The notes under the pieces: generated by a model
Databases searched by the model: none
Told to the model about the DNA's origin: nothing
What the model saw: only the letters and a program-made list of their open reading frames with translations
Part shown: positions 1-64,000 of the stretch, piece by piece
Layout of the letters: the number at the start of each line of letters is the position of its first letter
How positions within the stretch are numbered: position 1 is the stretch's first letter
Made by a program: the position numbers and the translations under genes
DNA from: Balanoglossus misakiensis
Taxonomy: Eukaryota; Animalia; Hemichordata
Length of the DNA stretch: 64,000 bases
Direction: 5' to 3'
NCBI GenBank assembly: GCA_040954595.2
Contig: CM082586.2
Span: 9,765,337-9,829,336, forward strand

Positions 1-3000
1 CATCATGATAGATGGTGTTTCAAGCCCTTCACATTGACTTTTGAATATAATGCATATGGGGATTTAAAGTTGATTGTAAATCCCTAGGTTAATACATGGC
101 CAAAAGCACTTTTATTTGACATTGCTAATGCAACGGTGACATTGAATCTGATTCTATGCATCAGGGTAAATGGCGATACAGGCTTGATGATGCATCACGG
201 TAGATAGTGATGCAAACAGTTCACTTTGACATGGGTATTAAATGCATATGGGGATTTCAAGTTGATTACAAATCCCTGGGTTAATACGCATCCAAAAGCA
301 CTGTAATTTGACATTGCTAATGAAATGGTGACATTGAATGTAATTCTTTGCATTAGGGGAAATGTCTAAAAAGCTTAATGATGCATTGGAGTAGATGGTG
401 ATGCAAGCTATGCATTTTGACATAGGTATTTAATGCATGTGCATGGGTATTTAATGTTGACTGTAAATCCCTAGGTTAATACATGTCCAAAAGCACTGTA
501 ATTTAAAATTGCTAATGCAAGGGTGACATTGAATCTGATTCTTTGCATCAGGGCAAATTCTGAAGAATGCTTGATGATGCACCAGGGTCAATGGTGATGC
601 AATCACTAAGCTTTGACACCGGGGTTTAAAATGTATACATGGGGATTAAAAGTTGACTGAAAATCCCTGGGTTAATACAAGTCCAAAAGCACTATAATTT
701 AAAATTGCTAATGCAATGGTGACATTGAATGTGATTCTTTGCATTAGGGGAAATGGCTTAGCAAGCCTAATGGTGCATCAGAGTAGATGGTGATGCAAGC
801 TCTGCACTTTGACATAGGTATTTAATGCATATGCATGGGTGTTTGATGTTGACTGTAAATCCTCAGGTTAATACGTGGCCATAAGCACTGTAATTTGACA
901 TTGCTAATGCTACAGTGACATTGAATCTGATTCTTTGCATTAGGGCAAATGGCGAAGCAAGCTTGATGATGCATCACGGTAAATATTGATGCAAACACTT
1001 CACTTTGACATGGGTATTTAATGCATGTGCATTGATATTTAAAGTTGACTCTAAATCCCGAGGTTAACACATGGCCAAAAGCACTGTAATTTAAAATTAC
1101 TAATGCAAGGGTGACATTGAATATGGATAAATGGTGAAGCAAGCTTGATGATGCATCATGATAGATTGTGTTTCAAGCCCTTCACATTGACATTGGAATA
1201 TAACGCATAAGGGGATTTAAAGTTGATTGTAAATCCTCAGGTTAATACGTGGCCATAAGCAATGTAATTTGACATTGCTAATGCAACGATGATATTGAAT
1301 CTGATTCTTTGCATCAGGGTAAATGGCGATGCAAGCTTGATGATGCATCCCGGTAGATAGTGATGCAAACACTTCACTTTGACATGGGTATTTAATGCAT
1401 GCACATTGATATTTAAAGTTGACTCTAAATCCCGAGGTTAATACATGGCCAAAAGCACTGTAATTTAAAATTACTAATGCAAGCGTGACATTGAATATGG
1501 ATAAATGGTGAAGCAAACGTGATGATGCATCAGGATAGATGGTGTTTGAAGCCCTTCACATTGACTTTTGAATATAATGCATATGGGGATTTCAAGTTGA
1601 TTGTAAATCCCTAGGTTAATACATGGCCAAAAGCACTTTTATTTGACATTGCTAATGCAACGGTGACATTGAATCTAATTCTATGCATCAGGGTAAATGG
1701 CGATACAGGCTTGATGATGCATCACGGTAGATAGTGATGCAAACAGTTCACTTTGACATGGGTATTAAATGCATATGGGGATTTCAAGTTGATTACAAAT
1801 CCCTGGGTTAATACGCATCCAAAAGCACTGTAATTTGACATTGCTAATGCAACGGTGACATTGAATCTGATTCTATGCATAAGGGTAAATGGCGATGCAG
1901 GCTTGATGATGCATCACGGTAGATAGTGATGCATACAGTTCACTTTGACATGGGTATTAAATGCATATGGGGATTTCAAGTTGATTACAAATCCTTGGGT
2001 TAATACGCATCCAAAAGCACTGTAATTTGACATTGCTAATGAAATGGTGACATTGAATGTAATTCTTTGCATTAGGGGAAATGGCTAAGCAAGGTTAATG
2101 ATGCATTGGAGTAGATGGTGATGCAAGCTATGCATTTTGACATAGGTATTTAATGCATGTGCATGGGTATTTAATGTTGACTGTAAATCCCTGGGTTAAT
2201 ACAAGTCCAAAAGCACCGTAATTTGACATTGATAATACAACGGTGATATTTAATCTGATTCTTTGCATCAGGGCAAATGGTGAAGCAAGCTTAATGATGC
2301 ATCGGAGTATATGGTGATGCAAGCTCTGCATTTTGACATAGGTATTAAATGTATATGCATGGGTATTTAAAGTTGTCTGTAAATCCCCAGGTTAATACGT
2401 GGCCATAATCACTGTAATTTGACATTGCGAATGCAACAGTGACATTTAATCTGATTCTTTGCATTAAGGCAAATGGCGAAGCATGCTTGACGATGCATTA
2501 CTGTAGATAGTGGTGCAAACACTTGGCTTTGACATGGGTATAAAAAGCATATGGGGATTTCAAGTAGATTATAAATCCCTGTGTTAATACGTGTCCAAAA
2601 GCACTGTAATTTGACATTGCTAATGCAATGTTGACACTATATCTGAGTCTTTGCATCAGGGCAAATGGCGAAGCAGCTTGATGATGCATCAGGATAGATG
2701 GTGATGCAAGCTCTGCACTTTGACATGGGGATTAAATGCATGCTGAGGGGGATTTAAAGTTGTCAAAACAAACTTGATGATGCATCAGGGTAGATGGTAT
2801 TTCAAGCCTTTCACATTGACATTGGAATATAACGCATATGGGGATTTAAAGTTGATTGTAAATCCCCAGGTTGATACGTGGCCATAAGCACTGTGGTTTG
2901 ACATTGCTAATGCTACCGTGACATTGAATGTGATCCTATGCATCAGGGTAAATGGCGATACAGGCTTGATGATGCATCACAGTAGATAGTGATGCAAACA

Positions 3001-6000
3001 GTTCACTTTGACATGGGTATTAAATGCATATGGGGATTTGAATTTGATTACAAATCCCTGGGTTAATACGCGTCCAAAAGCAATGTAATATGACATTGCT
3101 AATGAAATGGTGACATTGAATGTAATTCTTTGCATTAGGGGAAATGGCTGAGCAAGCTTAATGATGCATTGGAGTAGATGGTGATGCAAGCTATGCATTG
3201 TGACATAGGTATTTAATGCATGTGCATGGGTATTTAATGTTGACTGTAAATCCCCAGGTTAATACATGTCCAAAAGCACTGTAATTTGACATTGATAATA
3301 CAACGGTGACATTTAATCTGATTCTTTGCATCAGGGCAAATGGTGAAGCAAGCTTAATGATGCATCGGAGTATATGGTGATGCAAGCTCTGCATTTTGAC
3401 ATAGGTATTAAATGTATATGCATGGGTATTTAAAGTTGTCTGTAAATCCCCAGATTAATATGTGGCCATAATCACTGTAATTTGACATTGCTAATGCTAC
3501 CGTGATACTAAATCTGATTCTTTGCATCAGGGTAAATTGTGAAGCAAGCTTGATGATGTATCATGATAGATGGTGTTTCAAGCCCTTCACATTGACATTG
3601 GAATATAACGCATATGGGGATTTAAAGTTGATTGTAAATCCCCAGGTTAATACATGGCCAAAAGCACTGTAATTTAAAATTGCTAATGCAATGGGTGACA
3701 TTGAATGTGATTCTTTGCATTAGGGGAAATGGCGTAGCAAGCCTAATGGTGCATCAGAGTAGATGGTGATGCAAGCTCTGCACTTTGACATAGGTATTTA
3801 ATGCATATGCATGGGTATTTAATGTTGACTGTAAATCCTCAGGTTAATACGTGGCCATAAGCACTGTAATTTGACATTGCTAATGCAATGGTGACATTGA
3901 ATGTGATTCTTTGCATCAGGGCAAATGGCGAAGCAGCTTGATGATGCATCAGGATAGATGGTGATGCAAGCTCTGCACTTTGACATGGGGATTAAATGCA
4001 TGCTGAGGGGGATTTAAAGTTGTCAAAACAAACTTGATGATGCATCAGGGTAGATGGTATTTCAAGCCTTTCACATTGACATTGGAATATAACGCATATG
4101 GGGATTTAAAGTTGATTGTAAATCCCCAGGTTGATACGTGGCCATAAGCACTGTGGTTTGACATTGCTAATGCTACCGTGACATTGAATGTGATCCTATG
4201 CATCAGGGTAAATGGCGATACAGGCTTGATGATGCATCACAGTAGATAGTGATGCAAACAGTTCACTTTGACATGGGTATTAAATGCATATGGGGATTTG
4301 AATTTGATTACAAATCCCTGGGTTAATACGCGTCCAAAAGCAATGTAATATGACATTGCTAATGAAATGGTGACATTGAATGTAATTCTTTGCATTAGGG
4401 GAAATGGCTGAGCAAGCTTAATGATGCATTGGAGTAGATGGTGATGCAAGCTATGCATTGTGACATAGGTATTTAATGCATGTGCATGGGTATTTAATGT
4501 TGACTGTAAATCCCCAGGTTAATACATGTCCAAAAGCACTGTAATTTGACATTGATAATACAACGGTGACATTTAATCTGATTCTTTGCATCAGGGCAAA
4601 TGGTGAAGCAAGCTTAATGATGCATCGGAGTATATGGTGATGCAAGCTCTGCATTTTGACATAGGTATTAAATGTATATGCATGGGTATTTAAAGTTGTC
4701 TGTAAATCCCCAGATTAATATGTGGCCATAATCACTGTAATTTGACATTGCTAATGCTACCGTGATACTAAATCTGATTCTTTGCATCAGGGTAAATTGT
4801 GAAGCAAGCTTGATGATGTATCATGATAGATGGTGTTTCAAGCCTTTCACATTGACATTGGAATATAACGCATATGGGGATTTAAAGTTGATTGTAAATC
4901 CCCAGGTTAATACATGGCCAAAAGCACTGTAATTTAAAATTGCTAATGCAATGGTGACATTGAATGTGATTCTTTGCATTAGGGGAAATGGCGTAGCAAG
5001 CCTAATGGTGCATCAGAGTAGATGGTGATGCAAGCTCTGCACTTTGACATAGGTATTTAATGCATATGCATGGGTATTTAATGTTGACTGTAAATCCTCA
5101 GGTTAATACGTGGCCATAAGCACTGTAATTTGACATTGCTAATGCAATGGTGACATTGAATGTGATTCTTTGCATCAGGGTGAATGGCGAAGCAGCTTGA
5201 TGATGCATCAGGATAGATGGTGATGCAAGCTCTGCACTTTGACATGGGGATTAAATGCATGCTGAGGGGGATTTAAAGTTGTCAAAACAAACTTGATGAT
5301 GCATCAGGGTAGATGGTATTTCAAGCCTTTCACATTGACATTGGAATATAACGCATATGGGGATTTAAAGTTGATTGTAAATCCCCAGGTTGATACGTGG
5401 CCATAAGCACTGTGGTTTGACATTGCTAATGCTACCGTGACATTGAATGTGATCCTATGCATCAGGGTAAATGGCGATACAGGCTTGATGATGCATCACA
5501 GTAGATAGTGATGCAAACAGTTCGCTTTGACATGGGTATTAAATGCATATGGGGATTTGAATTTGATTACAAATCCCTGGGTTAATACGCGTCCAAAAGC
5601 AATGTAATATGACATTGCTAATGAAATGGTGACATTGAATGTAATTCTTTGCATTAGGGGAAATGGCTGAGCAAGCTTAATGATGCATTGGAGTAGATGG
5701 TGATGCAAGCTATGCATTGTGACATAGGTATTTAATGCATGTGCATGGGTATTTAATGTTGACTGTAAATCCCCAGGTTAATACATGTCCAAAAGCACTG
5801 TAATTTGACATTGATAATACAACGGTGACATTTAATCTGATTCTTTGCATCAGGGCAAATGGTGAAACAAGCTTAATGATGCATCGGAGTATATGGTGAT
5901 GCAAGCTCTGCATTTTGACATAGGTATTAAATGTATATGCATGGGTATTTAAAGTTGTCTGTAAATCCCCAGATTAATATGTGGCCATAATCACTGTAAT

Positions 6001-9000
6001 TTGACATTGCTAATGCTACCGTGATACTAAATCTGATTCTTTGCATCAGGGTAAATTGTGAAGCAAGCTTGATGATGTATCATGATAGATGGTGTTTCAA
6101 GCCCTTCACATTGACATTGGAATATAACGCATATGGGGATTTAAAGTTGATTGTAAATCCCCAGGTTAATACATGGCCAAAAGCACTGTAATTTAAAATT
6201 GCTAATGCAATGGTGACATTGAATGTGATTCTTTGCATTAGGGGAAATGGCGTAGCAAGCCTAATGGTGCATCAGAGTAGATGGTGATGCAAGCTCTGCA
6301 CTTTGACATAGGTATTTAATGCATATGCATGGGTATTTAATGTTGACTGTAAATCCTCAGGTTAATACGTGGCCATAAGCACTGTAATTTGACATTGCTA
6401 ATGCAATGGTGACATTGAATGTGATTCTTTGCATCAGGGTGAATGGCGAAGCAGCTTGATGATGCATCAGGATAGATGGTGATGCAAGCTCTGCACTTTG
6501 ACATGGGGATTAAATGCATGCTGAGGGGGATTTAAAGTTGTCAAAACAAACTTGATGATGCATCAGGGTAGATGGTATTTCAAGCCCTTCACATAGACAT
6601 TGGAACATAATGCATATGGGGATTTAAAGTTGATTGTAAATTCCTAGGTTAATACGTGGCCAAAAGCACTGTAGTTTAACATTGCGAATGCAACGATGAC
6701 ATTGAATGTGATCCAATGCATCAGGGTAAATGGCGATACAGGCTTGATGATGCATCACAGTAGATAGTGATGCAAACAGTTCGCTTTGACATGGGTATTA
6801 AATGCATATGGGGATTTCAAGTTGATTACAAATCCCTGGGTTAATACGCGTCCAAAAGCAATGTAATATGACATTGCTAATGAAATGGTGACATTGAATG
6901 TAATTCTTTGCATTAGGGGAAATGGCTAAGCAAGCTTAATGATGCATTGGAGTAGATGGTGATGCAAGCTATGCATTGTGAGATAGGTATTTAATGCATG
7001 TGCATGGGTATTTAATGTTGACTGTAAATCCCTAGGTTAATACATGTCCAAAAGCACTGTAATTTTAAATTGCTAATGCAAGGGTGACATTGAATCTAAT
7101 TCTTTGCATCAGGGCAAATTCTGAAGAATGCTTGATGATGCACCAGGGTCAATGGTGATGCAATCACTAAATTTTTACACCGGGGTTTAAAATGTATACA
7201 GGGGGATTAAAAGTTGACTGAAAATCCCTGGGTTAATACAAGTCCAAAAGCACCGTAATTTGACATTGATAATACAACGGTGACATTTAATCTGATTCTT
7301 TGCATCAGGGCAAATGGTGAAGCAAGCTTAATGATGCATTGGAGTAGATGGTGATGCAAGCTATGCATTGTGACATAGGTATTTAATGCATGTGCATGGG
7401 TATTTAATGTTGACTGTAAATCCCCAGGTTAATACGTGGCCATAATCACTGTAATTTGACATTGCTAATGCTACCGTGATACTAAATCTGATTGTTTGCA
7501 TCAGGGTAAATTGTGAAGCAAGCTTGATGATATATCATGATAGATGGTGTTTCAAGACCTTCACATTGACATTGGAATATAACGCATATGGGGATTTAAA
7601 GTTGATTGTAAATCCCCAGGTTAATACATGGCCAAAAGCACTGTAATTTAAAATTGCTAATGCAATGGTGACATTGAATGTGATTCTTTGCATTAGGGGA
7701 AATGGCGTAGCAAGCCTAATGGTGCATCAGAGTAGATGGTGATGCAAGCTCTGCACTTTGACATAGGTATTTAATGTATATGCATGGGTATTTAATGTTG
7801 ACAGTAAATCCTCAGGTTAATATGTGGCCATAAGCACTGTAATTTGACATTGCTAATGCAACGATGATATTGAATCTTATTTTTTGCATCAGGGTAAACG
7901 GCGATGCAAGCTTGATGATGCATCTCGGTAGATAGTGATGCAAACACTTCACTTTGACATGGGTGTTAAATGCATATGAGGATTTGCTAATGCTACCGTG
8001 ACACTAAATCTGATTCTTTGCATCAGGGAAAATGGTGAAGCAAGCTTGATGATGCATCAGGATAGATGGTGTTTCAAGCCCTTCACATTGACATTAGAAT
8101 ATAATGCATATGGGGATTTAAAGTTGATTGTAAATCCCCAGGTTAGTATACGGCCAAACGCACAATAATTTGATATTGCTAATGCAACAGTGACATTGAA
8201 TCTGATTCTTTGCATTAGGGCAAATGGTGAAGCAAGCTTAATGATGCATTGGAGGAGATGGTGATGCAAGCTATGCATTGTGACATAGGTATTTAATGCA
8301 TGTGCATGGGTATTTAATGTTGACTGTAAATCCCCAGGTTAATACGTGGCCATAATCACTGTAATTTGACATTGCTAATGCTACCGTGATACTAAATCTG
8401 ATTGTTTGCATCAGGGTAAATTGTGAAGCAAGCTTGATGATGTATCATGATAGATGGTGTTTCAAGACCTACACATTGACATTGGAATATAACGCATATG
8501 GGGATTTAAAGTTGATTGTAAATCCCCAGGTTAATACATGGCCAAAAGCACTGTAATTTAAAATTGCTAATGCAATGGTGACATTGAATGTGATTCTTTG
8601 CATTAGGGGAAATGGCGTAGCAAGCCTAATGGTGCATCAGAGTAGATGGTGATGCAAGCTCTGCACTTTGACATAGGTATTTAATGCATATGCATGGGTA
8701 TTTAATGTTGACTGTAAATCCTCAGGTTAATACGTGGCCATAAGCACTGTAATTTGACATTGCTAATGCAATGGTGATATTGAATCTTATTCTTTGCATC
8801 AGGGTAAATGGCGATGCAAGCTTGATGATGCATCTCGGTAGATAGTGATGCAAACACTTCACTTTGACATGGGTGTTAAATGCATATGAGGATTTGCTAA
8901 TGCTACCGTGACACTAAATCTGATTCTTTGCATCAGGGAAAATGGTGAAGCAAGCTTGATGATGCATCAGGATAGATGGTGTTTCAAGCCCTTCACATTG

Positions 9001-11757
9001 ACATTAGAATATAATGCATATGGGGATTTAAAGTTGATTGTAAATCCCCAGGTTAGTATACGGCCAAACGCACAATAATTTGATATTGCTAATGCAACAG
9101 TGACATTGAATCTGATTCTTTGCATTAGGGCAAATGGCGAAGCAAGCTTGATGATGCATCACGGTAGATATTGATGCAAGCACTTCGCTTTGACATAGGT
9201 ATAAAATTCATATGGGGATTTCAAGTTGATTATAAATCCCTGGGTTAATATGTGGCCGAAAGCACTTTTATTTGCCATTGCTAATGCTATGGCGACACTA
9301 AATCTGATTCTTTGCATCAGGGTAAATTGTGAAGAAAGCTTGATGATGCATCAGTATAGATGGTGTTTCAAGCCGTTCAAGTTAACATTGCAATATAATG
9401 CATATGGGGATTTAAAGTTGATTGTAAACCCCCAAGTTAATACATGGCCAAACGCTTAGTAAATTGACATTGCTAATGCTATGGTGACACTGATTATTTG
9501 CATCAGGGTTAATGGCGAAACAAACTTGATGATGCATCAGGGTAGATGGTATTTCAAGCCCTTCACATTGACATTGGCATATAATGCATATGGGGATTTA
9601 AAGTTGAGTGTAAATCCCTAGGTTAATACATAGCCAAAAGCACTGTAATTTGACATGGCTAATGCTACTGTGATACTAAATCTGATTCTTTGCATCAGGG
9701 CATATAGCGAAGCATGCTTGATGATGCATCAGGATCAATGGTGACATGCGTATTTAATGCATATGCACTGATGTTTAAAGTTGACTGTAAATCGCCAGGT
9801 TAATATGTGGCCAAAAGCACAGTAATTTGACATTGCGAATGCAATGGTGACATGGAATCTGATTCTTTGCATTACGGCAAATGGCGAAGCATGCTTGACG
9901 ATGCATTACTGTAGGTAGTGATGCAAACACTTCGCTTTGACATGGGTATAAAAAGCATATGGGGATTTCAAGTTGATTATAAATCCCGATGTTAATACAT
10001 GGCCAAAAGCACTGTAATTTGACATTGCTAATGCAATGGTGACACTATATCTGATTCTTTGCATCAGGGCAAATGGCGAAGCAGCTTGATGATGCATCAG
10101 GATAGATGGTGATGCAAGCTCTGCACTTTGACATGGGTATAAAATGCTTGCTGAGGGGGATTTAAAGTTGTCGAAACAAACTTGATGATGCATCAGGGTA
10201 GATGGTATTTCAAGCCCTTCACATTGACATTGGAATATAGTGCATATGGGGATTTAAAATTGATTGTAAATCCCCAGGTTAATACGTGGCCAAAAGCACT
10301 GTAATTTGACATTGCTAATGCAATGGTGACACTATATCTGATTCTTTGCATCAGGGCAAATGCCGAAGCAGCTTGATGATGCATCAGGATAGATGGTGAT
10401 GCAAGCTCTGCACTTTGAAATGGGTATAAAATGCTTGCTGAGGGGGATTTAAAGTTGTCGAAACAAATTTGATGATGCATCAGGGTAGATGGTATTTCAA
10501 GCCCATCACATTGACATTGGAATATAATGCATATAGGGATTTCAAGTAGATTATAAATCCCTGTGTTAATACGTGTCCAAAAGCACTGTAATTTGACATT
10601 GCTAATGCAATGGTGACACTATATCTGATTCTTTGCATCAGGGCAAATGGCGAAGCAGCTTGATGATGCATCAGGATAGATGGTGATGCAGGCTCTGCAC
10701 TTTGACATGGGTATAAAATGCTTGCTGAGGGGGATTTAAAGTTGTCGAAACAAACTTGATGATGCATCATGATAGATGGTATTTCAAGCCCTTCACATTG
10801 ACATTGGAATATAGTGCATATGGGGATTTAAAGTTGATTGTAAATCCCTAGGTTAATAATGGCCAAAAGCACTTTTATTTGACATTGCTAATGCAATGGT
10901 GACACTATATCTGATTCTTTGCATCAGGGCAAATGGCGATACAGGCTTGACGATGCATCACGGTAGATAGTGATGCAAACACTTCGCTTTGACATGGGTA
11001 TAAAAAGCATATGGGGATTTCAAGTTGATTATAAATCCCGATGTTTATACATGGCCAAAAGCACTGTAATTTGACATTGCTAATGCAATGGTGACATTGA
11101 ATCTGATTCTTTGCATCAGCGTAAATGGCGAAGCATGCTTGATGATGCATCACAGTAGATAGTGCTGCAAACACTTCGCTTAGACATGGGTATAAAAAGC
11201 ATATAGGGATTTCAAGTTGATTATAAATCCCTGTGTTAATACGTGTCCAAAAGCACTGTAATTTGACATTGCTAATGCAATGGTGACACTATATCTGATT
11301 CTTTGCATCAGGGCAAATGGCGAAGCAGCTTGATGATGCATCGTAGTATATGGTGATGCAAGCTCTGCATTTTGACATAGGTATTAAATGTATATGCATG
11401 GGTATTTAAAGTTGTCTGTAAATCCCCAGGTTAATATGTGTCCAAAAGCACTGTAATTTGACATTGCTAACGCAATGGTGACACTATATCTGATTCTTTG
11501 CATCAGGGCAAATGGCGAAGCAGCTTGATGATGCATCAGGATAGATGGTGATGCAAGCTCTGCACTTTGACATGGGTATAAAATGCTTGCTGAGGGGAAT
11601 TTAAAGTTGTCGAAACAAACTTGATGATGCATCAGGGTAGATGGTATTTCAAGCCCTTCACATTGACATTGGAATATAGTGCATATGGGGATTTAAAGTG
11701 AACTCTAAATCCCCAGGTTAATACGTGGCCAAGAGCACTGTAATTTGACATTTCTAA
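1..11757. repeat. Satellite DNA array, ~192-196-bp AT-rich monomer with higher-order repeats (continues off the left edge)
   Basis: The motif (T)GATGCATC..GATAGATGG recurs at 1, 193, 384, 580... Diverged monomer types reappear with 1259/1260-, 910- and 287-bp periods. The many short His/Cys-rich ORFs here are repeat translations. Confidence 0.97.
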
Positions 11758-11898
11758 TGATGGTGAGATGTTGTTTGCTCCCCAGGGAGTTGAATGGAAT
11801 AGTAAGGTCCAACGACCTAGGTCAAATTACCATGGGACAACTTTAAAGCATGTTGAGATTTAATGTGCTACATAAGTTATAAATATTATATTAATATT

Positions 11899-12533
11899 TA
11901 GGGGTTATTACACGAATTTTGGTCGATAACGCGTTGTATTCGAGTGATGTCCGTATTTTGATGAGTTGCGCTTCGCAACGAGTCAAAATACGGACATCAC
12001 GAGAATGCGTCGCGTTATCGACCAAAATTCGTGTAATAACCTCTTTATCATACATGCCTACCTATAAAACAGTACGATTTGCAGAAATGCGCCGAGAAAA
12101 ACAATTTCAAATTTGAACCGGGCGCTGGGATCACAGTAGTAGCCATGTTGTGACGTATGACGTGTGGGCCGTAGTATCATTTTAAGGGGGTTGGCAGCTT
12201 TCATTACGATGGGCACATCCGCATTCTAAATAAAATTGTCTACGTTCTCTTTCAAAATATCATGTTAACAATTATTTTGCATTGAGAATTTCGAAGAACT
12301 AAAAATGATGCATTCAACATGACAAAACCGCCAGCTTTGAAAACTTTATTACAGCTTCTAATAACCGAATTTTACAACACCCCTCTCCACTATGCCCCGT
12401 GTGTCGCTCGCGCGCGCAGTGAACTGTCACACCGAGACGCGGACACGATATTTTCACATTGTGAAATACCGTAAAATATCTTCGGGGCGAGAACAATAGA
12501 AAGTGTTAAATACTGGCGTTGCATGTATGATAA
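11899..12533. mobile_element. Non-autonomous element with a long terminal hairpin and asymmetric short inverted repeats (Helentron/Crypton-like, class unresolved)
   Basis: Near-perfect palindrome at 11903-12041. TTATCATACATGC (12045-12057) is inverted at 12521-12533. The paralogous flanks at ~13830-13860 and ~14540-14560 lack the insertion (empty sites). Confidence 0.75.
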
Positions 12534-13918
12534 TAATACATAAACAACACTCTTACTTAGCTAAGGAAGTGGTCAGGTGAAATATATTTGCAGAGCTGAC
12601 CAATTCTTTAAGGAAAATTAAAGTTGGGTATTTTGGATGTATTCATACCTACAAACTGTGTTATGTATGGGACATTGATGTTGCCTAATACATCTCCACA
12701 TTAACTTGAATTCTTAACGGCAGCTATACAAGGCAGCGTATGGAAAGATCATTGTAAGACATACACAACACTTTTAGGGAGCATGGGAAATGTTCATGAG
12801 AACTGTGTTCTCGGAGCTCACAAACTGTGTTATGAGAAATTCAAGCTGCTAAACTTGCGTGTCTCTAAATTGACTGAAACTGTGATTATGAGCCAAAGAA
12901 GGCAACGTATAGGAATGTCATTCTACCACATACTGTTACTCAACACTTCTATTAAGCATGGGAAATAGTATTGAGAACAGTATTCTCAAAGTTGACAAAC
13001 TGTGTTATGTGTAGAATATCCAAATTGCCTAATTGGCAATCGTTAGCAACCAGTTGTCTTCAAGAGGGTTTGGGGCACCAACCTCAACATGCTTTAGTCT
13101 TTAGTGATCTAGCAAGTTAGCCTGCATATCGAGCAACTGTTAATGGAGTGAGTTGCTCAATGATAGGAAACTCCTTTGTTCATTTTCAAAATAACCAAAA
13201 ATGTGAACAAAACACACTGAATTATGTATGGGATATATGGGATTGCCTAATTTGCGTGTCTCCACATTTACTTAAACTCTCACAGGGAGACAAATGTCAC
13301 AGCAGACGGAAAAATGATTATGCCACACAACACTTTTATTTAGCACGGGAACTGGTCTTGGGAAATGGGAGCTGACGCACTGAATTTTTGGAAATTCAAA
13401 GAGCCTAATATGCACGTTTCCATATTTGCTTAAACTCTGACTGGGAGCTGAACAAGGCACTAAATGGAAAGGTCATTGAGCCACATAAAGTCATAGTCCA
13501 GTCGTTAGAGCATCAGACCCATAATCAAAGAATCAAGAGTTTGATCCCTGGCATGGTTGTGGTGTTGTGTCCTCTAGCAAGGCAATTTACATCTCCTTGC
13601 CTCTCCCCGCCCATAAGAAAATGGTAATTTGGTGGATCGGATATTGTAATGTGTATGTTCAGGTCAGCTGTGCTGATATAAAAGCTGCACATGTGAGCTG
13701 TTGTTTGCTCCCCATGGAGTGGGATGGAATATTTTAGGTCCAACGACCTAGGTCAAATTACCATGGGAAACACTTCAAAGCAGCACATTGAGATTTATTG
13801 CATAATGTGCTATATAAGTAATAAATATTATATTGATATTATTACATAAACAACACTCTTACTTAGCAAAGGGAGTGGTCAGGTGAACTATATTCGCAGA
13901 GCTGACCAATTGTTTTAA

Positions 13919-14252
13919 GGAGCAAAGTCTCTCTTTCGCCGCCTTTTTTCAATTAATTAAGTTTGATACAAGAACCCGTTTATGTTTTTCTACATGTGGC
14001 TATATAGTGAATCAACATTCAACCAACAACTTTCATCCCGTTTGTAGAATATGAGAGTAAAAATCTCGCCAAAATGAATAAATGGTAAACACAGATTATT
14101 CATTTTGGCGAGTTTTTTCATTCTTGTGTGTACAAGTGGGGTGGAAGTTGTGTTTGGTCGAACATTGATTCACTATACAGCCAACATAAACGATGTCTTG
14201 TATCAAACATAATTAATGGTAAAAAGGGCAGCGAGAGAGACACTTTGTCCCT
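13919..14252. mobile_element. Kolobok-family foldback MITE, TTAA TSD
   Basis: TTAA at 13915-13918 and 14253-14256. Arms are inverted and similar to the Kolobok left end at 16012. The empty TTAA site is seen in the paralogous sequence at ~12608. Confidence 0.85.
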
Positions 14253-14312
14253 TTAAGTAAAATTCAAGTTGTGTAATGTGGACGTATTCACATTTACAAA
14301 CTGTTTTATAGT

Positions 14313-15050
14313 CACATGGGGATTAAATGCATATGCATGTGTATTTAAAGTTAACTGTAAATCCCCAGGTTAATACGTGGCCAAAAGCACTGTAATTTGA
14401 CATTTCTAATAATGGTGAGATGTTGTTTGCTCCCCAGGGAGTTGAATGGAATATTTATGTCCAACGACCTAAATCAAATGACCATGGGACAACTTTAAAG
14501 CACATTGAGATTTAATGTGCTACATACGTTATAAATATTATATTAATATTATTACATAACAAACTTTCTTGCTTAGCAAAGGAATTGGTCAGGTGAAATA
14601 TATTCGCACATCTGACCAATTATTTAAGGAATATTAAAGTTGGGTAATTTGGACGTATTCATATGGGTGTTGGTCAATGGAAAGTCCTTTGTTCATTTTC
14701 AAAATGGCAACCAAAAATGCGAACAAAACACACTGAATTCTGTACGGGATATTGATGTTGCCTAAATTGCGTGTTTCCACATTTACTTAAACTCTCACAT
14801 GGAGACAAATGTCACAGCAAACGGAAAAATGACTATGCTACACACAACACTTTTATTGATCATGGGAAATGTTCATGAGAATTGTGTTACTTTTCGGGGC
14901 TCACGAACTGTGTTATGGGAAATCTGACAAGGAATCTTAACTGTACCACATACACAACACTTTTATTAAGCGTGGGAAATGGTCCTGAGAACAATATTCT
15001 CAGAGCTGACAAACTGTGTTATGTGAAATTCATGTTGCCTATTTCATGAT
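14313..15050 (+). repeat. Diverged duplicate of the satellite terminus and its flank (paralogous to ~11690-13370 and ~13700-13915)
   Basis: A partial satellite monomer followed by GGTGAGATGTTGTTTGCTCCCCAGGGAGTTGAATGGAAT... matches 11690-11898 and 12534-12650. Confidence 0.8.
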
Positions 15051-18000
15051 AATGGCTTGTGGTACACAAGGGTTAACAGCAATCAGCAATTGCTTGTATG
15101 ATAGGTATGATGATCGATTTACAAATTTCAATGGTATAATAATGGGCAACACACGTGGAAGTGTTTAATAAACAGTTAACTAATGTGGTGATGGTTTGTG
15201 GTAAAATTGAGGGTACACAGATTATAATGGGCCAAAACAATGAATATAATAGAGGTTGATGATGGTGAAGGGTTTCATATGAATGGTGTAATAAAGGTTA
15301 ACAAATGTGGTGATAGCTTTGGTGTACAGGGCTGTTGATATCTTTAGTAATGACAAAGGTATAATAATGATAAAAGCTTAAATAAGTGTTGGGGCACAAT
15401 CTTCATGATGGTTCATTCATTGGTTAATGTGTATATTTTATTAATATCATGCTATTGTTTATCAGTTAGATCATAATCAGGATTTTTCCATGCACATCGT
15501 CACCATGATTCAGTGGAATTCTTCGGAATGGTACCTGTGATCATTTTCGCGCATCAACGCATTGTACGTGACAGACATGCAGAAAATATTAACATGTAAC
15601 TCACAGGCATAATGTTAAATCTAAACAAATATGTTAGGTTAGCTTTACCTCCCCACGTACCCCATCCTAATTCCAAATTTAGCTTGCTGTGAGGTTTTTG
15701 GGTAGTACCAATTCGGAAACTTTCATGGTTCATTCATCGAACCAAATATTGGATTTGACACACTGTGCCACGGGTGGGTAAAGCATGGTGAAATGTTGGC
15801 GGTAAACTTTAACCAGGCAGGTCACATGAAATGAAGATATTATCCTTTGAGTTTGATGACATACATGATAAGATATGTCAGTTTTGACACCTTTTTTGCA
15901 GACGTAGATGCTGATGTATTTGTTTCCATTGGACACAGTAGGCAAAGTCCAGTCTGTGTTTAAAATGATACCCTGGTCACACACAGTGAGAAATATCAGC
16001 CTTTGACTTAAAGGGACAAAGTCTCTCTCTTTTTGCCTTTTTTTCATTAATTTTGATTCATTCAAGACACTGTGTATGTTATTTTAAATGTTGATATATA
16101 GTGAATCAACGTTCGACCACAAACAAGTTCCATCCCGCTTGTAGACACGAGAGTAAAAAAATCACCAAAATGAATAATCGTTCTTTACCATTTATTCGAG
16201 CGCGGACGCGGGCCGGGCTTCGATCATTACCAATGTGCGCATGTGCAAGGGTATATACACAAAATGAAACGTCATACATATAATTATAGCTGTAGCGACA
16301 GTCATGGCGGATGCTTTGGCGTCTGTTCCCAGTAGCAGTGGTAAACGTAAACGTGCTCGTGGCCGCCCACAAACCACTGCTTCGGCAAAAAAAACGTAAA
16401 CAATTGCTGAAACAAGTAGGTCAGATAAACATTTTCTCGGAAATTCATCGTTGGAATGAAATCAAACGCTCCTTGGTATTGGAAACGAACCGCCAAGTCG
16501 CAAAGGTCCTGATCGACCGGTAAGTACATATTCGTGCATTCACTGTGTACGTACTCCATAGCCAAAGATACGGCGTGAATTGTGTACATGAATTTAGAAT
16601 CTGTGTCTCACAGAATCACTGCGAGCATCATCTCAATGTAATTCTAAATGTGCTGTTTCAAGTCGTATTTCACTTAGTGATTTTGCCCAGCGCATACCTC
16701 GCCCTCGACCAGCAGTTGTATGTAGTACGCTGGACCGTTTGTATCAATGTATGACTATGCGAGATAAATTGTACGGTACTGCAATGTTTTTTTTGTTTTC
16801 TTTTTTTTCCTCCGGACAATCTACATGTATTACTGTTATCGAACATACGAGACAATATGCTTTTAGCGGAATTTGGTTGTTCTTTGTTCTGCTACAACTT
16901 CCGTTTTGTTATAGCCAGTTGTGTACATTTCTTGAGCTGTATATGAACTGAAGAAAAATTTGGCTATTTTCTCGTAGTTGTCTTATTCTCACCTTACGTG
17001 TCTGTAACCTGTCCTCTGAGGCAAATTATGGCTGTGTGTAATCCCTTCTAAAGACAGAAATTGGCTACGTAAACAAGCCATTGTAAAGGCAAAAAAAGGT
17101 TCATTGTGTCTTATTATTTGTGTGGACAGGTATTATGAACATCAAGTTACAGCAACAACAGATGCAGAATTTACCAGGCCTGCATCATCTCCAAGTGGCC
17201 AAGAAAGACTGCAAGTATTTGCACCGTCTATGGAAACTAGGTACCAAATAAATTTTGATCATGATACTTTGAGCTTTGTATAGTACACAATAGATTTTCA
17301 TATTTGATGGGGCTCTTGCAGTATACATGATGTATATTGTTTTAAAGAGGTGACATGTTTTTATGGCTCATGAAAAGTAATTGTGTCCGTAATATAATTT
17401 ATAGAAATGAAACAATGAAATGTTGCATTCCACATAGTTATCTGAGTGATAGATGGGAATACCTAAAAGTATATATTTGTTTCTTAAAATTTATAGGCAA
17501 CGTGATGATCAAGGACAAGCCACCCAAACTTTTCCTATGACATCAACGCCAGGAAATGGCCATCTTTGTGATATCGAAAAAAATTTAGAAGAATTAGTTG
17601 CATCAGAAATATCATCAGTCAGGTAGGTGTTTAAGCACTTTTTTTTTACATTACATTCAATGCTTCTAGCCACAATCTGTAGTATGAGGAAAAGCCTCTG
17701 CTCAAACTCTCAGGTGACAATAATCAACATAACAATGGCGAAGTATACCTGACATTTGCCCTCCAATAAACAACCAAAATCATCCTATACAATTTATTCA
17801 GTGTGTTGACCAAGACATTCACGTCTATGGTTTTAATCCAGCAAACATAGGTTTTTCACTGCTTACTGGTTGGGGGATTAGGGGGAACTGGAACCTACAA
17901 CGTTTGTGCAGACCTAGTTTGTCATGTATCAAATTTTAGTCTTTTTTTTTCTTTGTACAGGGTTTCTTCCATCTCTGGAATTGCAGAGATAGATGTTCAG

Positions 18001-18084
18001 GAGATAGGAGAATCATCACAAGAGAAACCTATGGAATCTACAGAAGGCCCATCACAGCCAGTACAAAGTGAAAGGTATGACACT

Positions 18085-18505
18085 GTCTTTTCTTACACTC
18101 CCCGTACGCTGGGAGTGTGAGAACAGAGTGTGGGAACAAATTGTTCTCACAATCTCACTGAATAGAAAGCTGTATATGACGCGAGTGCTGATTGGTTGGC
18201 AAAGTGTTCTGTCGCTACGCGCACTAAATTTTATCCAATGGCGCGATGTGTATTACAGGCACAGAGACTACAACGTGCCCCCAGACAACAATTCCAGAGT
18301 CATTTATTCAATGTTTTTAACGAACTTGGCTAATTTGTGCCCGTGTGAGAAAAAGAATCTCACACACCAAGGACCTGGGATCATATTTCTCACACTCGTC
18401 GGGGATATTCTGTCCCACACGAGCCACAGGTGAGTGTGGGACAGAAAATCCCCAACTCTTGTGAGAAATATGATCCCAGGTCCTTGGGAGTGTGAGATTC
18501 TATTA
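18085..18505. mobile_element. Hairpin-terminated non-autonomous element in a Kolobok intron
   Basis: Long imperfect palindrome at 18354-18501 plus short CACACTCCC/GGGAGTGTG hairpins. A related copy lies at 42954-43184. Confidence 0.65.
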
Positions 18506-19673
18506 ATCTGAAGATAAACTGTAATTAGGTAAACTTTTATAGTGAAATGTGGCTTTCCCCCCTCTTTTGTACCTTTTGTGATAAACATTAATCTCCTGCT
18601 TTAGGACAAAAGCAGGAGCGACTGCTTTACATACATGTAAATGTACTAATTTCTAACTCCCTTGCTTATGCTTGTGTGAATAAGTTATTCTGTGTAGCTA
18701 TCAACATGAAAATATTTCTTAGAAAGCAAAATGGCAAATGTTTACCAATCACCCTAAATTTACTTGTGTGAAACCAAGATAGAGAGGAACCTGTAAAAAT
18801 AAGCAGTGATGCTGCTGTCCCTGTGTGCCCCTGTCACTTTGTTTCAGAGTTCAATTTTCATGTGTGTTATATTTAGTTCACAGCTGTAAATTAGTTCAGT
18901 ACATATTGCCGTCTCATGTGTGCCTATTTTGTCATTTTTTTCTCCAGCGGCCGTGTAAGATTTCCAAGAAATTTGTCTGAGTCTTTCATCAATCCATTTG
19001 AGTAAGTTTTCCTTATTCTATTGTCATATACGGCATGCATGTATCCCTTGCTTGAGCAAGCCTTTTCGATTGCTTCTTTTCTCCTGTTACACTAAATTTA
19101 AATTTGTTGGGAAAATCAGTTTCATGACATGCATCACGTGTGTCAGAACATTTGCTTGTACCTAAATTCATGGGAAATGTTTTCTTTCTTTTTTGTGCTT
19201 ATGAGTGACTATATGTATTTTTAGTGAGCAGCATTGTCCCACTATTCAGATTAATTCCTTGGTTTTATTACTACCAGGTTGAGCATTGATATTTCTGAGG
19301 AAGACAAAGAGGAAGACATGAACCTATGTGACGATGATGATTATGACTATGAGCCCAGCTTTGATATTTCTATAATGTAAGTGCGCATTTATCACTATCA
19401 TCAAAGTTCCTTATTGGATGGGTACACAACAAATGGAAGGCAAAATATCCTCATGGTTAAAAAAAGCCTAAGTGTTGGACGCTAAAATTCATATATATGA
19501 TAAATTTTCTTTTATGAATGAAACATCAACTTACAACATTTGTACTAACAGCTTACTGACAAACTCTGATGGACAAGTCTTGAGCATTGTTAGGATTTTT
19601 TGTCCATTTCTCAGAACTAATGGCGTGCAGGTGGTTCCTGCCATTGGTGACGACGATATTGAAAGTGACGGTG

Positions 19674-19674
19674 G

Positions 19675-19705
<31 letters not shown>

Positions 19706-19866
19706 ACACCATCACCGGGTCTGCAGAGAGTTGTCACAGAAGAAGATGGGGAAAGCCTCCTTGGTGACTCTACAACATGTCTGGTTTTTTTGAACCAGCT
19801 TCTGGCCCTTGGCAAAAAATCTATTAGGCAAGTCTGTGCATTGAAGTCTTGCAGTGGATTGATATC
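19674..19866 (+). repeat. Left copy of the ~190-bp target-site duplication (right copy 21055-21244)
   Basis: GTGATGATG...GGATTGATATC occurs on both sides of the LINE. The copies differ by one GAT unit and two substitutions. Confidence 0.9.
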
Positions 19867-21054
19867 GAATGTAGAATGTAGAATAGTTTATTGCGTTCCA
19901 AGGCCTCCGGCCCATATGCAAGGGGGTTACAAAAATTTAACATAGAAAGACAGCAAAATAAAGTACAGCTGTACATGACCATTAAACAGTTTAAATTCTG
20001 TCTCTTGAAAAAAGTGAGAGAGATATCTTTCTCTGCTTAAACGCTTTGCTTGTGAAAATACAGAGGTTGAGAAGCTCATCATTGCTAGACGTGTTCATAA
20101 GTCGTACAAATTTGTGAAAAGTTGGATGCTCAAAGTAGATATGTGATAAATACTGTTTTCTGAGGTCTGTGTAAGCAGAGCATTCAAGGAGAAAATGGTA
20201 TTCATCTTCTACTGCTCCTTTTGTACAAAACTTACATAGACGATCTGGTACATCTATATTATGCCTTCTCCCCTCCTCAATAGCAAGGGGCAGGGTAGAA
20301 CAGCGAAAACAGGTGAACAGTTGTAAGACATTGCGACTACATGGTAACCTAAGATACTTCTCAGGTTCGAGCATGCTTTTAAATTGCATGTATGTACGGA
20401 GTTTAGGTTTCAAAGATATTTTACTGTTCCAAAGTTGTTTAAAGATATCTGAAAGCCTAGAATCAAAAAGTGACAAAAATTGCTGTTTGTTTCCTATTTC
20501 TTGGGCAAGCCAGGCATAACCGAAACCATAAGAAAATAAAACATTCTTTATAGATGTTGCCCACGTGTGGCGACCCAAGCCATCAAGATTACATAACATG
20601 ATGTATGCTTGTCTTGGAAGACGGTTTGGAGGCATTTCAAGTAATTTTATCCAATAGCGAATGCAACGCTTTATAGTGTAAAAATGAACAGGAAAACGAC
20701 CGCATTCACCCAATACTGCTTCATTTGTTGTATTGCCCGGTATACCTAAAAATTTTCTACACCATTTTCTGTGTACCTTCTCCAGAGCATCGTACAAAGT
20801 AAAACCCCAGACTTCAGAACCATAGCATAAAATTGGTAATATCATAACATCGAAAACTTTAAAATGAGAATACAGATCAAAGTGACCTAACTTCCATCTA
20901 GCAATTGACAGCATATTGAGGGCTTTACTAGCCTGGTTTGCTAGATTTTGGATTGATTTCGACCAGTTGTTGCGAGATGAAAAGAATAAACCCAGGTATT
21001 TGTAAAATGAAACAATATTTACAGGACTTGTACCAAATTGCCAGTTTTCCCAAC
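19867..21054 (-). mobile_element. 5'-truncated non-LTR retrotransposon (RTE/RTEX-like)
   Basis: Minus-strand ORF2 C-terminus (YKYLG, AVLGECGRFP, RLCKFC...EDEYHFLLEC). The 3' end is AATAAA followed by a short (ATTCTAC)n tail. Flanked by a ~190-bp direct duplication. Confidence 0.88.
19991..21054 (-). pseudogene. LINE ORF2 C-terminal fragment (end of RT, thumb, CCHC zinc knuckle)
   Basis: Open frame of ORF 19991-21193. Its N-terminal ~46 aa come from the antisense TSD, not from the LINE. Confidence 0.85.
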
Positions 21055-22611
21055 GTGATGATGATGATGATGATGATGATGAAACACCATCACCGGGTCT
21101 GCAGAGAGTTGTCACAGAAGAAGATGGGGAAAGCCTCCTTGGTGACTCTACAACATGTCTGGTTTCTTTGAACCAGCTTCTGACCCTTGGCAAAAAATCT
21201 ATTAGGCAAGTCTGTGCATTGAAGTCTTGCAGTGGATTGATATCCTCTACTTCAAAGTTTGTTGGCTCAGCTTTATATCTAAAGTGGGTGAGTGTGAACT
21301 AAATATGGTATATTCTTGACAATTATTGTTAAACTATACCAACTGTAGTGTGCATTGTATGGACAATCACTATGCCAGTATTATTTAGATGAACAGGAAA
21401 CTCTAGTTATAATCCTCTGTGGGTGCACATTGTTCCTTTAGGTTTATAATAAAAAACAATAGTCAACTGAAATTGCAAAGTTATCCGTATTAACATGTGT
21501 TTTATCGTGTCATAGAGAAATCAACATGAAATGATCAAATAAGCATGAATCTTTAAACTGTTTTTTTTTCAGGAATGCTCAGCTGGTCACCTTGAGTACG
21601 AATGGTGTTCACAACCAATTTTGAACAGGATACTTCATAGTGGTGATCTCTTCACAGCAGCTGCCGTTCTATTGTCTGGTAATAATTATGCCAAAATTAA
21701 TTTTTTGGCAAGCATTCTGTCACTCAGAATTTGCTCCCAGAATACTTACAATAGAATTCAGAAAGCTTATCTAATACCATGTCTTGATGAATTTTGGATA
21801 CGACAACAACAAGACATTATTATCTGTTTATTATCTGTTCTTCTGCAGATCGACGACTGAATTGGAATCTTTCCAACAACACATTCTAATGTACGCTTCC
21901 AAGAGGTATGCTTACTCACCACCAGCATACAGGGCCAGAAATATCTTGGCCGCCTTAGACCACAATGCGCACCTAGAAAGGGAAACAAGGAAAACTAAAG
22001 ATGGTCAAGAAATGTGAGTCCAAACAACACTTTATTGCATAATCTTCAAATGTAAATGAATGCCAAAACACATTAAATATAACCACAGTAATCACTTTTA
22101 AAATGTAGCTTTTGCAGAAAACAAAATGTCATTCTGTGAAAGACAAGCAGTTTAAAAACAAAATTCAAAATAACAATTGAAAGGTGTAAAATCGTGGTAA
22201 AAAAAGAAATGCATGCATACAGCATGTGGCATTGTTGCATATAAAAACAATACAGTAAGTGAAGTAAAAATGATTGCACAAACTAAGTTTTTGATCACTG
22301 CGTTTCAATCAAAGGTACTACAGAAAATTCAACAAAAAGAGCAACAGATGGTCCGCCGCTCCAGTAAAAGAAGCCAAGTCCTATCCCTACATCAGGCCAC
22401 TGATAAAAGATATTCTGCAGAAGAGACTTCAAGATAGAGAAGGAATGAAGAAAAAGAGAGAACTAGAAACTACAGATCCTAGGAGAATATCCATGCATCT
22501 GGCTCAAATACCACCACCACCAACAACTGATCTAGTAAAAGAAAAAATATTGAGACGAACCAGAGAATTGCCTGAATGATTCCATATGTAAATACATGTA
22601 GACAAAAAAAA

Positions 22612-25315
22612 CTATTGTAATCTTGAAGGAACAAATCCAGTGTAGCGGGCGAATGGGTCAGGAAATCGGTCCCGGATCTCCCAGACACAGCAACTGGGAA
22701 TGACCACACGGTTTCCTGCACCTAAACGACCATACTGCCACATGACATACTGCCTATAGGCAGCATGTCGGTTAGCTGTGTTATTGTCATCATCATCATC
22801 ATCAGTAGCAAAGATTTCTCGCCTGCAGGTCCTAGCCAAGGCCAACACAGCCTCATTGAGCACAAGCAAATTGAAATCCTGGTGACAGAAAGATAACAAA
22901 AGTTAGGTTCAGTAATATGTAAAAAAAAGGAAGAGCCTACAGTCAAACCTCTCTATAGTTGCTGTGTCTGGAAGATCCGGGACCGATTTCCTGACCCATT
23001 TGCCCGCAACACTGGATTTGTTCCTTCAAGATTACAGTAGTTTTTTGTCCACATTTACATTCATTCACATAAAGTGTAAACCACAAGCAAATTTAATGAA
23101 ATATTTACAAGACTTTCAACTCATATTGTAATCACTCAAGTTTTATTACTGACAGTGACATAGATGACATGCTGTTGTCATTTACCAAAATGTAACATTT
23201 TTAAAGGGACGAAGTCTCTCTCTCTCACTGCCCTTTTTCCAGTGATTTTGCTTGATACAAGACACTGTTCATGTTATTCTACATGTGGATATATAGTGAA
23301 TCAACATTCGACCAAACACACCTCCCATTCCTGCTTGTAGACACAAGAGTGAAAAACTAACCAAAATAAATAAACGGTCTCTACCATTTATTCATTCTGG
23401 GCAAGTTTTTACTTCGCATGATACAAGTGGGATGGAAGGTGTGTGTGGTTGAGCGTTGATTCACTATATATCCACATGTAAATTAACATAAATAGTGTCT
23501 TGTATCAAACATAATTAATGGAAAAAGGGCAGCGAGAGAGAGACTTTGTCCTGGGAGGTGTGTGTGGTCGAACGTTGATTCACTATATATCCACATGTAG
23601 AATAACATAAACGATGTCTTGTATCAAACATAATTGATAGAATAAGGGCAGCGAGAGAGAGACTTTGTCCCTTTAACTTTAGAATAATCAGTTTGTATTG
23701 ATGTTTTGTTCTGAAGATTTTGTAAATTTGTCAACAAAGATGTTTTCTATAGCACACTACTCGACGATTTCCTTACACTGCCATGCCAAATGTGACAATG
23801 AAGCTGCACTGGCCACCAGTACTTCACAGAATTTTTTTTATATATATATTTAGTTGTGTTGATGTCAACACCAACTTCCAAAGGGAATTTTTATATCATT
23901 GTTTTCTTGACTTCAGAAAGCAATCTCAGGTTTTGAATAATAGTGGTGTGTTTCCAGTGTCTCTTTAAATTTCAATGTTTATCTGACCTCTGTATTGGTA
24001 TATGCAGAATCTAACACTAGACGTCTCAATATATGCATAATGCACAAATTATAAATTCCTGTATCGTGTTACAAATACATATTTCTGTATACTTTGAGTT
24101 TGTAACCTGTTCTTCCAAAGTTCCGTCCTCAACACATGCACTCTTTTCACAACCCTTCAGGTTGGCTCTAAAACTTCTGACAAAAACACACAAACAACCA
24201 GCTTTGCTTTGCTATATGCAAACCATTGTGGATATACTTTGCAAAAATGTTACAGGAAGTACAGTTTGACTGTAGCCAGGTTAGTGGAACTGAATGTGTT
24301 CAATTTAACTTAGAGTTCAAATTTTCAGTTCATAGAGGTTTAGTAGTGAGTCCTTGTAGAATTATATTCATGTACAAGTTAAAATCCAAAAGCTTACTTG
24401 ACTTACCGGTGATCTTGAGATGCAGTTTTGTGGCTGTTTATCGCAGCACATTTTCTCCATTTCTGTTGGCATCTGCCGACAGTGACTGCAAATGCACCAG
24501 TCAGGTGATTGAGTTGCTGAGGGTGGGTGGTATCCCTGCTGTTCTAGTGTTACTGGGAATATGAGATTAAACATCAAACCAGGCTGCCAATCAACCATTT
24601 GTAGCACCATTCTTTGCAGTTCATCGTTTTTCATGTGTTCAACAGCAGCCTGTGGACAGATTGTTAACAATTTCATTGAATGATACAAACAGCATTATTT
24701 TTATTGTTTTGTTTTATTTATATGTGTATGAAATAAATGTATGTTTTTAAAGTTTACCTCCATTCTTTGTCTCCTTTGTTGTAGTTGGGCAACAGCATCT
24801 CCAACAGATACGGATGTTGCACCCCTCCTACCCCTTCCACGTCGTCGGCTTGTACTCCCCCGAGCTGCAACACTTCCTCCTCTCTCAGTCTCACCACCTC
24901 GACCTCTACCCCTACCACGGCCTCGACTTGTACTCCCCCGAGCTGCAACACTTCCTCCTCTCTCAGTCTCACCACCTCGACCTCTACCCCTACCACGGCC
25001 TCGACTTGTACTCCCCCGAGCTGCAACACTTCCTCCTCTCTCAGTCTCACCACCTCGACCTCTACCCCTACCACGGCCTTGACTTGTACTCCCCCGAGCT
25101 GCAACACTTCCTCCTCTCTCAGTCTCACCACCTCGACCTCTACCCCTACCACGGCCTCGACTTGTACTCCCCCGAGCTGCAACACTTCCTCCTCTCTCAG
25201 TCTCACCACCTCGACCTCTACCCCTACCACGGCCTCGACTTCTACCATGTTGTCCTCTACCTCTTTCATTTGTACTTGGGCTGGATTCTCTTTCTGCGTT
25301 ATCTATTTCACTTGT
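22612..25315 (-). CDS. Kolobok accessory protein (KolX-like) with RG-rich repeats and a P2X7 C-terminal 'ballast'-like Cys-rich domain; 5' exon(s) not located
   Basis: Three phase-0 GT-AG exons (25315-24758, 24649-24407, 22878-22612) splice in frame. Motifs WCICSHC...MCC...[28 protein letters not shown]....YTGF. Confidence 0.8.
22959..23050 (+). repeat. Inverted partial copy of the KolX last-exon 3' end inside its own intron
   Basis: TTGCTGTGTCTGGAAGATCCGGGACCGATTTCCTGACCCATT...CAAGATTACAGTAG is the reverse complement of ~22600-22694. Confidence 0.85.
23205..23672. mobile_element. Kolobok foldback MITE nested in its parent-type element, right arm partly duplicated
   Basis: TTAA at 23201-23204 and 23673-23676, ends AGGGAC...GTCCCT, and an extra right-arm segment at ~23553-23672. 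Confidence 0.88.
24849..25240. repeat. 78-bp coding minisatellite x5 ([26 protein letters not shown] on the minus strand)
   Basis: Units start at 24849, 24927, 25005, 25083 and 25161 and are almost identical. Confidence 0.95.
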
Positions 25316-28300
25316 CTGGAAAAAAAATAAGATTTTAAATTGAAAAATGGTAATAAATAATTTTGTACATGCAGTTATATTGCAAATCATGCAATTTCAT
25401 GAATTAGGTGAAATTTGTGAACATAAATCCATTATTCATATGCATGTAAAATCCAGACGTGTACAATGATTGCCCTCTACCAAAATAATCAAATTTGCTC
25501 ACTAACCCAAACAGTAACATCTCTCCCCTAAGAAAATCAATAAGTTTGTGTTTCTTCTGGACAGGGATGGGGCATGGTGCATATCCCCTGTAAATGCATG
25601 CCATTCAAATTCAAGCCCACTGCTTGGTTCTATTTTTTATCACTTGGTTTTCACTCACTGCTTCTTCAGATCACAGAATCAATGAATTTAATCGGGGAGT
25701 TTCACACCTCTTGTGTACATCATGTGTAATGCAACAATCACTATAAAATACCTGCGATCGCATAACTTCGTGTTCAAAGCCAATTGAAATGTAGACCTAA
25801 CATTTTTTTTTCTTATTCACCTATAAAAGTTCCGCTAAACTTATGACACGTAATTTTTGGCCAGCCTTTGTTTGTTTTCTTAGAACACGGGTTTTGACTA
25901 TCGTTTCATCCATAGTGATACATAGCTTTATTTGAACGATCATTATCCATTTCCTGTCTCTGTTCGTGTTCATGACGCTTTGATACAAAAGAAATGTCAA
26001 CAACATGCTATGCAACAGTTACCAAGCATGACTCGCAAACTTTTAATTCGAAATATTCTATGCATATTTTTCCCCGGTGCAAGTGCATGCACTTGCTATA
26101 TTCATAATAATAATCCCCCTGTTTATTAGCGCGTGAGCAGATGATAATGAGTACTCGATAGGGGTCGATCGGCATCCGGTCTAGTTCATGTACATTACGG
26201 CATCTACAGCTAGCTGCCAGCTGTCGATGTCACCGTAGTGCAACCCCAGTGCAACCCGGCGTCTACACGTACTTATGCTTACGTGTATTTTCGTTAGGAG
26301 TTTACAACTGGTGATCACGTCATATTTGAAATAGAAATCAGTGCACCGTGGAACAAGAAAGCGGCCTAAAGAAACCGTAAATACTCAGCGAAAATTTAGA
26401 TAAATCCCGGAACGTGAAAACAAGAATCAAAACAAACAAATGAACGTCGCGATGTACGGTAAATCACCGGCATCTCCATCTGACATCGTAAAGTTTACCT
26501 TCTTTATCATTGTCAATGTCAATGTCATTCATAAAAAACATTCTCTACTAATTTTCTCTAGTTTACAGAATTCTATAAGTATTCGTATATGTACTTACCT
26601 CGCATTCCATTGTTGTGATCCAGGACCAGGGTCATGAACGTACGTGACCAGGTCATTGACTGAAGCACATGTGTGTGTTGACATTGTGACGCAACCGCAA
26701 TATGCGTAGTTTTTCACTTCGCGGGAGGTCAACATGGCGGTCGATCGAAATCGCGCGCACGGCCAGGCAGAAATCCAGTCTTTAGCCTAAACGGCGAAAA
26801 CGTAGTTCAGGGTATTCTTCAAGCAATGTGTGGTCATTATATGTCATAATAATGGATTTGACGTAAGTATTTAATGGAGTTTGGAGGCAAAAAGAGAGAG
26901 ACTTTGTCCCTTTAATTATCTAATTTATGCATTGTTAACAATGCACTGTGACGTTTACTGCATGTAATTTTTTTCCCCTGTGGAAACTTACTATGCTTTG
27001 AATACATGTTCCCTAATGGGGTGTTGAAGGATACAGTAGGATCTGTTTCTGTAGCAAATATGACACTGTTTTCAACATATTTGACTGGTGGCAATATGTG
27101 ATATTATGTTGGTATCCATCATGTAACTCAGATCACCTATATGAAGCTCCATACCAAATTTCACAGAAGTCGGCTGATCAATTCCAGAAAAGTAGATTTT
27201 TTACCAAAAATGTGGAAAAAGACAAAAAATGCATAAAAAGTAGAAAATTCACACTATTAGATTAAAACACACAGAATGTGTAAGGCTAATATAAGGTACT
27301 ATCATACCATTTTTCAAATCAATATGACCAGGAGTTGTTGAGTGTCTGAGTTTTGACCAAATTAAGGTTTTTCCCGGCTAATTTGCATATTTCTGGTAAT
27401 GAAAAATTTGTTTGAACAAACTCCCATCTACAGCCTAGCATGCATCTACACACCAAATATCAAGGTTATTGGCGCAACGGTTTTCAAGTTTTTGATGTGT
27501 ACACATACATCCATCTATCCGTCCATACGTCCATACAAAAGGTCCCACTGGTATACACAAAAAATGTAACACTTAACATCTTACAGTACAGGGCCTTGCT
27601 AGTTGATGTGGTACAATTCTATCATATCACTTCACAGCTGGTAGCCAAGGGCAGTGTTTGCACAGAGGAGTCTCCTGAATGTCTTCGCTCGTTTGCACAT
27701 CTTCAGTGATAATGTCTGGATTACATTGACATGAAACTGTTTGTTCAGTAGTCTTTCAACTGCCAGCCGCCTGGGTTCATTTTACAGCATAAACACTGAA
27801 AATATTGTAGCAGTCAATAATATAACCTACACACCCTGTAAAATTCACCATGTTCTAAAGATATGTTGATGTCTAATGTGCATTGTGACGTACAGGGCAT
27901 GCAAGGCTAAAGCTTGTCAAAAGTTGACAAAGAAAAAGACCAGACCAGGTGCCTGTTTTAAAATATGCTTCTTTCCAAGGACCTTGGTGATGAGCAATGA
28001 ATTGGGGAATGTTCATGAGACCCATTCATTTCACTGGACCCGCATATGTAATGATATGACCATGAAATTGAACTGTTCCCAGGAGCTACTGAGAGTTGCC
28101 TTGTTTCACCCCCAAGTTACTACCTGGGGTTTTTTACAATGTCAACAGTAGTTCCAAAAATGTTGTACTTTTATGAATAATCAATTAGGGTAGATTTATT
28201 CGTGGTAGTAAAACATTCTGGCCTGCAGCTGCCAAAACAAAGACAATTACAAGTAAGGGACTGGACGTAAACTACTAAGGGGGAGGGCAGGGGAATTGAC

Positions 28301-28519
28301 GAAAGCGATGGCCTCAAATTAATGACCCTCCCCAAGTTACGGACTCCGAAAAAAATATGGCCCGTCCCCCCAAACGTGAGCACAAAAATTTATGACCCTC
28401 CCTTAATGCAAAAATATAACTATAAAGATCTTCACATCATCAATATTGTACTTGTAACTTGATTTGTACAGTGTACTGTAAATAAAAAGCACAATAACAA
28501 TGCTCCATATTGGTGAGTA

Positions 28520-29543
28520 TAGTGCAGGAGCTAAACCCAAATTTTGGCATAATTGTGCACTTTGGATTAAAAGCATGAAACTTGGTACACTTATGCATTG
28601 AGCCATGGCGGCCATTTTCTGATATGGAACCAACATGACAGCGCCCTCTAGTGGCCAGAAACATACATTGATACTTTAAAATTGTGCACTTCCGGTTAAA
28701 AGAATTAAATTTGCTACAATTATTCATTGACCCATGGCGGACATTTTCCAATATGGATCCCAAAAGACAGCGCCCTCTAGTGGCTAGAAACTGACATTTA
28801 CTCTTTTCCCCCATTAATGACACTTTTTGGGCAAGTTTAACACTCAGAGACAGGAATGTGGGTTGTAAAACATGCTTGCTGTCATACATTCCTTTGGATA
28901 TTATCCTAATCCTGATGTACATATATCAAATCAATCTTGTATGTTACTAATTGAACGATTTGCTCTTCGAAATAACAGAACCAGTTGAATACACAAAGTC
29001 ATGCAAAGGGGTAAGACAACACTTCTTCTCCAGAAAGTCAAGGGTTCTCGAGAATACAGGCAGCTCCTAAAGAACATGTGCTATGAGAAACCTAGCAAAG
29101 CTATATCAAATCAACAGAATCCCAGTGGAAATCAAGTTGAACAACTCTTAGTCAAGCCCAAGAAAAGAGTCAACCTCAGGAAATCAGTTGCAAAAAGTCA
29201 TGCACATGTTTCTGTAGGTGCTTTAGGTCTAGTCGTACAGCACTGCTCTTTGTTTCTGTCATCAAGATTGATCTGATACATGTACATCAGGATTAGGATA
29301 ATATACACATCAATGTATGGTAGCAAGCATGTTTTACAACCCACATTCCTGTTTCAAGTGTTACAAATGACCAAAAAGTGCCATTAATGGGGGGAAAAGT
29401 GTGAATGTCAGTTTCTGGCCACAAGAGGGCGCTGTCATTTCGGAACCATATCATATAATGGCCGCCATGGGTCAATGCATAAGTGTACCAAGTTTCATGC
29501 TTTTAACCCAAAGTGCATGATTTTTTGGTTAACTGCCCTACTA
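28520..29543. mobile_element. Non-autonomous TIR element with long diverged arms and TAG...CTA termini (Academ-like)
   Basis: 28520-28930 is inversely similar to 29270-29543. No clear TSD. Confidence 0.5.
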
Positions 29544-29571
29544 CAAATCTAGGCACCTACAATGGCCTTGC

Positions 29572-30090
29572 ATGGAGAGGCCCACACCCTACAGAAGTGC
29601 AGACTCTAGCTTTGTCGGAAGCATCGCAGAAGTGATAAGTTTAGGGTTTAGCTGCGGAACCGATCGCTCTATATGTACACGCTCGGTCGCCGATGATCTC
29701 TCCCGATCACATTTTCTGTCATTAAAAATTAATGACAATGGAACACTTTCTGTGATTGTTGATGGTAAAACAGTTCCGTTGGAACAACATGGATTTCCAC
29801 AGCACATACCTGCTACAACAGAAAGTCTAGAAATCATGAATGTCTTTCTTCAAAGAGTGCATATCTGCACAGGTGTTCCCAAGCGCAGCCATTATCATAT
29901 CATGTTCGCCAAAACCATTACTGTTGAGACTAATCACGGTGAAACTGCGGCTGGTAACTACAAGCAGATCATCAGGGATGTTCGCTGTTCCCTCCTCCTT
30001 CCTGTGACCAGTTATGGCCGTACTTGCCGAAGATGCCAAAAAACGTACGACTACGTCAGCCAAAAAACAACCAACAAAGTGTCCCAACAG
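29572..30090 (+). pseudogene. Cys-rich 5' exon fragment, probably the N-terminal part of the P-type transposase (second copy 32612-32910)
   Basis: ICTG...RCSLLL...CRRC motif, ending at a CAG|GTAATA phase-0 donor. Confidence 0.5.
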
Positions 30091-30299
30091 GTAATACTAA
30101 CATATCATAGAATGCAATGCATCGAACATTATTGATTTGCATGTTACGTATAGTTCTATAGTGGATGTAGAATCCCGGAGAGACTAATATGATCACATGG
30201 TACATTTCATAAACAGAATACTTTAATTTCTTGTAAATATGAAATACAGTGAATAAATAAAATGTATCGGCAGTGCAAAATGTAAACCAACAGTGGAGT

Positions 30300-32007
30300 T
30301 CATTCCCCACACCTCATACATTTAAATGGAAGGTCACTATCATTTGCGTGTCCCATGTACTCAGTGAGGGATAAACCAGAACATTCCTGGTGCAGCCACC
30401 CAAGACAAGCATCACACTGAATCCACGCTTCTCCACTGACGTACGAATCCCCACACATGCAACACTCGCTCTCTGAACTCCCTCTTTTCTTCTTGATGGT
30501 TTTTCCCTTACCCTTTCCTTTGCCCTTCCCTTTCCCAACCCGTCCTGCACATGCCGACTGGGTGGCCGTGACTGACTGTGTTGTAGAGACATTTATCGCT
30601 TTTCTTTTTTGGATTTCCACGCGATGGGCTGACGATTTTGCACGACCAATCTTATCTAGCAGCGATTTCCTATATTGATTATTTGCGATGCGGAAATATC
30701 GCCGAACAATATCATTGAACAATTCAACTATTACTCCAGACTCTATGTCAACAAACAGGCGTTTCCAAGCACTCTGCAAATTTACGTCACCGAGCAACTT
30801 ATTTTCGGCGTGACTAATAACTTTGCCCCCAAAGACATTCAAAGCTTTCCAACTCCACACGTCGTCTTTCTACTTGACAAAAAAAGTCAAAGGCATTGTC
30901 AGAAATATGCTGAAGCGACCGTCTTATGTTTTGTCGCCTGACTGTCTCTTCCAAGCTAGATTTTTCAGACGATATTTCGAGAAGCTCAGACTCTGAAGCT
31001 TCTAACATACTTAACAAACCCAGTGTTGCTCTGCATTTCTCGTACTTAGCACGGTCACTAGACAAATTTCTTCTCAATTCAGCAGTGACTGAATATTTTG
31101 CTTTGGCAACACATCGGCCACCCAGATACCGCAGCTTTCCCAACCCACTTTCTGATGATCGGAATGTCGCTGATCTCGGAATGTCTACTTTCTCTACCTG
31201 ATCCCGTAGAATTTTCTCTTCTACGTGTTTGAACACCCTTGCTCTGAGTGCATCAGCAATGTTCATTACACTGGCATACTCGTCCGTGTTCGGTTGGTGT
31301 CCCAGGAGATCACAGACTGAATTGTTGAACTCATCGGATTTAACAAACCGATCATATGTCTTGAGGAGAGAGGTCAACTCCTTTGTGTCCGGCTCTACCA
31401 GAGATTGTACCTTGCTCAATAAATTTGATGTAATAAAATTACAAAAAAATTGCAATTTGCTTTCGTTTTCTGGTAATAACAACCGGGTCATAATTTCCCT
31501 TTTCTTTTTTCTTCTTTCTGTGTTCGACGTTAATTTGGACTGGAGGTTGAGTACCACATCTCGACCGTTAATTTCGCCTTCTTTATGCTGTAGTGCAGGC
31601 GTTTCAGCCTCGGAATCCTTCCATGATGGCCCAGCATTCGATGTTGTTCCGAGCGAGTCATCGGAACTGCCGCCAACGACCGATTCCTGCTGGCTGCCAA
31701 CTTGAATGTCTCCAGTTTCTGAATTACGAAATTACCATAATGAATTTTATATATGGGTCGAACAATAAAAGAAGCCAGGCACTCTTCTAATTTATGATAT
31801 TACAATACGAAAATACCTAAAATCTGTAACATTTTTATGATCTAAAGATCGCTTTCGATTACCTTGCATCAGGAGGTCAATTTCCTGCAGTTCTTTATCA
31901 TTAAAATCACTGTCATCGTCACTACAGTCTTCTACAATGGGTGTTGCCATAGCGCCTTCATCGCCTGGGTCTTTGTTATCGTCATCTATTTCTTCAGTCT
32001 GATCTTC
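30300..32007 (-). pseudogene. Duplicated 3' part (acidic exon + PHD exon) of the PIF1-PHD gene, frameshifted
   Basis: C-terminal PHD CCMC...WIQCDACLGWLHQEC...FKCMRC. 8-bp deletion near 30838 relative to the second copy. Confidence 0.8.
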
Positions 32008-32350
32008 TGTAAACAAAACATTCAGGATAAGGTAGAATTACGAATACACTGTTAAAGAACATGTATGACACCTTTGGTTTTGGTGTTTAATGTATGATTC
32101 ATTTGCAACATGCTTCATTTCGTAATGACAGATGAAAAAACAAATCGATTATTGACCATCGACTGCAATCCCAACTGAACGGAGGCCATATGTTGGACGA
32201 TGTCACGGTTGTTTCCTTTGATCTTTGCCGAAAATTTCTGTCCACGCCCATCTTGTCTATTTCGCTACGGGGTCTTATTCAAAACCTAATCACGTAGCGA
32301 TAATATTCCGCCAGGTGTTATCTCATTAATATTCATAAGAATGACAAAGG

Positions 32351-32357
32351 TATAAAA
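32351..32357 (+). promoter_or_regulatory. Candidate TATA box upstream of the putative P-transposase start (ATG 32426)
   Basis: TATAAAA ~70 bp upstream of AACATGG. Confidence 0.35.
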
Positions 32358-33119
32358 GAAGAACAGGGCAGAAGACTCTGTGTCATTTCCTCGCACAGTC
32401 AGGGCAGTCTCCACCGGTATAGAACATGGCTTCGAGACAAGACGTAGCTGCTCAGAAAACCACTTCCAACGTAGCTGTAGACGCTGCCTCACGAAGTTCG
32501 GCAGCCCAGCAGCCAACTCGGGGAACGGCCACTGATTCTGATATCGCACAAGCTTTTGTGGACGCCCATCGAATTACACCTTACGCGAGTCAAGGCGTAA
32601 AGAACAACATAGATTTCCACAGCACATACCTGCTACAACAGAAAGTCTAGAAATCATGAATGTCTTTCTTCAAAGAGTGCATATCTGCACAGGTGTTCCC
32701 AAGCGCAGCCATTATCATATCATGTTCGCCAAAACCATTACTGTTGAGACTAATCACGGTGAAACTGCGGCTGGTAACTACAAGCAGATCATCAGGGATG
32801 TTCGCTGTTCCCTCCTCCTTCCTGTGACCAGTTATGGCCGTACTTGCCGAAGATGCCAAAAAACGTACGACTACGTCAGCCAAAAAACAACCAACAAAGT
32901 GTCCCAACAGGTAATACTAACATATCATAGAATGCAATGCATCGAACATTATTGATTTGCATGTTACGTATAGTTCTATAGTGGATGTAGAATCCCGGAG
33001 AGACTAATATGATCACATGGTACATTTCATAAACAGAATACTTTAATTTCTTGAAAATATGAAATACAGTGAATAAATAAAATGTATCGGCAGTGCAAAA
33101 TGTAAACCAACAGTGGAGT

Positions 33120-36100
33120 TCATTCCCCACACCTCATACATTTAAATGGAAGGTCACTATCATTTGCGTGTCCCATGTACTCAGTGAGGGATAAACCAGA
33201 ACATTCCTGGTGCAGCCACCCAAGACAAGCATCACACTGAATCCACGCTTCTCCACTGACGTACGAATCCCCACACATGCAACAGTAGCTCTCTGAACTC
33301 CCTCTCTTCTTCTTGATGGTTTTTCCCTTACCCTTTCCTTTGCCCTTCCCTTTCCCAACCCGTCCTGCACTTGCCGACTGGGTGGCCGTGACTGACTGTG
33401 TTGTAGAGACATTTATCGCTTTTCTTTTTTGGATTTCCACGCGATGGGCTGACGATTTTGCACGACCAATCTTATCTAGCAGCGATTTCCTATATTGATT
33501 ATTTGCGATGCGGAAATATCGCCGAACAATATCATTGAACAATTCGACTATTACTTCAGACTCTATGTCAACAAACAGGCGTTTCCAAGCACTCTGCAAA
33601 TTTACGTCACCGAGCAACTTATTTTCGGCGTGACTAATAACTTTGCCCCCAAAGACATTGAATGCTTCAAAGCTTTCCAACTGCACACGTCGTCTTTCTA
33701 CTTGACAAAAAAAGTCAAAGGAATTGTCAGAAATATGCTGAAGCGACCGTCTTATGTTTTGTCGCCTGACTGTCTCTTCCAAGCTAGATTTTTCAGACGA
33801 TGTTTCGAGAAGCTCAGACTCTGAAGCTTCTAACATACTTAACAAATCCAGTGTTGCTTTGCATTTCTCGTACTTAGCACGGTCACTAGACAAATTTCTT
33901 CTTAATTCAGCAGTGACTGAATATTTTGCTTTGGCAACACATCGGCCACCCAGATACCGCAGCTTTCCCAACCCACTTTCTGATGATCGGAATGTCGCTG
34001 ATCTCGGAATGTCTACTTTCTCTACCTGATCCCGTAGAATTTTCTCTTCTACGTGTTTGAACACCCTTGCTCTGAGTGCATCGGCAATGTTCATTACACT
34101 GCCATACTCGTCCGTGTTCGGTTGGTGTCCCAGGAGATCACAGACTGAATTGTTGAACTCATCGGATTTAACAAACCGATCATATGTCTTGAGGAGAGAG
34201 GTCAACTCCTTTGTGTCCGGCTCCACCAGAGATTGTACCTTGCTCAATAAATTTGAAGTAATAAAATTACAAAAAATTTGCAATTTGCTTTCGTTTTCCC
34301 GTAATAACAACCGGGTCATAATTTCCCTTTTCTTTTTTCTTCTTTCTGTGTTCGACGCTAATTTGGACTGGAGGTTGAGTACCACATCTCGTACTGTACT
34401 GCTGTAGTGCAGGCGTTTCAGCCTCGGAATCCTTCCATGATGGCCCAGCATTCGATGTTGTTCCGAGCGAGTCATCGGAACTGCCGCCAACGACCGATTC
34501 CTGCTGGCTGCCAACTTGAATGTCTCCAGTTTCTGAATTACGAAATTACCATAATGAATTTTATATATGGGTCGAACAATAAAAGAAACCAGGCACTCTT
34601 CTAATTCATGATATTACAATACGAAAATACCTAAAATCTGTAACATTTTTATGATCTAAAAATCGCTTTCGATTACCTTGCATCAGGAGGTCAATTTCCT
34701 GCAGTTCTTTATCATTAAAATCACTGTCATCGTCACTACAGTCTTCTACAATGGGTGTTGCCATAGCGCCTTCATCGCCTGGGTCTTTGTTATCATCATC
34801 TATTTCAGTCTGATCTTCTTTAAACAAAACATTCAGGATAAGGTAGAATTATGAATACACTGTTAAAGAACACCTTTGGTTTTGGTGTTAAATGTATGAT
34901 TGCAACATGCTTCATTTCGTAATGACAGATGAAAAAACAAATCGATTATTGACCATCGAATCCAATCCCAACTGAACGGAGGCCATATGTTGGACGATGT
35001 CACGGTTGTTTCCTTTGATCTTTGCCGAAAATTTCTGTCCACGCCCATCTTGTCTATTTCGCTACGGGGTCTGTTTTGACTGCAAATACATTTTGCAGAT
35101 AACTTTACTATTTAACCACCTACCGAATTTATGACAACAAGAAAGGTCATCCAGTATAAGTAGTTGTTTCCTTACATAAAAATCCAACACGGTCTTTCTG
35201 GGCGGTAAACATCTCGATTTATGGTAGTTGACTACACGGAGGTCGTCCGACGACTTCACTCTTCCAAGCCCAACGCTTAATTGTCCTGGCTGGAACACTC
35301 TCTTTGCATCAACCTGTACTCGCTGAAGCATCTGACCTAAACCACCTACATAAATGCACAGGGAAATATCTTTAAGAAATTCAATTTGTCCTTTGAAAAT
35401 ATCGTTACGGTACTATTTGTCCAGATCACTGGATAAAATTTCAAGTTTCCGTTTTGCTGAGAAAGCTACAACTGTATCGGTGAAACGAAGGCTTACTGTT
35501 TCATAGTAAAAGTATATGAAACACGCATACCGTACAGATCCTCTCGCTCCAGGGTCTCTGTAAGACACACACACACACCCACACACGTACGTCACATATA
35601 AGAAACCTGTTTACATTGCGCTTTGTGGTAAGTAAGAGCGAATGCCAGTTTGAGGGGTATCTGTGTCCTACTTGCCACAGTGGATTTTGGGCCAGGTAAT
35701 TACACACCGAAATTGTCGGCCTCCACCTTTTGTACGATTCCATTTTCAAAGAACACGGTTACGTTATCATCTCCCATTTCACGAACTATACACCTTGTAA
35801 TCCGTTTACCATCGTCGGGCTCAGATTTCGTATTAACATTACAGGCGCACCAACTTTCAAGCAGAGCAGCCTTGATATCTGAATACACTTGAGATATCGT
35901 TTATCACCTGGAAATGAAAACAGTTACATGTTTAAATTTTATCTTCGATATTTCATTCATATAGTACACCAAAACGAAAACACGGGCGACAAGTCAGATT
36001 AGTTGCAAAATCTACCCACCGAACGTAAACTCAAGTAAACAATTTGGTTTTATCAATCTCACGTGGATCTTCAAGTCAAATATTAGGCTTACTTTGCAAA

Positions 36101-38222
36101 GTTTTTTTGCTAAATATTTATTTCAACCATCCAATGCTCCTAAATAATGTCGGTCATTTTACTCCCCATTCTTCGTACTGTGTTACTAATTTTCTGGGGT
36201 TTATCTGGAATGCACTTTTGCGTGTTTTTTAAGTTACGGGAGGGGTGATATGAACTACGGTCGTATGTTCACTTGCCTTCATCTTTAGACTCGTACGTCT
36301 TCATATCTCCCGGCATTTCAAAAAGTCTTTCTGCGTTGAACATTTCAACTTCCAAATTGGTTGAGAATACATGGGTTGCTCTCGCACAATCTTGAAATGG
36401 CCGGGAGAGACTCTTGAGCAATTATCTGTGTCTTCGCTAACACTTCCTATGGCGGTTTCTCGTACGGCTTTTACCATAAGGGGATCTGTTTGTCGATGTA
36501 CTTGCTGCAGGTTTATATGATGCAGGTGACGGAACAGGTGCGACATGAAACAGAATTCACCGCTGTCTTCATATCGTGGGTTAGCTACTGGCGGCAATTG
36601 ATAGAAGTCACCACATGCAACAATTTGTATGCCACCGTAGTAATCTCTGGACCCTCTGATTTTTCTGCAGATTTCATCAACTTGCTCGTGTATTTTCTTG
36701 CTTATCTGCGGAATTATGTACAGCATATTATTTATAATGCATAAATGATCATAAAACCGACACATGTGCAGGTGTATAAAAAATCTAAAATTTGCAGCTT
36801 GTGACTCTTTATAATAAAAACGTAATACAACTAGTGCAAGCTTCAATATTCATATTTACCATCGATATCTCATCAATTATGAGTATATCCGTGGGCAAAA
36901 TCATATTCTTCGCAGCATAAAAAGCGGGATCCGTGTTTAGCAAGTCGCATAATTCTTGCGTAAGATATATTCCATCCTTCATTTAAATAATTATGAAAAA
37001 GGATAAAGTTAACCACAAGATGTCGACATCACATCGAACATAACTTAAAACGAAGGAAAGCAGGGGACGGCATTATCTCAGTAATAAAGGCCGAAGGATA
37101 ACATTATCTCTATACTAAATGGCGAAGGACAGTAATATTTCTATATTTTAGGCCGAAGGACATCATTGTCTCATTCCCACGGAGGAAAATAGTTTTGTAG
37201 TACATTATTACCCCACTTGAACATCGGAATAGAATTGACGAATAAAATAAAAAACTGTGCATGGGGGAATTGTCTGTGTGGTCTGCGGATTTGTATACAG
37301 AGTCTATGGCGGAGACGAAGACTTCGAATCAATTCAAACTACTTTATTACTACTTCATTACTATAGCTACGTAAGCTGGTATGCTACAGAAAAGTGTGTC
37401 AACTCAAATGAGAGAAGTGGAAAGACCGGATGCATTCAGAGTCAATCCCCAGAAAGTGCTTCAAAGTGGTCTCAAAACAAGTACTAATGAAAAGGAATTA
37501 GCGACATGTTATATAGCTCATCTTGGCGGGAAAGTTTATAAAAGCTAGATTGTTATTGGCTAATAAATGAGTCATCCGGAGACTTTGTTTTAGTACACAT
37601 CCAGGTTATTTATGTGATCAGAGTTTATGATATCACTGTCAAGATCTTAACTAGAGTGTCATGTTTACACGAATCGAAACAGCTGTTCTAAACAAACACT
37701 GCCTTAGAGGAAATACACGTGAATTTGTTCGTCCAAAATTCGCCCTTCAGTAAAAAGATGCCGTTCTTCTCCATTTCGTATAGAGATAATGATGTCCTTC
37801 GCCCTAAAATATGGAGATATTACTGTCATTCGCCCTTAAGCATACAGATAATCGTGTCCTTCGCTTTCCTTTGTTTTAGTCTCACACTTACATCGGTTTT
37901 ATTGTCCAAAGAGGCCCCCGCATCCGTGGACATCATTGGCGATCATTGGGACTTTGTCATGTTCAGTTTTGATGAAATCTTTCGAGAGTACGCTTTGGTG
38001 AAACCAATCATGAAAACTTACCCGCAAGCCTGCCCAAGCATGTACAGTCATTGCCCGAGGGTACTGCAAAGTTGCTATCCCAGTGGAGGCTGTCACGTAG
38101 ATGCTTTTTTTTTTTCCAGAATAACGGTTGTGAATATTCTTGACGAGAGTAGTTTTTCCTGTACCGGCTTGGCCTGTTATCAGGATATTGTGTCCGAAAT
38201 TCAAGAGGTTTATAGCATCCAT
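33120..38222 (-). pseudogene. PIF1-family SF1B helicase fused to an acidic linker and C-terminal PHD finger, multi-exon, frameshifted
   Basis: ITGQAGTGKT, TASTGIA, TVHAWAG, LIIDEISM, GGIQIVACGDFYQLPPV, VHRQ, QIPLKLAFALTYHKAQ, FQPGQLSVGLGRV. Splice phases link it to the acidic exon and the PHD exon. Frameshifts near 36420, 35790 and 34395. Confidence 0.82.
37043..37880. mobile_element. Possible MITE with subrepeated inverted arms in PIF1 intron 1
   Basis: GAAGGAC/ATTATCTC subrepeats at 37050-37170 are inverted at ~37760-37880. Confidence 0.45.
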
Positions 38223-38911
38223 TGTGTACTTGAGTCCAGTGAATTTGTCAAAAATCTTTAAAAATACTATAGATGCTCAAAACTCGGAATCGGACACGGA
38301 GATCGGAAACGGATCAACTGCGTAATCAACGGATCATGTGATGATGTGATCGCGGCCAATCGGTAAAGGCTGCCGCACACGAGAGAAATAAGCTGAGCAA
38401 AAAGTCATTCGAGGAATTTTGCTCAGCAAGTTTCTCTCGTGTGCGGTGGACTTGAGTAATTTTCCTCGCGAGGAAAAAAAATATCAAACATGTTGAATAT
38501 CGTGATCCGCGGCGCAAAAGATCAGGAAAAATCGCCCGCACACGGAAGGAAAATTTATATTCTCACCCAAATTGAAAGTTATGTTTGTGAGCGAAAAAAC
38601 TTGAAGTGCATTTTCTGCAAAGTTCAAGTTCATGGGTCTACACCATAAATTACGGCCGTACAAACCCGTGAGATAATACTAGTAAAAGTTGTATGTTCGT
38701 ATTTTTTTTTTTTATTGCATTGGGAGGGGGGGGGGGGGCAACGCTACAACCATAATGATATTTGTAAATTTACAAAAGACAAATGGCGATGGAACATAAT
38801 ATGTAAACGCCGAGAAAAATCACTACCATAGAGAAATCACGATGTTTTATATGTGCTAATATAGTATGTACATCAACATAATTTAACACCTAATCTTTCT
38901 ACATATTGCAG

Positions 38912-40534
38912 GATACTGGCAAGATGACTAGCACTGAAACGAAAAGTGATAGTTTGTGTGAAGTGCTGCAAACCCTGCCAGAAAATGCAGTCAGCCTGAT
39001 TTCGTCGATGGTTAAAAATAGCACAGTGAAACCAACCAGCAGAAGATGGGATAGAGATGTAATAAAATTCGGCCTACACTTGTGGCTTAGAACGCCACAG
39101 GGCTATGAAGACATAAGGAAAAGCGGCCATCTTCTACTCCCCTCCCCTAGACGTCTGCAGATGTACAAGAACATAATCGATAAAAAATCTGGGTTTCATG
39201 ACGACATATTTCAGTGGATGAAAGACACGGCTGCAGAGAAAAACATCCTCCCATCTGGAGGCTCGGTTGGTATCATACTAGATGAGATGGCCATCCAGGA
39301 GGATCTACAGATTGACACCAGAGGTGGCATTAGTAAACTAGTTGGTGATGTAGACCTCGGAGACGAATGTACCAGTATGGATGTGATGAAGGCTGGATAC
39401 AAGAAAGGAGTACTTGCGAATCATACTCTACAATTTCAATTTCTGGGCTTTACCGGTTTCACCTTCCCATTTGCGCACTTTCCAACTCGCCAAGTTCAGG
39501 CCTATCATCTTTACGTTCTATTTTGGGAAGCTGTTGATAAATTAACAGACTGGGGCTTTACTGTTGATTTAGCAATGTTCGATGGTGCCGCAGCAAATCG
39601 TTCTTTCCTGAAAATGAATTTCAACGGCAACCCACTTGATGAAAAGATGCACGCCCCGAACCGCCTCTGCAGTCCTTCTGACACCGTTATAATGTGTATG
39701 GATCCAAACATGTAATTAAGAGACTAAGGAACAGTGTACTGAAGAGTGGTGAAGGCGATACCTATCCCAGGCATTTGCGATGGAATGGTGTTTATATTGA
39801 ATGGCAACACTGGCGCGATTCCTACAAGTGGGACACAGAAGTTAACCCGGAAATGTGTAGAATCAACCACAGGTTAACAACCGAACACATTTTCCCGGGA
39901 ATGTCCGCAAAAATGCGAAACCATCTCGCTGAGCAGGTCCTCGACAGTGAAATGCTCCACCTAATGGTTTGCTTCCAGCAAAGTCTTCCCGATCCAGATA
40001 TAGCCAGGCACGACTGAATGGCACAATCGAATTCTTACGCCACACCAGTCAAATCGCGTCATTTTTCACTGACGACAGGGAAGTAAAAGGGTGTGATGAT
40101 GGGAGGCTGTTGCAGTTACTCGTGGCAAGAGATTGGTTCCAATCGTGGGAGAAAGACGAGTTGGCAGACGAGACAACAACCAAAAGCAAGAGGGCCAGAA
40201 GACTGATGTCACATGAGACACGTGAAGACATTGTGTTTTGCCTGACCGCAGTCGTCGAGATTTGTGAGAAGAGGGCGGCTAAGTCGCTGACTACACTCCC
40301 GAGTCGACTCAACAGTGACGTCGTTGAGAACTTTTTATGCCAGCAGAGGACGAATCATAACGGCTCGAACACCAACCCTACGTACCTCCAATATACAAAG
40401 GGGTGAACAGTGTTTTGCTCAGTCAAACGAGCCGTACGTCGGCTAAGAAAGCCAATGCTGGTATAAGGGCGGCACAGCCTTTTAATTTCACTACACCCAA
40501 ACCTTTAAAGGTTCAGAAAATAAGTCAAAATTGA
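38912..40534 (+). pseudogene. P-element superfamily (THAP9-like core) transposase with three frameshifts
   Basis: LPSPRRLQ, IILDEMAIQEDL, FDGAAANR, DP/KHVIKRLRN, KMRNHLA, RLNSDVVENFLCQQR, NPTYLQY. Frame changes at ~39710, ~40010 and ~40400. Splice acceptor at 38911. Confidence 0.88.
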
Positions 40535-41019
40535 GCGGTGCACCCCCTGTTGTTGTTCATTTATTCCTTCTCGAAATGAGAAGAGTTACATCAACACATT
40601 AAATTACAGTCGGATTGTTTTTTGACCATTAACTTGTATCTACGGATGACAACGTAACTCAGACGATTAATGGACTCTACATACATACTATAGAATTGTA
40701 TTAAATGTTGCGACTTAGAAATGTGATGGTAGTTTATGTCTTCATGACTAATAGATAATATATAATAATTACTGAAATGTGGTGTACATGCACATTTATT
40801 GGTGCAATGACATCACTGGTCATAATGTGTTTTCGAATATGTTAATTACGATCAATAAATATATGAAAGCAGCTGCAGATTTCTCTCTGTGTTTGTGTTG
40901 CATGTTTTCAATGATGTATTATTTGAGCAATAGACTGTAACGGATTTATTAGAAACTTAAACCCACCCACAGTTGTATGTACAACCAGCAAAAGTTACAG
41001 CTAATGGAGGTTTAAAGAT

Positions 41020-41044
41020 CATAGACCCTAGAGAAAGGTCTATG
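41020..41044. mobile_element. 25-bp P-like TIR remnant with a 7-bp TSD
   Basis: TAAAGAT | CATAGACC ctagagaaa GGTCTATG | TAAAGAT. Confidence 0.6.
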
Positions 41045-42265
41045 TAAAGATTTAAGGCAGTACGTGCTTCAGGGACATCATTTCAGAAAAATAATAGTCC
41101 TTAAGAACTTTTAAAGGTGTCCGTGAAAGTACCCAGTGTGCATGTCCCGTGTTTTTTATTGTCAGAAAAAACTACTGGTTTTCCCGGCATGCTGTTGACC
41201 TGTGTCCGAAGGGCAAGTCGAAAAAATAAGAAAATGATGTAACCCAACACTTCAAAATTGACAATGGTTCCACCGCCAGGCCCCCCAAAATGACATGAAA
41301 CCGCTTCTTACTTATTCAATTCACGTAGCAAATCACTACTTAATTTTTCATACTCGTCCTGGCGGATGGCGAGGAGCGAATGGCTTTTCAATGGATGACT
41401 TCTCAGTCAAATATGAGGGCTGCACCCCCTGTAACATATGACGTATTCAAAATTTACGTCACTAAGGCTCTCGACCAATCAGAAGCCAGGGCACGATTAG
41501 TTGACCTCTAACCTCAGTGACCGCGGCCATACTGACATCGACAATGTCCACTGTTGAAAGTGTCGCTCAAACCGCGCTCGAAACCTCCACATTTCGAGCA
41601 GTTTGCCTTTAAATTGAGCTTTTTTTTGCTACGGATCACAAAACATATACTTGTTAGCTTCTACCCGCCGCATTTCGGTAAGTTTTAATGAAATATTCTC
41701 AGCGAAATCGCCGCTTGAACATTGTGCTCTCGTCAGTATCCTGGCCTGTCCTGGCCTGGCGTTTCGTACCTTCTTTTATATTTAGGGGTACTGAAGTCCC
41801 CCCCCCCACCCCCACCTCATTGCAAAATGCAGCCCCCCCCCCCCACCCCCATCGCGAAGCGATCGTCTTGAGTGCCTGTGTACAGTACATCGTAACACAC
41901 TTCCCTGTAGCTAGTATATAGGGCGGCTAGCGCAGCAGCGTACAGCGCGACAGCAGGCAAAGGCCTAATTCAATCACGAATAATACATCTGGTTAGTTTA
42001 TAAACCAATCTTGAACACACTCGGCAAATGTCTGAGGTCAGACGGAACCACACTCTCTACTTTAGAAGGAAATACGTGGAAAAAACTCCGAAAAAACAGC
42101 CAAAATTAGTTCGCTCGAGCAAATCGGGCATGTACGCTGTCGCGCGACAGATTGTCTCGACATTGTCTACGCATGCTCAGGCAATGACATCCGGGAACGC
42201 TGGGTAGGAGGGCTCGTTCAATGCGGAAGTTTCGATCGCTTCGCGCGCCAATGCTATATTCACAC

Positions 42266-42364
42266 TAGTCTCGGTTACCCAGACCCCCCTGCTTCTTCCG
42301 TTGGGCTCTCCCCTCTTTGGAGTGCCCAACGGAAGAAGCAGGGGGGTCTGGGTAACAGAGACTA
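42266..42364. mobile_element. 99-bp palindromic MITE, TAG...CTA termini, 9-bp TSD (Academ-type)
   Basis: TATTCACAC at 42257-42265 and 42365-42373. Arms of ~45 bp are nearly perfect inverted repeats. Confidence 0.88.
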
Positions 42365-42953
42365 TATTCACACAAAACCATTCCATCTAGAAGAAGAGCC
42401 ACTTAAAACATTTATGTAGAACCTCTTTGACCAATACACTCAAAAGTGTTATCGGTGAAGCATTTTTGATTGTCATTCTGTAAGTCGGTTATAGTGAAGG
42501 GACGGCGGAGGCAGCTTGGATTGCACCATTATCTGGTGGGTTGCGCCGGATTCTGTTAATAGGGTGACGTATCAGCTGTCTGGCATAACATGGACAGAGA
42601 AGAATCGCTGCTCTCTGGATGAAGGGACGAGGCGTTTTCCAACTAGTTTGAAAATATACTAAGTAATAAAACGTCAGGGGACATACACTGTAAAGGTGTT
42701 TGCAGTTTATCTGTCCTCTCACTACAGAGTAATGTTTGTAGAATGTTCTTTACTGCCCTCCCGGATGTGTGGTTCTTCCTTCGCACTTGAACTTCCTATA
42801 CCTTTCAATTTACTCATGTTGAGGTGAATAACGTAAAATCAGTCCATTAAATTCTTTGTATAATAATTTGTACTTTGGTTCCCAGTTACAAGTTCTTTTG
42901 GTGAAAGAAGCTTTCTCTTCTAGCTTCAGTAAGCCCTCAACAGTCAAAGGGAA

Positions 42954-43184
42954 AAATAGAATCTCACACTCCCAAGGACCTGGGATCGTATTTCTCACAC
43001 GAGTTTGGGATTTTTTGTCCCACACGAGAATATTTGCTCGTTCTGAGGGGTACGAATATCATTATCCAATCAGAGCTCGTGTCAGATAACAGTTGTATGT
43101 GTGCGCATTAACACAGAGTGTGGGATCGATTTGATCCCACCCTCTCTATCCCACACTCCCAGCGGCCAGGAGTGAAAGAAAAAT
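42954..43184. mobile_element. Internally deleted relative of the 18085-18505 hairpin element, opposite orientation
   Basis: AGAATCTCACACTCCCAAGGACCTGGGATC...; 43066-43181 resembles the reverse complement of 18089-18196. Confidence 0.6.
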
Positions 43185-45324
43185 CTGTACCATAACGTTG
43201 GTTAATTTACCTTGCGACAAAATAATCGACCGTTAAGGGCGCACCAGTCATTGGTACGTCACTTAGGCGTACTATGGACACAAACTAAACTTGTTTCAAC
43301 CACGGTCACTCCATTTCCCCAAATGTTTGTATACATGTTTGAAGTTGTTGTGCCATATCACAAATTGATCGTTCCACTGTATCTCACTGTCTACCGATAC
43401 CACGTTCATCCGTAGTATTTCGACCAACTGTCCCTGGGGAAACGATCAAATGTCTACTTCGACCCAGAAATGACAGCAGAATTTGCGTCTGTTCTCTCGA
43501 ACCCGGGAATCAACGTTACTGTTGAAAACAACGTGGATTTTTGACATTGTAAAGCGCCATTGAACAATATTGCAGTGGAGTTTGGCGCTCTATAAATCCC
43601 TTCGATTGATGATTGATGATGATGATCCAGACCTTAGCGAATATTCGAAAGGGGCTTAGCTGAACCAAAGTTGCCGTAACAATCCTGAAGATGCCACCAA
43701 TTGTGACGGAAACCCGAACGGTATACCTCGGAAAACTGGTAGGGCGCAGGCGGACCGGAGTGAGCCTCTCACAAACAGCGCTGTCTCTAAACACAGCGGT
43801 CAGAACTCGTCAGAACGCGGAAAGCAGGCGTCTTGATGAAGATATCGGCCCACACCGAGCTGCTAAGGTAAACACGTCTGAGATCTCCGATCGGTGACAC
43901 GGGGCTGGCTAGACCCGGGGCTGGCTAACCGATAGCGATACAAGTGGACTAATCAGGTAAAGTTGCACAGAGCTGAAACTTGAGGTTCCCCCTTCAACAG
44001 ATCCACGCTAATTCCCCCCTCAAATATACATGATAGACAGGCTCATCACGTGACCCAGAACGCACTTCTGATTGGTGATTGATTCACCAGGGGAGAGATG
44101 GGGAAACCCCTCCATCTCTAGCTTGCCAGACAAGTCAGCCCAGTAATGGTCACCATGGCAACACCACCACGCAAATGAAGCCAAAGAAAAACACAATGCA
44201 AAATAATAATTCACATGGAATAGCAATTCAATAACACACATTTGACGTCATTCAACATTTGCTGCGTACAAAATGTCTAAATGTTTCTAAATGTGGGTGT
44301 TTTAATATTGTTCTGTTCGTATATATTCCAATTCACATGAATGGGGGTGGTAAATGTTATCACATTCAGTATGAGAATTTCGGTGTCAGGTTTGGTCCTT
44401 GTGTCCAACGCTTTCAGTCAACACTTACAGTATCTACCGGTCTTCTGTTAGCTTTCTTTGCACTCCATTCTGTAAACATGCAAAGCTCAGTCGGTTTATT
44501 ATGTGGATGGGTTGGTTTGACGAGAATGTCTTGACATGTCGAAATTTCATTATAGGATTAATGATTATTCTTTTGTTCTATTTTCCTCATGCATCCAGAA
44601 ATTGTGCTTACTGTGCGGGTGTTTTAATTATCCATGGAGCCTGTACTTCACACTCCCTGTAATTTCTTTCAATTCCCTTTGCCACATGGGGCCACTGTAT
44701 AAGGGGAAGATGGCAAGAGTAAAATACAGTGCATCCTGTCGACCGTCCGTTTTGTTGTTTCTCGGCTTTATTTTTCTCCTTGTTTATAAAGTTCTCCATT
44801 GTTCGGTTACTGTATTTAATCATTTCACTATTTCACCATTTCGTGATTTTGTTGATTATAATTAGCCAAAATTAAGTAGTTTAAGCTTATACATGCACGA
44901 CGTATGTTGCATGTGTGTTCAATGTTTCAAGGTGTCGTTTTTACATGTAGGTAAATTGTCAATTGCGTGGCCATGCAGACACACTATCATGTAGTCAGTG
45001 CAGTGTGTCCCGGATGTAATCTAATGTAGTTCTATTGTTTACTCATGGAGCTACTTAACGTGTCAAAGTTACTATGTACTGCTTCGAGCGGTGTATTTTT
45101 GTATTGGGTGCCATGTGTTAACTTATTATTTAGCTAAATTATTTGTTCAAAAGTCGTTATTTAACATACTTATATGTATGTAATTAAAAATTTGCAAACC
45201 ATTTAAGTCCTGACAATTTATTTATAAATAATTTCAAGTCGATTCAATTATATACATAAAATGTATTTTATGCTCTTTTATTTATATATAATAAATTATT
45301 TATAAACAATGTCAGTGTCAGTCT

Positions 45325-45590
45325 ATTATATATATATCATGAGTGATGTACATAATTATTTATATTTAATTAATTATTTATAAATAATAAAAATTTAAGT
45401 GTATTATATATATATCATGAGTGATGTACATAATTATTTATGTATAATTAATTATTTATAAATAATACAAATGTAAGTGAATTATATATATATATCATGA
45501 GTGATGTACATAATTATTTATATATAATTAATTATTTATAAATAAACAAAATTTAAGTGTATTATATATATATCATGAGTGATTTACATT
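45325..45590. repeat. AT-rich minisatellite, ~78-80 bp x ~3.5
   Basis: TATATATCATGAGTGAT, with the CAT at 45338, 45416, 45496 and 45574. Confidence 0.85.
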
Positions 45591-45830
45591 ATATAATGAA
45601 TTATATATAAATAAGTGATTTCTAAACCATGAAAAAATGCACTCGCGCCGTTTGTCAACTTATTGTTTAACGCAAACTCATTATTTAACGCAAACTCATT
45701 ATTTAAGGCCTGTTCACACAACCCCTTGCATTTGGATCATTATGTACACATATAGTCCCCACACGTGAACAAGAAATGCACATTACTTGCGGTCATTTCA
45801 TTTTTATTATACTCATATATACTTATATAT

Positions 45831-48800
45831 CTGTAATGGAAATGGAGAAAGTACCTTATATTTTCTGTAAAATAGACATTTAATTGGCAAGCCGTCCTGC
45901 ATCAATTATTAATTGTGTACATGCACTAAAGCGCCCTCACTGCTGGGTGTGTTGTATGGTCTTTAACCCTGTTTCAAATTAGAGTACTTTCTGCAATTTC
46001 AAGACAGATCTTACGTGCCATTGGAGAGCTCCATTGACTGGTCATTCATACTGTTTTCATTCATTCATTGCGGCATCAATATATTTTATCTATTCTAGCC
46101 AAAGAGCTTGGCACCTGTTGAAATGAACTCATCTGCTGTGGGCCAGTTTATTGGTGGCAGTTGAGCTGAGGAGAGCACCTTCCTTCCCGGCACGCCACCA
46201 AGTAAAGTTCCACGCCGCCCCCCACAGATGCCAGCATTCATTCATGCGAGTGAGTGTAATTGCAAATTTGCCTATTCTAGATCTGTAATGGAAATGGAGA
46301 AAGTACCTTATATTTTCTGTAAAATAGACATTTAATTGGCAAGCCGTCCTGCATCAATTATTAATTGTGTACATGCACTAAAGCGCCCTCACTGCTGGGT
46401 GTGTTGTATGGTCTTTAACCCTGTTTCAAATTAGAGTACTTTCTGCAATTTCAAGACAGATCTTACGTGCCATTGGAGAGCTCCATTGACTGGTCATTCA
46501 TACTGTTTTCATTCATTCATTGCGGCATCAATATATTTTATCTATTCTAGCCAAAGAGCTTGGCACCTGTTGAAATGAACTCATCTGCTGTGGGCCAGTT
46601 TATTGGTGGCAGTTGAGCTGAGGAGAGCACCTTCCTTCCCGGCACGCCACCAAGTAAAGTTCCACGCCGCCCACCACAGATGCCAGCATTCATTCATGCG
46701 AGTGAGTGTAATTGCAAATTTGCCTATTCTAGAATCTTACGTGCCATTGGAGAGCTCCATTGACTGGTCATTCATACTGTTTTCATTCATTCATTGCGGC
46801 ATCAATATATTTTATCTATTCTAGCCGAAGAGCTTGGCACCTGTTGAAATGAACTCATCTGCTGTGGGCCAGTTTATTGGTGGCAGTTGAGCTGAGGAGA
46901 GCACCTTTCTTCCCGGCACGCCACCAAGTAAAGTTCCACGCCGCCCACCACAGATGCCAGCATTCATTCATGCGAGTGAGTGTAATTGCAAATTTGCCTA
47001 TTCTTACGTGCCATTGGAGAGCTCCATTGACTGGTCATTCATACTGTTTTCATTCATTCATTGCGGCATCAATATATTTTATCTATTCTAGCCAAAGAGC
47101 TTGGCACCTGTTGAAATGAACTCATCTGCTGTGGGCCAGTTTATTGGTGGCAGTTGAGCTGAGGAGAGCACCTTCCTTCCCGGCACGCCACCAAGTAAAG
47201 TTCCACGCCGCCCACCACAGATGCCAGCATTCATTCATGCGAGTGAGTGTAATTGCAAATTTGCCTATTCTAGATCTGTAATGGAAATGGAGAAAGTACC
47301 TTATATTTTCTGTAAAATAGACATTTAATTGGCAAGCCGTCCTGCATCAATTATTAATTGTGTACATGCACTAAAGCGCCCTCACTGCTGGGTGTGTTGT
47401 ATGGTCTTTAACCCTGTTTCAAATTAGAGTACTTTCTGCAATTTCAAGACAGATCTTACGTGCCATTGGAGAGCTCCATTGACTGGTCATTCATACTGTT
47501 TTCATTCATTCATTGCGGCATCAATATATTTTATCTATTCTAGCCAAAGAGCTTGGCACCTGTTGAAATGAACTCATCTGCTGTGGGCCAGTTTATTGGT
47601 GGCAGTTGAGCTGAGGAGAGCACCTTCCTTCCCGGCACGCCACCAAGTAAAGTTCCACGCCGCCCACCACAGATGCCAGCATTCATTCATGCGAGTGAGT
47701 GTAATTGCAAATTTGCCTATTCTAGATCTGTAATGGAAATGGAGAAAGTACCTTATATTTTCTGTAAAATAGACATTTAATTGGCAAGCCGTCCTGCATC
47801 AATTATTAATTGTGTACATGCACTAAAGCGCCCTCACTGCTGGGTGTGTTGTATGGTCTTTAACCCTGTTTCAAATTAGAGTACTTTCTGCAATTTCAAG
47901 ACAGATCTTACGTGCCATTGGAGAGCTCCATTGACTGGTCATTCATACTGTTTTCATTCATTCATTGCGGCATCAATATATTTTATCTATTCTAGCCAAA
48001 GAGCTTGGCACCTGTTGAAATGAACTCATCTGCTGTGGGCCAGTTTATTGGTGGCAGTTGAGCTGAGGAGAGCACCTTCCTTCCCGGCACGCCACCAAGT
48101 AAAGTTCCACGCCGCCCACCACAGATGCCAGCATTCATTCATGCGAGTGAGTGTAATTGCAAATTTGCCTATTCTAGAATCTTACGTGCCATTGGAGAGC
48201 TCCATTCATACTGTTTTCATTCATTCATTGCGGCATCAATATATTTTATCTATTCTAGCCGAAGAGCTTGGCACCTGTTGAAATGAACTCATCTGCTGTG
48301 GGCCAGTTTATTGGTGGCAGTTGAGCTGAGGAGAGCACCTTCCTTCCCGGCACGCCACCAAGTAAAGTTCCACGCCGCCCACCACAGATGCCAGCATTCA
48401 TTCATGCGAGTGAGTGTAATTGCAAATTTGCCTATTCTAGAATCTTACGTGCCATTGGAGAGCTCCATTCATACTGTTTTCATTCATTCATTGCGGCATC
48501 AATATATTTTATCTATTCTAGCCGAAGAGCTTGGCACCTGTTGAAATGAACTCATCTGCTGTGGGCCAGTTTATTGGTGGCAGTTGAGCTGAGGAGAGCA
48601 CCTTCCTTCCCGGCACGCCACCAAGTAAAGTTCCACGCCGCCCACCACAGATGCCAGCATTCATTCATGCGAGTGAGTGTAATTGCAAATTTGCCTATTC
48701 TTACGTGCCATTGGAGAGCTCCATTGACTGGTCATTCATACTGTTTTCATTCATTCATTGCGGCATCAATATATTTTATCTATTCTAGCCAAAGAGCTTG

Positions 48801-51800
48801 GCACCTGTTGAAATGAACTCATCTGCTGTGGGCCAGTTTATTGGTGGCAGTTGAGCTGAGGAGAGCACCTTCCTTCCCGGCACGCCACCAAGTAAAGTTC
48901 CACGCCGCCCACCACAGATGCCAGCATTCATTCATGCGAGTGAGTGTAATTGCAAATTTGCCTATTCTAGATCTGTAATGGAAATGGAGAAAGTACCTTA
49001 TATTTTCTGTAAAATAGACATTTAATTGGCAAGCCGTCCTGCATCAATTATTAATTGTGTACATGCACTAAAGCGCCCTCACTGCTGGGTGTGTTGTATG
49101 GTCTTTAACCCTGTTTCAAATTAGAGTACTTTCTGCAATTTCAAGACAGATCTTACGTGCCATTGGAGAGCTCCATTGACTGGTCATTCATACTGTTTTC
49201 ATTCATTCATTGCGGCATCAATATATTTTATCTATTCTAGCCAAAGAGCTTGGCACCTGTTGAAATGAACTCATCTGCTGTGGGCCAGTTTATTGGTGGC
49301 AGTTGAGCTGAGGAGAGCACCTTCCTTCCCGGCACGCCACCAAGTAAAGTTCCACGCCACCCACCACAGATGCCAGCATTCATTCATGCGAGTGAGTGTA
49401 ATTGCAAATTTGCCTATTCTAGAATCTTACGTGCCATTGGAGAGCTCCATTGACTGGTCATTCATACTGTTTTCATTCATTCATTGCGGCATCAATATAT
49501 TTTATCTATTCTAGCCGAAGAGCTTGGCACCTGTTGAAATGAACTCATCTGCTGTGGGCCAGTTTATTGGTGGCAGTTGAGCTGAGGAGAGCACCTTCCT
49601 TCCCGGCACGCCACCAAGTAAAGTTCCACGCCGCCCACCACAGATGCCAGCATTCATTCATGCGAGTGAGTGTAATTGCAAATTTGCCTATTCTTACGTG
49701 CCATTGGAGAGCTCCATTGACTGGTCATTCATACTGTTTTCATTCATTCATTGCGGCATCAATATATTTTATCTATTCTAGCCAAAGAGCTTGGCACCTG
49801 TTGAAATGAACTCATCTGCTGTGGGCCAGTTTATTGGTGGCAGTTGAGCTGAGGAGAGCACCTTCCTTCCCGGCACGCCACCAAGTAAAGTTCCACGCCG
49901 CCCACCACAGATGCCAGCATTCATTCATGCGAGTGAGTGTAATTGCAAATTTGCCTATTCTAGATCTGTAATGGAAATGGAGAAAGTACCTTATATTTTC
50001 TGTAAAATAGACATTTAATTGGCAAGCCATCCTGCATCAATTATTAATTGTGTACATGCACTAAAGCGCCCTCACTGCTGGGTGTGTTGTATGGTCTTTA
50101 ACCCTGTTTCAAATTAGAGTACTTTCTGCAATTTCAAGACAGATCTTACGTGCCATTGGAGAGCTCCATTGACTGGTCATTCATACTGTTTTCATTCATT
50201 CATTGCGGCATCAATATATTTTATCTATTCTAACCAAAGAGCTTGGCACCTGTTGAAATGAACTCATCTGCTGTGGGCCAGTTTATTGGTGGCAGTTGAG
50301 CTGAGGAGAGCACCTTCCTTCCCGGCACGCCACCAAGTAAAGTTCCACGCCGCCCACCACAGATGCCAGCATTCATTCATGCGAGTGAGTGTAATTGCAA
50401 ATTTGCCTATTCTAGATCTGTAATGGAAATGGAGAAAGTACCTTATATTTTCTGTAAAATAGACATTTAATTGGCAAGCCGTCCTGCATCAATTATTAAT
50501 TGTGTACATGCACTAAAGCGCCCTCACTGCTGGGTGTGTTGTATGGTCTTTAACCCTGTTTCAAATTAGAGTACTTTCTGCAATTTCAAGACAGATCTTA
50601 CGTGCCATTGGAGAGCTCCATTGACTGGTCATTCATACTGTTTTCATTCATTCATTGCGGCATCAATATATTTTATCTATTCTAGCCAAAGAGCTTGGCA
50701 CCTGTTGAAATGAACTCATCTGCTGTGGGCCAGTTTATTGGTGGCAGTTGAGCTGAGGAGAGCACCTTCCTTCCCGGCACGCCACCAAGTAAAGTTCCAC
50801 GCCGCCCACCACAGATGCCAGCATTCATTCATGCGAGTGAGTGTAATTGCAAATTTGCCTATTCTAGATCTGTAATGGAAATGGAGAAAGTACCTTATAT
50901 TTTCTGTAAAATAGACATTTAATTGGCAAGCCGTCCTGCATCAATTATTAATTGTGTACATGCACTAAAGCGCCCTCACTGCTGGGTGTGTTGTATGGTC
51001 TTTAACCCTGTTTCAAATTAGAGTACTTTCTGCAATTTCAAGACAGATCTTACGTGCCATTGGAGAGCTCCATTGACTGGTCATTCATACTGTTTTCATT
51101 CATTCATTGCGGCATCAATATATTTTATCTATTCTAGCCAAAGAGCTTGGCACCTGTTGAAATGAACTCATCTGCTGTGGGCCAGTTTATTGGTGGCAGT
51201 TGAGCTGAGGAGAGCACCTTCCTTCCCGGCACGCCACCAAGTAAAGTTCCACGCCGCCCACCACAGATGCCAGCATTCATTCATGCGAGTGAGTGTAATT
51301 GCAAATTTGCCTATTCTAGATCTGTAATGGAAATGGAGAAAGTACCTTATATTTTCTGTAAAATAGACATTTAATTGGCAAGCCGTCCTGCATCAATTAT
51401 TAATTGTGTACATGCACTAAAGCGCCCTCACTGCTGGGTGTGTTGTATGGTCTTTAACCCTGTTTCAAATTAGAGTACTTTCTGCAATTTCAAGACAGAT
51501 CTTACGTGCCATTGGAGAGCTCCATTGACTGGTCATTCATACTGTTTTCATTCATTCATTGCGGCATCAATATATTTTATCTATTCTAGCCAAAGAGCTT
51601 GGCACCTGTTGAAATGAACTCATCCTTCCCGGCACGCCACCAAGTAAAGTTCCACGCCGCCCACCACAGATGCCAGCATTCATTCATGCGAGTGAGTGTA
51701 ATTGCAAATTTGCCTATTCTAGAATCTTACGTGCCATTGGAGAGCTCCATTGACTGGTCATTCATACTGTTTTCATTCATTCATTGCGGCATCAATATAT

Positions 51801-53376
51801 TTTATCTATTCTAGCCGAAGAGCTTGGCACCTGTTGAAATGAACTCATCTGCTGTGGGCCAGTTTATTGGTGGCAGTTGAGCTGAGGAGAGCACCTTCCT
51901 TCCCGGCACGCCACCAAGTAAAGTTCCACGCCGCCCACCACAGATGCCAGCATTCATTCATGCGAGTGAGTGTAATTGCAAATTTGCCTATTCTTACGTG
52001 CCATTGGAGAGCTCCATTGACTGGTCATTCATACTGTTTTCATTCATTCATTGCGGCATCAATATATTTTATCTATTCTAGCCAAAGAGCTTGGCACCTG
52101 TTGAAATGAACTCATCTGCTGTGGGCCAGTTTATTGGTGGCAGTTGAGCTGAGGAGAGCACCTTCCTTCCCGGCACGCCACCAAGTAAAGTTCCACGCCG
52201 CCCACCACAGATGCCAGCATTCATTCATGCGAGTGAGTGTAATTGCAAATTTGCCTATTCTAGATCTGTAATGGAAATGGAGAAAGTACCTTATATTTTC
52301 TGTAAAATAGACATTTAATTGGCAAGCCGTCCTGCATCAATTATTAATTGTGTACATGCACTAAAGCGCCCTCACTGCTGGGTGTGTTGTATGGTCTTTA
52401 ACCCTGTTTCAAATTAGAGTACTTTCTGCAATTTCAAGACAGATCTTACGTGCCATTGGAGAGCTCCATTGACTGGTCATTCATACTGTTTTCATTCATT
52501 CATTGCGGCATCAATATATTTTATCTATTCTAGCCAAAGAGCTTGGCACCTGTTGAAATGAACTCATCTGCTGTGGGCCAGTTTATTGGTGGCAGTTGAG
52601 CTGAGGAGAGCACCTTCCTTCCCGGCACGCCACCAAGTAAAGTTCCACGCCGCCCACCACAGATGCCAGCATTCATTCATGCGAGTGAGTGTAATTGCAA
52701 ATTTGCCTATTCTAGATCTGTAATGGAAATGGAGAAAGTACCTTATATTTTCTGTAAAATAGACATTTAATTGGCAAGCCGTCCTGCATCAATTATTAAT
52801 TGTGTACATGCACTAAAGCGCCCTCACTGCTGGGTGTGTTGTATGGTCTTTAACCCTGTTTCAAATTAGAGTACTTTCTGCAATTTCAAGACAGATCTTA
52901 CGTGCCATTGGAGAGCTCCATTGACTGGTCATTCATACTGTTTTCATTCATTCATTGCAGCATCAATATATTTTATCTATTCTAGCCAAAGAGCTTGGCA
53001 CCTGTTGAAATGAACTCATCTGCTGTGGGCCAGTTTATTGGTGGCAGTTGAGCTGAGGAGAGCACCTTCCTTCCCGGCACGCCACCAAGTAAAGTTCCAC
53101 GCCGCCCACCACAGATGCCAGCATTCATTCATGCGAGTGAGTGTAATTGCAAATTTGCCTATTCTAGAATTCTTACGTGCCATTGGAGAGCTCCATTGCC
53201 TGGTCAATCATACTGTTTTCATTCATTCATTGTGGCATCAATATATTTTATCTATTCTAGCCGAAGAGCTTGGCACCTGTTGAAATGAACTCATCTGCTG
53301 TGGGCCAGTTTATTGGTGGCAGTTGAGCAGAGGAGAGCACCTTCTTTCCCGGCACGCCACCAAGTAAAGTTCCACG
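45831..53376 (+). repeat. Left terminal array: 177-bp TIR-bearing module B + ~275-bp module A (452-bp period), with B absent at 10 junctions
   Basis: B starts at 45831, 46283, 47276, 47728, 48973, 49966, 50418, 50870, 51322, 52266 and 52718. Copies are near-identical. Confidence 0.95.
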
Positions 53377-53763
53377 TGCATTCCTGGCCCTGGTTTTATT
53401 TATGTTTACAGACAATATTGCATTTTTGTACAAGTATTTTAATCAACTATAAATTTTGAATGTGTCATTTACCTGAACCGGTCATGTTGACCAGAATGAT
53501 ACATTTCTGCCTTCACTCACCCTATAAATATGTGATTGAGACATAGGTCATTTGCATAAGCTAACATACCAGAAAGTAAGCATATCTGTTGTTTTCCCTG
53601 TGTCACTGCCATCAAAGTAAAAATTAGACGTTGTGTAGAGCAAACTCCAATTTTTTGTTCTCAATAAACATGGATGAATTACATAGAATGTGTTTGTTGT
53701 TTACAGTCTTTAAATGACACATTAGATTATGCACTTTACAAAACGTTTCTGAGAAACAAGTGA

Positions 53764-54264
53764 CTAACTAGTTTCTTTCCACTGTGGCCAACGTGGTTCA
53801 CTGTTTGTGTCAGAATCTCTCTGTTTTGCAAGGATTTTGAAATCATAGTGGTGACATGCATAGTGAAAATCAGCTACTTTCAAATGTCTGTCATGTTCAT
53901 GCTGTAATTGAATTTTCAAAGCTGGGCTGGCGTGTTTTTTCTTATTTACATAAGTATCACACTTTATACATGTATCTTCATGGGGTTTTTTGAGTCCCGT
54001 ATTTAGGTCCTCTCTCACAATTTTACGAAATATCGTATAACTGACAGTTGTTCTTCCCAGAAGAGATTGGTTGGTTATGAACTCTCGGTGTAACTGCGAT
54101 ATACTGTGGTCCGGCGCCAGGTACGGTTTAAATCGAGGATTCCTGCAGTAGTGAGATTCTACAATTATGTGCCTGCGTACGTGTTCAGTGATATCAGTCA
54201 GCAAATTTGGATTGAGTTTCCGACGATGCCCTTTGTGTCGGCCCCTTGCATCTGGCATCAGACC
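53764..54264 (-). pseudogene. 5'-truncated duplicate of the Sola N-half gene (902-bp tandem duplication 53363-54264 / 54265-55166)
   Basis: ORF 53764-54258 is nearly identical to the C-terminal 164 aa of 54666-55622. Confidence 0.9.
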
Positions 54265-54665
54265 AGTAAAGTTCCATGTGCATTCCTGGCCCTGGTTTTA
54301 TTTATGTTTACAGACAATATTGCATTTTTGTACAAGTATTTTAATCAACTATAAATTTTGAATGTGTCATTTACCTGAACCGGTCATGTTGACCAGAATG
54401 ATACATTTCTGCCTTCACTCACCCTATAAATATGTGATTGAGACATAGGTCATTTGCATAAGCTAACATACCAGAAAGTAAGCATATCTGATGTTTTCCC
54501 TGTGTCACTGCCATCAAAGTAAAAATTAGACGTTGTGTAGAGCAAACTCCAATTTTTTGTTCTCAATAAACATGGATGAATTACATAGAATGTGTTTGTT
54601 GTTTACAGTCTTTAAATGACACATTAGATTATGCACTTTACAAAACGTTTCTGAGAAACAAGTGA

Positions 54666-55622
54666 CTAACTAGTTTCTTTCCACTGTGGCCAACGTGGTT
54701 CACTGTTTGTGTCAGAATCTCTCTGTTTTGCAAGGATTTTGAAATCATAGTGGTGACATGCATAGTGAAAATCAGCTACTTTCAAATGTCCGTCATGTTC
54801 ATGCTGTAATTGAATTTTCAAAGCTGGGCTGGCGTGTTTTTTCTTATTTACATAAGTATCACACTTTATACATGTATCTTCATGGGGTTTTCTGAGTCCC
54901 GTATTTAGGTCCTCTCTCACAATTTTACGAAATATCGTATAACTGACAGTTGTTCTTCCCAGAAGAGATTGGTTGGTTATGAACTCTCGGTGTAACTGCG
55001 ATATACTGTGGTCCGGCGCCAGGTACGGTTTAAATCGAGGATTCCTGCAGTAGTGAGATTCTACAATTCTGTGCCTGCGTACGTGTTCAGTGATATCAGT
55101 CAGCAAATTTGGATTGAGTTTCCGACGATGCCCTTTGTGTCGGCCCCTTGCATCTGGCATCAGACCAGTTGAACAGTGCATCATTTTGCTTAGAACGGTT
55201 CTAGTCCGCCTCTCACTAATGCCAAATAATTTCAGGAATGCATTTTTGCAGACAGTAACCGTTTCACCGCCTTCATTCACCAGGTGATAACGAACCGATT
55301 TCTTGTGTGACTTCATCTGTATATCCATCAGTTTGTAGAGCATCAAGTTCTGTTCATTATACACGCGACCATCAAAATATTTTCTCGTGGTGCCTAAAAC
55401 ATGCGTACTCCCAAGCTTCCGCAGACAATTCCCTTGAACGCAGGCGCATTCCAAGGAAAGACTGTCAATATCTGGAAAAGGGCGATTTTTCCTTGGTTTT
55501 TGTCTCGGACACGTCTTTTTAGAATTCCTACGTGGCTTGTTGGCTCGAGCTGACAGTTCGGTTCTGCGTTGCTGCCACACAGGAATGGGTTCCCACGCAT
55601 AAGCAACTCCCCGGCAGGCCAT
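54666..55622 (-). CDS. Sola1-type transposase N-terminal half (Cys/His-rich DNA-binding region), 318 aa
   Basis: ACCATGG start and an uninterrupted frame. Motifs CACVQGNC, VCKNAFLKLFGIS..R, DARGRH, ESHYCR, YL, SY..FRKI, KPHEDTCIKCD, H..HL, as I recognise them from Sola1 N-termini. Confidence 0.8.
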   Translation of the reverse strand: MACRGVAYAWEPIPVWQQRRTELSARANKPRRNSKKTCPRQKPRKNRPFPDIDSLSLECACVQGNCLRKLGSTHVLGTTRKYFDGRVYNEQNLMLYKLMDIQMKSHKKSVRYHLVNEGGETVTVCKNAFLKLFGISERRTRTVLSKMMHCSTGLMPDARGRHKGHRRKLNPNLLTDITEHVRRHRIVESHYCRNPRFKPYLAPDHSISQLHREFITNQSLLGRTTVSYTIFRKIVREDLNTGLRKPHEDTCIKCDTYVNKKKHASPALKIQLQHEHDGHLKVADFHYACHHYDFKILAKQRDSDTNSEPRWPQWKETS

Positions 55623-55785
55623 GGTCACAGCTGAAGTATTTGTTCAAGTACTGACTGACTAAACGCGGCATGGAACAAACGAACGAACGACTTCACGTTC
55701 GGAAAAAAAATCGTTGCGAGCTGTTGGGTGCCTCTATAGTTGTCGGCAACCGTTCTTTTTTATTGCTAAACAATGCTGTCAGAGC

Positions 55786-56799
55786 ATGGAAGGTGTGGTG
55801 GAAAACGAACAGAGGTTTTGTACGACCAACGATTGGATGGTGCTACATATGGACTTCCACAAGTCATTGCCGGTTCCTAAACTCAGCTCTGAAGACTTTT
55901 ACTTTAAATCGAAATTGCAAATGAAGCTCCTTGGAATTTACAACGGGACAACGGAAAAGATGCATTGTTATGTATGGACAGAGCTCGATAGCAGAAAGTC
56001 TCCCGATGAAGTTATTACCTGTCTAAATCACTTTTTTTATAACTCGGGTGTGACCAGCAGACATGCAGTTATTTACAGCGACAACTGCCGTGCCGAATTC
56101 AAGTGTGGGAAGTTAATGTTTTACTATGACTATCTGTTACGAAAGGGCGTGTTTCGACGAATTGACTATAAAACTCTTGTGGCTGGACACACGTACTCCA
56201 CCTGTGACCGAGTTTTTGCGTCCATTGAAAGGCATGCAAGTCGTTTCCAGAGTATAGAGACACCTCACGATTGGACATCTGTGATTCGAGGATCTTCTCT
56301 GAATGGGAACATTGGAGTTACGGAGATGACTCACAGAGACTTTTTCAATTATTCTGATTTCCTGAAAAATGAGTACGTTGTGCGTTATGCAGATACAAAC
56401 AATGTAACTTTTTACTACCAAGCCATGCACTATTTTAATTTTGGAGAAGGAGAAAGGCTTGATACCGACGGCAACCTCAGAACATTTAGTCATGCAGATA
56501 AAGTTTGGGTGAGAACATCTCTAGATCCAAGCGAGACCCCGATTGTAGTCGACTTTAGAAAGAAGAAGCAGAACCGGCGTTTACAAGATTGTACGCTGAA
56601 CAAACTTTATCAGGAACGTCGACCACTGGCGAGCAAAGTTTGGCGGGATCTTCAGAGTTTAGCCAAAAATTACCTGTCTCCGGAGGCAATAGAATTTTAT
56701 AGGAATCTACCGCTTCAGGAGAGTAGTGGCACCTCTGCAGACCCGTACGCCTTTCATGATGATGACGACGACGATGATGATGATATGGGCGGTGGTTGA
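55786..56799 (+). CDS. Sola1-type transposase catalytic (RNase H-fold DDD) half, 337 aa
   Basis: AGCATGG start. LHMDFHKSLPVP..FYFKSKL, YVWTE...SPDEVITCL, YSDNC, GHTYSTCDRVFASIE: all three Asp present. Acidic tail. Confidence 0.85.
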   Translation: MEGVVENEQRFCTTNDWMVLHMDFHKSLPVPKLSSEDFYFKSKLQMKLLGIYNGTTEKMHCYVWTELDSRKSPDEVITCLNHFFYNSGVTSRHAVIYSDNCRAEFKCGKLMFYYDYLLRKGVFRRIDYKTLVAGHTYSTCDRVFASIERHASRFQSIETPHDWTSVIRGSSLNGNIGVTEMTHRDFFNYSDFLKNEYVVRYADTNNVTFYYQAMHYFNFGEGERLDTDGNLRTFSHADKVWVRTSLDPSETPIVVDFRKKKQNRRLQDCTLNKLYQERRPLASKVWRDLQSLAKNYLSPEAIEFYRNLPLQESSGTSADPYAFHDDDDDDDDDMGGG

Positions 56800-56960
56800 A
56801 CAAACTGTCCTTTTCATGACGACAGTGATTTTGGATATTTGATGTGCGTGCACAGTTTATATGTAATATTTTCACACGAACGAGTTTTGACTGAATTTGA
56901 TTAAAGAATGTACTCGATAATTAACAAATGTGCTGAATCGTGGTTATTATGTTGTTAATT

Positions 56961-56993
56961 TTTGTTTGTTTGTTTGTTTGTTTGTTTGTTTGT
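56961..56993. repeat. (TTTG)n microsatellite
   Basis: Direct reading. Confidence 0.9.
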
Positions 56994-57189
56994 AAACAAT
57001 TTCCGTTCATTCAACTGGCTACAAAGTTGGATTTTTGTACTGGGAAGCGATAAACTCGCACATCAAAACCGGGGAGACTCGATCATTTTTCCCTGCAGGT
57101 AGCCTGAAAAGCACCCGGGCAGAGATTACGTCATATATGGTCCACTTTAATACGAAATTATGCAAATGTGACATATCACGGAAACGGCG

Positions 57190-57199
57190 TATATAAAAG
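57190..57199 (+). promoter_or_regulatory. Candidate TATA box of the wHTH-SET gene
   Basis: TATATAAAAG ~90 bp upstream of AACATGG (ATG 57291). Confidence 0.5.
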
Positions 57200-57290
57200 C
57201 GACCCTGGGCTATTGTTCGGAATGCGTCATCGACGAGAGAGTGACTGATAATTCTTCTACCTCGAGTCAACCATTCTGTATATACTGAAC

Positions 57291-58616
57291 ATGGCTAGCT
57301 GGCGCAGGAAGAGACAAGGCAATGTGCGGTCTGTAATCAACGAACGGCACCGCTCAGTTCAGTGTCCCTTTCTTCAAAAGTGGATCGGTGAGCAATTGGT
57401 ATTTTCAGGTCGTTCAGAGGATGAAGTCCAGTCCAGTACTGTATTTGAGAGCTACAAATGTTGGGTTGAAAACTATTCGTCGGCGGACAATCAAGTAATG
57501 ATTATGGTTACTAAAGCTCGATTTTTCAAGGTGAGAATGATCGCATTTTTCTTCCCCCCCCCCTCCCTCCCCCAAGGGACTCGTTTTCTGTCTCTTTTAA
57601 ACCTGTAACTTAACGAAAAGGAAGTTTTTCACATATCTCTTTGTTGACACTATAGCAATTTGGAGCGCGGATGCTTCAAGAGAATAGCGTTACCAAATCA
57701 AAGTCGGCCGGGGTTAATATTTATAGAGGTGTTCGTCTGAAAGCTGGTTCGCGAAGAATCTCAACGGGGAAACCTGAGCACAGTGTACTTCAGACCAGGG
57801 CAAGGGCATTTCTTGATGACGCCAGCGTGACCGTTCCGATCGAGGTAAGAATGGTGTTTTGTTTGGACTAGGACAATAGAACGTTGCAATGAGTGTGTCA
57901 ATGGGTGTCCAAGTGCAAACGTGGTCGGCTTCTGTCCACAAATGCCATTAATTTTAGGCAGGATTTATAAAATTGTCAATGAAGAATACAAAAATGAAAA
58001 ACAATAGTTAATAGCAAACGGGTAGGATTGCAAGGGCTTGTAAAACGGTACACACTGTACCAGGAAGTTTGCAACACTAATGAAGAATGTATATGATATA
58101 TTTAGGTGAGAACTGTTCGCGATCGCCGGGACGCAGGACGGTGCGCGTTTTCGACGAGGGATCTTCAAGCCTGGAACGTCGTCTGCGAATACCGGGGCAC
58201 GGTTATTAGCGTTGAAGAAGCTAGTCGGCGTGATGAACTTTACAGGGCAGAGGGGAAACGACCACGCATGTTTCATCTCTACATTGGAAAGAGACACGTT
58301 GTGTGAGTGTATCACTTAGTCGAATATATGGTCATATATTGCAAAGCATCTGTCGAAATAGAAAACGTAATATTGTCTATATTTTCCTCATTAACGCAGC
58401 ATTGACGGATACGATGTCCCAGCCGGTGAAGAAAATTTAGCGGGCCTAATAAATCACAGTCAGCAGAACGCCAACTTGGTACCGGTTCGGATCGGAGAGC
58501 GCCTGGTTTTCTTTGCAACCAGGAATCTTTGTCAGGGAGTAGAGCTTTTGTATGATTACGGTGACGGGGGTGAAGAGGATTTCTTCAGTGGTTCTCAAAC
58601 TTTTCCTGAAAATTAA
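57291..58616 (+). CDS. Winged-helix (RFX/D5-C-terminal-like) + PR-Set7/SETD8-like SET-domain protein, 4 exons, 280 aa
   Basis: Exons 57291-57530, 57656-57844, 58106-58302 and 58400-58616, all GT-AG, total 843 nt in frame. SET motifs GRCAFSTR, VCEYRG, RDELY, IDG, GLINHS, FFATRNL..G.ELLYDYGD. Confidence 0.85.
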
Positions 58617-59518
58617 GGCATTAACACATCAACGCTTCGGGATGTCGTAACGGCGGCAAGGCGGGGGGGGGGGGCGTGAAAATGTTTGTATCAGGAACAA
58701 AATTCCCCTGCAAATCACCTTGATCCGGGTGGGTGGACTATTCGCGACAAATGTTGAAATCATACAAAGCATTTTACTTAATTAACCCATTTTTTTTTCA
58801 TTTATTTGTTTACAGTTTACAACGTCATAGAGAAGTTGAACTAGAGACTGGATCAGCGTGGGTGACACCATAGTACACCAATGTTTTCTTCCGTTTGAAT
58901 CAATTGTAATTTAAAACTGAGATTGCCTAACGCTTTCCCAGATTTTTTTAACCACTGAGAAACTGTGGGTTTTTTTCTGGGTTTTGGTGCGAGGTGATCT
59001 CAGTCAGTGGTGTTAATTTAATTAATCATTTTATTTTCCTATTTACGTCGACTGAAATGTATTTTGATAGGTGATAGTCATACCATAAAAAAATCTTACG
59101 GCGCGACTGCCAAAATGTACATTTATTTGTCCGTTCCAAGTTATTTTGTGTATGTGTGATGGGTGCCGGTGACTGTGCAGGGTTGATTTCCCTAGAGCGA
59201 CTGTTATATTCGTTTTCCAACGATGATGAATTTACATGTTATTTGCTTGGCATTTTGACGCAGAGACACTTCTGAAAACACAAACCTATTTATTATGCCA
59301 CGGGTGTAAATTGATCACATTAAAAGAGGCTTTAGACGTTTGCCGCGAGCTCCTGGTGGGCAGAATCTTGTCAGCCCAAATTTGACTATAAGTACATAGC
59401 CAATGATATGACGCTCTCCCACATCCTTCGCCGCGCCTTTTCGCTGATTTACAGCATCTTGCGTAAACACTGTCATTTGATCTTGCTTGGCAGAAGTCAA
59501 CTTGCTCTATACTACATT

Positions 59519-59884
59519 ATGGCGGCCAAGCTCAACTGCATATCAGATAATGCCAAGGAGCGTTTGAGAGGCATCCTCGCCAGAAGGAGTCGCGTTTCCG
59601 GTGACTGTGTGCTCTGGACGGGTGCAGCTTGTCGAAACGGCTATGGCTCTATTACGTTCAAAGATGAGAACACTCTAACCGCCTATGTCCATCACATTGC
59701 ACTCCTAATTAACGGAGTGCAATTGGTGGGCAGGCGGTTAGAGTGTTCTCATCTTTGCAACGAAAAGCTATGCATCCGCCCAGAGCACATTGTCCAGGAA
59801 ACGCGACTCCTAAACATTTCACGAAAGACGTGCTTTAAATCCCCAAAAGGGGAGTGTCACCACGATCCCAGGTGCCTAAGGTGA
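59519..59884 (+). CDS. Small His-Me finger (His-Cys box, I-PpoI-like) endonuclease, 121 aa
   Basis: CVLWTGA..RNGYG, YVHH, SHLCNEKLCIRPEHIVQETRLLNISRKTC, CHHDPRC. The His of SHLC and the downstream Asn are retained. A splice donor at 59881 could alter the last residues. Confidence 0.88.
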   Translation: MAAKLNCISDNAKERLRGILARRSRVSGDCVLWTGAACRNGYGSITFKDENTLTAYVHHIALLINGVQLVGRRLECSHLCNEKLCIRPEHIVQETRLLNISRKTCFKSPKGECHHDPRCLR

Positions 59885-60870
59885 GTAATCCTCTTCTCAT
59901 TTGATATGTATTGTGTGACCCTGCAGTTGAAACGCTTTCATCAATAATTTGCGGCGCGTGGGTAATCTCGGTGTTATTGACAATGCAGCCGGCCCAAACA
60001 TTTTTAAATTAACACTGTTTCTGACTGTATTAACGAAATGTCCAATTTGCAAGTAGCCTATAGACAACCCTTTTGAATGAGTTTTGTCTCGTTGAGATTT
60101 TATACATAAGGAACAATCTAGATTTATTTTAGAAGACACTGTTCTTTTAAAACAGCTAGCATAATACAGCTAAATTTCGGAATTTCCGGACAATTTTCGG
60201 AATTCCTTTTAAATTTGAGAAATTTTTCATCAGATATAAGTGTTACTATTTATTGGGCATGTTTTTATCATTGTTTACTTTTTAAGGTCATTCTCATCCC
60301 CCCCCCCCCCAAAAAAAAAAGCCGCTTTAGGCTTCATGTTCAGTAAAAAATCTGGAAAGTTCAGCTGAATTTTACACTGATCACACATTTTTGGGAAGGT
60401 CTGGCGCAAAATAAAGGATGACAAATGTAAATCTAATGTCACATTTGTAAACCTCTAAGTATTGTACACTCATTCTATTAAGTATATGCAAATAGTACGG
60501 ATAATTTTTTCGGAATGTGGAATTCCGAAATTAGTTCGGAACGTGTTAGCAGTGAAGAGATCACCACTGAGGGTTGGAAGGCCTTGCCAGAAATTAACGC
60601 GTAAAGTACGCCCTCACAGGCCATGTAAACAAGGTCAAATAAGGCCGTCTGGCAAACGAATGATTAATTCAACGCGCCATTTGAGCCGAGCTGAGTTGGT
60701 CTGAGTTGCGTATCACACAGACTTAGGCTGAATGTCAGTGGAGTAACCAGTCCGTTTTAGATTTACCAATGATGTGAATTTAATTTCTTCACCCAGAAAA
60801 ACAGAACACAACTTGTCTGCAACATGATGCTGGAGGTGACACATGACAGAGAAGTGGATCCGCGTTGTCA

Positions 60871-61200
60871 ACACAGATGCCAGCATTCAAAAGGGGAGTG
60901 CCACCTGCTAAAATCAACTCATCTGCTGTTGGCCCATTTTACCTGTGGCAACTGTTCAGAGGAGACAACGTTTATTCCGTGCAAGCCAACACGCAATGTT
61001 GGGGTCTACCTGTCAACACAGATGCAAGCATTCATGTGAGTGAGTATCAGGACTGACCTTGTATTTGCTGAATAATTCATAATGCCTATTTTAGAATTCT
61101 TAGAGGCATTTGGAGTTCATTGCCTGGTCAACCAAACTACACCCCTTAACAGCTGAAACAAAATGCGTATTGTGTTCATTCATTCATTGCATCAATATAT
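60871..61200 (+). repeat. Highly diverged module-A relic inside the element
   Basis: CACAGATGCCAGCATTCA, AACTCATCTGCTG, GCCTATTTTAGAATTCTTA and CATTCATTCATTGCATCAATATAT match module A. Confidence 0.75.
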
Positions 61201-61515
61201 ATAGGCAACATGAGTATCAAGTAGCACTATTTGTTTACGATTGTATTCATGAAAACTTCCCACTAACAATTCCACAGTTAATATTGAACACATTTATCCA
61301 ACAAGGTCAAAAGAAAAAGGGAATCTTCTGGTTCCAAAATACGCCACAAATGTGGGTCAACATACAGTGAAATATTATGGTGCTCAAATATGCAACATAT
61401 CAAATCTGTCTCATCAAAGTCATGCTTTAAAAAAGAATTGAAAAGGTATTATTTATCCATTTGACTGCTGTATTTTCAGAAGGAAAACAAACTGAATTTG
61501 GTTTTTCATGTACAA

Positions 61516-63117
61516 ATATTTTCTGTAAAATAGACATTTAATTGGCAAGCCGTCCTGCATCAATTATTAATTGTGTACATGCACTAAAGCGCCCTCACTG
61601 CTGGGTGTGTTGTATGGTCTTTAACCCTGTTTCAAATTAGAGTACTTTCTGCAATTTCAAGACAGATCTTACGTGCCATTGGAGAGCTCCATTGACTGGT
61701 CATTCATACTGTTTTCATTCATTCATTGCGGCATCAATATATTTTATCTATTCTAGCCAAAGAGCTTGGCACCTGTTGAAATGAACTCATCTGCTGTGGG
61801 CCAGTTTATTGGTGGCAGTTGAGCTGAGGAGAGCACCTTCCTTCCCGGCACGCCACCAAGTAAAGTTCCACGCCGCCCACCACAGATGCCAGCATTCATT
61901 CATGCGAGTGAGTGTAATTGCAAATTTGCCTATTCTAGATTCTTACGTGCCATTGGAGAGCTCCATTGACTGGTCATTCATACTGTTTTCATTCATTCAT
62001 TGCGGCATCAATATATTTTATCTATTCTAGCCAAAGAGCTTGGCACCTGTTGAAATGAACTCATCTGCTGTGGGCCAGTTTATTGGTGGCAGTTGAGCTG
62101 AGGAGAGCACCTTCCTTCCCGGCACGCCACCAAGTAAAGTTCCACGCCGCCCACCACAGATGCCAGCATTCATTCATGCGAGTGAGTGTAATTGCAAATT
62201 TGCCTATTCTAGATCTGTAATGGAAATGGAGAAAGTACCTTATATTTTCTGTAAAATAGACATTTAATTGGCAAGCCGTCCTGCATCAATTCTTAATTGT
62301 GTACATGCACTAAAGCGCCCTCACTGCTGGGTGTGTTGTATGGTCTTTAACCCTGTTTCAAATTAGAGTACTTTCTGCAATTTCAAGACAGATCTTACGT
62401 GCCATTGGAGAGCTCCATTGACTGGTCATTCATACTGTTTTCATTCATTCATTGCGGCATCAATATATTTTATCTATTCTAGCCAAAGAGCTTGGCACCT
62501 GTTGAAATGAACTCATCTGCTGTGGGCCAGTTTATTGGTGGCAGTTGAGCTGAGGAGAGCACCTTCCTTCCCGGCACGCCACCAAGTAAAGTTCCACGCC
62601 GCCCACCACAGATGCCAGCATTCATTCATGCGAGTGAGTGTAATTGCAAATTTGCCTATTCTAGATTCTTACGTGCCATTGGAGAGCTCCATTGACTGGT
62701 CATTCATACTGTTTTCATTCATTCATTGCGGCATCAATATATTTTATCTATTCTAGCCAAAGAGCTTGGCACCTGTTGAAATGAACTCATCTGCTGTGGG
62801 CCAGTTTATTGGTGGCAGTTGAGCTGAGGAGAGCACCTTCCTTCCCGGCACGCCACCAAGTAAAGTTCCACGCCGCCCACCACAGATGCCAGCATTCATT
62901 CATGCGAGTGAGTGTAATTGCAAATTTGCCTATTCTAGATCTGTAATGGAAATGGAGAAAGTACCTTATATTTTCTGTAAAATAGACATTTAATTGGCAA
63001 GCCGTCCTGCATCAATTATTAATTGTGTACATGCACTAAAGCGCCCTCACTGCTGGGTGTGTTGTATGGTCTTTAACCCTGTTTCAAATTAGAGTACTTT
63101 CTGCAATTTCAAGACAG
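61516..63117 (+). repeat. Right terminal array: partial B, A, A, B, A, A, B (same orientation as the left array)
   Basis: Complete B at ~62214 and at 62941-63117. The innermost B lacks its left TIR. B-less junctions at ~61940 and ~62665. Confidence 0.93.
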
Positions 63118-63286
63118 ATATACTTATATACTTATATACTTATATATTAGATGAAACACCGAAAAAGGTATCAACTAGTTAGTGATTTTAGCCCGTGATT
63201 GCAATGTTTGATTGAAACGCGAAAAGCTGATCGATAGCTCTACATTGTGGTCTCCGAGGTCAAAGGTTGGCCGGTCATGGCGATAC

Positions 63287-63475
63287 CATTATTAAAATAG
63301 GGGCCAGTCATCAAAACGTAAGTGAGCCAAAAAACTACAGGTCAGATAAATTGTTTTCTCGTAAATTCAACATTAGAATCAAATTTGGCGTTGGAAACAA
63401 ACGGCGGGTCGCCAGTTCCTGGTCTGGAGGCTGGTAGAGTCACGTCTTGAAGACTGGCCCCTATTTTAATAATGG
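63287..63475. mobile_element. Short inverted-repeat element (possible MITE)
   Basis: CCATTATTAAAATAGGGGCCAGTC is inverted as GACTGGCCCCTATTTTAATAATGG ~140 bp downstream. Confidence 0.5.
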
Positions 63476-64000
63476 CATTCCAGCATATGTCTCTATACCC
63501 GAATCGACAATTAACATTACAGGACAGCTGACGGATATAAAATTTATACTTTATAGAGAGGAACAAATTCAGACTTAAACATACTTTATATGTTTGTATT
63601 TTACAGCTGGGATACTTTTCTGTGCGTAAAGATAAACACTGGTCGCAATAAATGACGTCGAGTGGTTTCAGTTGAATTCCATTTGTGCGAGGCAGGTGTG
63701 GACAGCATGCAAAGCGGCGTTGTTATTGGCGCGGTTCCTTTAAAGTGTTTTACTCTGTCATTCAGCGAGTTTTCTGACCGCGTATGAAGTTCGGTGTCCA
63801 GTGGCGTTGACGGCGTGTCATTCAGAAATCTATGTTCAGTGTATTCAGTTCAAGACTGAAGTCAGCAAATGTTACAATTATTAGTTTGTTTGTGGAAGTT
63901 GGAAATGATGCAACAAGGATTCTTGAATGTATTCGAGATTTTAAAAAGAAGATGTAGTGCTCTAAAGGGCCATTGTGACGACAATATTTTGCCCAACAGC

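Follow-up and report, generated by a model that had tools for sequence, protein, structure and literature searches.

The window, the whole 64,000-nucleotide stretch of Balanoglossus misakiensis DNA analysed here, contains two arrays of short repeat modules that enclose four genes. As the first-pass annotation had claimed, positions 45831-63117 form one 17-kb unit: its first base is base 1 and its last base is base 177 of the same module, A, and ATAT flanks it on both sides within a (ATATACTT)n microsatellite. The four intact open reading frames described between the arrays were confirmed, the SET gene requiring three GT-AG introns. The features are as follows.

45827-45830, no strand: left ATAT, candidate 4-bp target-site duplication (TSD), within the ATATACTT microsatellite
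45831-46007, no strand: module A, 177 bp, with imperfect 24-bp terminal inverted repeats (TIRs); outer left end of the element
46008-46282, no strand: module B, 275 bp, starting ATCT and ending AGAT; a short inner unit, non-coding, that separates A copies
45831-53168, no strand: left array, in the order ABABBBABABBBBABBBABABABABBBABAB
53169-53376, no strand: start of the long inner region, matching B bases 2-207 at 97%; A-less junction to the last B of the array
53363-54267, minus: tandem duplicate, 905 bp, covering the N-half gene's 3' half and the region downstream of it
54666-55622, minus: 318-aa N-terminal half of a Sola-type transposase (DUF7869 family), with its own ATG and stop
55623-55785, no strand: spacer of 163 bp between two divergent start codons
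55786-56799, plus: C-terminal half with the catalytic residues D23/D99/D141, 337 aa, DUF7869; its RNase H core is predicted to be integrase/mariner-like
57291-58616, plus: SET-domain gene, 280 aa, predicted exons 57291-57530, 57656-57844, 58106-58302 and 58400-58616
59519-59884, plus: His-Me (His-Cys box, I-PpoI-like) nuclease, 121 aa, PF05551 (E 1e-12)
59585-59811, plus: 227-nt fold-back within the nuclease coding sequence, 99 predicted pairs
60885-61200, no strand: B-like relic, older (about 70%), running across an A-less junction of the B-B type
61516-63117, no strand: right array, consisting of truncated A (28-177), B, B, A, B, B, A and ending at A base 177
63118-63121, no strand: right ATAT, candidate TSD

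Module arrays, junctions and copies

Module A is present in 13 full copies, 11 identical and two with a single change each. Its TIRs (CTGT...ACAG) match at 19 of 24 bases, which none of 20000 shuffles equalled. The A+B period of 452 bp has no TIRs of its own. Module B folds no better than its shuffles (z 0.65), and Rfam gave no match to it or across 52700-64000. The left array holds 11 A and 20 B, followed by a partial B at 53170-53376, and an A-B-B-B block occurs in it four times, once with a fourth B; the right array holds one 5'-truncated A (bases 28-177, from 61516), two full A and four B. The proposal that B arose from the long inner region by simple deletion was abandoned: the match reaches 97% only over the 5' 207 bases of B and is about 70% over the remainder. 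Within the inner region, 53363-54267 repeats 54265-55169 at 99.4% identity. This tandem duplication was absent from the first-pass annotation, which was also silent on the B-like relic, the 5'-truncated A where the inner region meets the right array, and the 227-nt hairpin in the nuclease gene.

The B-A junctions (12) and the A-B junctions (13) are exact throughout. Where two B copies meet without A (12 junctions), four types occur: one base lost on the left (five cases), one base lost on the right (two), two inner bases changed (one), and 8 bases lost at a 3-bp microhomology (four). Flank-hairpin cleavage, as in hAT elements, would account for the junction with two changed bases, but the transposase structure model contains no insertion domain. 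The B-B junctions look like excision scars, similar to the micro-deletions at INT-INT junctions that the accessible text on KolobokP describes (Kojima and Bao 2022, PMC9587614).

Sequencing runs X1 and X2 come from one sample, which may be the source of the assembly. GATC-type joints suggest that X2 is a proximity-ligation library; those that lead into GATC sites of the arrays were treated as products of ligation and disregarded. Sequencing contigs contain both modules, the junctions between them and the inner region, and the array blocks bear variants of their own; the arrays are nearly 100% identical and no contig spans them, so their assembled length is provisional. In X1, contig depth is 693-808 over the N half, the C half, the SET gene, the nuclease gene and 61228-61516, 1564 on the 905-bp duplicated part (about twice the rest of the inner region), and 122 on a nearby low-copy contig taken for comparison. 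Inner-region depth in X2 is uneven (1255-6676). Per inner region, A and B are several-fold commoner in the runs than in the window, and many arrays may therefore be gene-less, contig depth being a rough guide. The right inner junction is variable: a truncated A occupies it here, an X1 contig of depth 775 exits from it into other, non-A sequence, and an X2 contig appears to enter A about 8 bases earlier. The X1 contig indicates that not all copies are built alike.

An allele without the element had been anticipated by the first-pass annotation. Flank-to-flank contigs lacking it were found, one in X1 and three in X2; these join the left and right flanks, but a 10-bp stretch there differs and the exact empty allele was not seen. 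The supposition that the gene cassette has no TIRs of its own held among the 25 longest of 132 inverted pairs, none of which marks the ends of 53170-61520. ATAT is compatible with the target AWWT at both ends, at a single insertion site inside a microsatellite; because of that surrounding sequence it is poor TSD evidence taken alone. The TIR pattern of A had 0 matches in metagenome contigs, and no related loci were found in metagenome or viral contigs or in phage records.

A predicted transposase encoded by two divergent genes

The split of the transposase, reported from the first reading, corresponds to two back-to-back genes, and the 163-bp spacer between them is presumably a two-way promoter. 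A full HMMER search returned 2597 relatives of the N half; a word-index protein search returned no N-half match within its length limits. The best 6 of the 150 listed matches are all stand-alone proteins of 306-347 aa with the same terminal helix, and both C-half relatives are likewise separate proteins, with the DDD triad intact. Relatives at 30-52% identity thus have the N and C halves as stand-alone proteins, among them two NCBI gene models (Oculina XP_078355980.1 and Saccoglossus XP_002739486); the two halves share one chain in 73 of the 158 proteins examined. In trees from quick searches, each with 36 single-chain transposase rows, split N halves form a group of their own (10 rows, SH-aLRT 99), as do split C halves (three rows, SH-aLRT 100). 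P0013 was rejected as a split protein, as it groups among the single-chain proteins.

All three split C halves contain the DDD triad. The columns of D23, D99 and D141 hold D in 36/36 single-chain relatives, with the third D 42 residues past the second. At several positions that vary little or not at all among the single-chain proteins, each of the three split C halves has a different residue. The best fold matches of the C-half structure model (pLDDT 89.6) are integrases, Metnase and Mos1 (Z 10.6-9.2, rmsd 2.8-4.2, 126-155 residues aligned). The predicted complex of the N and C halves scored 0.68, against 0.00 for the best of three controls, with contact agreement of at least 63% and partner pLDDT of at least 60, in a test that favours split-gene halves, whose likeness to an intact family tends to give a pass. 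Among microbial pairs, 51 of 78 solved and 2 of 108 mismatched ones reached the mark for this score; among eukaryotic pairs, 39 of 65 without a like complex and 2 of 126 unrelated ones did. At the predicted interface the last helix of the N half lies against the catalytic sheet of the C half, and a hydrophobic motif there is present in split relatives and absent from single-chain ones. The prediction is thus that the two halves come together again as a single DDD enzyme, and the split is very likely an inherited two-subunit form, not a broken copy.

In a scan of genome contigs only L001 matched, through an N half (P0050) that is uninformative on the C-terminus because it runs off the contig end. 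The 3.9 kb upstream of the L001 N half contain no C half, SET gene or nuclease gene; the back-to-back layout is therefore not established lineage-wide. The incomplete MAG holding L001 gave no match to the C half or PF05551, and the control was likewise silent.

The nuclease gene and the SET gene

Besides its PF05551 match, the nuclease resembles I-PpoI (E 0.002) and has counterparts of H98, H110 and N119; compared by eye, its motif pattern is that of KolobokP Data S4. Neither the word-index protein search, within its length limits, nor metagenome contigs gave nuclease homologues. The hairpin in its coding sequence is predicted to fold at -158.9 kcal/mol (z -18.4), and 0 of 200 shuffles are as stable; synonymous resamplings of the region (n=150) have a mean of -69 and a best value of -89. 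Both arms retain nuclease family motifs. The arms hold different conserved nuclease motifs in several registers, which led us to reject an origin by plain inverted duplication; the G-U bias of the hairpin mismatches is just 5 to 1 of 9. On balance we lean towards the hairpin acting as a regulatory RNA. In the nuclease mRNA it would damp the DNA-cutting enzyme through double-stranded RNA processing, editing or blocked translation.

The SET protein has weak matches to PDB sequences of SETD8/KMT5A (exon 4, E 8e-4; exon 3, E 0.03) and of KMT2C (exon 3, E 2e-4). It is like the SET domains of these proteins, with the post-SET cysteine cluster absent, and unlike them in its altered first glycine motif and in a 143-aa N-terminal part without family match. 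The product is likely a histone methyltransferase.

Relation to known transposons and origin of the element

By its motifs the transposase is a candidate relative of the Sola1 group (Sola superfamily, Repbase). Its DDD core is homologous to single-chain DUF7869 transposases of 550-900 aa, it is accompanied by TIRs, and the candidate TSD, ATAT, would fit AWWT; Sola1 is described in the accessible text of PMC3845634 as having an AWWT target and a single 630-aa ORF. By contrast, the element has its DNA-binding and catalytic parts on two divergent ORFs that form long separate branches, composite ends, and accessory SET and nuclease genes. We file the transposase as a derived Sola-type lineage, not canonical Sola1. 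The literature covered, to which subscription journals, Repbase Reports and Dfam did not belong, contained no split Sola transposase and no Sola element with SET or His-Me genes, and DUF7869 was named in no paper found.

The accessible text of PMC9587614 describes KolobokP as an inner region between terminal direct repeats that carry their own TIRs, as forming multimers, and as encoding a small I-PpoI-like His-Me nuclease. The present element shares a terminal direct repeat with its own short TIRs (module A), multimers with scar-like B-B junctions (12 of 4 types), and a small nuclease (PF05551, I-PpoI-like) of the same motif pattern. It differs in a DUF7869 transposase with a DDD triad and a compact core, lacking the Kolobok signature (C/DxxH, zinc fingers between catalytic residues) and split over two divergent genes; in a terminal repeat of 177 bp instead of about 450 or 660; in termini CT..AG instead of RR..YY (5'-RR ... 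YY-3'); in having the nuclease on the strand of the catalytic gene; and in an extra SET gene, long arrays and a hairpin in the nuclease gene, this last feature not being mentioned in the accessible text of PMC9587614. The A start motif had 0 matches in the accessible KolobokP supplements, in which line breaks might mask one. The claim of a KolobokP-like composite architecture on an unrelated transposase is supported by the joined flanks, the even X1 depth and the B-B junctions: the element works like KolobokP yet is not KolobokP. Bacterial composite transposons and IS26 translocatable units, as outlined in the same accessible text (PMC9587614), similarly carry cargo between directly repeated, self-mobile TIR units; here, unlike in those systems, the transposase belongs to the cargo, and the end units have no coding sequence.

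Taken together, the locus is probably a young, several-copy composite DNA transposon that uses copies of the 177-bp TIR module A as ends and a two-protein DDD transposase. The A ends are quite likely the substrate of this transposase. The heterodimer would bind them, and any left and right A end could pair; depending on the pairing, a single A would be excised, leaving B-B scars, or an A-B-A mini-element, or the outer ends together with the gene cassette. The excised unit would insert at an AT-rich 4-bp site. It is doubtful that the whole 17.3 kb moved in a single step: a shorter form may have inserted first, and the arrays may then have expanded in place through unequal exchange, as suggested by the recurrence of A-B-B-B blocks. 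By breaking DNA, the His-Me nuclease would favour this growth, as proposed for KolobokP; that it is the driver is about as likely as not. The SET protein probably marks the chromatin of the element itself.

It is unlikely that only A (or A-B-A) jumps, a solo A having landed and the cassette and A-B units having been added through circular A-INT/A-B recombination, so that the 17-kb unit never moved whole. Such a route is proposed for KolobokP in the accessible text of PMC9587614 and leaves the TSD unchanged; both modules are more abundant than the inner region in X1 and X3, and the types of B-B junction differ between the left and right arrays. Clean recombination into A, however, predicts whole A copies on both sides, whereas the cassette starts as B joined to B and ends in a truncated A. 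Less likely again is that A is an unrelated miniature element, served by another transposase, that inserted into a B satellite and was co-amplified, the cassette being an independent element whose own ends are lost or were not recognised. The X1 contig that leaves 61516 at full inner depth for sequence from outside the window, and further diverged B-like units in the runs, would fit this account; but the cassette begins with a 97%-identical B and has an older B-like junction near its far end, both limits of the unit are exact A ends inside a host repeat, and the gene set parallels that of KolobokP. Decay of the split gene through an inversion and/or an assembly artefact in the arrays, to which the near-identity of unspanned arrays might point, is very improbable given the variants carried by the array blocks, the modules, junctions and inner region present in sequencing contigs, and the many relatives with stand-alone halves and the same ends, two of them NCBI gene models, and as a reading of the split, decay is largely refuted already.

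A composite transposon with a two-part transposase remains our preferred reading. In its fullest form, which we consider improbable as a whole, it would be an undescribed animal lineage with a two-subunit DDD transposase, an independently evolved KolobokP-type design, nuclease-driven satellite-scale arrays of its end module, its own histone methyltransferase marking them, and a nuclease restrained by having its catalytic domain recoded as a 227-nt double-stranded RNA. If the preferred reading is right, a second eukaryotic transposase, unrelated to that of KolobokP, has come to share the composite design with a homing nuclease, by separate origin or by transfer, and KolobokP would therefore not be a one-off. 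In the nuclease gene, unusually, the same bases would be constrained both as protein code and as RNA, its catalytic halves pairing over about 99 pairs, and a natural two-part DDD transposase would offer a usable split point for conditional transposase tools. The route from transposon ends to satellite DNA would also become traceable.

Boundaries, arrays and insertion site

The first-pass annotation had proposed one unit bounded by the ends of a 177-bp module. This was confirmed, as the 17,287-bp span (45831-63117) runs from base 1 of one copy of module A to base 177 of another, and we consider the composite element to be real.

Components of the element
Module A: 177 bp, first copy starting at 45831, imperfect TIRs
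Module B: 275 bp, ATCT start and AGAT end, alternating with A
Left array: 11 A and 20 B, continuing into a partial B that starts the inner region
Inner region: 8.3 kb, opening with the partial B
Right array: 5'-truncated A, two full A and four B

The TIRs of A match at 19 of 24 bases (0/20000 shuffles), and 11 of the 13 full A copies are identical, the other two having a single change. Junctions are exact in 12/12 B-A and 13/13 A-B cases. An A-B-B-B block with shared variants is found four times in the left array, which points to in-place block duplication. Twelve B-B junctions lack A; given these duplications, they may represent only four independent events.

B-B junctions without A
Type 1: left side minus one base, five cases
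Type 2: right side minus one base, two cases
Type 3: two inner bases altered, one case
Type 4: 8-base loss at a 3-bp microhomology, four cases

For KolobokP, a known composite transposon, similar micro-deletions where copies of its inner region (INT) meet are interpreted as terminal repeat excision (PMC9587614). By this resemblance, we infer that A was excised from the array, leaving B-B junctions. An older, 70%-diverged B-like stretch (60885-61200) also crosses a B-B type junction without A. Further diverged B-like units occur in the sequencing runs alongside this relic, suggesting older subfamilies of the element.

ATAT adjoins both outer ends, as had been claimed, although this candidate target-site duplication amounts to a single site within a microsatellite; the sequence is compatible with the AWWT preference reported for Sola1 (PMC3845634). 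Among public contigs of X1 and X2, two sequencing runs of one sample that is possibly the source of the assembly, one X1 contig passes from 45814 via 10 different bases to a match with the window's sequence from 63147 on. In three X2 contigs, 63147 is entered from left-flank-like sequence. Because these contigs join left-flank to right-flank sequence, both flanks belong to one repeated host element that is uninterrupted elsewhere. The 10-bp joint differs from the microsatellite of the window, so none of these X1/X2 contigs shows the precise empty allele. The right flank also contains 37-bp inverted repeats (92%) around about 196 bp (63283-63478), with deep coverage in X1/X2.

The split transposase

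A split transposase between the arrays, also anticipated by the first-pass annotation, was found as two divergent ORFs whose start codons lie back to back, 163 bp apart.

Transposase ORFs
55786-56799, plus: C half (catalytic), DUF7869 match, E 1e-14
55622-54666, minus: N half, matching the region directly upstream of the catalytic core in single-chain relatives

The spacer carries a 4-bp insertion variant at 55728 in X1 and X2. The C-half model (57 sequences, pLDDT 89.6) resembles the catalytic cores of integrases and mariner transposases (Z 10.6-9.2, rmsd 2.8-4.2, 126-155 aligned), and D23, D99 and D141 align to aspartates invariant in 36 single-chain relatives. By motif likeness, the enzyme is a candidate Sola1 transposase.

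Both parts occur in one chain in 73 of 158 proteins (150 listed matches and eight cluster members). Judging by stand-alone relatives of each half with the same end points, the split is inherited. Two of 418 candidates (185-590 aa) are stand-alone C halves, one of them Saccoglossus LOC100368598, and both start at the same place. The six best N-half matches, sought with no length limit, have 306-347 aa and end 2-14 residues past the matched region; five share the tryptophan and proline tail of the window's protein, and P0005 ends just before it. An Oculina gene model terminates at the same helix. In quick trees, a long branch separates the window's N half, P0004-P0010, P0014 and P0050 from the other rows (SH-aLRT 99, 47 rows), and three C halves are likewise set apart (SH-aLRT 100, 39 rows); single-chain rows were restricted to 550-900 aa and a C-profile E below 1e-18, other matches being left out. 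P0050, cut at its contig end, and the short P0010 do not inform on the N-half end point. P0001 and P0004 each lie on 2400-bp contigs, which hints at the same paired layout as in the window. The N half on the bacterial MAG contig L001 (3917-4963) is nearest to the Oculina protein and likely represents host contamination; a 78-bp palindrome lies upstream of it (3265-3342), and no C half was found in the 3.9 kb upstream.

Complex prediction scored 0.68 for the two halves versus 0.00 for the best of three controls (agreement of 63% or more, partner pLDDT of 60 or more). This mark was reached by 51/78 solved and 2/108 mismatched microbial pairs, and by 39/65 and 2/126 in eukaryotes. Since the two parts of a split gene often pass this test through resemblance to the intact family, the score supports, but does not show, binding between the halves. 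The predicted contact residues D293, F294, L297 and A298 sit in a hydrophobic motif common to split relatives, and most single-chain relatives have charged residues instead.

SET and nuclease genes

The SET protein (280 aa, four predicted exons, GT-AG introns) matches KMT5A and KMT2C weakly and has an altered first glycine motif; among six listed exon variants from the runs are three silent changes and no stop codon. The nuclease (121 aa, PF05551) matches I-PpoI, with catalytic histidines and asparagine in place, and by eye shows the same pattern as the KolobokP nuclease.

Most of the nuclease domain is spanned by a 227-nt hairpin formed by its coding sequence (59585-59811), unmentioned in the earlier annotation. 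Its energy is -158.9 kcal/mol (z -18.4; 0/200 shuffles), compared with -69 +/- 6 (best -89) for 150 synonymous resamplings and -73 for the runner-up among 69 windows of the inner region. Conserved nuclease motifs are present on both arms: VLW codons pair in frame with PEH codons in the outer stem, and a variable segment mirrors the SHLC motif in the inner stem. Acting as RNA, the hairpin would damp the DNA-cutting nuclease that it encodes. Of nine opposed mismatches, five are G-U on the coding strand and one is A-C, and the common variant A59661G would create one more G-U, a hint of action as RNA that is not significant. Alternatively, the hairpin may be a DNA cruciform, or may reflect functionless arm-to-arm conversion; no homologous DNA was found for a conservation check.

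Copies, surroundings and relation to KolobokP

X1 contig depth is 693-808 over both halves, SET, nuclease and 61228-61516, 1564 on a 905-bp internal duplicate and 122 on a nearby low-copy contig. Although contig depth is not copy number and X1 is possibly the source sample, the even depth relative to the low-copy contig suggests roughly six near-identical, co-moving gene cassettes. Coverage in X2 varies widely (1255-6676), and the GATC joints of this run point to a ligation library. Depth over A and B is in the tens of thousands in X1; in X3 it is 52 and 96, compared with about 1-2 over the inner region, so the arrays are commoner in the runs than the window's ratio predicts. Two contigs count against a uniform build: one in X1 exits 61516 into sequence not in the window, and one in X2 appears, from its listed differences, to join A a few bases earlier. 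X3 and X4, from a sample labelled as another organism, contain near-identical copies of 53450-55115 and arrays at low depth, probably as admixed DNA.

Other features of the window
1-11766: long diverged satellite, 192-196 bp units, higher-order blocks
19994-21298: non-LTR retroelement ORF, 3' fragment, 189-bp direct repeat on each side (19678/21056)
29782-35072: 2.5-kb tandem duplication (97%) with PHD finger ORF (33123-34613, minus), one copy frameshifted
36304-40403: piece of a PIF1-like helicase (minus) and pieces of a P/THAP-type transposase (PF21787, plus); together with the PHD gene, perhaps a single larger element
37046-37878: long inverted repeats within the preceding region
11900-12044, 13914-14256, 18351-18504, 23201-23676, 28556-29524, 42266-42364: non-coding fold-back or MITE-like elements

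No such family was found in the literature searched. As Repbase and Dfam lay outside this coverage, a catalogued but unpublished entry, for example from Saccoglossus, is possible. Single-chain DUF7869 (Sola-type) transposases are related to the enzyme, which differs in not being encoded by one ORF. The proposal of a KolobokP-like architecture on a different transposase was upheld: the element works like KolobokP but departs from it in transposase, termini and repeat length.

Follow-up and report, generated by a model that had tools for sequence, protein, structure and literature searches.

The window analysed here, the whole stretch of 64,000 nucleotides of Balanoglossus misakiensis DNA, holds arrays in which a 177-bp module (B) separates copies of a repeated 267-bp non-coding internal unit (A) at some junctions and is missing from others, which raises the question of whether the B-less junctions are scars left by a transposase and, if so, whether they disclose how that enzyme cuts. 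A preliminary description of this DNA had read them as excision footprints that include a hairpin-type signature, with the alternative that one form, AATT, is the ancestral site.

Filled and empty sites in the composite element

The modules belong to a 17.3 kb block (Table 1) whose two outer ends are each formed by a B, both running in the same direction and with inverted ends of their own, a trait of the KolobokP type. The terminal inverted repeats of B are imperfect (24 bp, 79% alike), and 13 whole copies were found, 11 of them 100% and two 99.4% identical to the query copy, along with one further copy without its first 27 bp (61516-61665). Sequencing contigs contain copies of the host repeat elsewhere that lack the whole block, and the outer ends, flanked by ATAT on the left and on the right, sit in AT-rich filler replacing 10 bp of host sequence. 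Rfam gave no match within 52890-63200.

Table 1. Features of the composite element, in window positions; f1 to f4 are the B-less junction forms.
Feature	Position	Strand	Remarks
Whole composite element	45831..63117	.	first base of leftmost B to last base of rightmost B
Left array, B + A units	45831..53376	+	B B f1 f2 B B f1 f1 f2 B f1 f2 B B B B f1 f2 B B f3
B module, leftmost copy	45831..46007	+	177 bp, ends CTGT..ACAG
f1, AAT form (CTAGAATCTTACG)	46728..46736; also 48173, 48436, 49418, 51718	+	
f2, short form (CTATTCTTACG)	47002..47003; also 48699, 49692, 51992	+	microhomology join
f3, AATT form (CTAGAATTCTTACG)	53163..53172	+	inner edge of left array, before older A copy
Older A copy at inner array edge	53172-53376	+	directly after f3
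902-bp tandem duplication	53363..55169	.	99.4% identity; spans 3' part of N-terminal transposase gene
N-terminal half of transposase, 318 aa	54666..55622	-	sequence matches
Catalytic half of transposase, DUF7869	55786..56799	+	predicted RNase H-like fold
SET-domain exons	58106..58616	+	Pfam SET, E 0.003 and 1.6e-7; L003 carries a homologue
His-Me finger (I-PpoI-like) endonuclease gene, 121 aa	59519..59884	+	PF05551, E 9.6e-13
227-nt quasi-palindrome inside His-Me coding region	59585..59811	+	predicted rod-like hairpin
Relic A-A junction	60866..61200	+	~70% identical to A; AATT form at 61093
Right array	61516..63117	+	B without left end, then A f4 A B A f4 A B
f4, ATT form (CTAGATTCTTACG)	61934 and 62660	+	

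Among 24 A-end anchors, 12 are filled with the 177-bp B and 12 are B-less. At the filled sites CTAGAT runs into B, and 11 of the 12 continue ATCTTACG, the last one passing into the outside flank. The B-less sites take the four forms described earlier, at positions that we reproduced to within about 10 bases (f1 five times, f2 four times, f3 once and f4 twice), and the AATT form was confirmed in the relic. The simple join is absent from the window. One base is missing in f1 and f4, on one side only and within one base of the B termini, and f2 joins at a TCT microhomology. The claim that variation is confined to the module boundary is nearly right, but the A units also carry two internal deletions of microhomology type and several SNPs; three distinct small indel events lie no more than 8 bp from the B boundary, compared with two in the rest of the 25 A units.

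Since these sites lie in near-identical tandem repeats, and since X1 and X2, which are the same sample, may be the source sample, the variants could be suspected of being read or assembly errors. We catalogued junction variants in sequencing data, as the preliminary description had proposed, and found that contigs of X2 contain the AAT, AATT and ATT forms at depths of 25000, 8700 and 6286, respectively (these are contig depths, not turned into copy numbers), with the short form present as a loose end, and that runs X3 and X4, from another study and under another organism code, contain filled and AAT forms. The linkage of the forms to SNPs, the high contig depth and the reappearance of f1 in a second study largely refute an error origin, which we regard as scarcely credible. 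A fifth form, CTAGAATTACG (f5), occurs in X2 contigs only (depth 4673) and is kept with caution. The single-AT empty form is absent from the read tables; the same tables also missed f2, so this absence was not used. Relative to AATT, f1, f4, f5 and f2 are deletions of 1, 1, 3 and 8 bp, each other form being derivable from AATT by a single deletion.

An additional GATC is also seen in X2 contigs, at the left and the right B junctions, at an empty site and in B-to-B joins. These extras were considered as target duplications or mariner-like footprints and dropped, since the two GATC insertions are found in 0 contigs of X1, the same sample, and since unrelated DNA is likewise joined through GATCGATC. 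Proximity libraries cut at GATC carry this sequence as their ligation scar, and the GATC extras are probably such scars; five GATC rows were excluded from the footprint count.

Probable recent scars and an old state at the B boundary

The haplotypes of the A units bear on the number of events. All five A units after f1 carry 92G, a base present in 0 of the 19 that come after B, f2 or f4, whereas f2 and f4 lie on the 92A haplotype, as do 13 of 13 A units after a B; f2 always occupies the junction after an f1, within one duplicated cassette. The AATT junction lies on the oldest haplotype, which agrees with the relic at the three A positions that set it apart (28, 36 and 158), and within the element AATT is confined to the old edge copy and the relic. 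Because A-unit SNPs and internal deletions are linked to the forms, each form is taken as one event that was subsequently copied. Where at least three to four independent excisions spread by unequal exchange had been proposed, recurrent breaks at one boundary and their spread are upheld, and the forms, as judged from these sequences, amount to three events that are recent and one state that is old. We read AATT as the oldest state in the window, either an ancestral target or an ancient scar, and it alone thus does not show hairpin chemistry.

We lean, with some reserve, towards the B-less junctions being repair scars of excision of the 177-bp B, each made once and then copied by unequal exchange. 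Two transposase halves would assemble in trans and bind the B ends, and the enzyme would mobilise the whole block by its outermost ends in some cases and excise a single internal B in others; end joining would drop a base from one flank (f1, f4) or use the TCT microhomology (f2), as in KolobokP, and unequal exchange would then multiply each scar in the arrays. Plain end trimming fits the three recent forms. Excision is supported by the clustering of indels at the B boundary, by the 92A haplotype that f2 and f4 share with B-following A units, by conserved catalytic Asp residues in an open frame and by a B end running into (AT)n, with diverged B relatives, elsewhere in the same sample. The one-sided, one-base loss at f1 and f4 also matches KolobokP, for which loss of terminal repeats with micro-deletions is known and one-sided loss of 1-5 bp is reported in the part of the account drawn on here (Kojima and Bao 2022, PMC9587614). 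Against excision, the filled flanks AGAT/B/ATCT are not a canonical 4-bp duplication if AATT was the ancestral target and need two further changes, the 92G shared by f1 and the AATT edge copy, and found in none of the 13 B-following units, fits descent from AATT without B, and f5 cannot arise by plain trimming of a filled site. Solo 177-bp B elements with 4-bp target duplications, which had been suggested as a check, gave no case with a readable duplication in the contigs: the outer ends are AT-rich, B ends run into (AT)n in short contigs and none of these has both flanks.

Could a satellite array have shed B through slippage or recombination, with no enzyme of the element involved? Unequal exchange has plainly shuffled the arrays, the internal deletions in A are of microhomology type, and f2 is itself a microhomology join. 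However, the product expected from the 6-bp AGATCT repeats at both B ends, CTAGATCTTACG, occurs in 0 of 12 empty sites, which supports excision, and f1 and f4 end within one base of the B termini; we consider such a loss improbable.

The split transposase and the proposed flank hairpins

From its motifs we tentatively label the transposase Sola1-like; no search named the protein Sola. Its two halves are encoded on opposite strands rather than in one continuous gene, here and in five of the eight best related metagenome loci, and a local inversion of the gene was ruled out because the related loci show the same split. The N-terminal half matches N-terminal halves of 73 of the 182 proteins retrieved with the catalytic half. 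No solved-structure match was found by sequence with the catalytic alignment and none by Foldseek at E 0.001; word-index protein searches with the catalytic half, the N-terminal half and the nuclease returned nothing at E 0.001, and viral contigs contained no relatives. In 29 related loci, most of them short, we found neither a His-Me gene nor, at the DNA level, a match to A, B or the core.

The catalytic half has conserved D22, D98 and D140 (counted from base 55789). The invariant D140, with 41 residues between it and the second Asp, D98, is probably the third catalytic residue, and this interval contains strand, helix, strand and helix only (model mean pLDDT 85.9), so the predicted model is without the insertion domain that, in hAT/RAG enzymes, separates the second catalytic residue from the third. 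In structural alignments of the predicted core, integrases and mariner reach Z 9-10.5, a level that nothing else exceeds, and Hermes reaches Z 7.4, its chain range interrupted by the insertion domain.

These features bear on a variant of the excision reading in which flank hairpins of the hAT/RAG type made all B-less forms including AATT, the relic being an ancient footprint. A nick one base into the flank followed by hairpin opening gives all five forms, with AATT as the one-plus-one palindromic product, explains the geometry of the filled sites without extra steps and agrees with the lack of the simple join in the window; common Ac/Ds footprints include the central inversion and one-base-shorter forms. 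The junction set is compatible with footprints of hAT, MULE, Transib and RAG. However, AATT, the diagnostic form, is also the oldest state, restricted to the old edge copy and the relic, all forms are equally well single deletions of AATT, and the predicted core is compact, lacking the insertion domain. The known flank-hairpin enzymes, as far as the part of the source used here goes, are hAT, MULE, Transib and RAG, which share residues such as a conserved Trp (PMC5499845). We therefore find flank hairpins rather doubtful: the signature previously proposed is not established, its only diagnostic form in the window lying on the oldest haplotype, and the alternative that AATT is ancestral is at least as well supported, the oldest haplotype matching the relic.

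The His-Me nuclease and relations to KolobokP and Sola1

The block also carries a SET gene, likely with further exons from about 57250, and a His-Me nuclease in which the predicted catalytic His/His/Asn positions are present; the hairpin predicted from its coding region has -154 kcal/mol and z -17.7. The nuclease as a second candidate cutter, the KolobokP precedent and the split transposase are points that lie outside the preliminary description.

It is possible, if tentative, that the empty junctions never had B and that the ancestral site was AGAATTCT, at which this nuclease cuts, with f1, f4, f5 and f2 as repair deletions that resist recutting, and with B having entered the same site (AATT as an AWWT target) so that each B junction reads as the regenerated palindrome less 2 bp; the same cutting would promote unequal exchange and in this way build the arrays. 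Each form is one deletion away from AATT, the palindrome is left only at two old junctions, 92G is common to f1 and the AATT copy, and I-PpoI-type enzymes cut semi-palindromes; 7 of the 8 flanks of four fused relatives are AWWT, and induced unequal crossover is proposed for KolobokP in the part of the account used here (PMC9587614). Yet this reading needs an identical 2-bp deletion at both B ends, a deletion seen in 0 of 12 empty sites, and f2 and f4 require an AATT site on the 92A haplotype, of which none is seen in the window; AATT is, moreover, still common in X2 contigs at the depth given above and so has not been purged.

KolobokP, as described in the portion of the source that we drew on (PMC9587614), shares with this element terminal direct repeats that each bear short inverted repeats, the formation of multimers, internal units that in some cases lack the repeat between them and show micro-deletions, and a DDD/E transposase accompanied by a small His-Me nuclease of the I-PpoI type. 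It differs in its repeat (about 450 or 660 bp with ends RR..YY, against 177 bp with CT..AG here), in its length (4-4.7 kb versus 17.3 kb) and in its Kolobok transposase, which has a C/DxxH signature and a zinc finger located after the second D and before the last E (PMC9587614), where the present element has a DUF7869 core; here, the transposase is split in two genes, a SET gene is present and the repeated internal unit is the non-coding A. Likeness to Sola1 lies in the DDD core (DUF7869), in the match of the N-terminal half to fused homologues of 600-750 aa and in the fused relatives, which have short terminal inverted repeats and mostly AWWT flanks, the Sola1 hallmark (PMC3845634), with identical flank pairs in one of four. 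In contrast to Sola1, we find two opposite-strand genes, composite ends and arrays, and accessory SET and His-Me genes; the internal B flanks AGAT/ATCT share only AT with no AWWT duplication, and the outer ATAT flanks, lying inside the filler, permit that reading only to a limited extent. PIF/Harbinger transposons have two genes, the second encoding a Myb/SANT protein. DNA binding and catalysis are predicted in two separate proteins here as well, but the Myb/SANT protein is unrelated, whereas our two genes together make up a transposase that is elsewhere a single fused protein.

Taken by themselves the footprints add less, because KolobokP shows the same kind of loss; new is a KolobokP-like composite built on a Sola1-like split transposase, plus a SET gene and a hairpin-forming His-Me gene. 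One conceivable course of events is that a Sola-type lineage divided its transposase between a DNA-binding and a catalytic gene and arrived independently at the KolobokP design, and that its homing nuclease cuts the palindrome in its own arrays and so drives their expansion, the nuclease itself being restrained by the 227-nt double-stranded hairpin of its coding region; the junctions would then be nuclease scars or the product of flank-hairpin excision, carried out by an enzyme that lacks the hAT/RAG insertion domain. Our literature search found no excision mechanism for Sola elements, and this question becomes testable with a family that is young and high in copy number, keeps its catalytic frame open and offers a natural series of footprints. 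The naturally split transposase is a ready two-part tool, and a nuclease gene doubling as a long hairpin suggests built-in control at the RNA level. A 2026 review cites KolobokP, in the portion relevant here, as its example of a protein-guided homing-type nuclease carried by a transposon, and calls the model unconfirmed (PMC13565253); a second superfamily pairing a His-Me nuclease with direct-repeat ends would make KolobokP a convergent strategy rather than an oddity.

The B-less junctions and their history

Parsing the window from 24 A-end anchors (A being the 267-bp non-coding repeat unit), we found the 177-bp mobile module B next in 12 and a B-less junction in 12, in the same four forms and places as in the preliminary description (f1 to f4, table). 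B has imperfect 24-bp inverted repeats at its ends and is present in 13 whole copies (99.4-100% identity), with one further B lacking its first 27 bases. The junction variants are real rather than read or assembly errors, as the forms recur in sequencing contigs: run X2 has f1, f3 and f4 at contig depths of 25000, 8700 and 6286, along with f5 as a fifth form; f2 is present there at a loose contig end. Runs X1 and X2 represent one sample, possibly the source of the window itself; the filled form and f1 are also present in X3 and X4, one sample from a separate study. Five GATC-duplicated X2 rows were excluded as likely ligation artefacts.

A position 92 is G in all five A units after f1 and in the one after f3, and in none of the 19 after B (13), f2 (4) or f4 (2). 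The left modules read B B f1 f2 B B f1 f1 f2 B f1 f2 B B B B f1 f2 B B f3, followed by f4 B f4 B, and f2 invariably comes next after f1, within one duplicated cassette. This SNP linkage and module order indicate that each form is a single event copied by unequal exchange. The edge copy of A that follows f3 has additional differences and matches, at A positions 28, 36 and 158, a relic at ~61093, a diverged old A-A junction about 70% identical to A and likewise with AATT; within the element, AGAATTCT is confined to these two junctions, both old. AATT is the oldest state seen, and the B-less forms comprise three recent events plus f3. Of the earlier proposal of three to four independent excisions spread by unequal exchange, the copying and three recent events stand, with f3 as an old state.

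Junction forms and features of the window
Feature	Position or sequence	Observation	Source
f1	CTAGAATCTTACG	5 B-less sites	window parse
f2	CTATTCTTACG	4 B-less sites	window parse
f3	CTAGAATTCTTACG	1 B-less site	window parse
f4	CTAGATTCTTACG	2 B-less sites	window parse
f5	CTAGAATTACG	contig depth 4673	run X2 contigs
Block limits	45831 to 63117	B at both limits	window
AT-rich filler (ATATACTT repeats)	45815-45830, 63118-63146	replaces 10 host-repeat bases at outer insertion site	window
Split transposase genes	54666-56799	head to head (tail to tail in relatives)	window
902-bp tandem duplication, 99.4%	53363-55169	3' part of N-terminal transposase gene	window
Sister branch	L008:1-531; proteins P0007, P0021	catalytic half starts with PHD finger, usual N-terminal half replaced	related loci and proteins
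SET-domain gene, spliced	57252-58616; L003:313-1757	accompanies split transposase in two distant elements, orientations differ	window; metagenome locus
Quasi-palindrome, 227 nt	59585-59811	in nuclease coding region	window
B copy without left inverted repeat	61200-61665	unique sequence upstream	window
Small element, 37-bp inverted repeats	63283-63478	directly beyond right end	window
Satellite	1-11766	192-196-bp units, higher-order repeats ~1.26 kb	window
Minus-strand frame	19991-21298	similar to the end of a reverse transcriptase from a non-LTR retrotransposon (zf-RVT match, weak)	window
PHD-finger gene, two copies	30300-31731, 33120-34613	in mobile-element region 29533-40406	window
PIF1 helicase piece	36301-36849	in same region	window
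P/THAP9-like RNase H transposase pieces	38894-40406	in same region	window

Routes to the junction series

We enumerated three models against the junction forms. Blunt excision with trimming yields f1 (one left base lost), f4 (one right base lost) and f2 (8 bases lost, TCT microhomology), leaving f3 and f5 unexplained; a hAT-like hairpin nicked one base into the flank yields all five forms, and a RAG-like hairpin without base loss does not produce f3 and f5. Starting from AATT, a single contiguous deletion yields f1, f4, f5 and f2 (1, 1, 3 and 8 bases). The hairpin inference therefore hinges on f3 being a footprint. Neither the simple join nor the single-AT site occurs at the 12 B-less sites of the window, and as the latter would result if the AGATCT repeats found at either end of B slipped against each other, its absence disfavours enzyme-free loss.

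Double-strand breaks at the boundary of B are the most likely origin of the junction series, and these probably reflect excision of B; three readings are kept close together. We lean somewhat towards excision, by whatever chemistry. Its hairpin-type subset, the signature originally proposed, accounts for the geometry of filled sites as it stands, whereas an ancestral AATT, the alternative raised at the same time, represents the oldest state in both edge copy and relic but requires two further changes to reach AGAT-B-ATCT. Against a hairpin, D22 and D98 are nearly invariant and D140 invariant in the catalytic-domain alignment, with no insertion domain there in the predicted model (mean pLDDT 85.9), which gives Z 9-10.5 in alignments with integrases and mariner transposases and Z 7.4 with Hermes, where a long interruption breaks the alignment; the flank-hairpin enzymes named in PMC5499845 are hAT, MULE, Transib and RAG. 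The hairpin signature is doubtful, being compatible with the junction series but unproven. Nuclease scars, with f1, f4, f5 and f2 each one contiguous deletion away from AATT, are a possible though less favoured source, the filled site again needing those two changes.

Internal B flanks have only AT in common, and the outer element flanks are ATAT on both sides, but host-repeat copies elsewhere have 10 different bases in place of the window's filler and element. In contigs, both a second end of B and a diverged relative of this module run into (AT)n. AWWT is given as the Sola1 hallmark in the part of PMC3845634 concerned; in four fused relatives whose inverted repeats are visible, 7 of 8 flanks have it, but only 1 of 4 pairs is identical, possibly because contigs join different copies. 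One A unit with its junction holds nine AWWT sites, AATT among them. B may be a deletion derivative joining the left terminus to the right end at 61200-61665.

Split transposase and structured nuclease gene

Between the arrays, a 318-aa gene (minus strand) and a catalytic gene (plus strand) lie 163 bases apart. The catalytic half (Pfam name DUF7869) is putatively Sola1-type, a label with only indirect support. The 318-aa protein matches N-terminal halves of 73 of the 182 proteins retrieved with the catalytic half, making the two genes halves of one transposase. None of the 12 best catalytic-half hits has an N-half match, and the start of 9 of them lies about a dozen residues or less from that of the query. 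Among the best 8 of 29 related metagenome loci, the N half is on the opposite strand in five (L002, L003, L005, L007, L008) and was not seen in L001, L004 and L006; lower-scoring loci, e.g. L013, L014, L015 and L022, have a fused transposase. Because the DNA of L002, L003, L005 and L007 is 68-88% alike, the split loci represent about two lineages in addition to the window. A FastTree tree of 125 catalytic domains (hits with low query coverage omitted, fused/unfused labels by rule) places the window sequence in a 16-member clade (support 0.999) with no fused member. Introns could be masked in genes called on short contigs, but not in the opposite-strand loci. These loci and this clade also rule out a local inversion of the transposase gene.

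Downstream lies the SET-domain gene (39% identity to its L003 homologue), followed by a 121-aa His-Me nuclease gene (PF05551, E 9.6e-13; best solved-structure match I-PpoI, E 0.002). Its quasi-palindrome is predicted to form one rod-like hairpin of -154 kcal/mol (z -17.7, 0/200 shuffles), versus a median of -53.5 for 240-base core windows. The frame is open and the catalytic residues are kept despite the hairpin, and since each arm codes for motif-like stretches, pairing appears to limit which codons are used; we infer that the predicted hairpin may have a role.

Relation to known composite transposons

The sections of PMC9587614 on KolobokP, a composite DNA transposon, describe multimers and direct repeats that each bear inverted ends of their own. 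Internal units sometimes lack the repeat between them, with micro-deletions, 1-5 flanking bases are lost on one side, and the His-Me nuclease is put forward as an inducer of unequal crossover. The window element works in a similar way, but its repeat length, its termini and the type of its transposase set it apart from KolobokP. For a protein-guided nuclease of the homing type within a transposon, the pertinent text of PMC13565253 gives KolobokP as the example, and it names Sola for Fanzor only; the passages on Sola in PMC4455052, PMC5751038, PMC10294476 and bioRxiv 10.1101/2021.09.26.461848 mention no split or composite Sola. Among the literature search results listed, none described a Sola transposase split in two, Sola with direct-repeat ends or a hairpin-forming nuclease gene, though an earlier Repbase entry is possible. 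The larger value lies in the element itself, which unites a split transposase, an architecture like that of KolobokP and a nuclease gene with predicted structure.

What the first reader, a model, noticed from the sequence alone, without database searches (positions are those of the whole stretch)
54666..56799. Sola1 transposase split into two head-to-head genes sharing a 163-bp intergenic region
Seen: the N-terminal half (55622->54666, minus) and the DDD catalytic half (55786->56799, plus) are each uninterrupted, and each has a strong Kozak ATG and its own stop. The split falls where single-ORF Sola1 proteins, as I recall them, pass from the DTCxxCD/HL helix to the first catalytic Asp. Inference: a two-subunit transposase expressed from a bidirectional promoter, not a random inversion, which would be unlikely to leave both halves with clean starts and stops. 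A pyrimidine tract plus CAG at 55780-55782 just before the catalytic ATG could be a cis- or trans-splice acceptor.
Basis: partly seen in the sequence, partly recalled or inferred. Interest (0 to 1): 0.88.

Follow-up and report, generated by a model that had tools for sequence, protein, structure and literature searches.

The report
Animal transposase split into two genes
A jumping gene in this animal genome encodes the front and back halves of its cut-and-paste enzyme as two intact, back-to-back genes, and distant relatives are cut at the same point, so the enzyme likely works as two subunits instead of the usual single chain.

Summary
The two ORFs match residues 138-310 and 320-613 of one 614-aa relative. 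The cut lies at the turn between a long helix and the first catalytic strand. The split is inherited: the six best hits of the front half are stand-alone 306-347-aa proteins ending at the same place, and stand-alone catalytic halves, one from Saccoglossus, start at the same place. In trees of each half, split and fused forms separate with support 100. Synonymous sites are saturated while 42-46% of residues are kept. The head-to-head layout is not universal: the only relative whose DNA I could read is split but colinear. The pair lies in a 17.3-kb element with an ATAT target duplication, end-unit arrays, a SET gene and a His-Me nuclease gene. Binding, expression and mobility are untested, and the Sola1 label rests on the target site and recalled motifs. 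Ten paper searches showed no such split. This scan noted a similar one in a coral (e1-7769614, unchecked).

The parts
54666..55622 (-). Front half of the transposase (318 aa): Cys/His-rich, predicted DNA-binding part ending in the DxCxxC...H helix and a short P-x-W tail
55623..55785 (.). 163-bp spacer between the two ATGs; CpG o/e 1.35; out-of-frame plus-strand ATGs at 55670 and 55773; T-run and CAG at 55755-55782; a 4-bp insertion variant at 55728 among copies
55786..56799 (+). Catalytic half (337 aa): DUF7869, RNase H-like, D23/D99/D141
53363..54267 (.). Tandem duplicate (99.4%) of 54265-55169, holding the 3' half of the front-half gene without its start; 3 of 5 differences are coding and all 3 change the residue
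57291..58616 (+). Four-exon SET-domain gene (57291-57530, 57656-57844, 58106-58302, 58400-58616), GT-AG introns, open for 280 aa
59408..59884 (+). His-Me finger endonuclease ORF (PF05551, E 5e-13), containing an imperfect palindrome at 59585-59811
45831..53376 (.). Left terminal array: 11 A units (177 bp, with imperfect inverted ends) and 21 B starts (about 263-274 bp), joined end to end
61516..63117 (.). Right terminal array in the same orientation: a partial A, then 4 B and 2 A units
45827..45830 (.). ATAT left of the element (target-site duplication candidate, fits AWWT)
63118..63121 (.). ATAT right of the element (target-site duplication candidate)

Best explanation
The two back-to-back genes are the front and back halves of one Sola1-type DDD transposase, split long ago at a domain boundary and kept by selection in a lineage of animal transposons, where they likely reassemble as a two-subunit enzyme. 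Shown: the homology, the cut point, the same ends in diverged relatives, the intact DDD triad and Cys/His residues, and the position inside a target-duplication-flanked element. Inferred: the front subunit binds the element ends and docks its long C-terminal helix and P-x-W tail on the RNase H-like subunit, which cuts and joins DNA. Also inferred: the gene was first split in place (stop plus new ATG, as in L001) and one half was inverted later, leaving one short promoter region to serve both.
For: Non-overlapping matches to fused P0033 at 138-310 and 320-613. The P0033 model (pLDDT 90.6) has helix 277-310 followed by strand 314-321 carrying D320, and matches integrase/transposase cores (best Z 11.3; Z 10.7 at rmsd 2.7 over 131 residues). 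The six best of 150 listed front-half hits are stand-alone, 306-347 aa, and end 53-72 residues after the DxCxxC Asp; three more complete ones follow. A P-x(-x)-W/F tail is present in 7 of 11 complete stand-alone front halves, window and L001 included. Stand-alone catalytic halves P0001, P0002 and L001 begin within a few residues of the window's start. Two NCBI XP_ gene models are stand-alone halves: Saccoglossus XP_002739486 and Oculina XP_078355980. P0001 and P0004 each come from a single 2400-nt contig, probably the same one. Trees separate split from fused rows with SH-aLRT 100 for both halves. Window versus L001: 34 of 48 and 9 of 9 fourfold sites differ at 46% and 42% residue identity. 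In runs X1/X2, deep contigs carry each ATG with its side of the spacer and the front-half stop with its own flank.
Against: Orientation is seen in only two loci and differs between them. Most stand-alone homologs are ORF calls on Logan/ENA contigs and could be exons; P0162 and P0169 indeed start after the intron seen in L001. Two out-of-frame upstream ATGs could block translation of the catalytic half. The split clade's catalytic half sits on a long branch (1.33) and has lost several residues conserved in fused forms, such as Q322, N345 and Q401, so altered or lost activity is possible. Only one insertion with a 4-bp duplication was seen, inside an A/T-rich repeat where ATAT can recur by chance. 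X1 and X2 are one sample and may be the window's source.
Confidence: 0.7

Rival explanations
1. The halves are re-joined at the RNA level (trans-splicing here, cis-splicing in colinear relatives), so the working enzyme is still one chain.
For: T-run and CAG in phase with the catalytic ATG. L001 has an AG four bases after the front-half stop, in phase, and both halves are in the same frame.
Against: The conserved tail and stop of the front half would be discarded. The phase-0 GT sites (codons 258, 282) lie before conserved Y287/D293, and the GT closest to consensus (codon 318) is phase 1. NCBI gene models give stand-alone halves.
Confidence: 0.08
2. Both proteins are made but do not form an obligate enzyme: the front half acts as a stand-alone end-binding regulator, and the catalytic half is weak, works alone, or has another role, with the element spread by array recombination or the His-Me nuclease.
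For: Diverged catalytic motifs in the split clade. The element carries a His-Me nuclease and direct terminal arrays, the features proposed to drive multimer formation in KolobokP (PMC9587614).
Against: The DDD triad is kept in all split rows that cover it (3/3, 4/4, 5/5). Unit junctions are precise end-to-end joins with 2-4 A/T bases in 37 of 37 cases, as expected from a transposase acting at ends. The two trees are broadly congruent.
Confidence: 0.14
3. The pair is a domesticated host gene pair and no longer a transposon.
For: Long-term constraint and presence in several animal phyla.
Against: It lies inside a repeat-bounded element with ATAT on both sides. Contigs over it have depth about 700-1560 in X1 while variant contigs appear at depth 23-69, and a related empty site appears among loose ends at 63147.
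Confidence: 0.05
4. A dead single-ORF transposase broken by a chance inversion in this copy, or a misassembly.
For: The neighbourhood is rearranged: a 902-bp duplication and long arrays.
Against: The same cut in diverged lineages. Deep short-read contigs tile the layout, and none of the 15 joints shown (of 23) changes strand.
Confidence: 0.03

Closest known systems
Sola1 DNA transposons (Sola superfamily; Bao et al. 2009, recalled and as cited in PMC3845634)
   Same: AWWT target duplication (ATAT here); the two halves add up to the 600-700-aa single chains found as homologs, close to the 630-aa ORF reported in PMC3845634; DDD triad in an RNase H-like fold.
   Different: The transposase is two genes; the element is 17.3 kb, not about 2-3 kb; inverted ends are imperfect and repeated in arrays; SET and His-Me nuclease genes are carried.
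PIF/Harbinger transposons (transposase plus Myb/MADF protein; passages of PMC9710019)
   Same: Two element-encoded proteins, one catalytic and one DNA-binding; in Harbinger both are needed and they bind each other. This is the working model proposed here.
   Different: The Harbinger partner is a separate Myb-like gene. Here the partner is the severed front half of the same ancestral chain, and fused relatives still exist.
KolobokP (PMC9587614)
   Same: DDD/E transposase plus His-Me finger nuclease between direct terminal units that have their own short inverted ends; an A+B period of 452 bp against LTDRs of about 450 bp; multimers.
   Different: KolobokP has TTAA targets, RR..YY termini, one Kolobok transposase and 4.0-4.7 kb in oyster. 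Here: ATAT, CT..AG termini, a split DUF7869 transposase, a SET gene and arrays of two unit types.
Bacterial two-ORF insertion sequences, IS3 OrfA/OrfB and IS1 InsA/InsB (recalled, no call)
   Same: DNA-binding front part and catalytic back part in separate ORFs.
   Different: Those are colinear and re-fused by ribosomal frameshifting, which opposite strands rule out here.

Membership tests
Sola1 | 4-bp AWWT target-site duplication | tested here: met
   ATAT at 45827-45830 and 63118-63121; AWWT is called the Sola1 hallmark in PMC3845634. One insertion only, in an A/T-rich repeat.
Sola1 | DDD triad in an RNase H-like fold | tested here: met
   D23/D99/D141 align with invariant Asp columns; the fused relative's model matches integrase/transposase cores; the window half's own low-confidence model gave only E>0.01 integrase rows.
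Sola1 | Sequence homology to named Sola1 transposases | not testable with these tools
   No Repbase library; no hit was named Sola1; Bao 2009 not held; the supplement search of PMC3985635 gave no Sola1 record, with file 1 unsearched and file 2 cut. The motifs used are recalled.
Sola1 | Single transposase ORF of about 600-700 aa | tested here: not met
   Two ORFs on opposite strands; fused forms exist among relatives (78 of 150 hits).
Sola1 | Terminal inverted repeats | tested here: inconclusive
   Outer ends match at 21 of 30 positions and are repeated in arrays; no long perfect repeat.
KolobokP | TTAA target and RR..YY termini | tested here: not met
   ATAT flanks and CT..AG termini against PMC9587614.
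KolobokP | His-Me finger nuclease between direct terminal units with own inverted ends | tested here: met
   PF05551 ORF; A units at both termini in direct orientation.
PIF/Harbinger | Second protein with a Myb/SANT/MADF domain | tested here: not met
   The front half has no Pfam hit at E<=1 and is homologous to the N-terminal part of fused DUF7869 proteins.
Two-subunit transposase (working model) | The two proteins bind each other and both are needed for transposition | not tested

The most novel reading that the evidence does not exclude
An undescribed lineage of animal DNA transposons, from cnidarians to hemichordates, uses a naturally heterodimeric transposase made by fission of a Sola1-type enzyme. 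Once split, the two genes can be rearranged freely (colinear or back to back). In this genome the pair drives a large composite element that builds arrays of its own ends and carries a histone-methyltransferase-like gene and a homing-type nuclease whose mRNA folds into a long hairpin.
Probability: 0.45. Interest if true: 0.85.

Novelty: new variant of a known kind. Interest (0 to 1): 0.72.

Why it matters
Eukaryotic DDE/D transposases are generally single chains, and the known two-protein systems add an unrelated partner. A lineage that cut the enzyme itself at a domain boundary and kept both halves would show a route from one-chain to two-subunit recombinases, with fused, colinear-split and inverted-split states all available for comparison. 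It offers a natural two-input switch for genome-engineering tools. It also marks domain limits for a superfamily with no sequence match among solved structures. Annotation pipelines would file such elements as broken or as two unrelated host genes.

Tried and rejected
No host genome was held, so copies, flanks and dN/dS among copies could not be counted. No RNA holder was listed; this says nothing on expression. A closer read-level view of variants inside the two ORFs was not obtained; only the truncated tables were used. Scans of viral contigs found no relative (0 of 119, 0 of 16 and 0 of 180 pattern matches). The one genome-contig hit, L002 (1 of 13), is a false match inside an ordinary bacterial gene and was dropped. 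The word-index search with the front half found nothing among 276 candidates; the full HMMER search did. X3/X4 hold only short pieces of the gene region, at depth 2-3, and array pieces at 30-96; I read them as carry-over and did not use them. Many X2 joints to 62212/62391 have GATC nearby and look like ligation products; not used. The profile comparison is circular (A5 contains A2) and was not used. PDB sequence searches gave nothing under E 0.2. The AlphaFold model of the catalytic half from five rows was poor (pLDDT 47). Winged-helix matches for the front part were weak (Z 5.4-5.9) and are not counted. An idea that the fourth zinc ligand comes from the catalytic half was dropped, because H190, C251, C254 and H279 are all invariant within the front half. 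Paper searches listed no paper on a split Sola transposase; three specific ones and DUF7869 returned 0 papers; Repbase Reports and subscription journals are not covered.

Full report
Observation. The two ORFs are as described: 55622->54666 (minus, 318 aa) and 55786->56799 (plus, 337 aa), 163 bp apart, both ATGs with A at -3 and G at +4. The plus ORF hits DUF7869 (E 1e-14); the minus ORF hits no Pfam family. Against one 614-aa relative, P0033, the minus ORF matches residues 138-310 (33%, E 2e-22) and the plus ORF 320-613 (25%, E 1e-29), in order and without overlap.

Where the cut falls. P0033 folded from an 87-row alignment at pLDDT 90.6: helix 277-310 runs straight into strand 314-321, which holds the first catalytic Asp, D320. 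The model matches retroviral integrase, Mos1 and IstA cores. This is a model of a relative; the window half's own model was poor (pLDDT 47). In 34 fused proteins (37 picked from the 78 fused hits, 3 skipped by my pattern) the DxCxxC Asp lies a median of 60 residues (44-68) before the catalytic Asp. The front half keeps the helix and adds a short tail; the back half adds 22 residues before D23. D23, D99 and D141 are kept in every split row that covers them, and C251, C254 and H279 in 10 of 10 front halves.

The split is inherited. A full HMMER search with the front half gave 2597 hits; of the 150 listed, the best six (34-40% identity) are stand-alone proteins of 306-347 aa aligned end to end. 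78 of the 150 carry the catalytic half in the same chain; of the other 72 I count 9 as complete stand-alone halves and the rest as fragments. A P-x(-x)-W/F tail before the stop is present in 7 of 11 complete front halves, and absent in P0005 and the three coral-type rows. Searches with the back half, limited to 168-590 aa, gave four proteins at 41-51%; P0001 and P0002 start where the window's does, P0162 starts after an intron position and P0163 is shorter still. Named members: Saccoglossus XP_002739486 (back half), Oculina XP_078355980 (front half), and shorter front-half pieces from Nematostella and Actinostola. The Atlas's nearest cluster for the back half is a 334-aa DUF7869 cluster of 94 members, commonest Cnidaria (a lead only). 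P0001 and P0004 each come from one 2400-nt contig, probably the same; orientation unknown. Quick ML trees (midpoint root, SH-aLRT only) put all 16 split-type front rows, and all 6 split back rows, on one side of a branch with support 100 against 34 fused rows. Caveat: most homologs are ORF calls and could be exons.

Orientation is not fixed. The metagenome scan gave one relative among 165 pattern matches, L001. There the last 102 codons of a front half end with the conserved tail and a stop at 307-309; the back half starts at 352 on the same strand and in the same frame, and has a GT-AG intron at 427-738, open across it for 316 aa. So split-and-colinear exists. Since the fused ancestor is colinear, the simplest order is fission first and inversion later; this is inference from two loci. 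If it is the same clade, either inversion happened more than once or L001 reverted.

Selection. Window against L001: the back half keeps 143 of 312 aligned residues while 34 of 48 fourfold sites differ; the last third of the front half keeps 32 of 77 while 9 of 9 differ. That is protein-level constraint on both halves since these split lineages parted. Against the deepest contigs of run X1, the two ORFs differ at 1 of 1971 bases (an Ile to Met change) and the SET-side contigs at 18 of 1987. This fits stronger constraint or recent recombination equally.

Not a one-off. In X1 and X2 (one sample, possibly the window's source) contigs at depth about 750-1560 hold the front stop with 367 nt of its own flank, the front ATG with 88 nt of spacer, and the back ORF with 57 nt of spacer; a 4-bp insertion variant lies between the last two. 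No listed record spans the whole spacer. None of the 15 joints shown (8 not shown) changes strand. Depth is no copy number, but variant contigs at depth 23-69 suggest many copies.

The element. The pair lies in 45831-63117, flanked by ATAT on both sides; AWWT is given as the Sola1 hallmark in PMC3845634. A loose end at 63147 in X2 matches the left flank 45795-45814 at 18 of 20 bases by eye, which points to a related empty site. Both ends are arrays of a 177-bp unit A, with imperfect inverted ends, and a unit B of about 270 bp; all 37 junctions are end-to-end joins spaced by AT, AAT, ATT or AATT. Inside are the 902-bp duplicate, the two halves, a four-exon SET gene open for 280 aa and a His-Me nuclease ORF. 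This plan recalls KolobokP (PMC9587614), but target site, termini and transposase differ.

Mechanism. Most likely (0.7) a two-subunit transposase: the Cys/His-rich front protein binds the ends and its long helix and tail dock on the RNase H-like protein. This would work like Harbinger, where a DNA-binding protein and the transposase bind each other and both are needed (PMC9710019). Binding, expression and mobility were not tested. Trans-splicing is unlikely (0.08): of 10 GT sites in the last 70 codons, the two in phase with the CAG lie before conserved residues. The CAG may instead end a 5' UTR intron that removes the out-of-frame ATG at 55670, or be chance.

Literature. Ten searches listed no paper on a split Sola transposase; I saw listings and abstract starts only, except as follows. 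PMC9587614: part 1 of 6 and passages. PMC3845634: passages and section 13. PMC4455052, PMC5751038, PMC9710019 and bioRxiv 2021.09.26.461848: passages. PMC3985635: one passage and a partial supplement search; its unsearched file may hold the Sola1 alignment. Bao et al. 2009 was not held and is recalled. Repbase Reports are not covered and may describe such elements. The Sola1 name comes from recalled motifs plus the target site, not from a named hit.

Verdict. A real, conserved fission of a Sola1-type transposase: a new variant of a known kind, interest 0.72. The head-to-head layout is one of at least two arrangements.

Noticed in passing
window 59585-59811: The His-Me nuclease coding sequence (aa 60-135) is an imperfect palindrome with a perfect 26-bp core; as RNA it folds at -162.6 kcal/mol, z -18.6, 0 of 200 shuffles as low, yet the ORF is open and hits PF05551. 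It could silence its own mRNA or feed small RNAs or editing; homologs were not checked.
   Followed up: partly
window 45831-53376 and 61516-63117: Arrays of two mini-units joined end to end by 2-4 A/T bases in 37 of 37 junctions, like abutted transposon ends in circle junctions; the A+B period is 452 bp.
   Followed up: partly
window 57291-58616: Intact four-exon SET-domain gene inside the element; its N-terminal half looks like a winged-helix domain by eye (recalled, no Pfam hit).
   Followed up: partly
window 60899-61138: A diverged (67-75%) copy of unit B just inside the right array; one X2 contig joins 60988 back to 54266, hinting at tandem cores or an older layout.
   Followed up: no
L001 1-1614: Split but colinear relative with a 312-nt intron in the catalytic half, an intron the window's copy lacks.
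   Followed up: yes
protein P0050 (HAS44388.1): A front half 47% identical to the Oculina one is filed under a Microscillaceae MAG, probably host DNA in the bin; its 4965-nt contig may show the coral-type orientation.
   Followed up: no
window 1-11766: Satellite of about 192-196 bp with strong GC skew and low CpG.
   Followed up: no
window 29533-40406: Broken P-type transposase (38894-40406), PIF1 helicase pieces (36301-38276) and a duplicated PHD-finger ORF (30300-34613), together suggesting another decayed large element.
   Followed up: no
window 19991-21298: Fragment resembling the 3' end of a non-LTR retrotransposon ORF (weak zf-RVT hit).
   Followed up: no

Follow-up and report, generated by a model that had tools for sequence, protein, structure and literature searches.

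The analysed window, a 64-kb stretch of Balanoglossus misakiensis DNA, contains a transposon that carries a gene in which a predicted winged-helix domain is fused to a SET domain. This gene is real, intact and conserved in a second species. The fusion of a winged helix to a SETD8-like SET domain with an altered cofactor site, borne by an animal transposon, is apparently undescribed; what is already known is the presence of SET genes as DNA-transposon cargo in oomycetes and red algae.

The winged-helix and SET gene is intact and has a homolog in Ptychodera flava

The gene consists of four exons (57291-58616, plus strand) which sum to 843 nt and encode 280 aa and a stop codon:

57291..57530, plus strand: exon 1 (aa 1-80), with a basic N-terminus and the helices of the winged helix
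57656..57844, plus strand: exon 2 (aa 81-143), with the end of the recognition helix, the beta wing, a basic linker containing R113/R114 and K119, and a helix predicted as n-SET
58106..58302, plus strand: exon 3, N-terminal half of the SET domain; Y172 corresponds to SETD8 Y245, and C156, W166 and R197 differ from SETD8
58400..58616, plus strand: exon 4, GLINHS (G224 at the position of SETD8 R295), ELLYDYGD, short acidic tail without HPWL, stop codon

The introns measure 125, 261 and 97 nt, each with GT..AG borders, and the frame contains no internal stop across the spliced exons. The sequence-only reading had proposed this four-exon model and had remarked that the last exon was missing from the ORF track. 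The model agrees with the exon sums and with a colinear P. flava homolog, and exon 4 is indeed not found among the ATG ORFs of at least 100 aa, where the gene is represented only by exon 1 with its read-through into intron 1 (105 aa).

The homolog, P0001 (XP_070545977.1, 278 aa), shares 176 of the 280 residues of the spliced product (63% identity). The alignment is ungapped at all three junctions, and the start and the end coincide; the predicted junctions are thus backed by homology. Among the large parts, conservation is highest in the SET core (87/125 identical), with 46/85 identical positions in the winged helix. A HMMER search of 1.84 billion representatives, using exon 1 alone as the query (no SET part, no transposase), returned five matches, namely P0001 and four ORFs from Logan contigs. 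The latter show 32-37% identity to exon 1, and in all four the similarity stops after RF-x-K; the next residue is Val, which an unspliced GT donor would encode at the position of intron 1. Because these four homologs lose the match exactly there, we take intron 1 to be old and the family to be wider than two species.

Other searches gave little. With exon 4 as the query, 2 of 93 candidate proteins matched, the best of them being P0001. None of 20 longer candidate proteins matched exon 1 in a search that also missed P0001, and full-length P0001 matched one of 334 candidates, which was P0001 itself. The P. flava protein is the sole member of its protein cluster. Searches of metagenome, viral and prokaryote collections revealed no relative of the locus. 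In the Atlas, no cluster of at least 50 members has the winged-helix and SET architecture, a blank that does not prove absence, and a feature search there with the whole protein gave no usable match.

The gene lies within a transposon built of modular arrays and a gene cassette

The proposal that the SET gene is transposon-borne is supported: the gene lies inside an element with terminal inverted repeats (TIRs) and has a raised sequencing depth common to the internal genes. Apart from the exons, the features of the element are as follows:

45831..63117, no strand assigned: whole element, 17.3 kb, with CTGT...ACAG ends and a 24-bp imperfect TIR (19/24)
45831..53376, plus strand: left array; it comprises 21 A modules of about 273 bp and 11 B modules of 177 bp, and every B module has TIRs of its own
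53363..54267, minus strand: tandem duplicate (905 bp, 99.4% identity) of the 3' portion of the N-half ORF
54666..55622, minus strand: Cys/His-rich ORF of 318 aa, read as the N-terminal half of the transposase
55623..55785, no strand assigned: divergent promoter region, 163 bp, with one RFX X-box-like palindrome at 55739-55750
55786..56799, plus strand: DUF7869 protein of 337 aa (PF25273, E 1.1e-14), catalytic half of the transposase
57160..57199, plus strand: putative promoter of the SET gene, octamer ATGCAAAT at 57160 and TATA box at 57190
59408..59884, plus strand: His-Me finger (zinc-binding loop) endonuclease ORF of 158 aa (PF05551, E 5.4e-13; PHROG HNH, E 3.9e-14)
61516..63117, plus strand: right array in the orientation of the left one, 4 A modules, 2 full B modules and 1 partial B module

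The element is flanked by an AT or ATAT duplication within a (ATATACTT)n tract, and each of its ends is a copy of the 177-bp module B. Counted over both arrays, there are 25 starts of module A and 13 of module B, in direct orientation. The CpG observed/expected ratio is 0.84-1.06 in the internal genes versus 0.46-0.47 in the arrays.

The modules have features of their own. The TIRs of each B module have AT on either side, and A-A junctions without a B module read AAT, ATT or AATT or show a short deletion, so that they resemble what may be footprints of B excision. Any pair of B modules could define a mobile unit. An old copy of module A, about 70% identical, is found inside the element at 60899-61138.

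The transposase appears to be divided between two intact ORFs arranged head to head, 163 bp apart (54666-56799). The 318-aa ORF had no Pfam, PHROG or NCBIfam match, and we take it to be the N-terminal half on account of its motifs. In the DUF7869 protein, D23, D99 and D141 are intact and presumably make up the candidate acidic triad. The endonuclease ORF, the second cargo gene, is intact as well and contains a perfect 26-bp inverted repeat (59659-59684 / 59732-59757). A viral origin of the element was considered and rejected, since there is no capsid or polymerase among the ATG ORFs of at least 100 aa in 45831-63117.

Depth suggests a multi-copy element with an open SET gene

The sequencing runs X1-X3 come from one sample, which may be the source of the assembly, and element DNA is present in two of the three. 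In X1, all 8 listed long contigs over the internal genes have a depth of 693-831, compared to 50-67 for the lowest flank contigs, and the depth of module B sums to 58,000-118,000. The depth in X2 is uneven, 1255-6676 inside the element and 82-108 in the lowest flank. These values suggest that the SET gene lies within a multi-copy transposon and that the gene cassette moves as a whole, with roughly ten copies or more, bearing in mind that depth is not copy number. By a rough estimate, the arrays would be far more abundant than the cassette. X1 contigs with a depth of 750-770 flank the gap between the transposase halves to within 19 bp, with no joint among those listed. Since they reach both sides of the gap without a listed joint, the split seems to be a trait of the family and not a private inversion.

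One X1 contig covers 57002-58570, and the indels listed within the SET gene are all intronic. The frame is open in the majority X1 contig, whose depth is like that of the transposase halves. The window copy differs from this majority at no fewer than 6 exonic positions, with 21 more differences beyond those listed; among the listed exonic ones, 3 differences are silent and 3 are missense, of which L163I and N167D restore the P. flava residue. X1 contigs of low depth include a diverged exon 4 and a copy without the 3' end of the SET gene. A joint of module B ends with CGAT in X2 was considered as a circular intermediate and rejected, because it makes GATCGATC and the loose ends in X2 carry GATC, as would be the case in a ligation-based library.

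Putative promoter elements

A putative TATA box, TATATAAAAG, lies at 57190, 101 nt 5' of the ATG of the SET gene. A TATA box had been noted there before, and the motif is present; however, when the 200 nt upstream are shuffled with dinucleotides preserved, 403 of 5000 shuffles contain TATAWAWR, which makes it weak when taken alone. The octamer is perfect, is placed 30 bp 5' of the TATA box and arises in 52 of 5000 shuffles, a post hoc figure. An octamer 30 bp upstream of TATA is the layout of S-phase histone H2B promoters. No AATAAA occurs within 780 nt 3' of the stop codon of the gene. The X-box-like palindrome at 55739-55750 arises in 82 of 5000 shuffles, again post hoc. There is no RFX-like site in modules A or B of the arrays, which had been suggested as binding targets, and the one in the transposase promoter is the only such site found within the element.

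The N-terminus is predicted to be a winged helix of the RFX/D5/P4 type

The N-terminal domain had no Pfam match, including RFX (PF02257) and Pox_D5 (PF03288), a profile of exon 1 found nothing below E 0.4 among PDB sequences, and PHROG gave a single match, at E 0.25, to the far C-terminal end of a primase family. Fold models were made of P0001, standing in for the 280-aa window protein. The AlphaFold model built on a 7-row alignment had a pLDDT of 85-90 over residues 51-80, below 50 in the wing region and 49.8 on average, and the single-sequence fold model reached a pLDDT of 33. When compared to 48,161 structures by VIA-align, RFX5 ranked first (Z 5.9, rmsd 4.5, 76 aligned), followed by RFX1 (Z 5.9, rmsd 4.4, 71 aligned), the tail of the ASFV C962R PrimPol (Z 5.4, rmsd 3.0, 74 aligned) and the P4 origin-binding domain (Z 5.4, rmsd 3.3, 81 aligned); only these four reached Z of at least 5. 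Such Z values (5.4-5.9) are modest, and a Z below 8 can mean a common arrangement. The C962R tail, the P4 origin-binding domain and RFX1 are described as one winged-helix group (PMC10516667). In the ESM Atlas, residues 20-115 of P0001 matched clusters containing Pox_D5 by features (0.94, with the family on 14-18% of members) and C-terminal regions of D5/P4 primases by structure (TM 0.68-0.72), two results that count as one source of evidence.

An RFX/D5-type winged helix had been suspected from the residue pattern, with Foldseek named as a check. Foldseek found nothing at E 0.001 in PDB and BFVD, whereas the four leading VIA structures and the Pox_D5 matches of the Atlas support the suggestion as a fold prediction. 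The domain would presumably bind DNA.

The SET domain appears closest to SETD8 and has an altered cofactor pocket

Searched against PDB, the full SET domain matched KMT5A/SETD8 best (E 9e-10), then 4ldg (2.5e-7) and KMT2D (3.3e-6); exon 3 alone scored nearer to MLL3/4 (KMT2C/D) than to SETD8. By these scores SETD8 appears to be the closest solved SET domain, with a weak affinity (E about 1e-9). SETD8 residues are numbered here in the 352-aa form, as fixed by 7d1z_K. The residues R228, Y245, N298, H299, S300, E331, Y334, Y336 and D338 are kept, their equivalents in the window protein being R155, Y172, N227, H228, S229, E257, Y260, Y262 and D264. Thus the NHS and ELLY-D-YGD motifs are present together with Y245/Y334/Y336/D338; P. 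flava has N at D335.

The position of R295, four residues N-terminal to the His of NHS in SETD8, is occupied by Gly in both full-length copies. Other changes found in both are K226 to Ala, G229 to Cys, G239 to Trp and E330 to Val, and the equivalent of Y271 is probably Arg (R197), an assignment that hangs on a one-residue gap. The alignment to SETD8 stops at the K341 equivalent and is followed by a short acidic tail with FF and no HPW(L), H347 and W349 being absent. In SETD8, His347 and Trp349 of the c-SET are the functional tail residues, and the c-SET His reads H18 of H4.

The R265G change, which concerns R295 of the 352-aa form, blocks the activity of SETD8 in vitro and is widely used for inactivation (bioRxiv 10.1101/2022.01.30.478405, PMC2373513). 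Its fly equivalent, R634G, was modelled to disrupt cofactor binding with minimal effect on H4 peptide binding, and the allele is described as a possible catalytic hypomorph (bioRxiv 10.1101/2022.01.30.478405). A catalytically dead point mutant of PR-Set7, whose residue is not specified in the accessible text, was dominant negative for H4K20me1 (PMC3973283).

In SETD8, R188 and R192 are required for acidic-patch binding (PMC7893823). They precede K226 by 38 and 34 residues, and R114 and K119 of the window protein precede the K226 equivalent by 39 and 34, a similarity of spacing only. Both are conserved in P0001. By analogy, we infer that the basic linker may contact the nucleosome.

The gene had been assigned to the PR-Set7/SETD8 family of H4K20 monomethyltransferases. 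The match to SETD8 stands, through the closest solved SET domain and the motifs, but an active H4K20 monomethyltransferase is not established, because both copies have Gly at R295 and other alterations on the side of the cofactor, and the HPWL tail is missing. Judged from sequence, the label is a lead and not a family membership.

Other features of the window

Outside the element, the region 29572-40450 is a separate one with a P-element-like transposase (PF21787, 38924-39715). It also has broken PIF1 helicase ORFs (36301-38222, minus strand), a PHD-finger ORF (33120-34475, minus strand) and a 2.5 kb tandem duplication of 97% identity (29782-32275 / 32602-35072), and is possibly another cargo-carrying element. 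Positions 1-11766 are filled by a satellite whose unit measures about 192-196 bp; its higher-order units are near 1260 bp long, and it has a strong G skew. An ORF with a P2RX7_C domain (24368-25390, E 6e-9) has next to it a tandem repeat of 78 bp, whose reading gives RG-rich repeats, and 19991-20914 holds a C-terminal fragment like a non-LTR retrotransposon ORF with a weak zf-RVT match (E 0.018). Positions 63283-63478 and 42266-42364 hold a MITE-like element of high depth, whose inverted ends measure 37 bp, and a near-perfect palindrome of 46 bp.

Possible function of the protein

Our tentative reading, to which we give somewhat less than an even chance, is that of an accessory gene of a likely multi-copy transposon, with a tethered, SETD8-derived SET domain whose lysine methyltransferase activity, weak or re-tuned, is directed at chromatin nearby. 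The N-terminal part, predicted to be a winged helix of the RFX/D5 type, would hold the SET domain on the DNA of the element itself, the basic linker (R114, K119) would contact the nucleosome, and the SET domain would engage the H4 tail. Y260, the equivalent of Y334, would limit the enzyme to mono-methylation. If the cofactor is bound weakly, tethering to DNA could compensate for this, and it could keep the mark restricted to the element; methylation of its chromatin would benefit the element. Binding of DNA in cis, engagement of the H4 tail and the benefit are all what we infer.

The Gly at R295 invites a different interpretation, in which the protein is a DNA-tethered pseudo-enzyme. It would hold the H4 tail without methylating it and shield H4K20 of the element from the host SETD8 and SUV4-20, so that repressive H4K20me3 would be blocked and homologous repair of excision gaps could be favoured. 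The substitution is natural and common to two copies that are 37% diverged, the modelled fly change disrupts cofactor binding with minimal effect on H4 peptide binding, the dead PR-Set7 mutant is dominant negative (PMC3973283), and the H4K20 state is reported to govern the choice between BRCA1-BARD1 and 53BP1. On the other hand, NHS and the catalytic tyrosines are retained here. Known SET pseudo-enzymes usually lose both, and some active SET enzymes do not have Arg295. In addition, the c-SET His is missing, which makes H4-tail binding itself uncertain. We regard a pseudo-enzyme as somewhat unlikely, though as a close rival of the tethered enzyme. In either of these two cases the protein would act on the chromatin of its own element, as a weak marker or as a shield, which we consider likely. 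Its boldest form would be a sequence-targeted, dominant-negative mimic of SETD8, with a mobile-element winged helix and a SET domain fixed in the R-to-G dead state, which keeps H4K20 unmethylated on the element's own copies, blocks H4K20me3 silencing and steers gap repair to donor-restoring homologous recombination; this we hold to be unlikely.

The two remaining explanations seem less probable still. An active methyltransferase could have a non-histone target, such as its own transposase halves or a host silencing factor, and the winged helix would deliver it to the transposase promoter or the transpososome. The substrate-side loops and the tail do differ from those of SETD8, which itself has non-histone substrates (bioRxiv 10.1101/2022.01.30.478405), and one X-box-like site lies in the divergent transposase promoter; however, that site may serve host RFX factors, and the basic linker has the spacing of the SETD8 nucleosome anchor, and we find this quite unlikely. 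Quite unlikely, too, is that the element has recently picked up a host gene, or a passenger under no selection, that contributes nothing to its spread. The introns and the TATA promoter would fit such an origin, as would the solitary P. flava homolog and the 3 missense and 3 silent differences listed between the window copy and the X1 majority. Against it, the winged helix resembles D5/P4 domains of mobile elements and the frame is open in the majority contig at a depth equal to that of the transposase halves; the lack of an Atlas cluster of at least 50 members would be odd for an old host gene, even if such a blank is not absence.

The interest of the protein lies in the union of a predicted targeting part and an effector part in one chain of 280 aa. 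Action of transposon-borne SET proteins on the element's own chromatin has been proposed, and VANDAL is cited as the single transposon for which binding and modification of its own sequence are demonstrated (bioRxiv 10.1101/2025.02.11.637652). The animal element described here offers candidate target arrays, and its SET domain naturally carries the change of the best-known dead allele of SETD8. Such a system could tell a writer from a shield and put self-targeted counter-silencing to the test in animals. As a tool for H4K20, it would be compact and naturally DNA-targeted.

Comparison with known systems

The window protein shares with SETD8/KMT5A the LINHS and ELLYDYGD motifs and the lack of post-SET cysteines. 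It differs in that it is transposon-borne, has a winged helix in place of the N-terminus of SETD8, has Gly at R295 and changed equivalents of K226/G229/G239/Y271, and has no HPWL tail. No PIP-box-like motif was found in it by regex. Duplications of SETD8 are known in annelids, with no link to transposable elements in the accessible text (PMC12153100). The N-terminus is like the RFX DNA-binding domain, the P4 alpha origin-binding domain and the D5 primase-helicase tail (Pox_D5, PF03288) in its predicted winged-helix topology; unlike in the helicases, it is detached from the helicase and fused to SET, with no sequence-profile match at threshold.

With regard to the transposon itself, it may be related to Sola1, a group of transposons reportedly described by Bao et al. 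in 2009: its transposase motifs resemble those of Sola1, to which DUF7869 would correspond. Sola1 has one transposase ORF, whereas this element has its transposase in two divergent ORFs, two extra genes and modular arrays. As in Sola1, it has TIRs (19/24 bp). Its ATAT flank would fit the AWWT target of that group (PMC3845634, PMC3627910), but a 2-bp AT duplication fits the ends as well as ATAT does, and the internal B modules carry AT only. Subgroups of Sola are named in PMC4455052. The literature searched contained neither a winged-helix/SETD8 fusion nor a SET-carrying Sola, although such elements may be described in Repbase Reports or Bao 2009.

The plant VANDAL elements with their VANC proteins are similar in having internal tandem arrays and in encoding an accessory protein for which action on the DNA of the element itself is proposed (PMC12730594, bioRxiv 10.1101/2025.02.11.637652). 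Binding and hypomethylation are demonstrated for VANC, whereas self-binding of the window protein is presumed. Moreover, the window protein has a SET domain, and VANC is not known to have one.

The closest parallels are transposons with SET cargo. SET genes are reported on HarbingerS elements (PMC12730594) and Phytophthora MuDR (PMC6446971), as well as on red-algal Plavaka (PAG2) elements and Helitrons (bioRxiv 10.1101/2025.02.11.637652). The accessible literature on these four groups contains no description of an R-to-G cofactor site in their SET cargo. In all of them, as in the element described here, the SET gene is accessory cargo of a DNA transposon, and Plavaka elements are similar also in their size of 17-19 kb, tandem arrays and a DNA-binding accessory protein (bioRxiv 10.1101/2025.02.11.637652). 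The present element differs from the known SET-carrying transposons in its animal host and its split DUF7869-type transposase, and its SET domain is fused to an RFX/D5-type winged helix and not to an adenine methylase.
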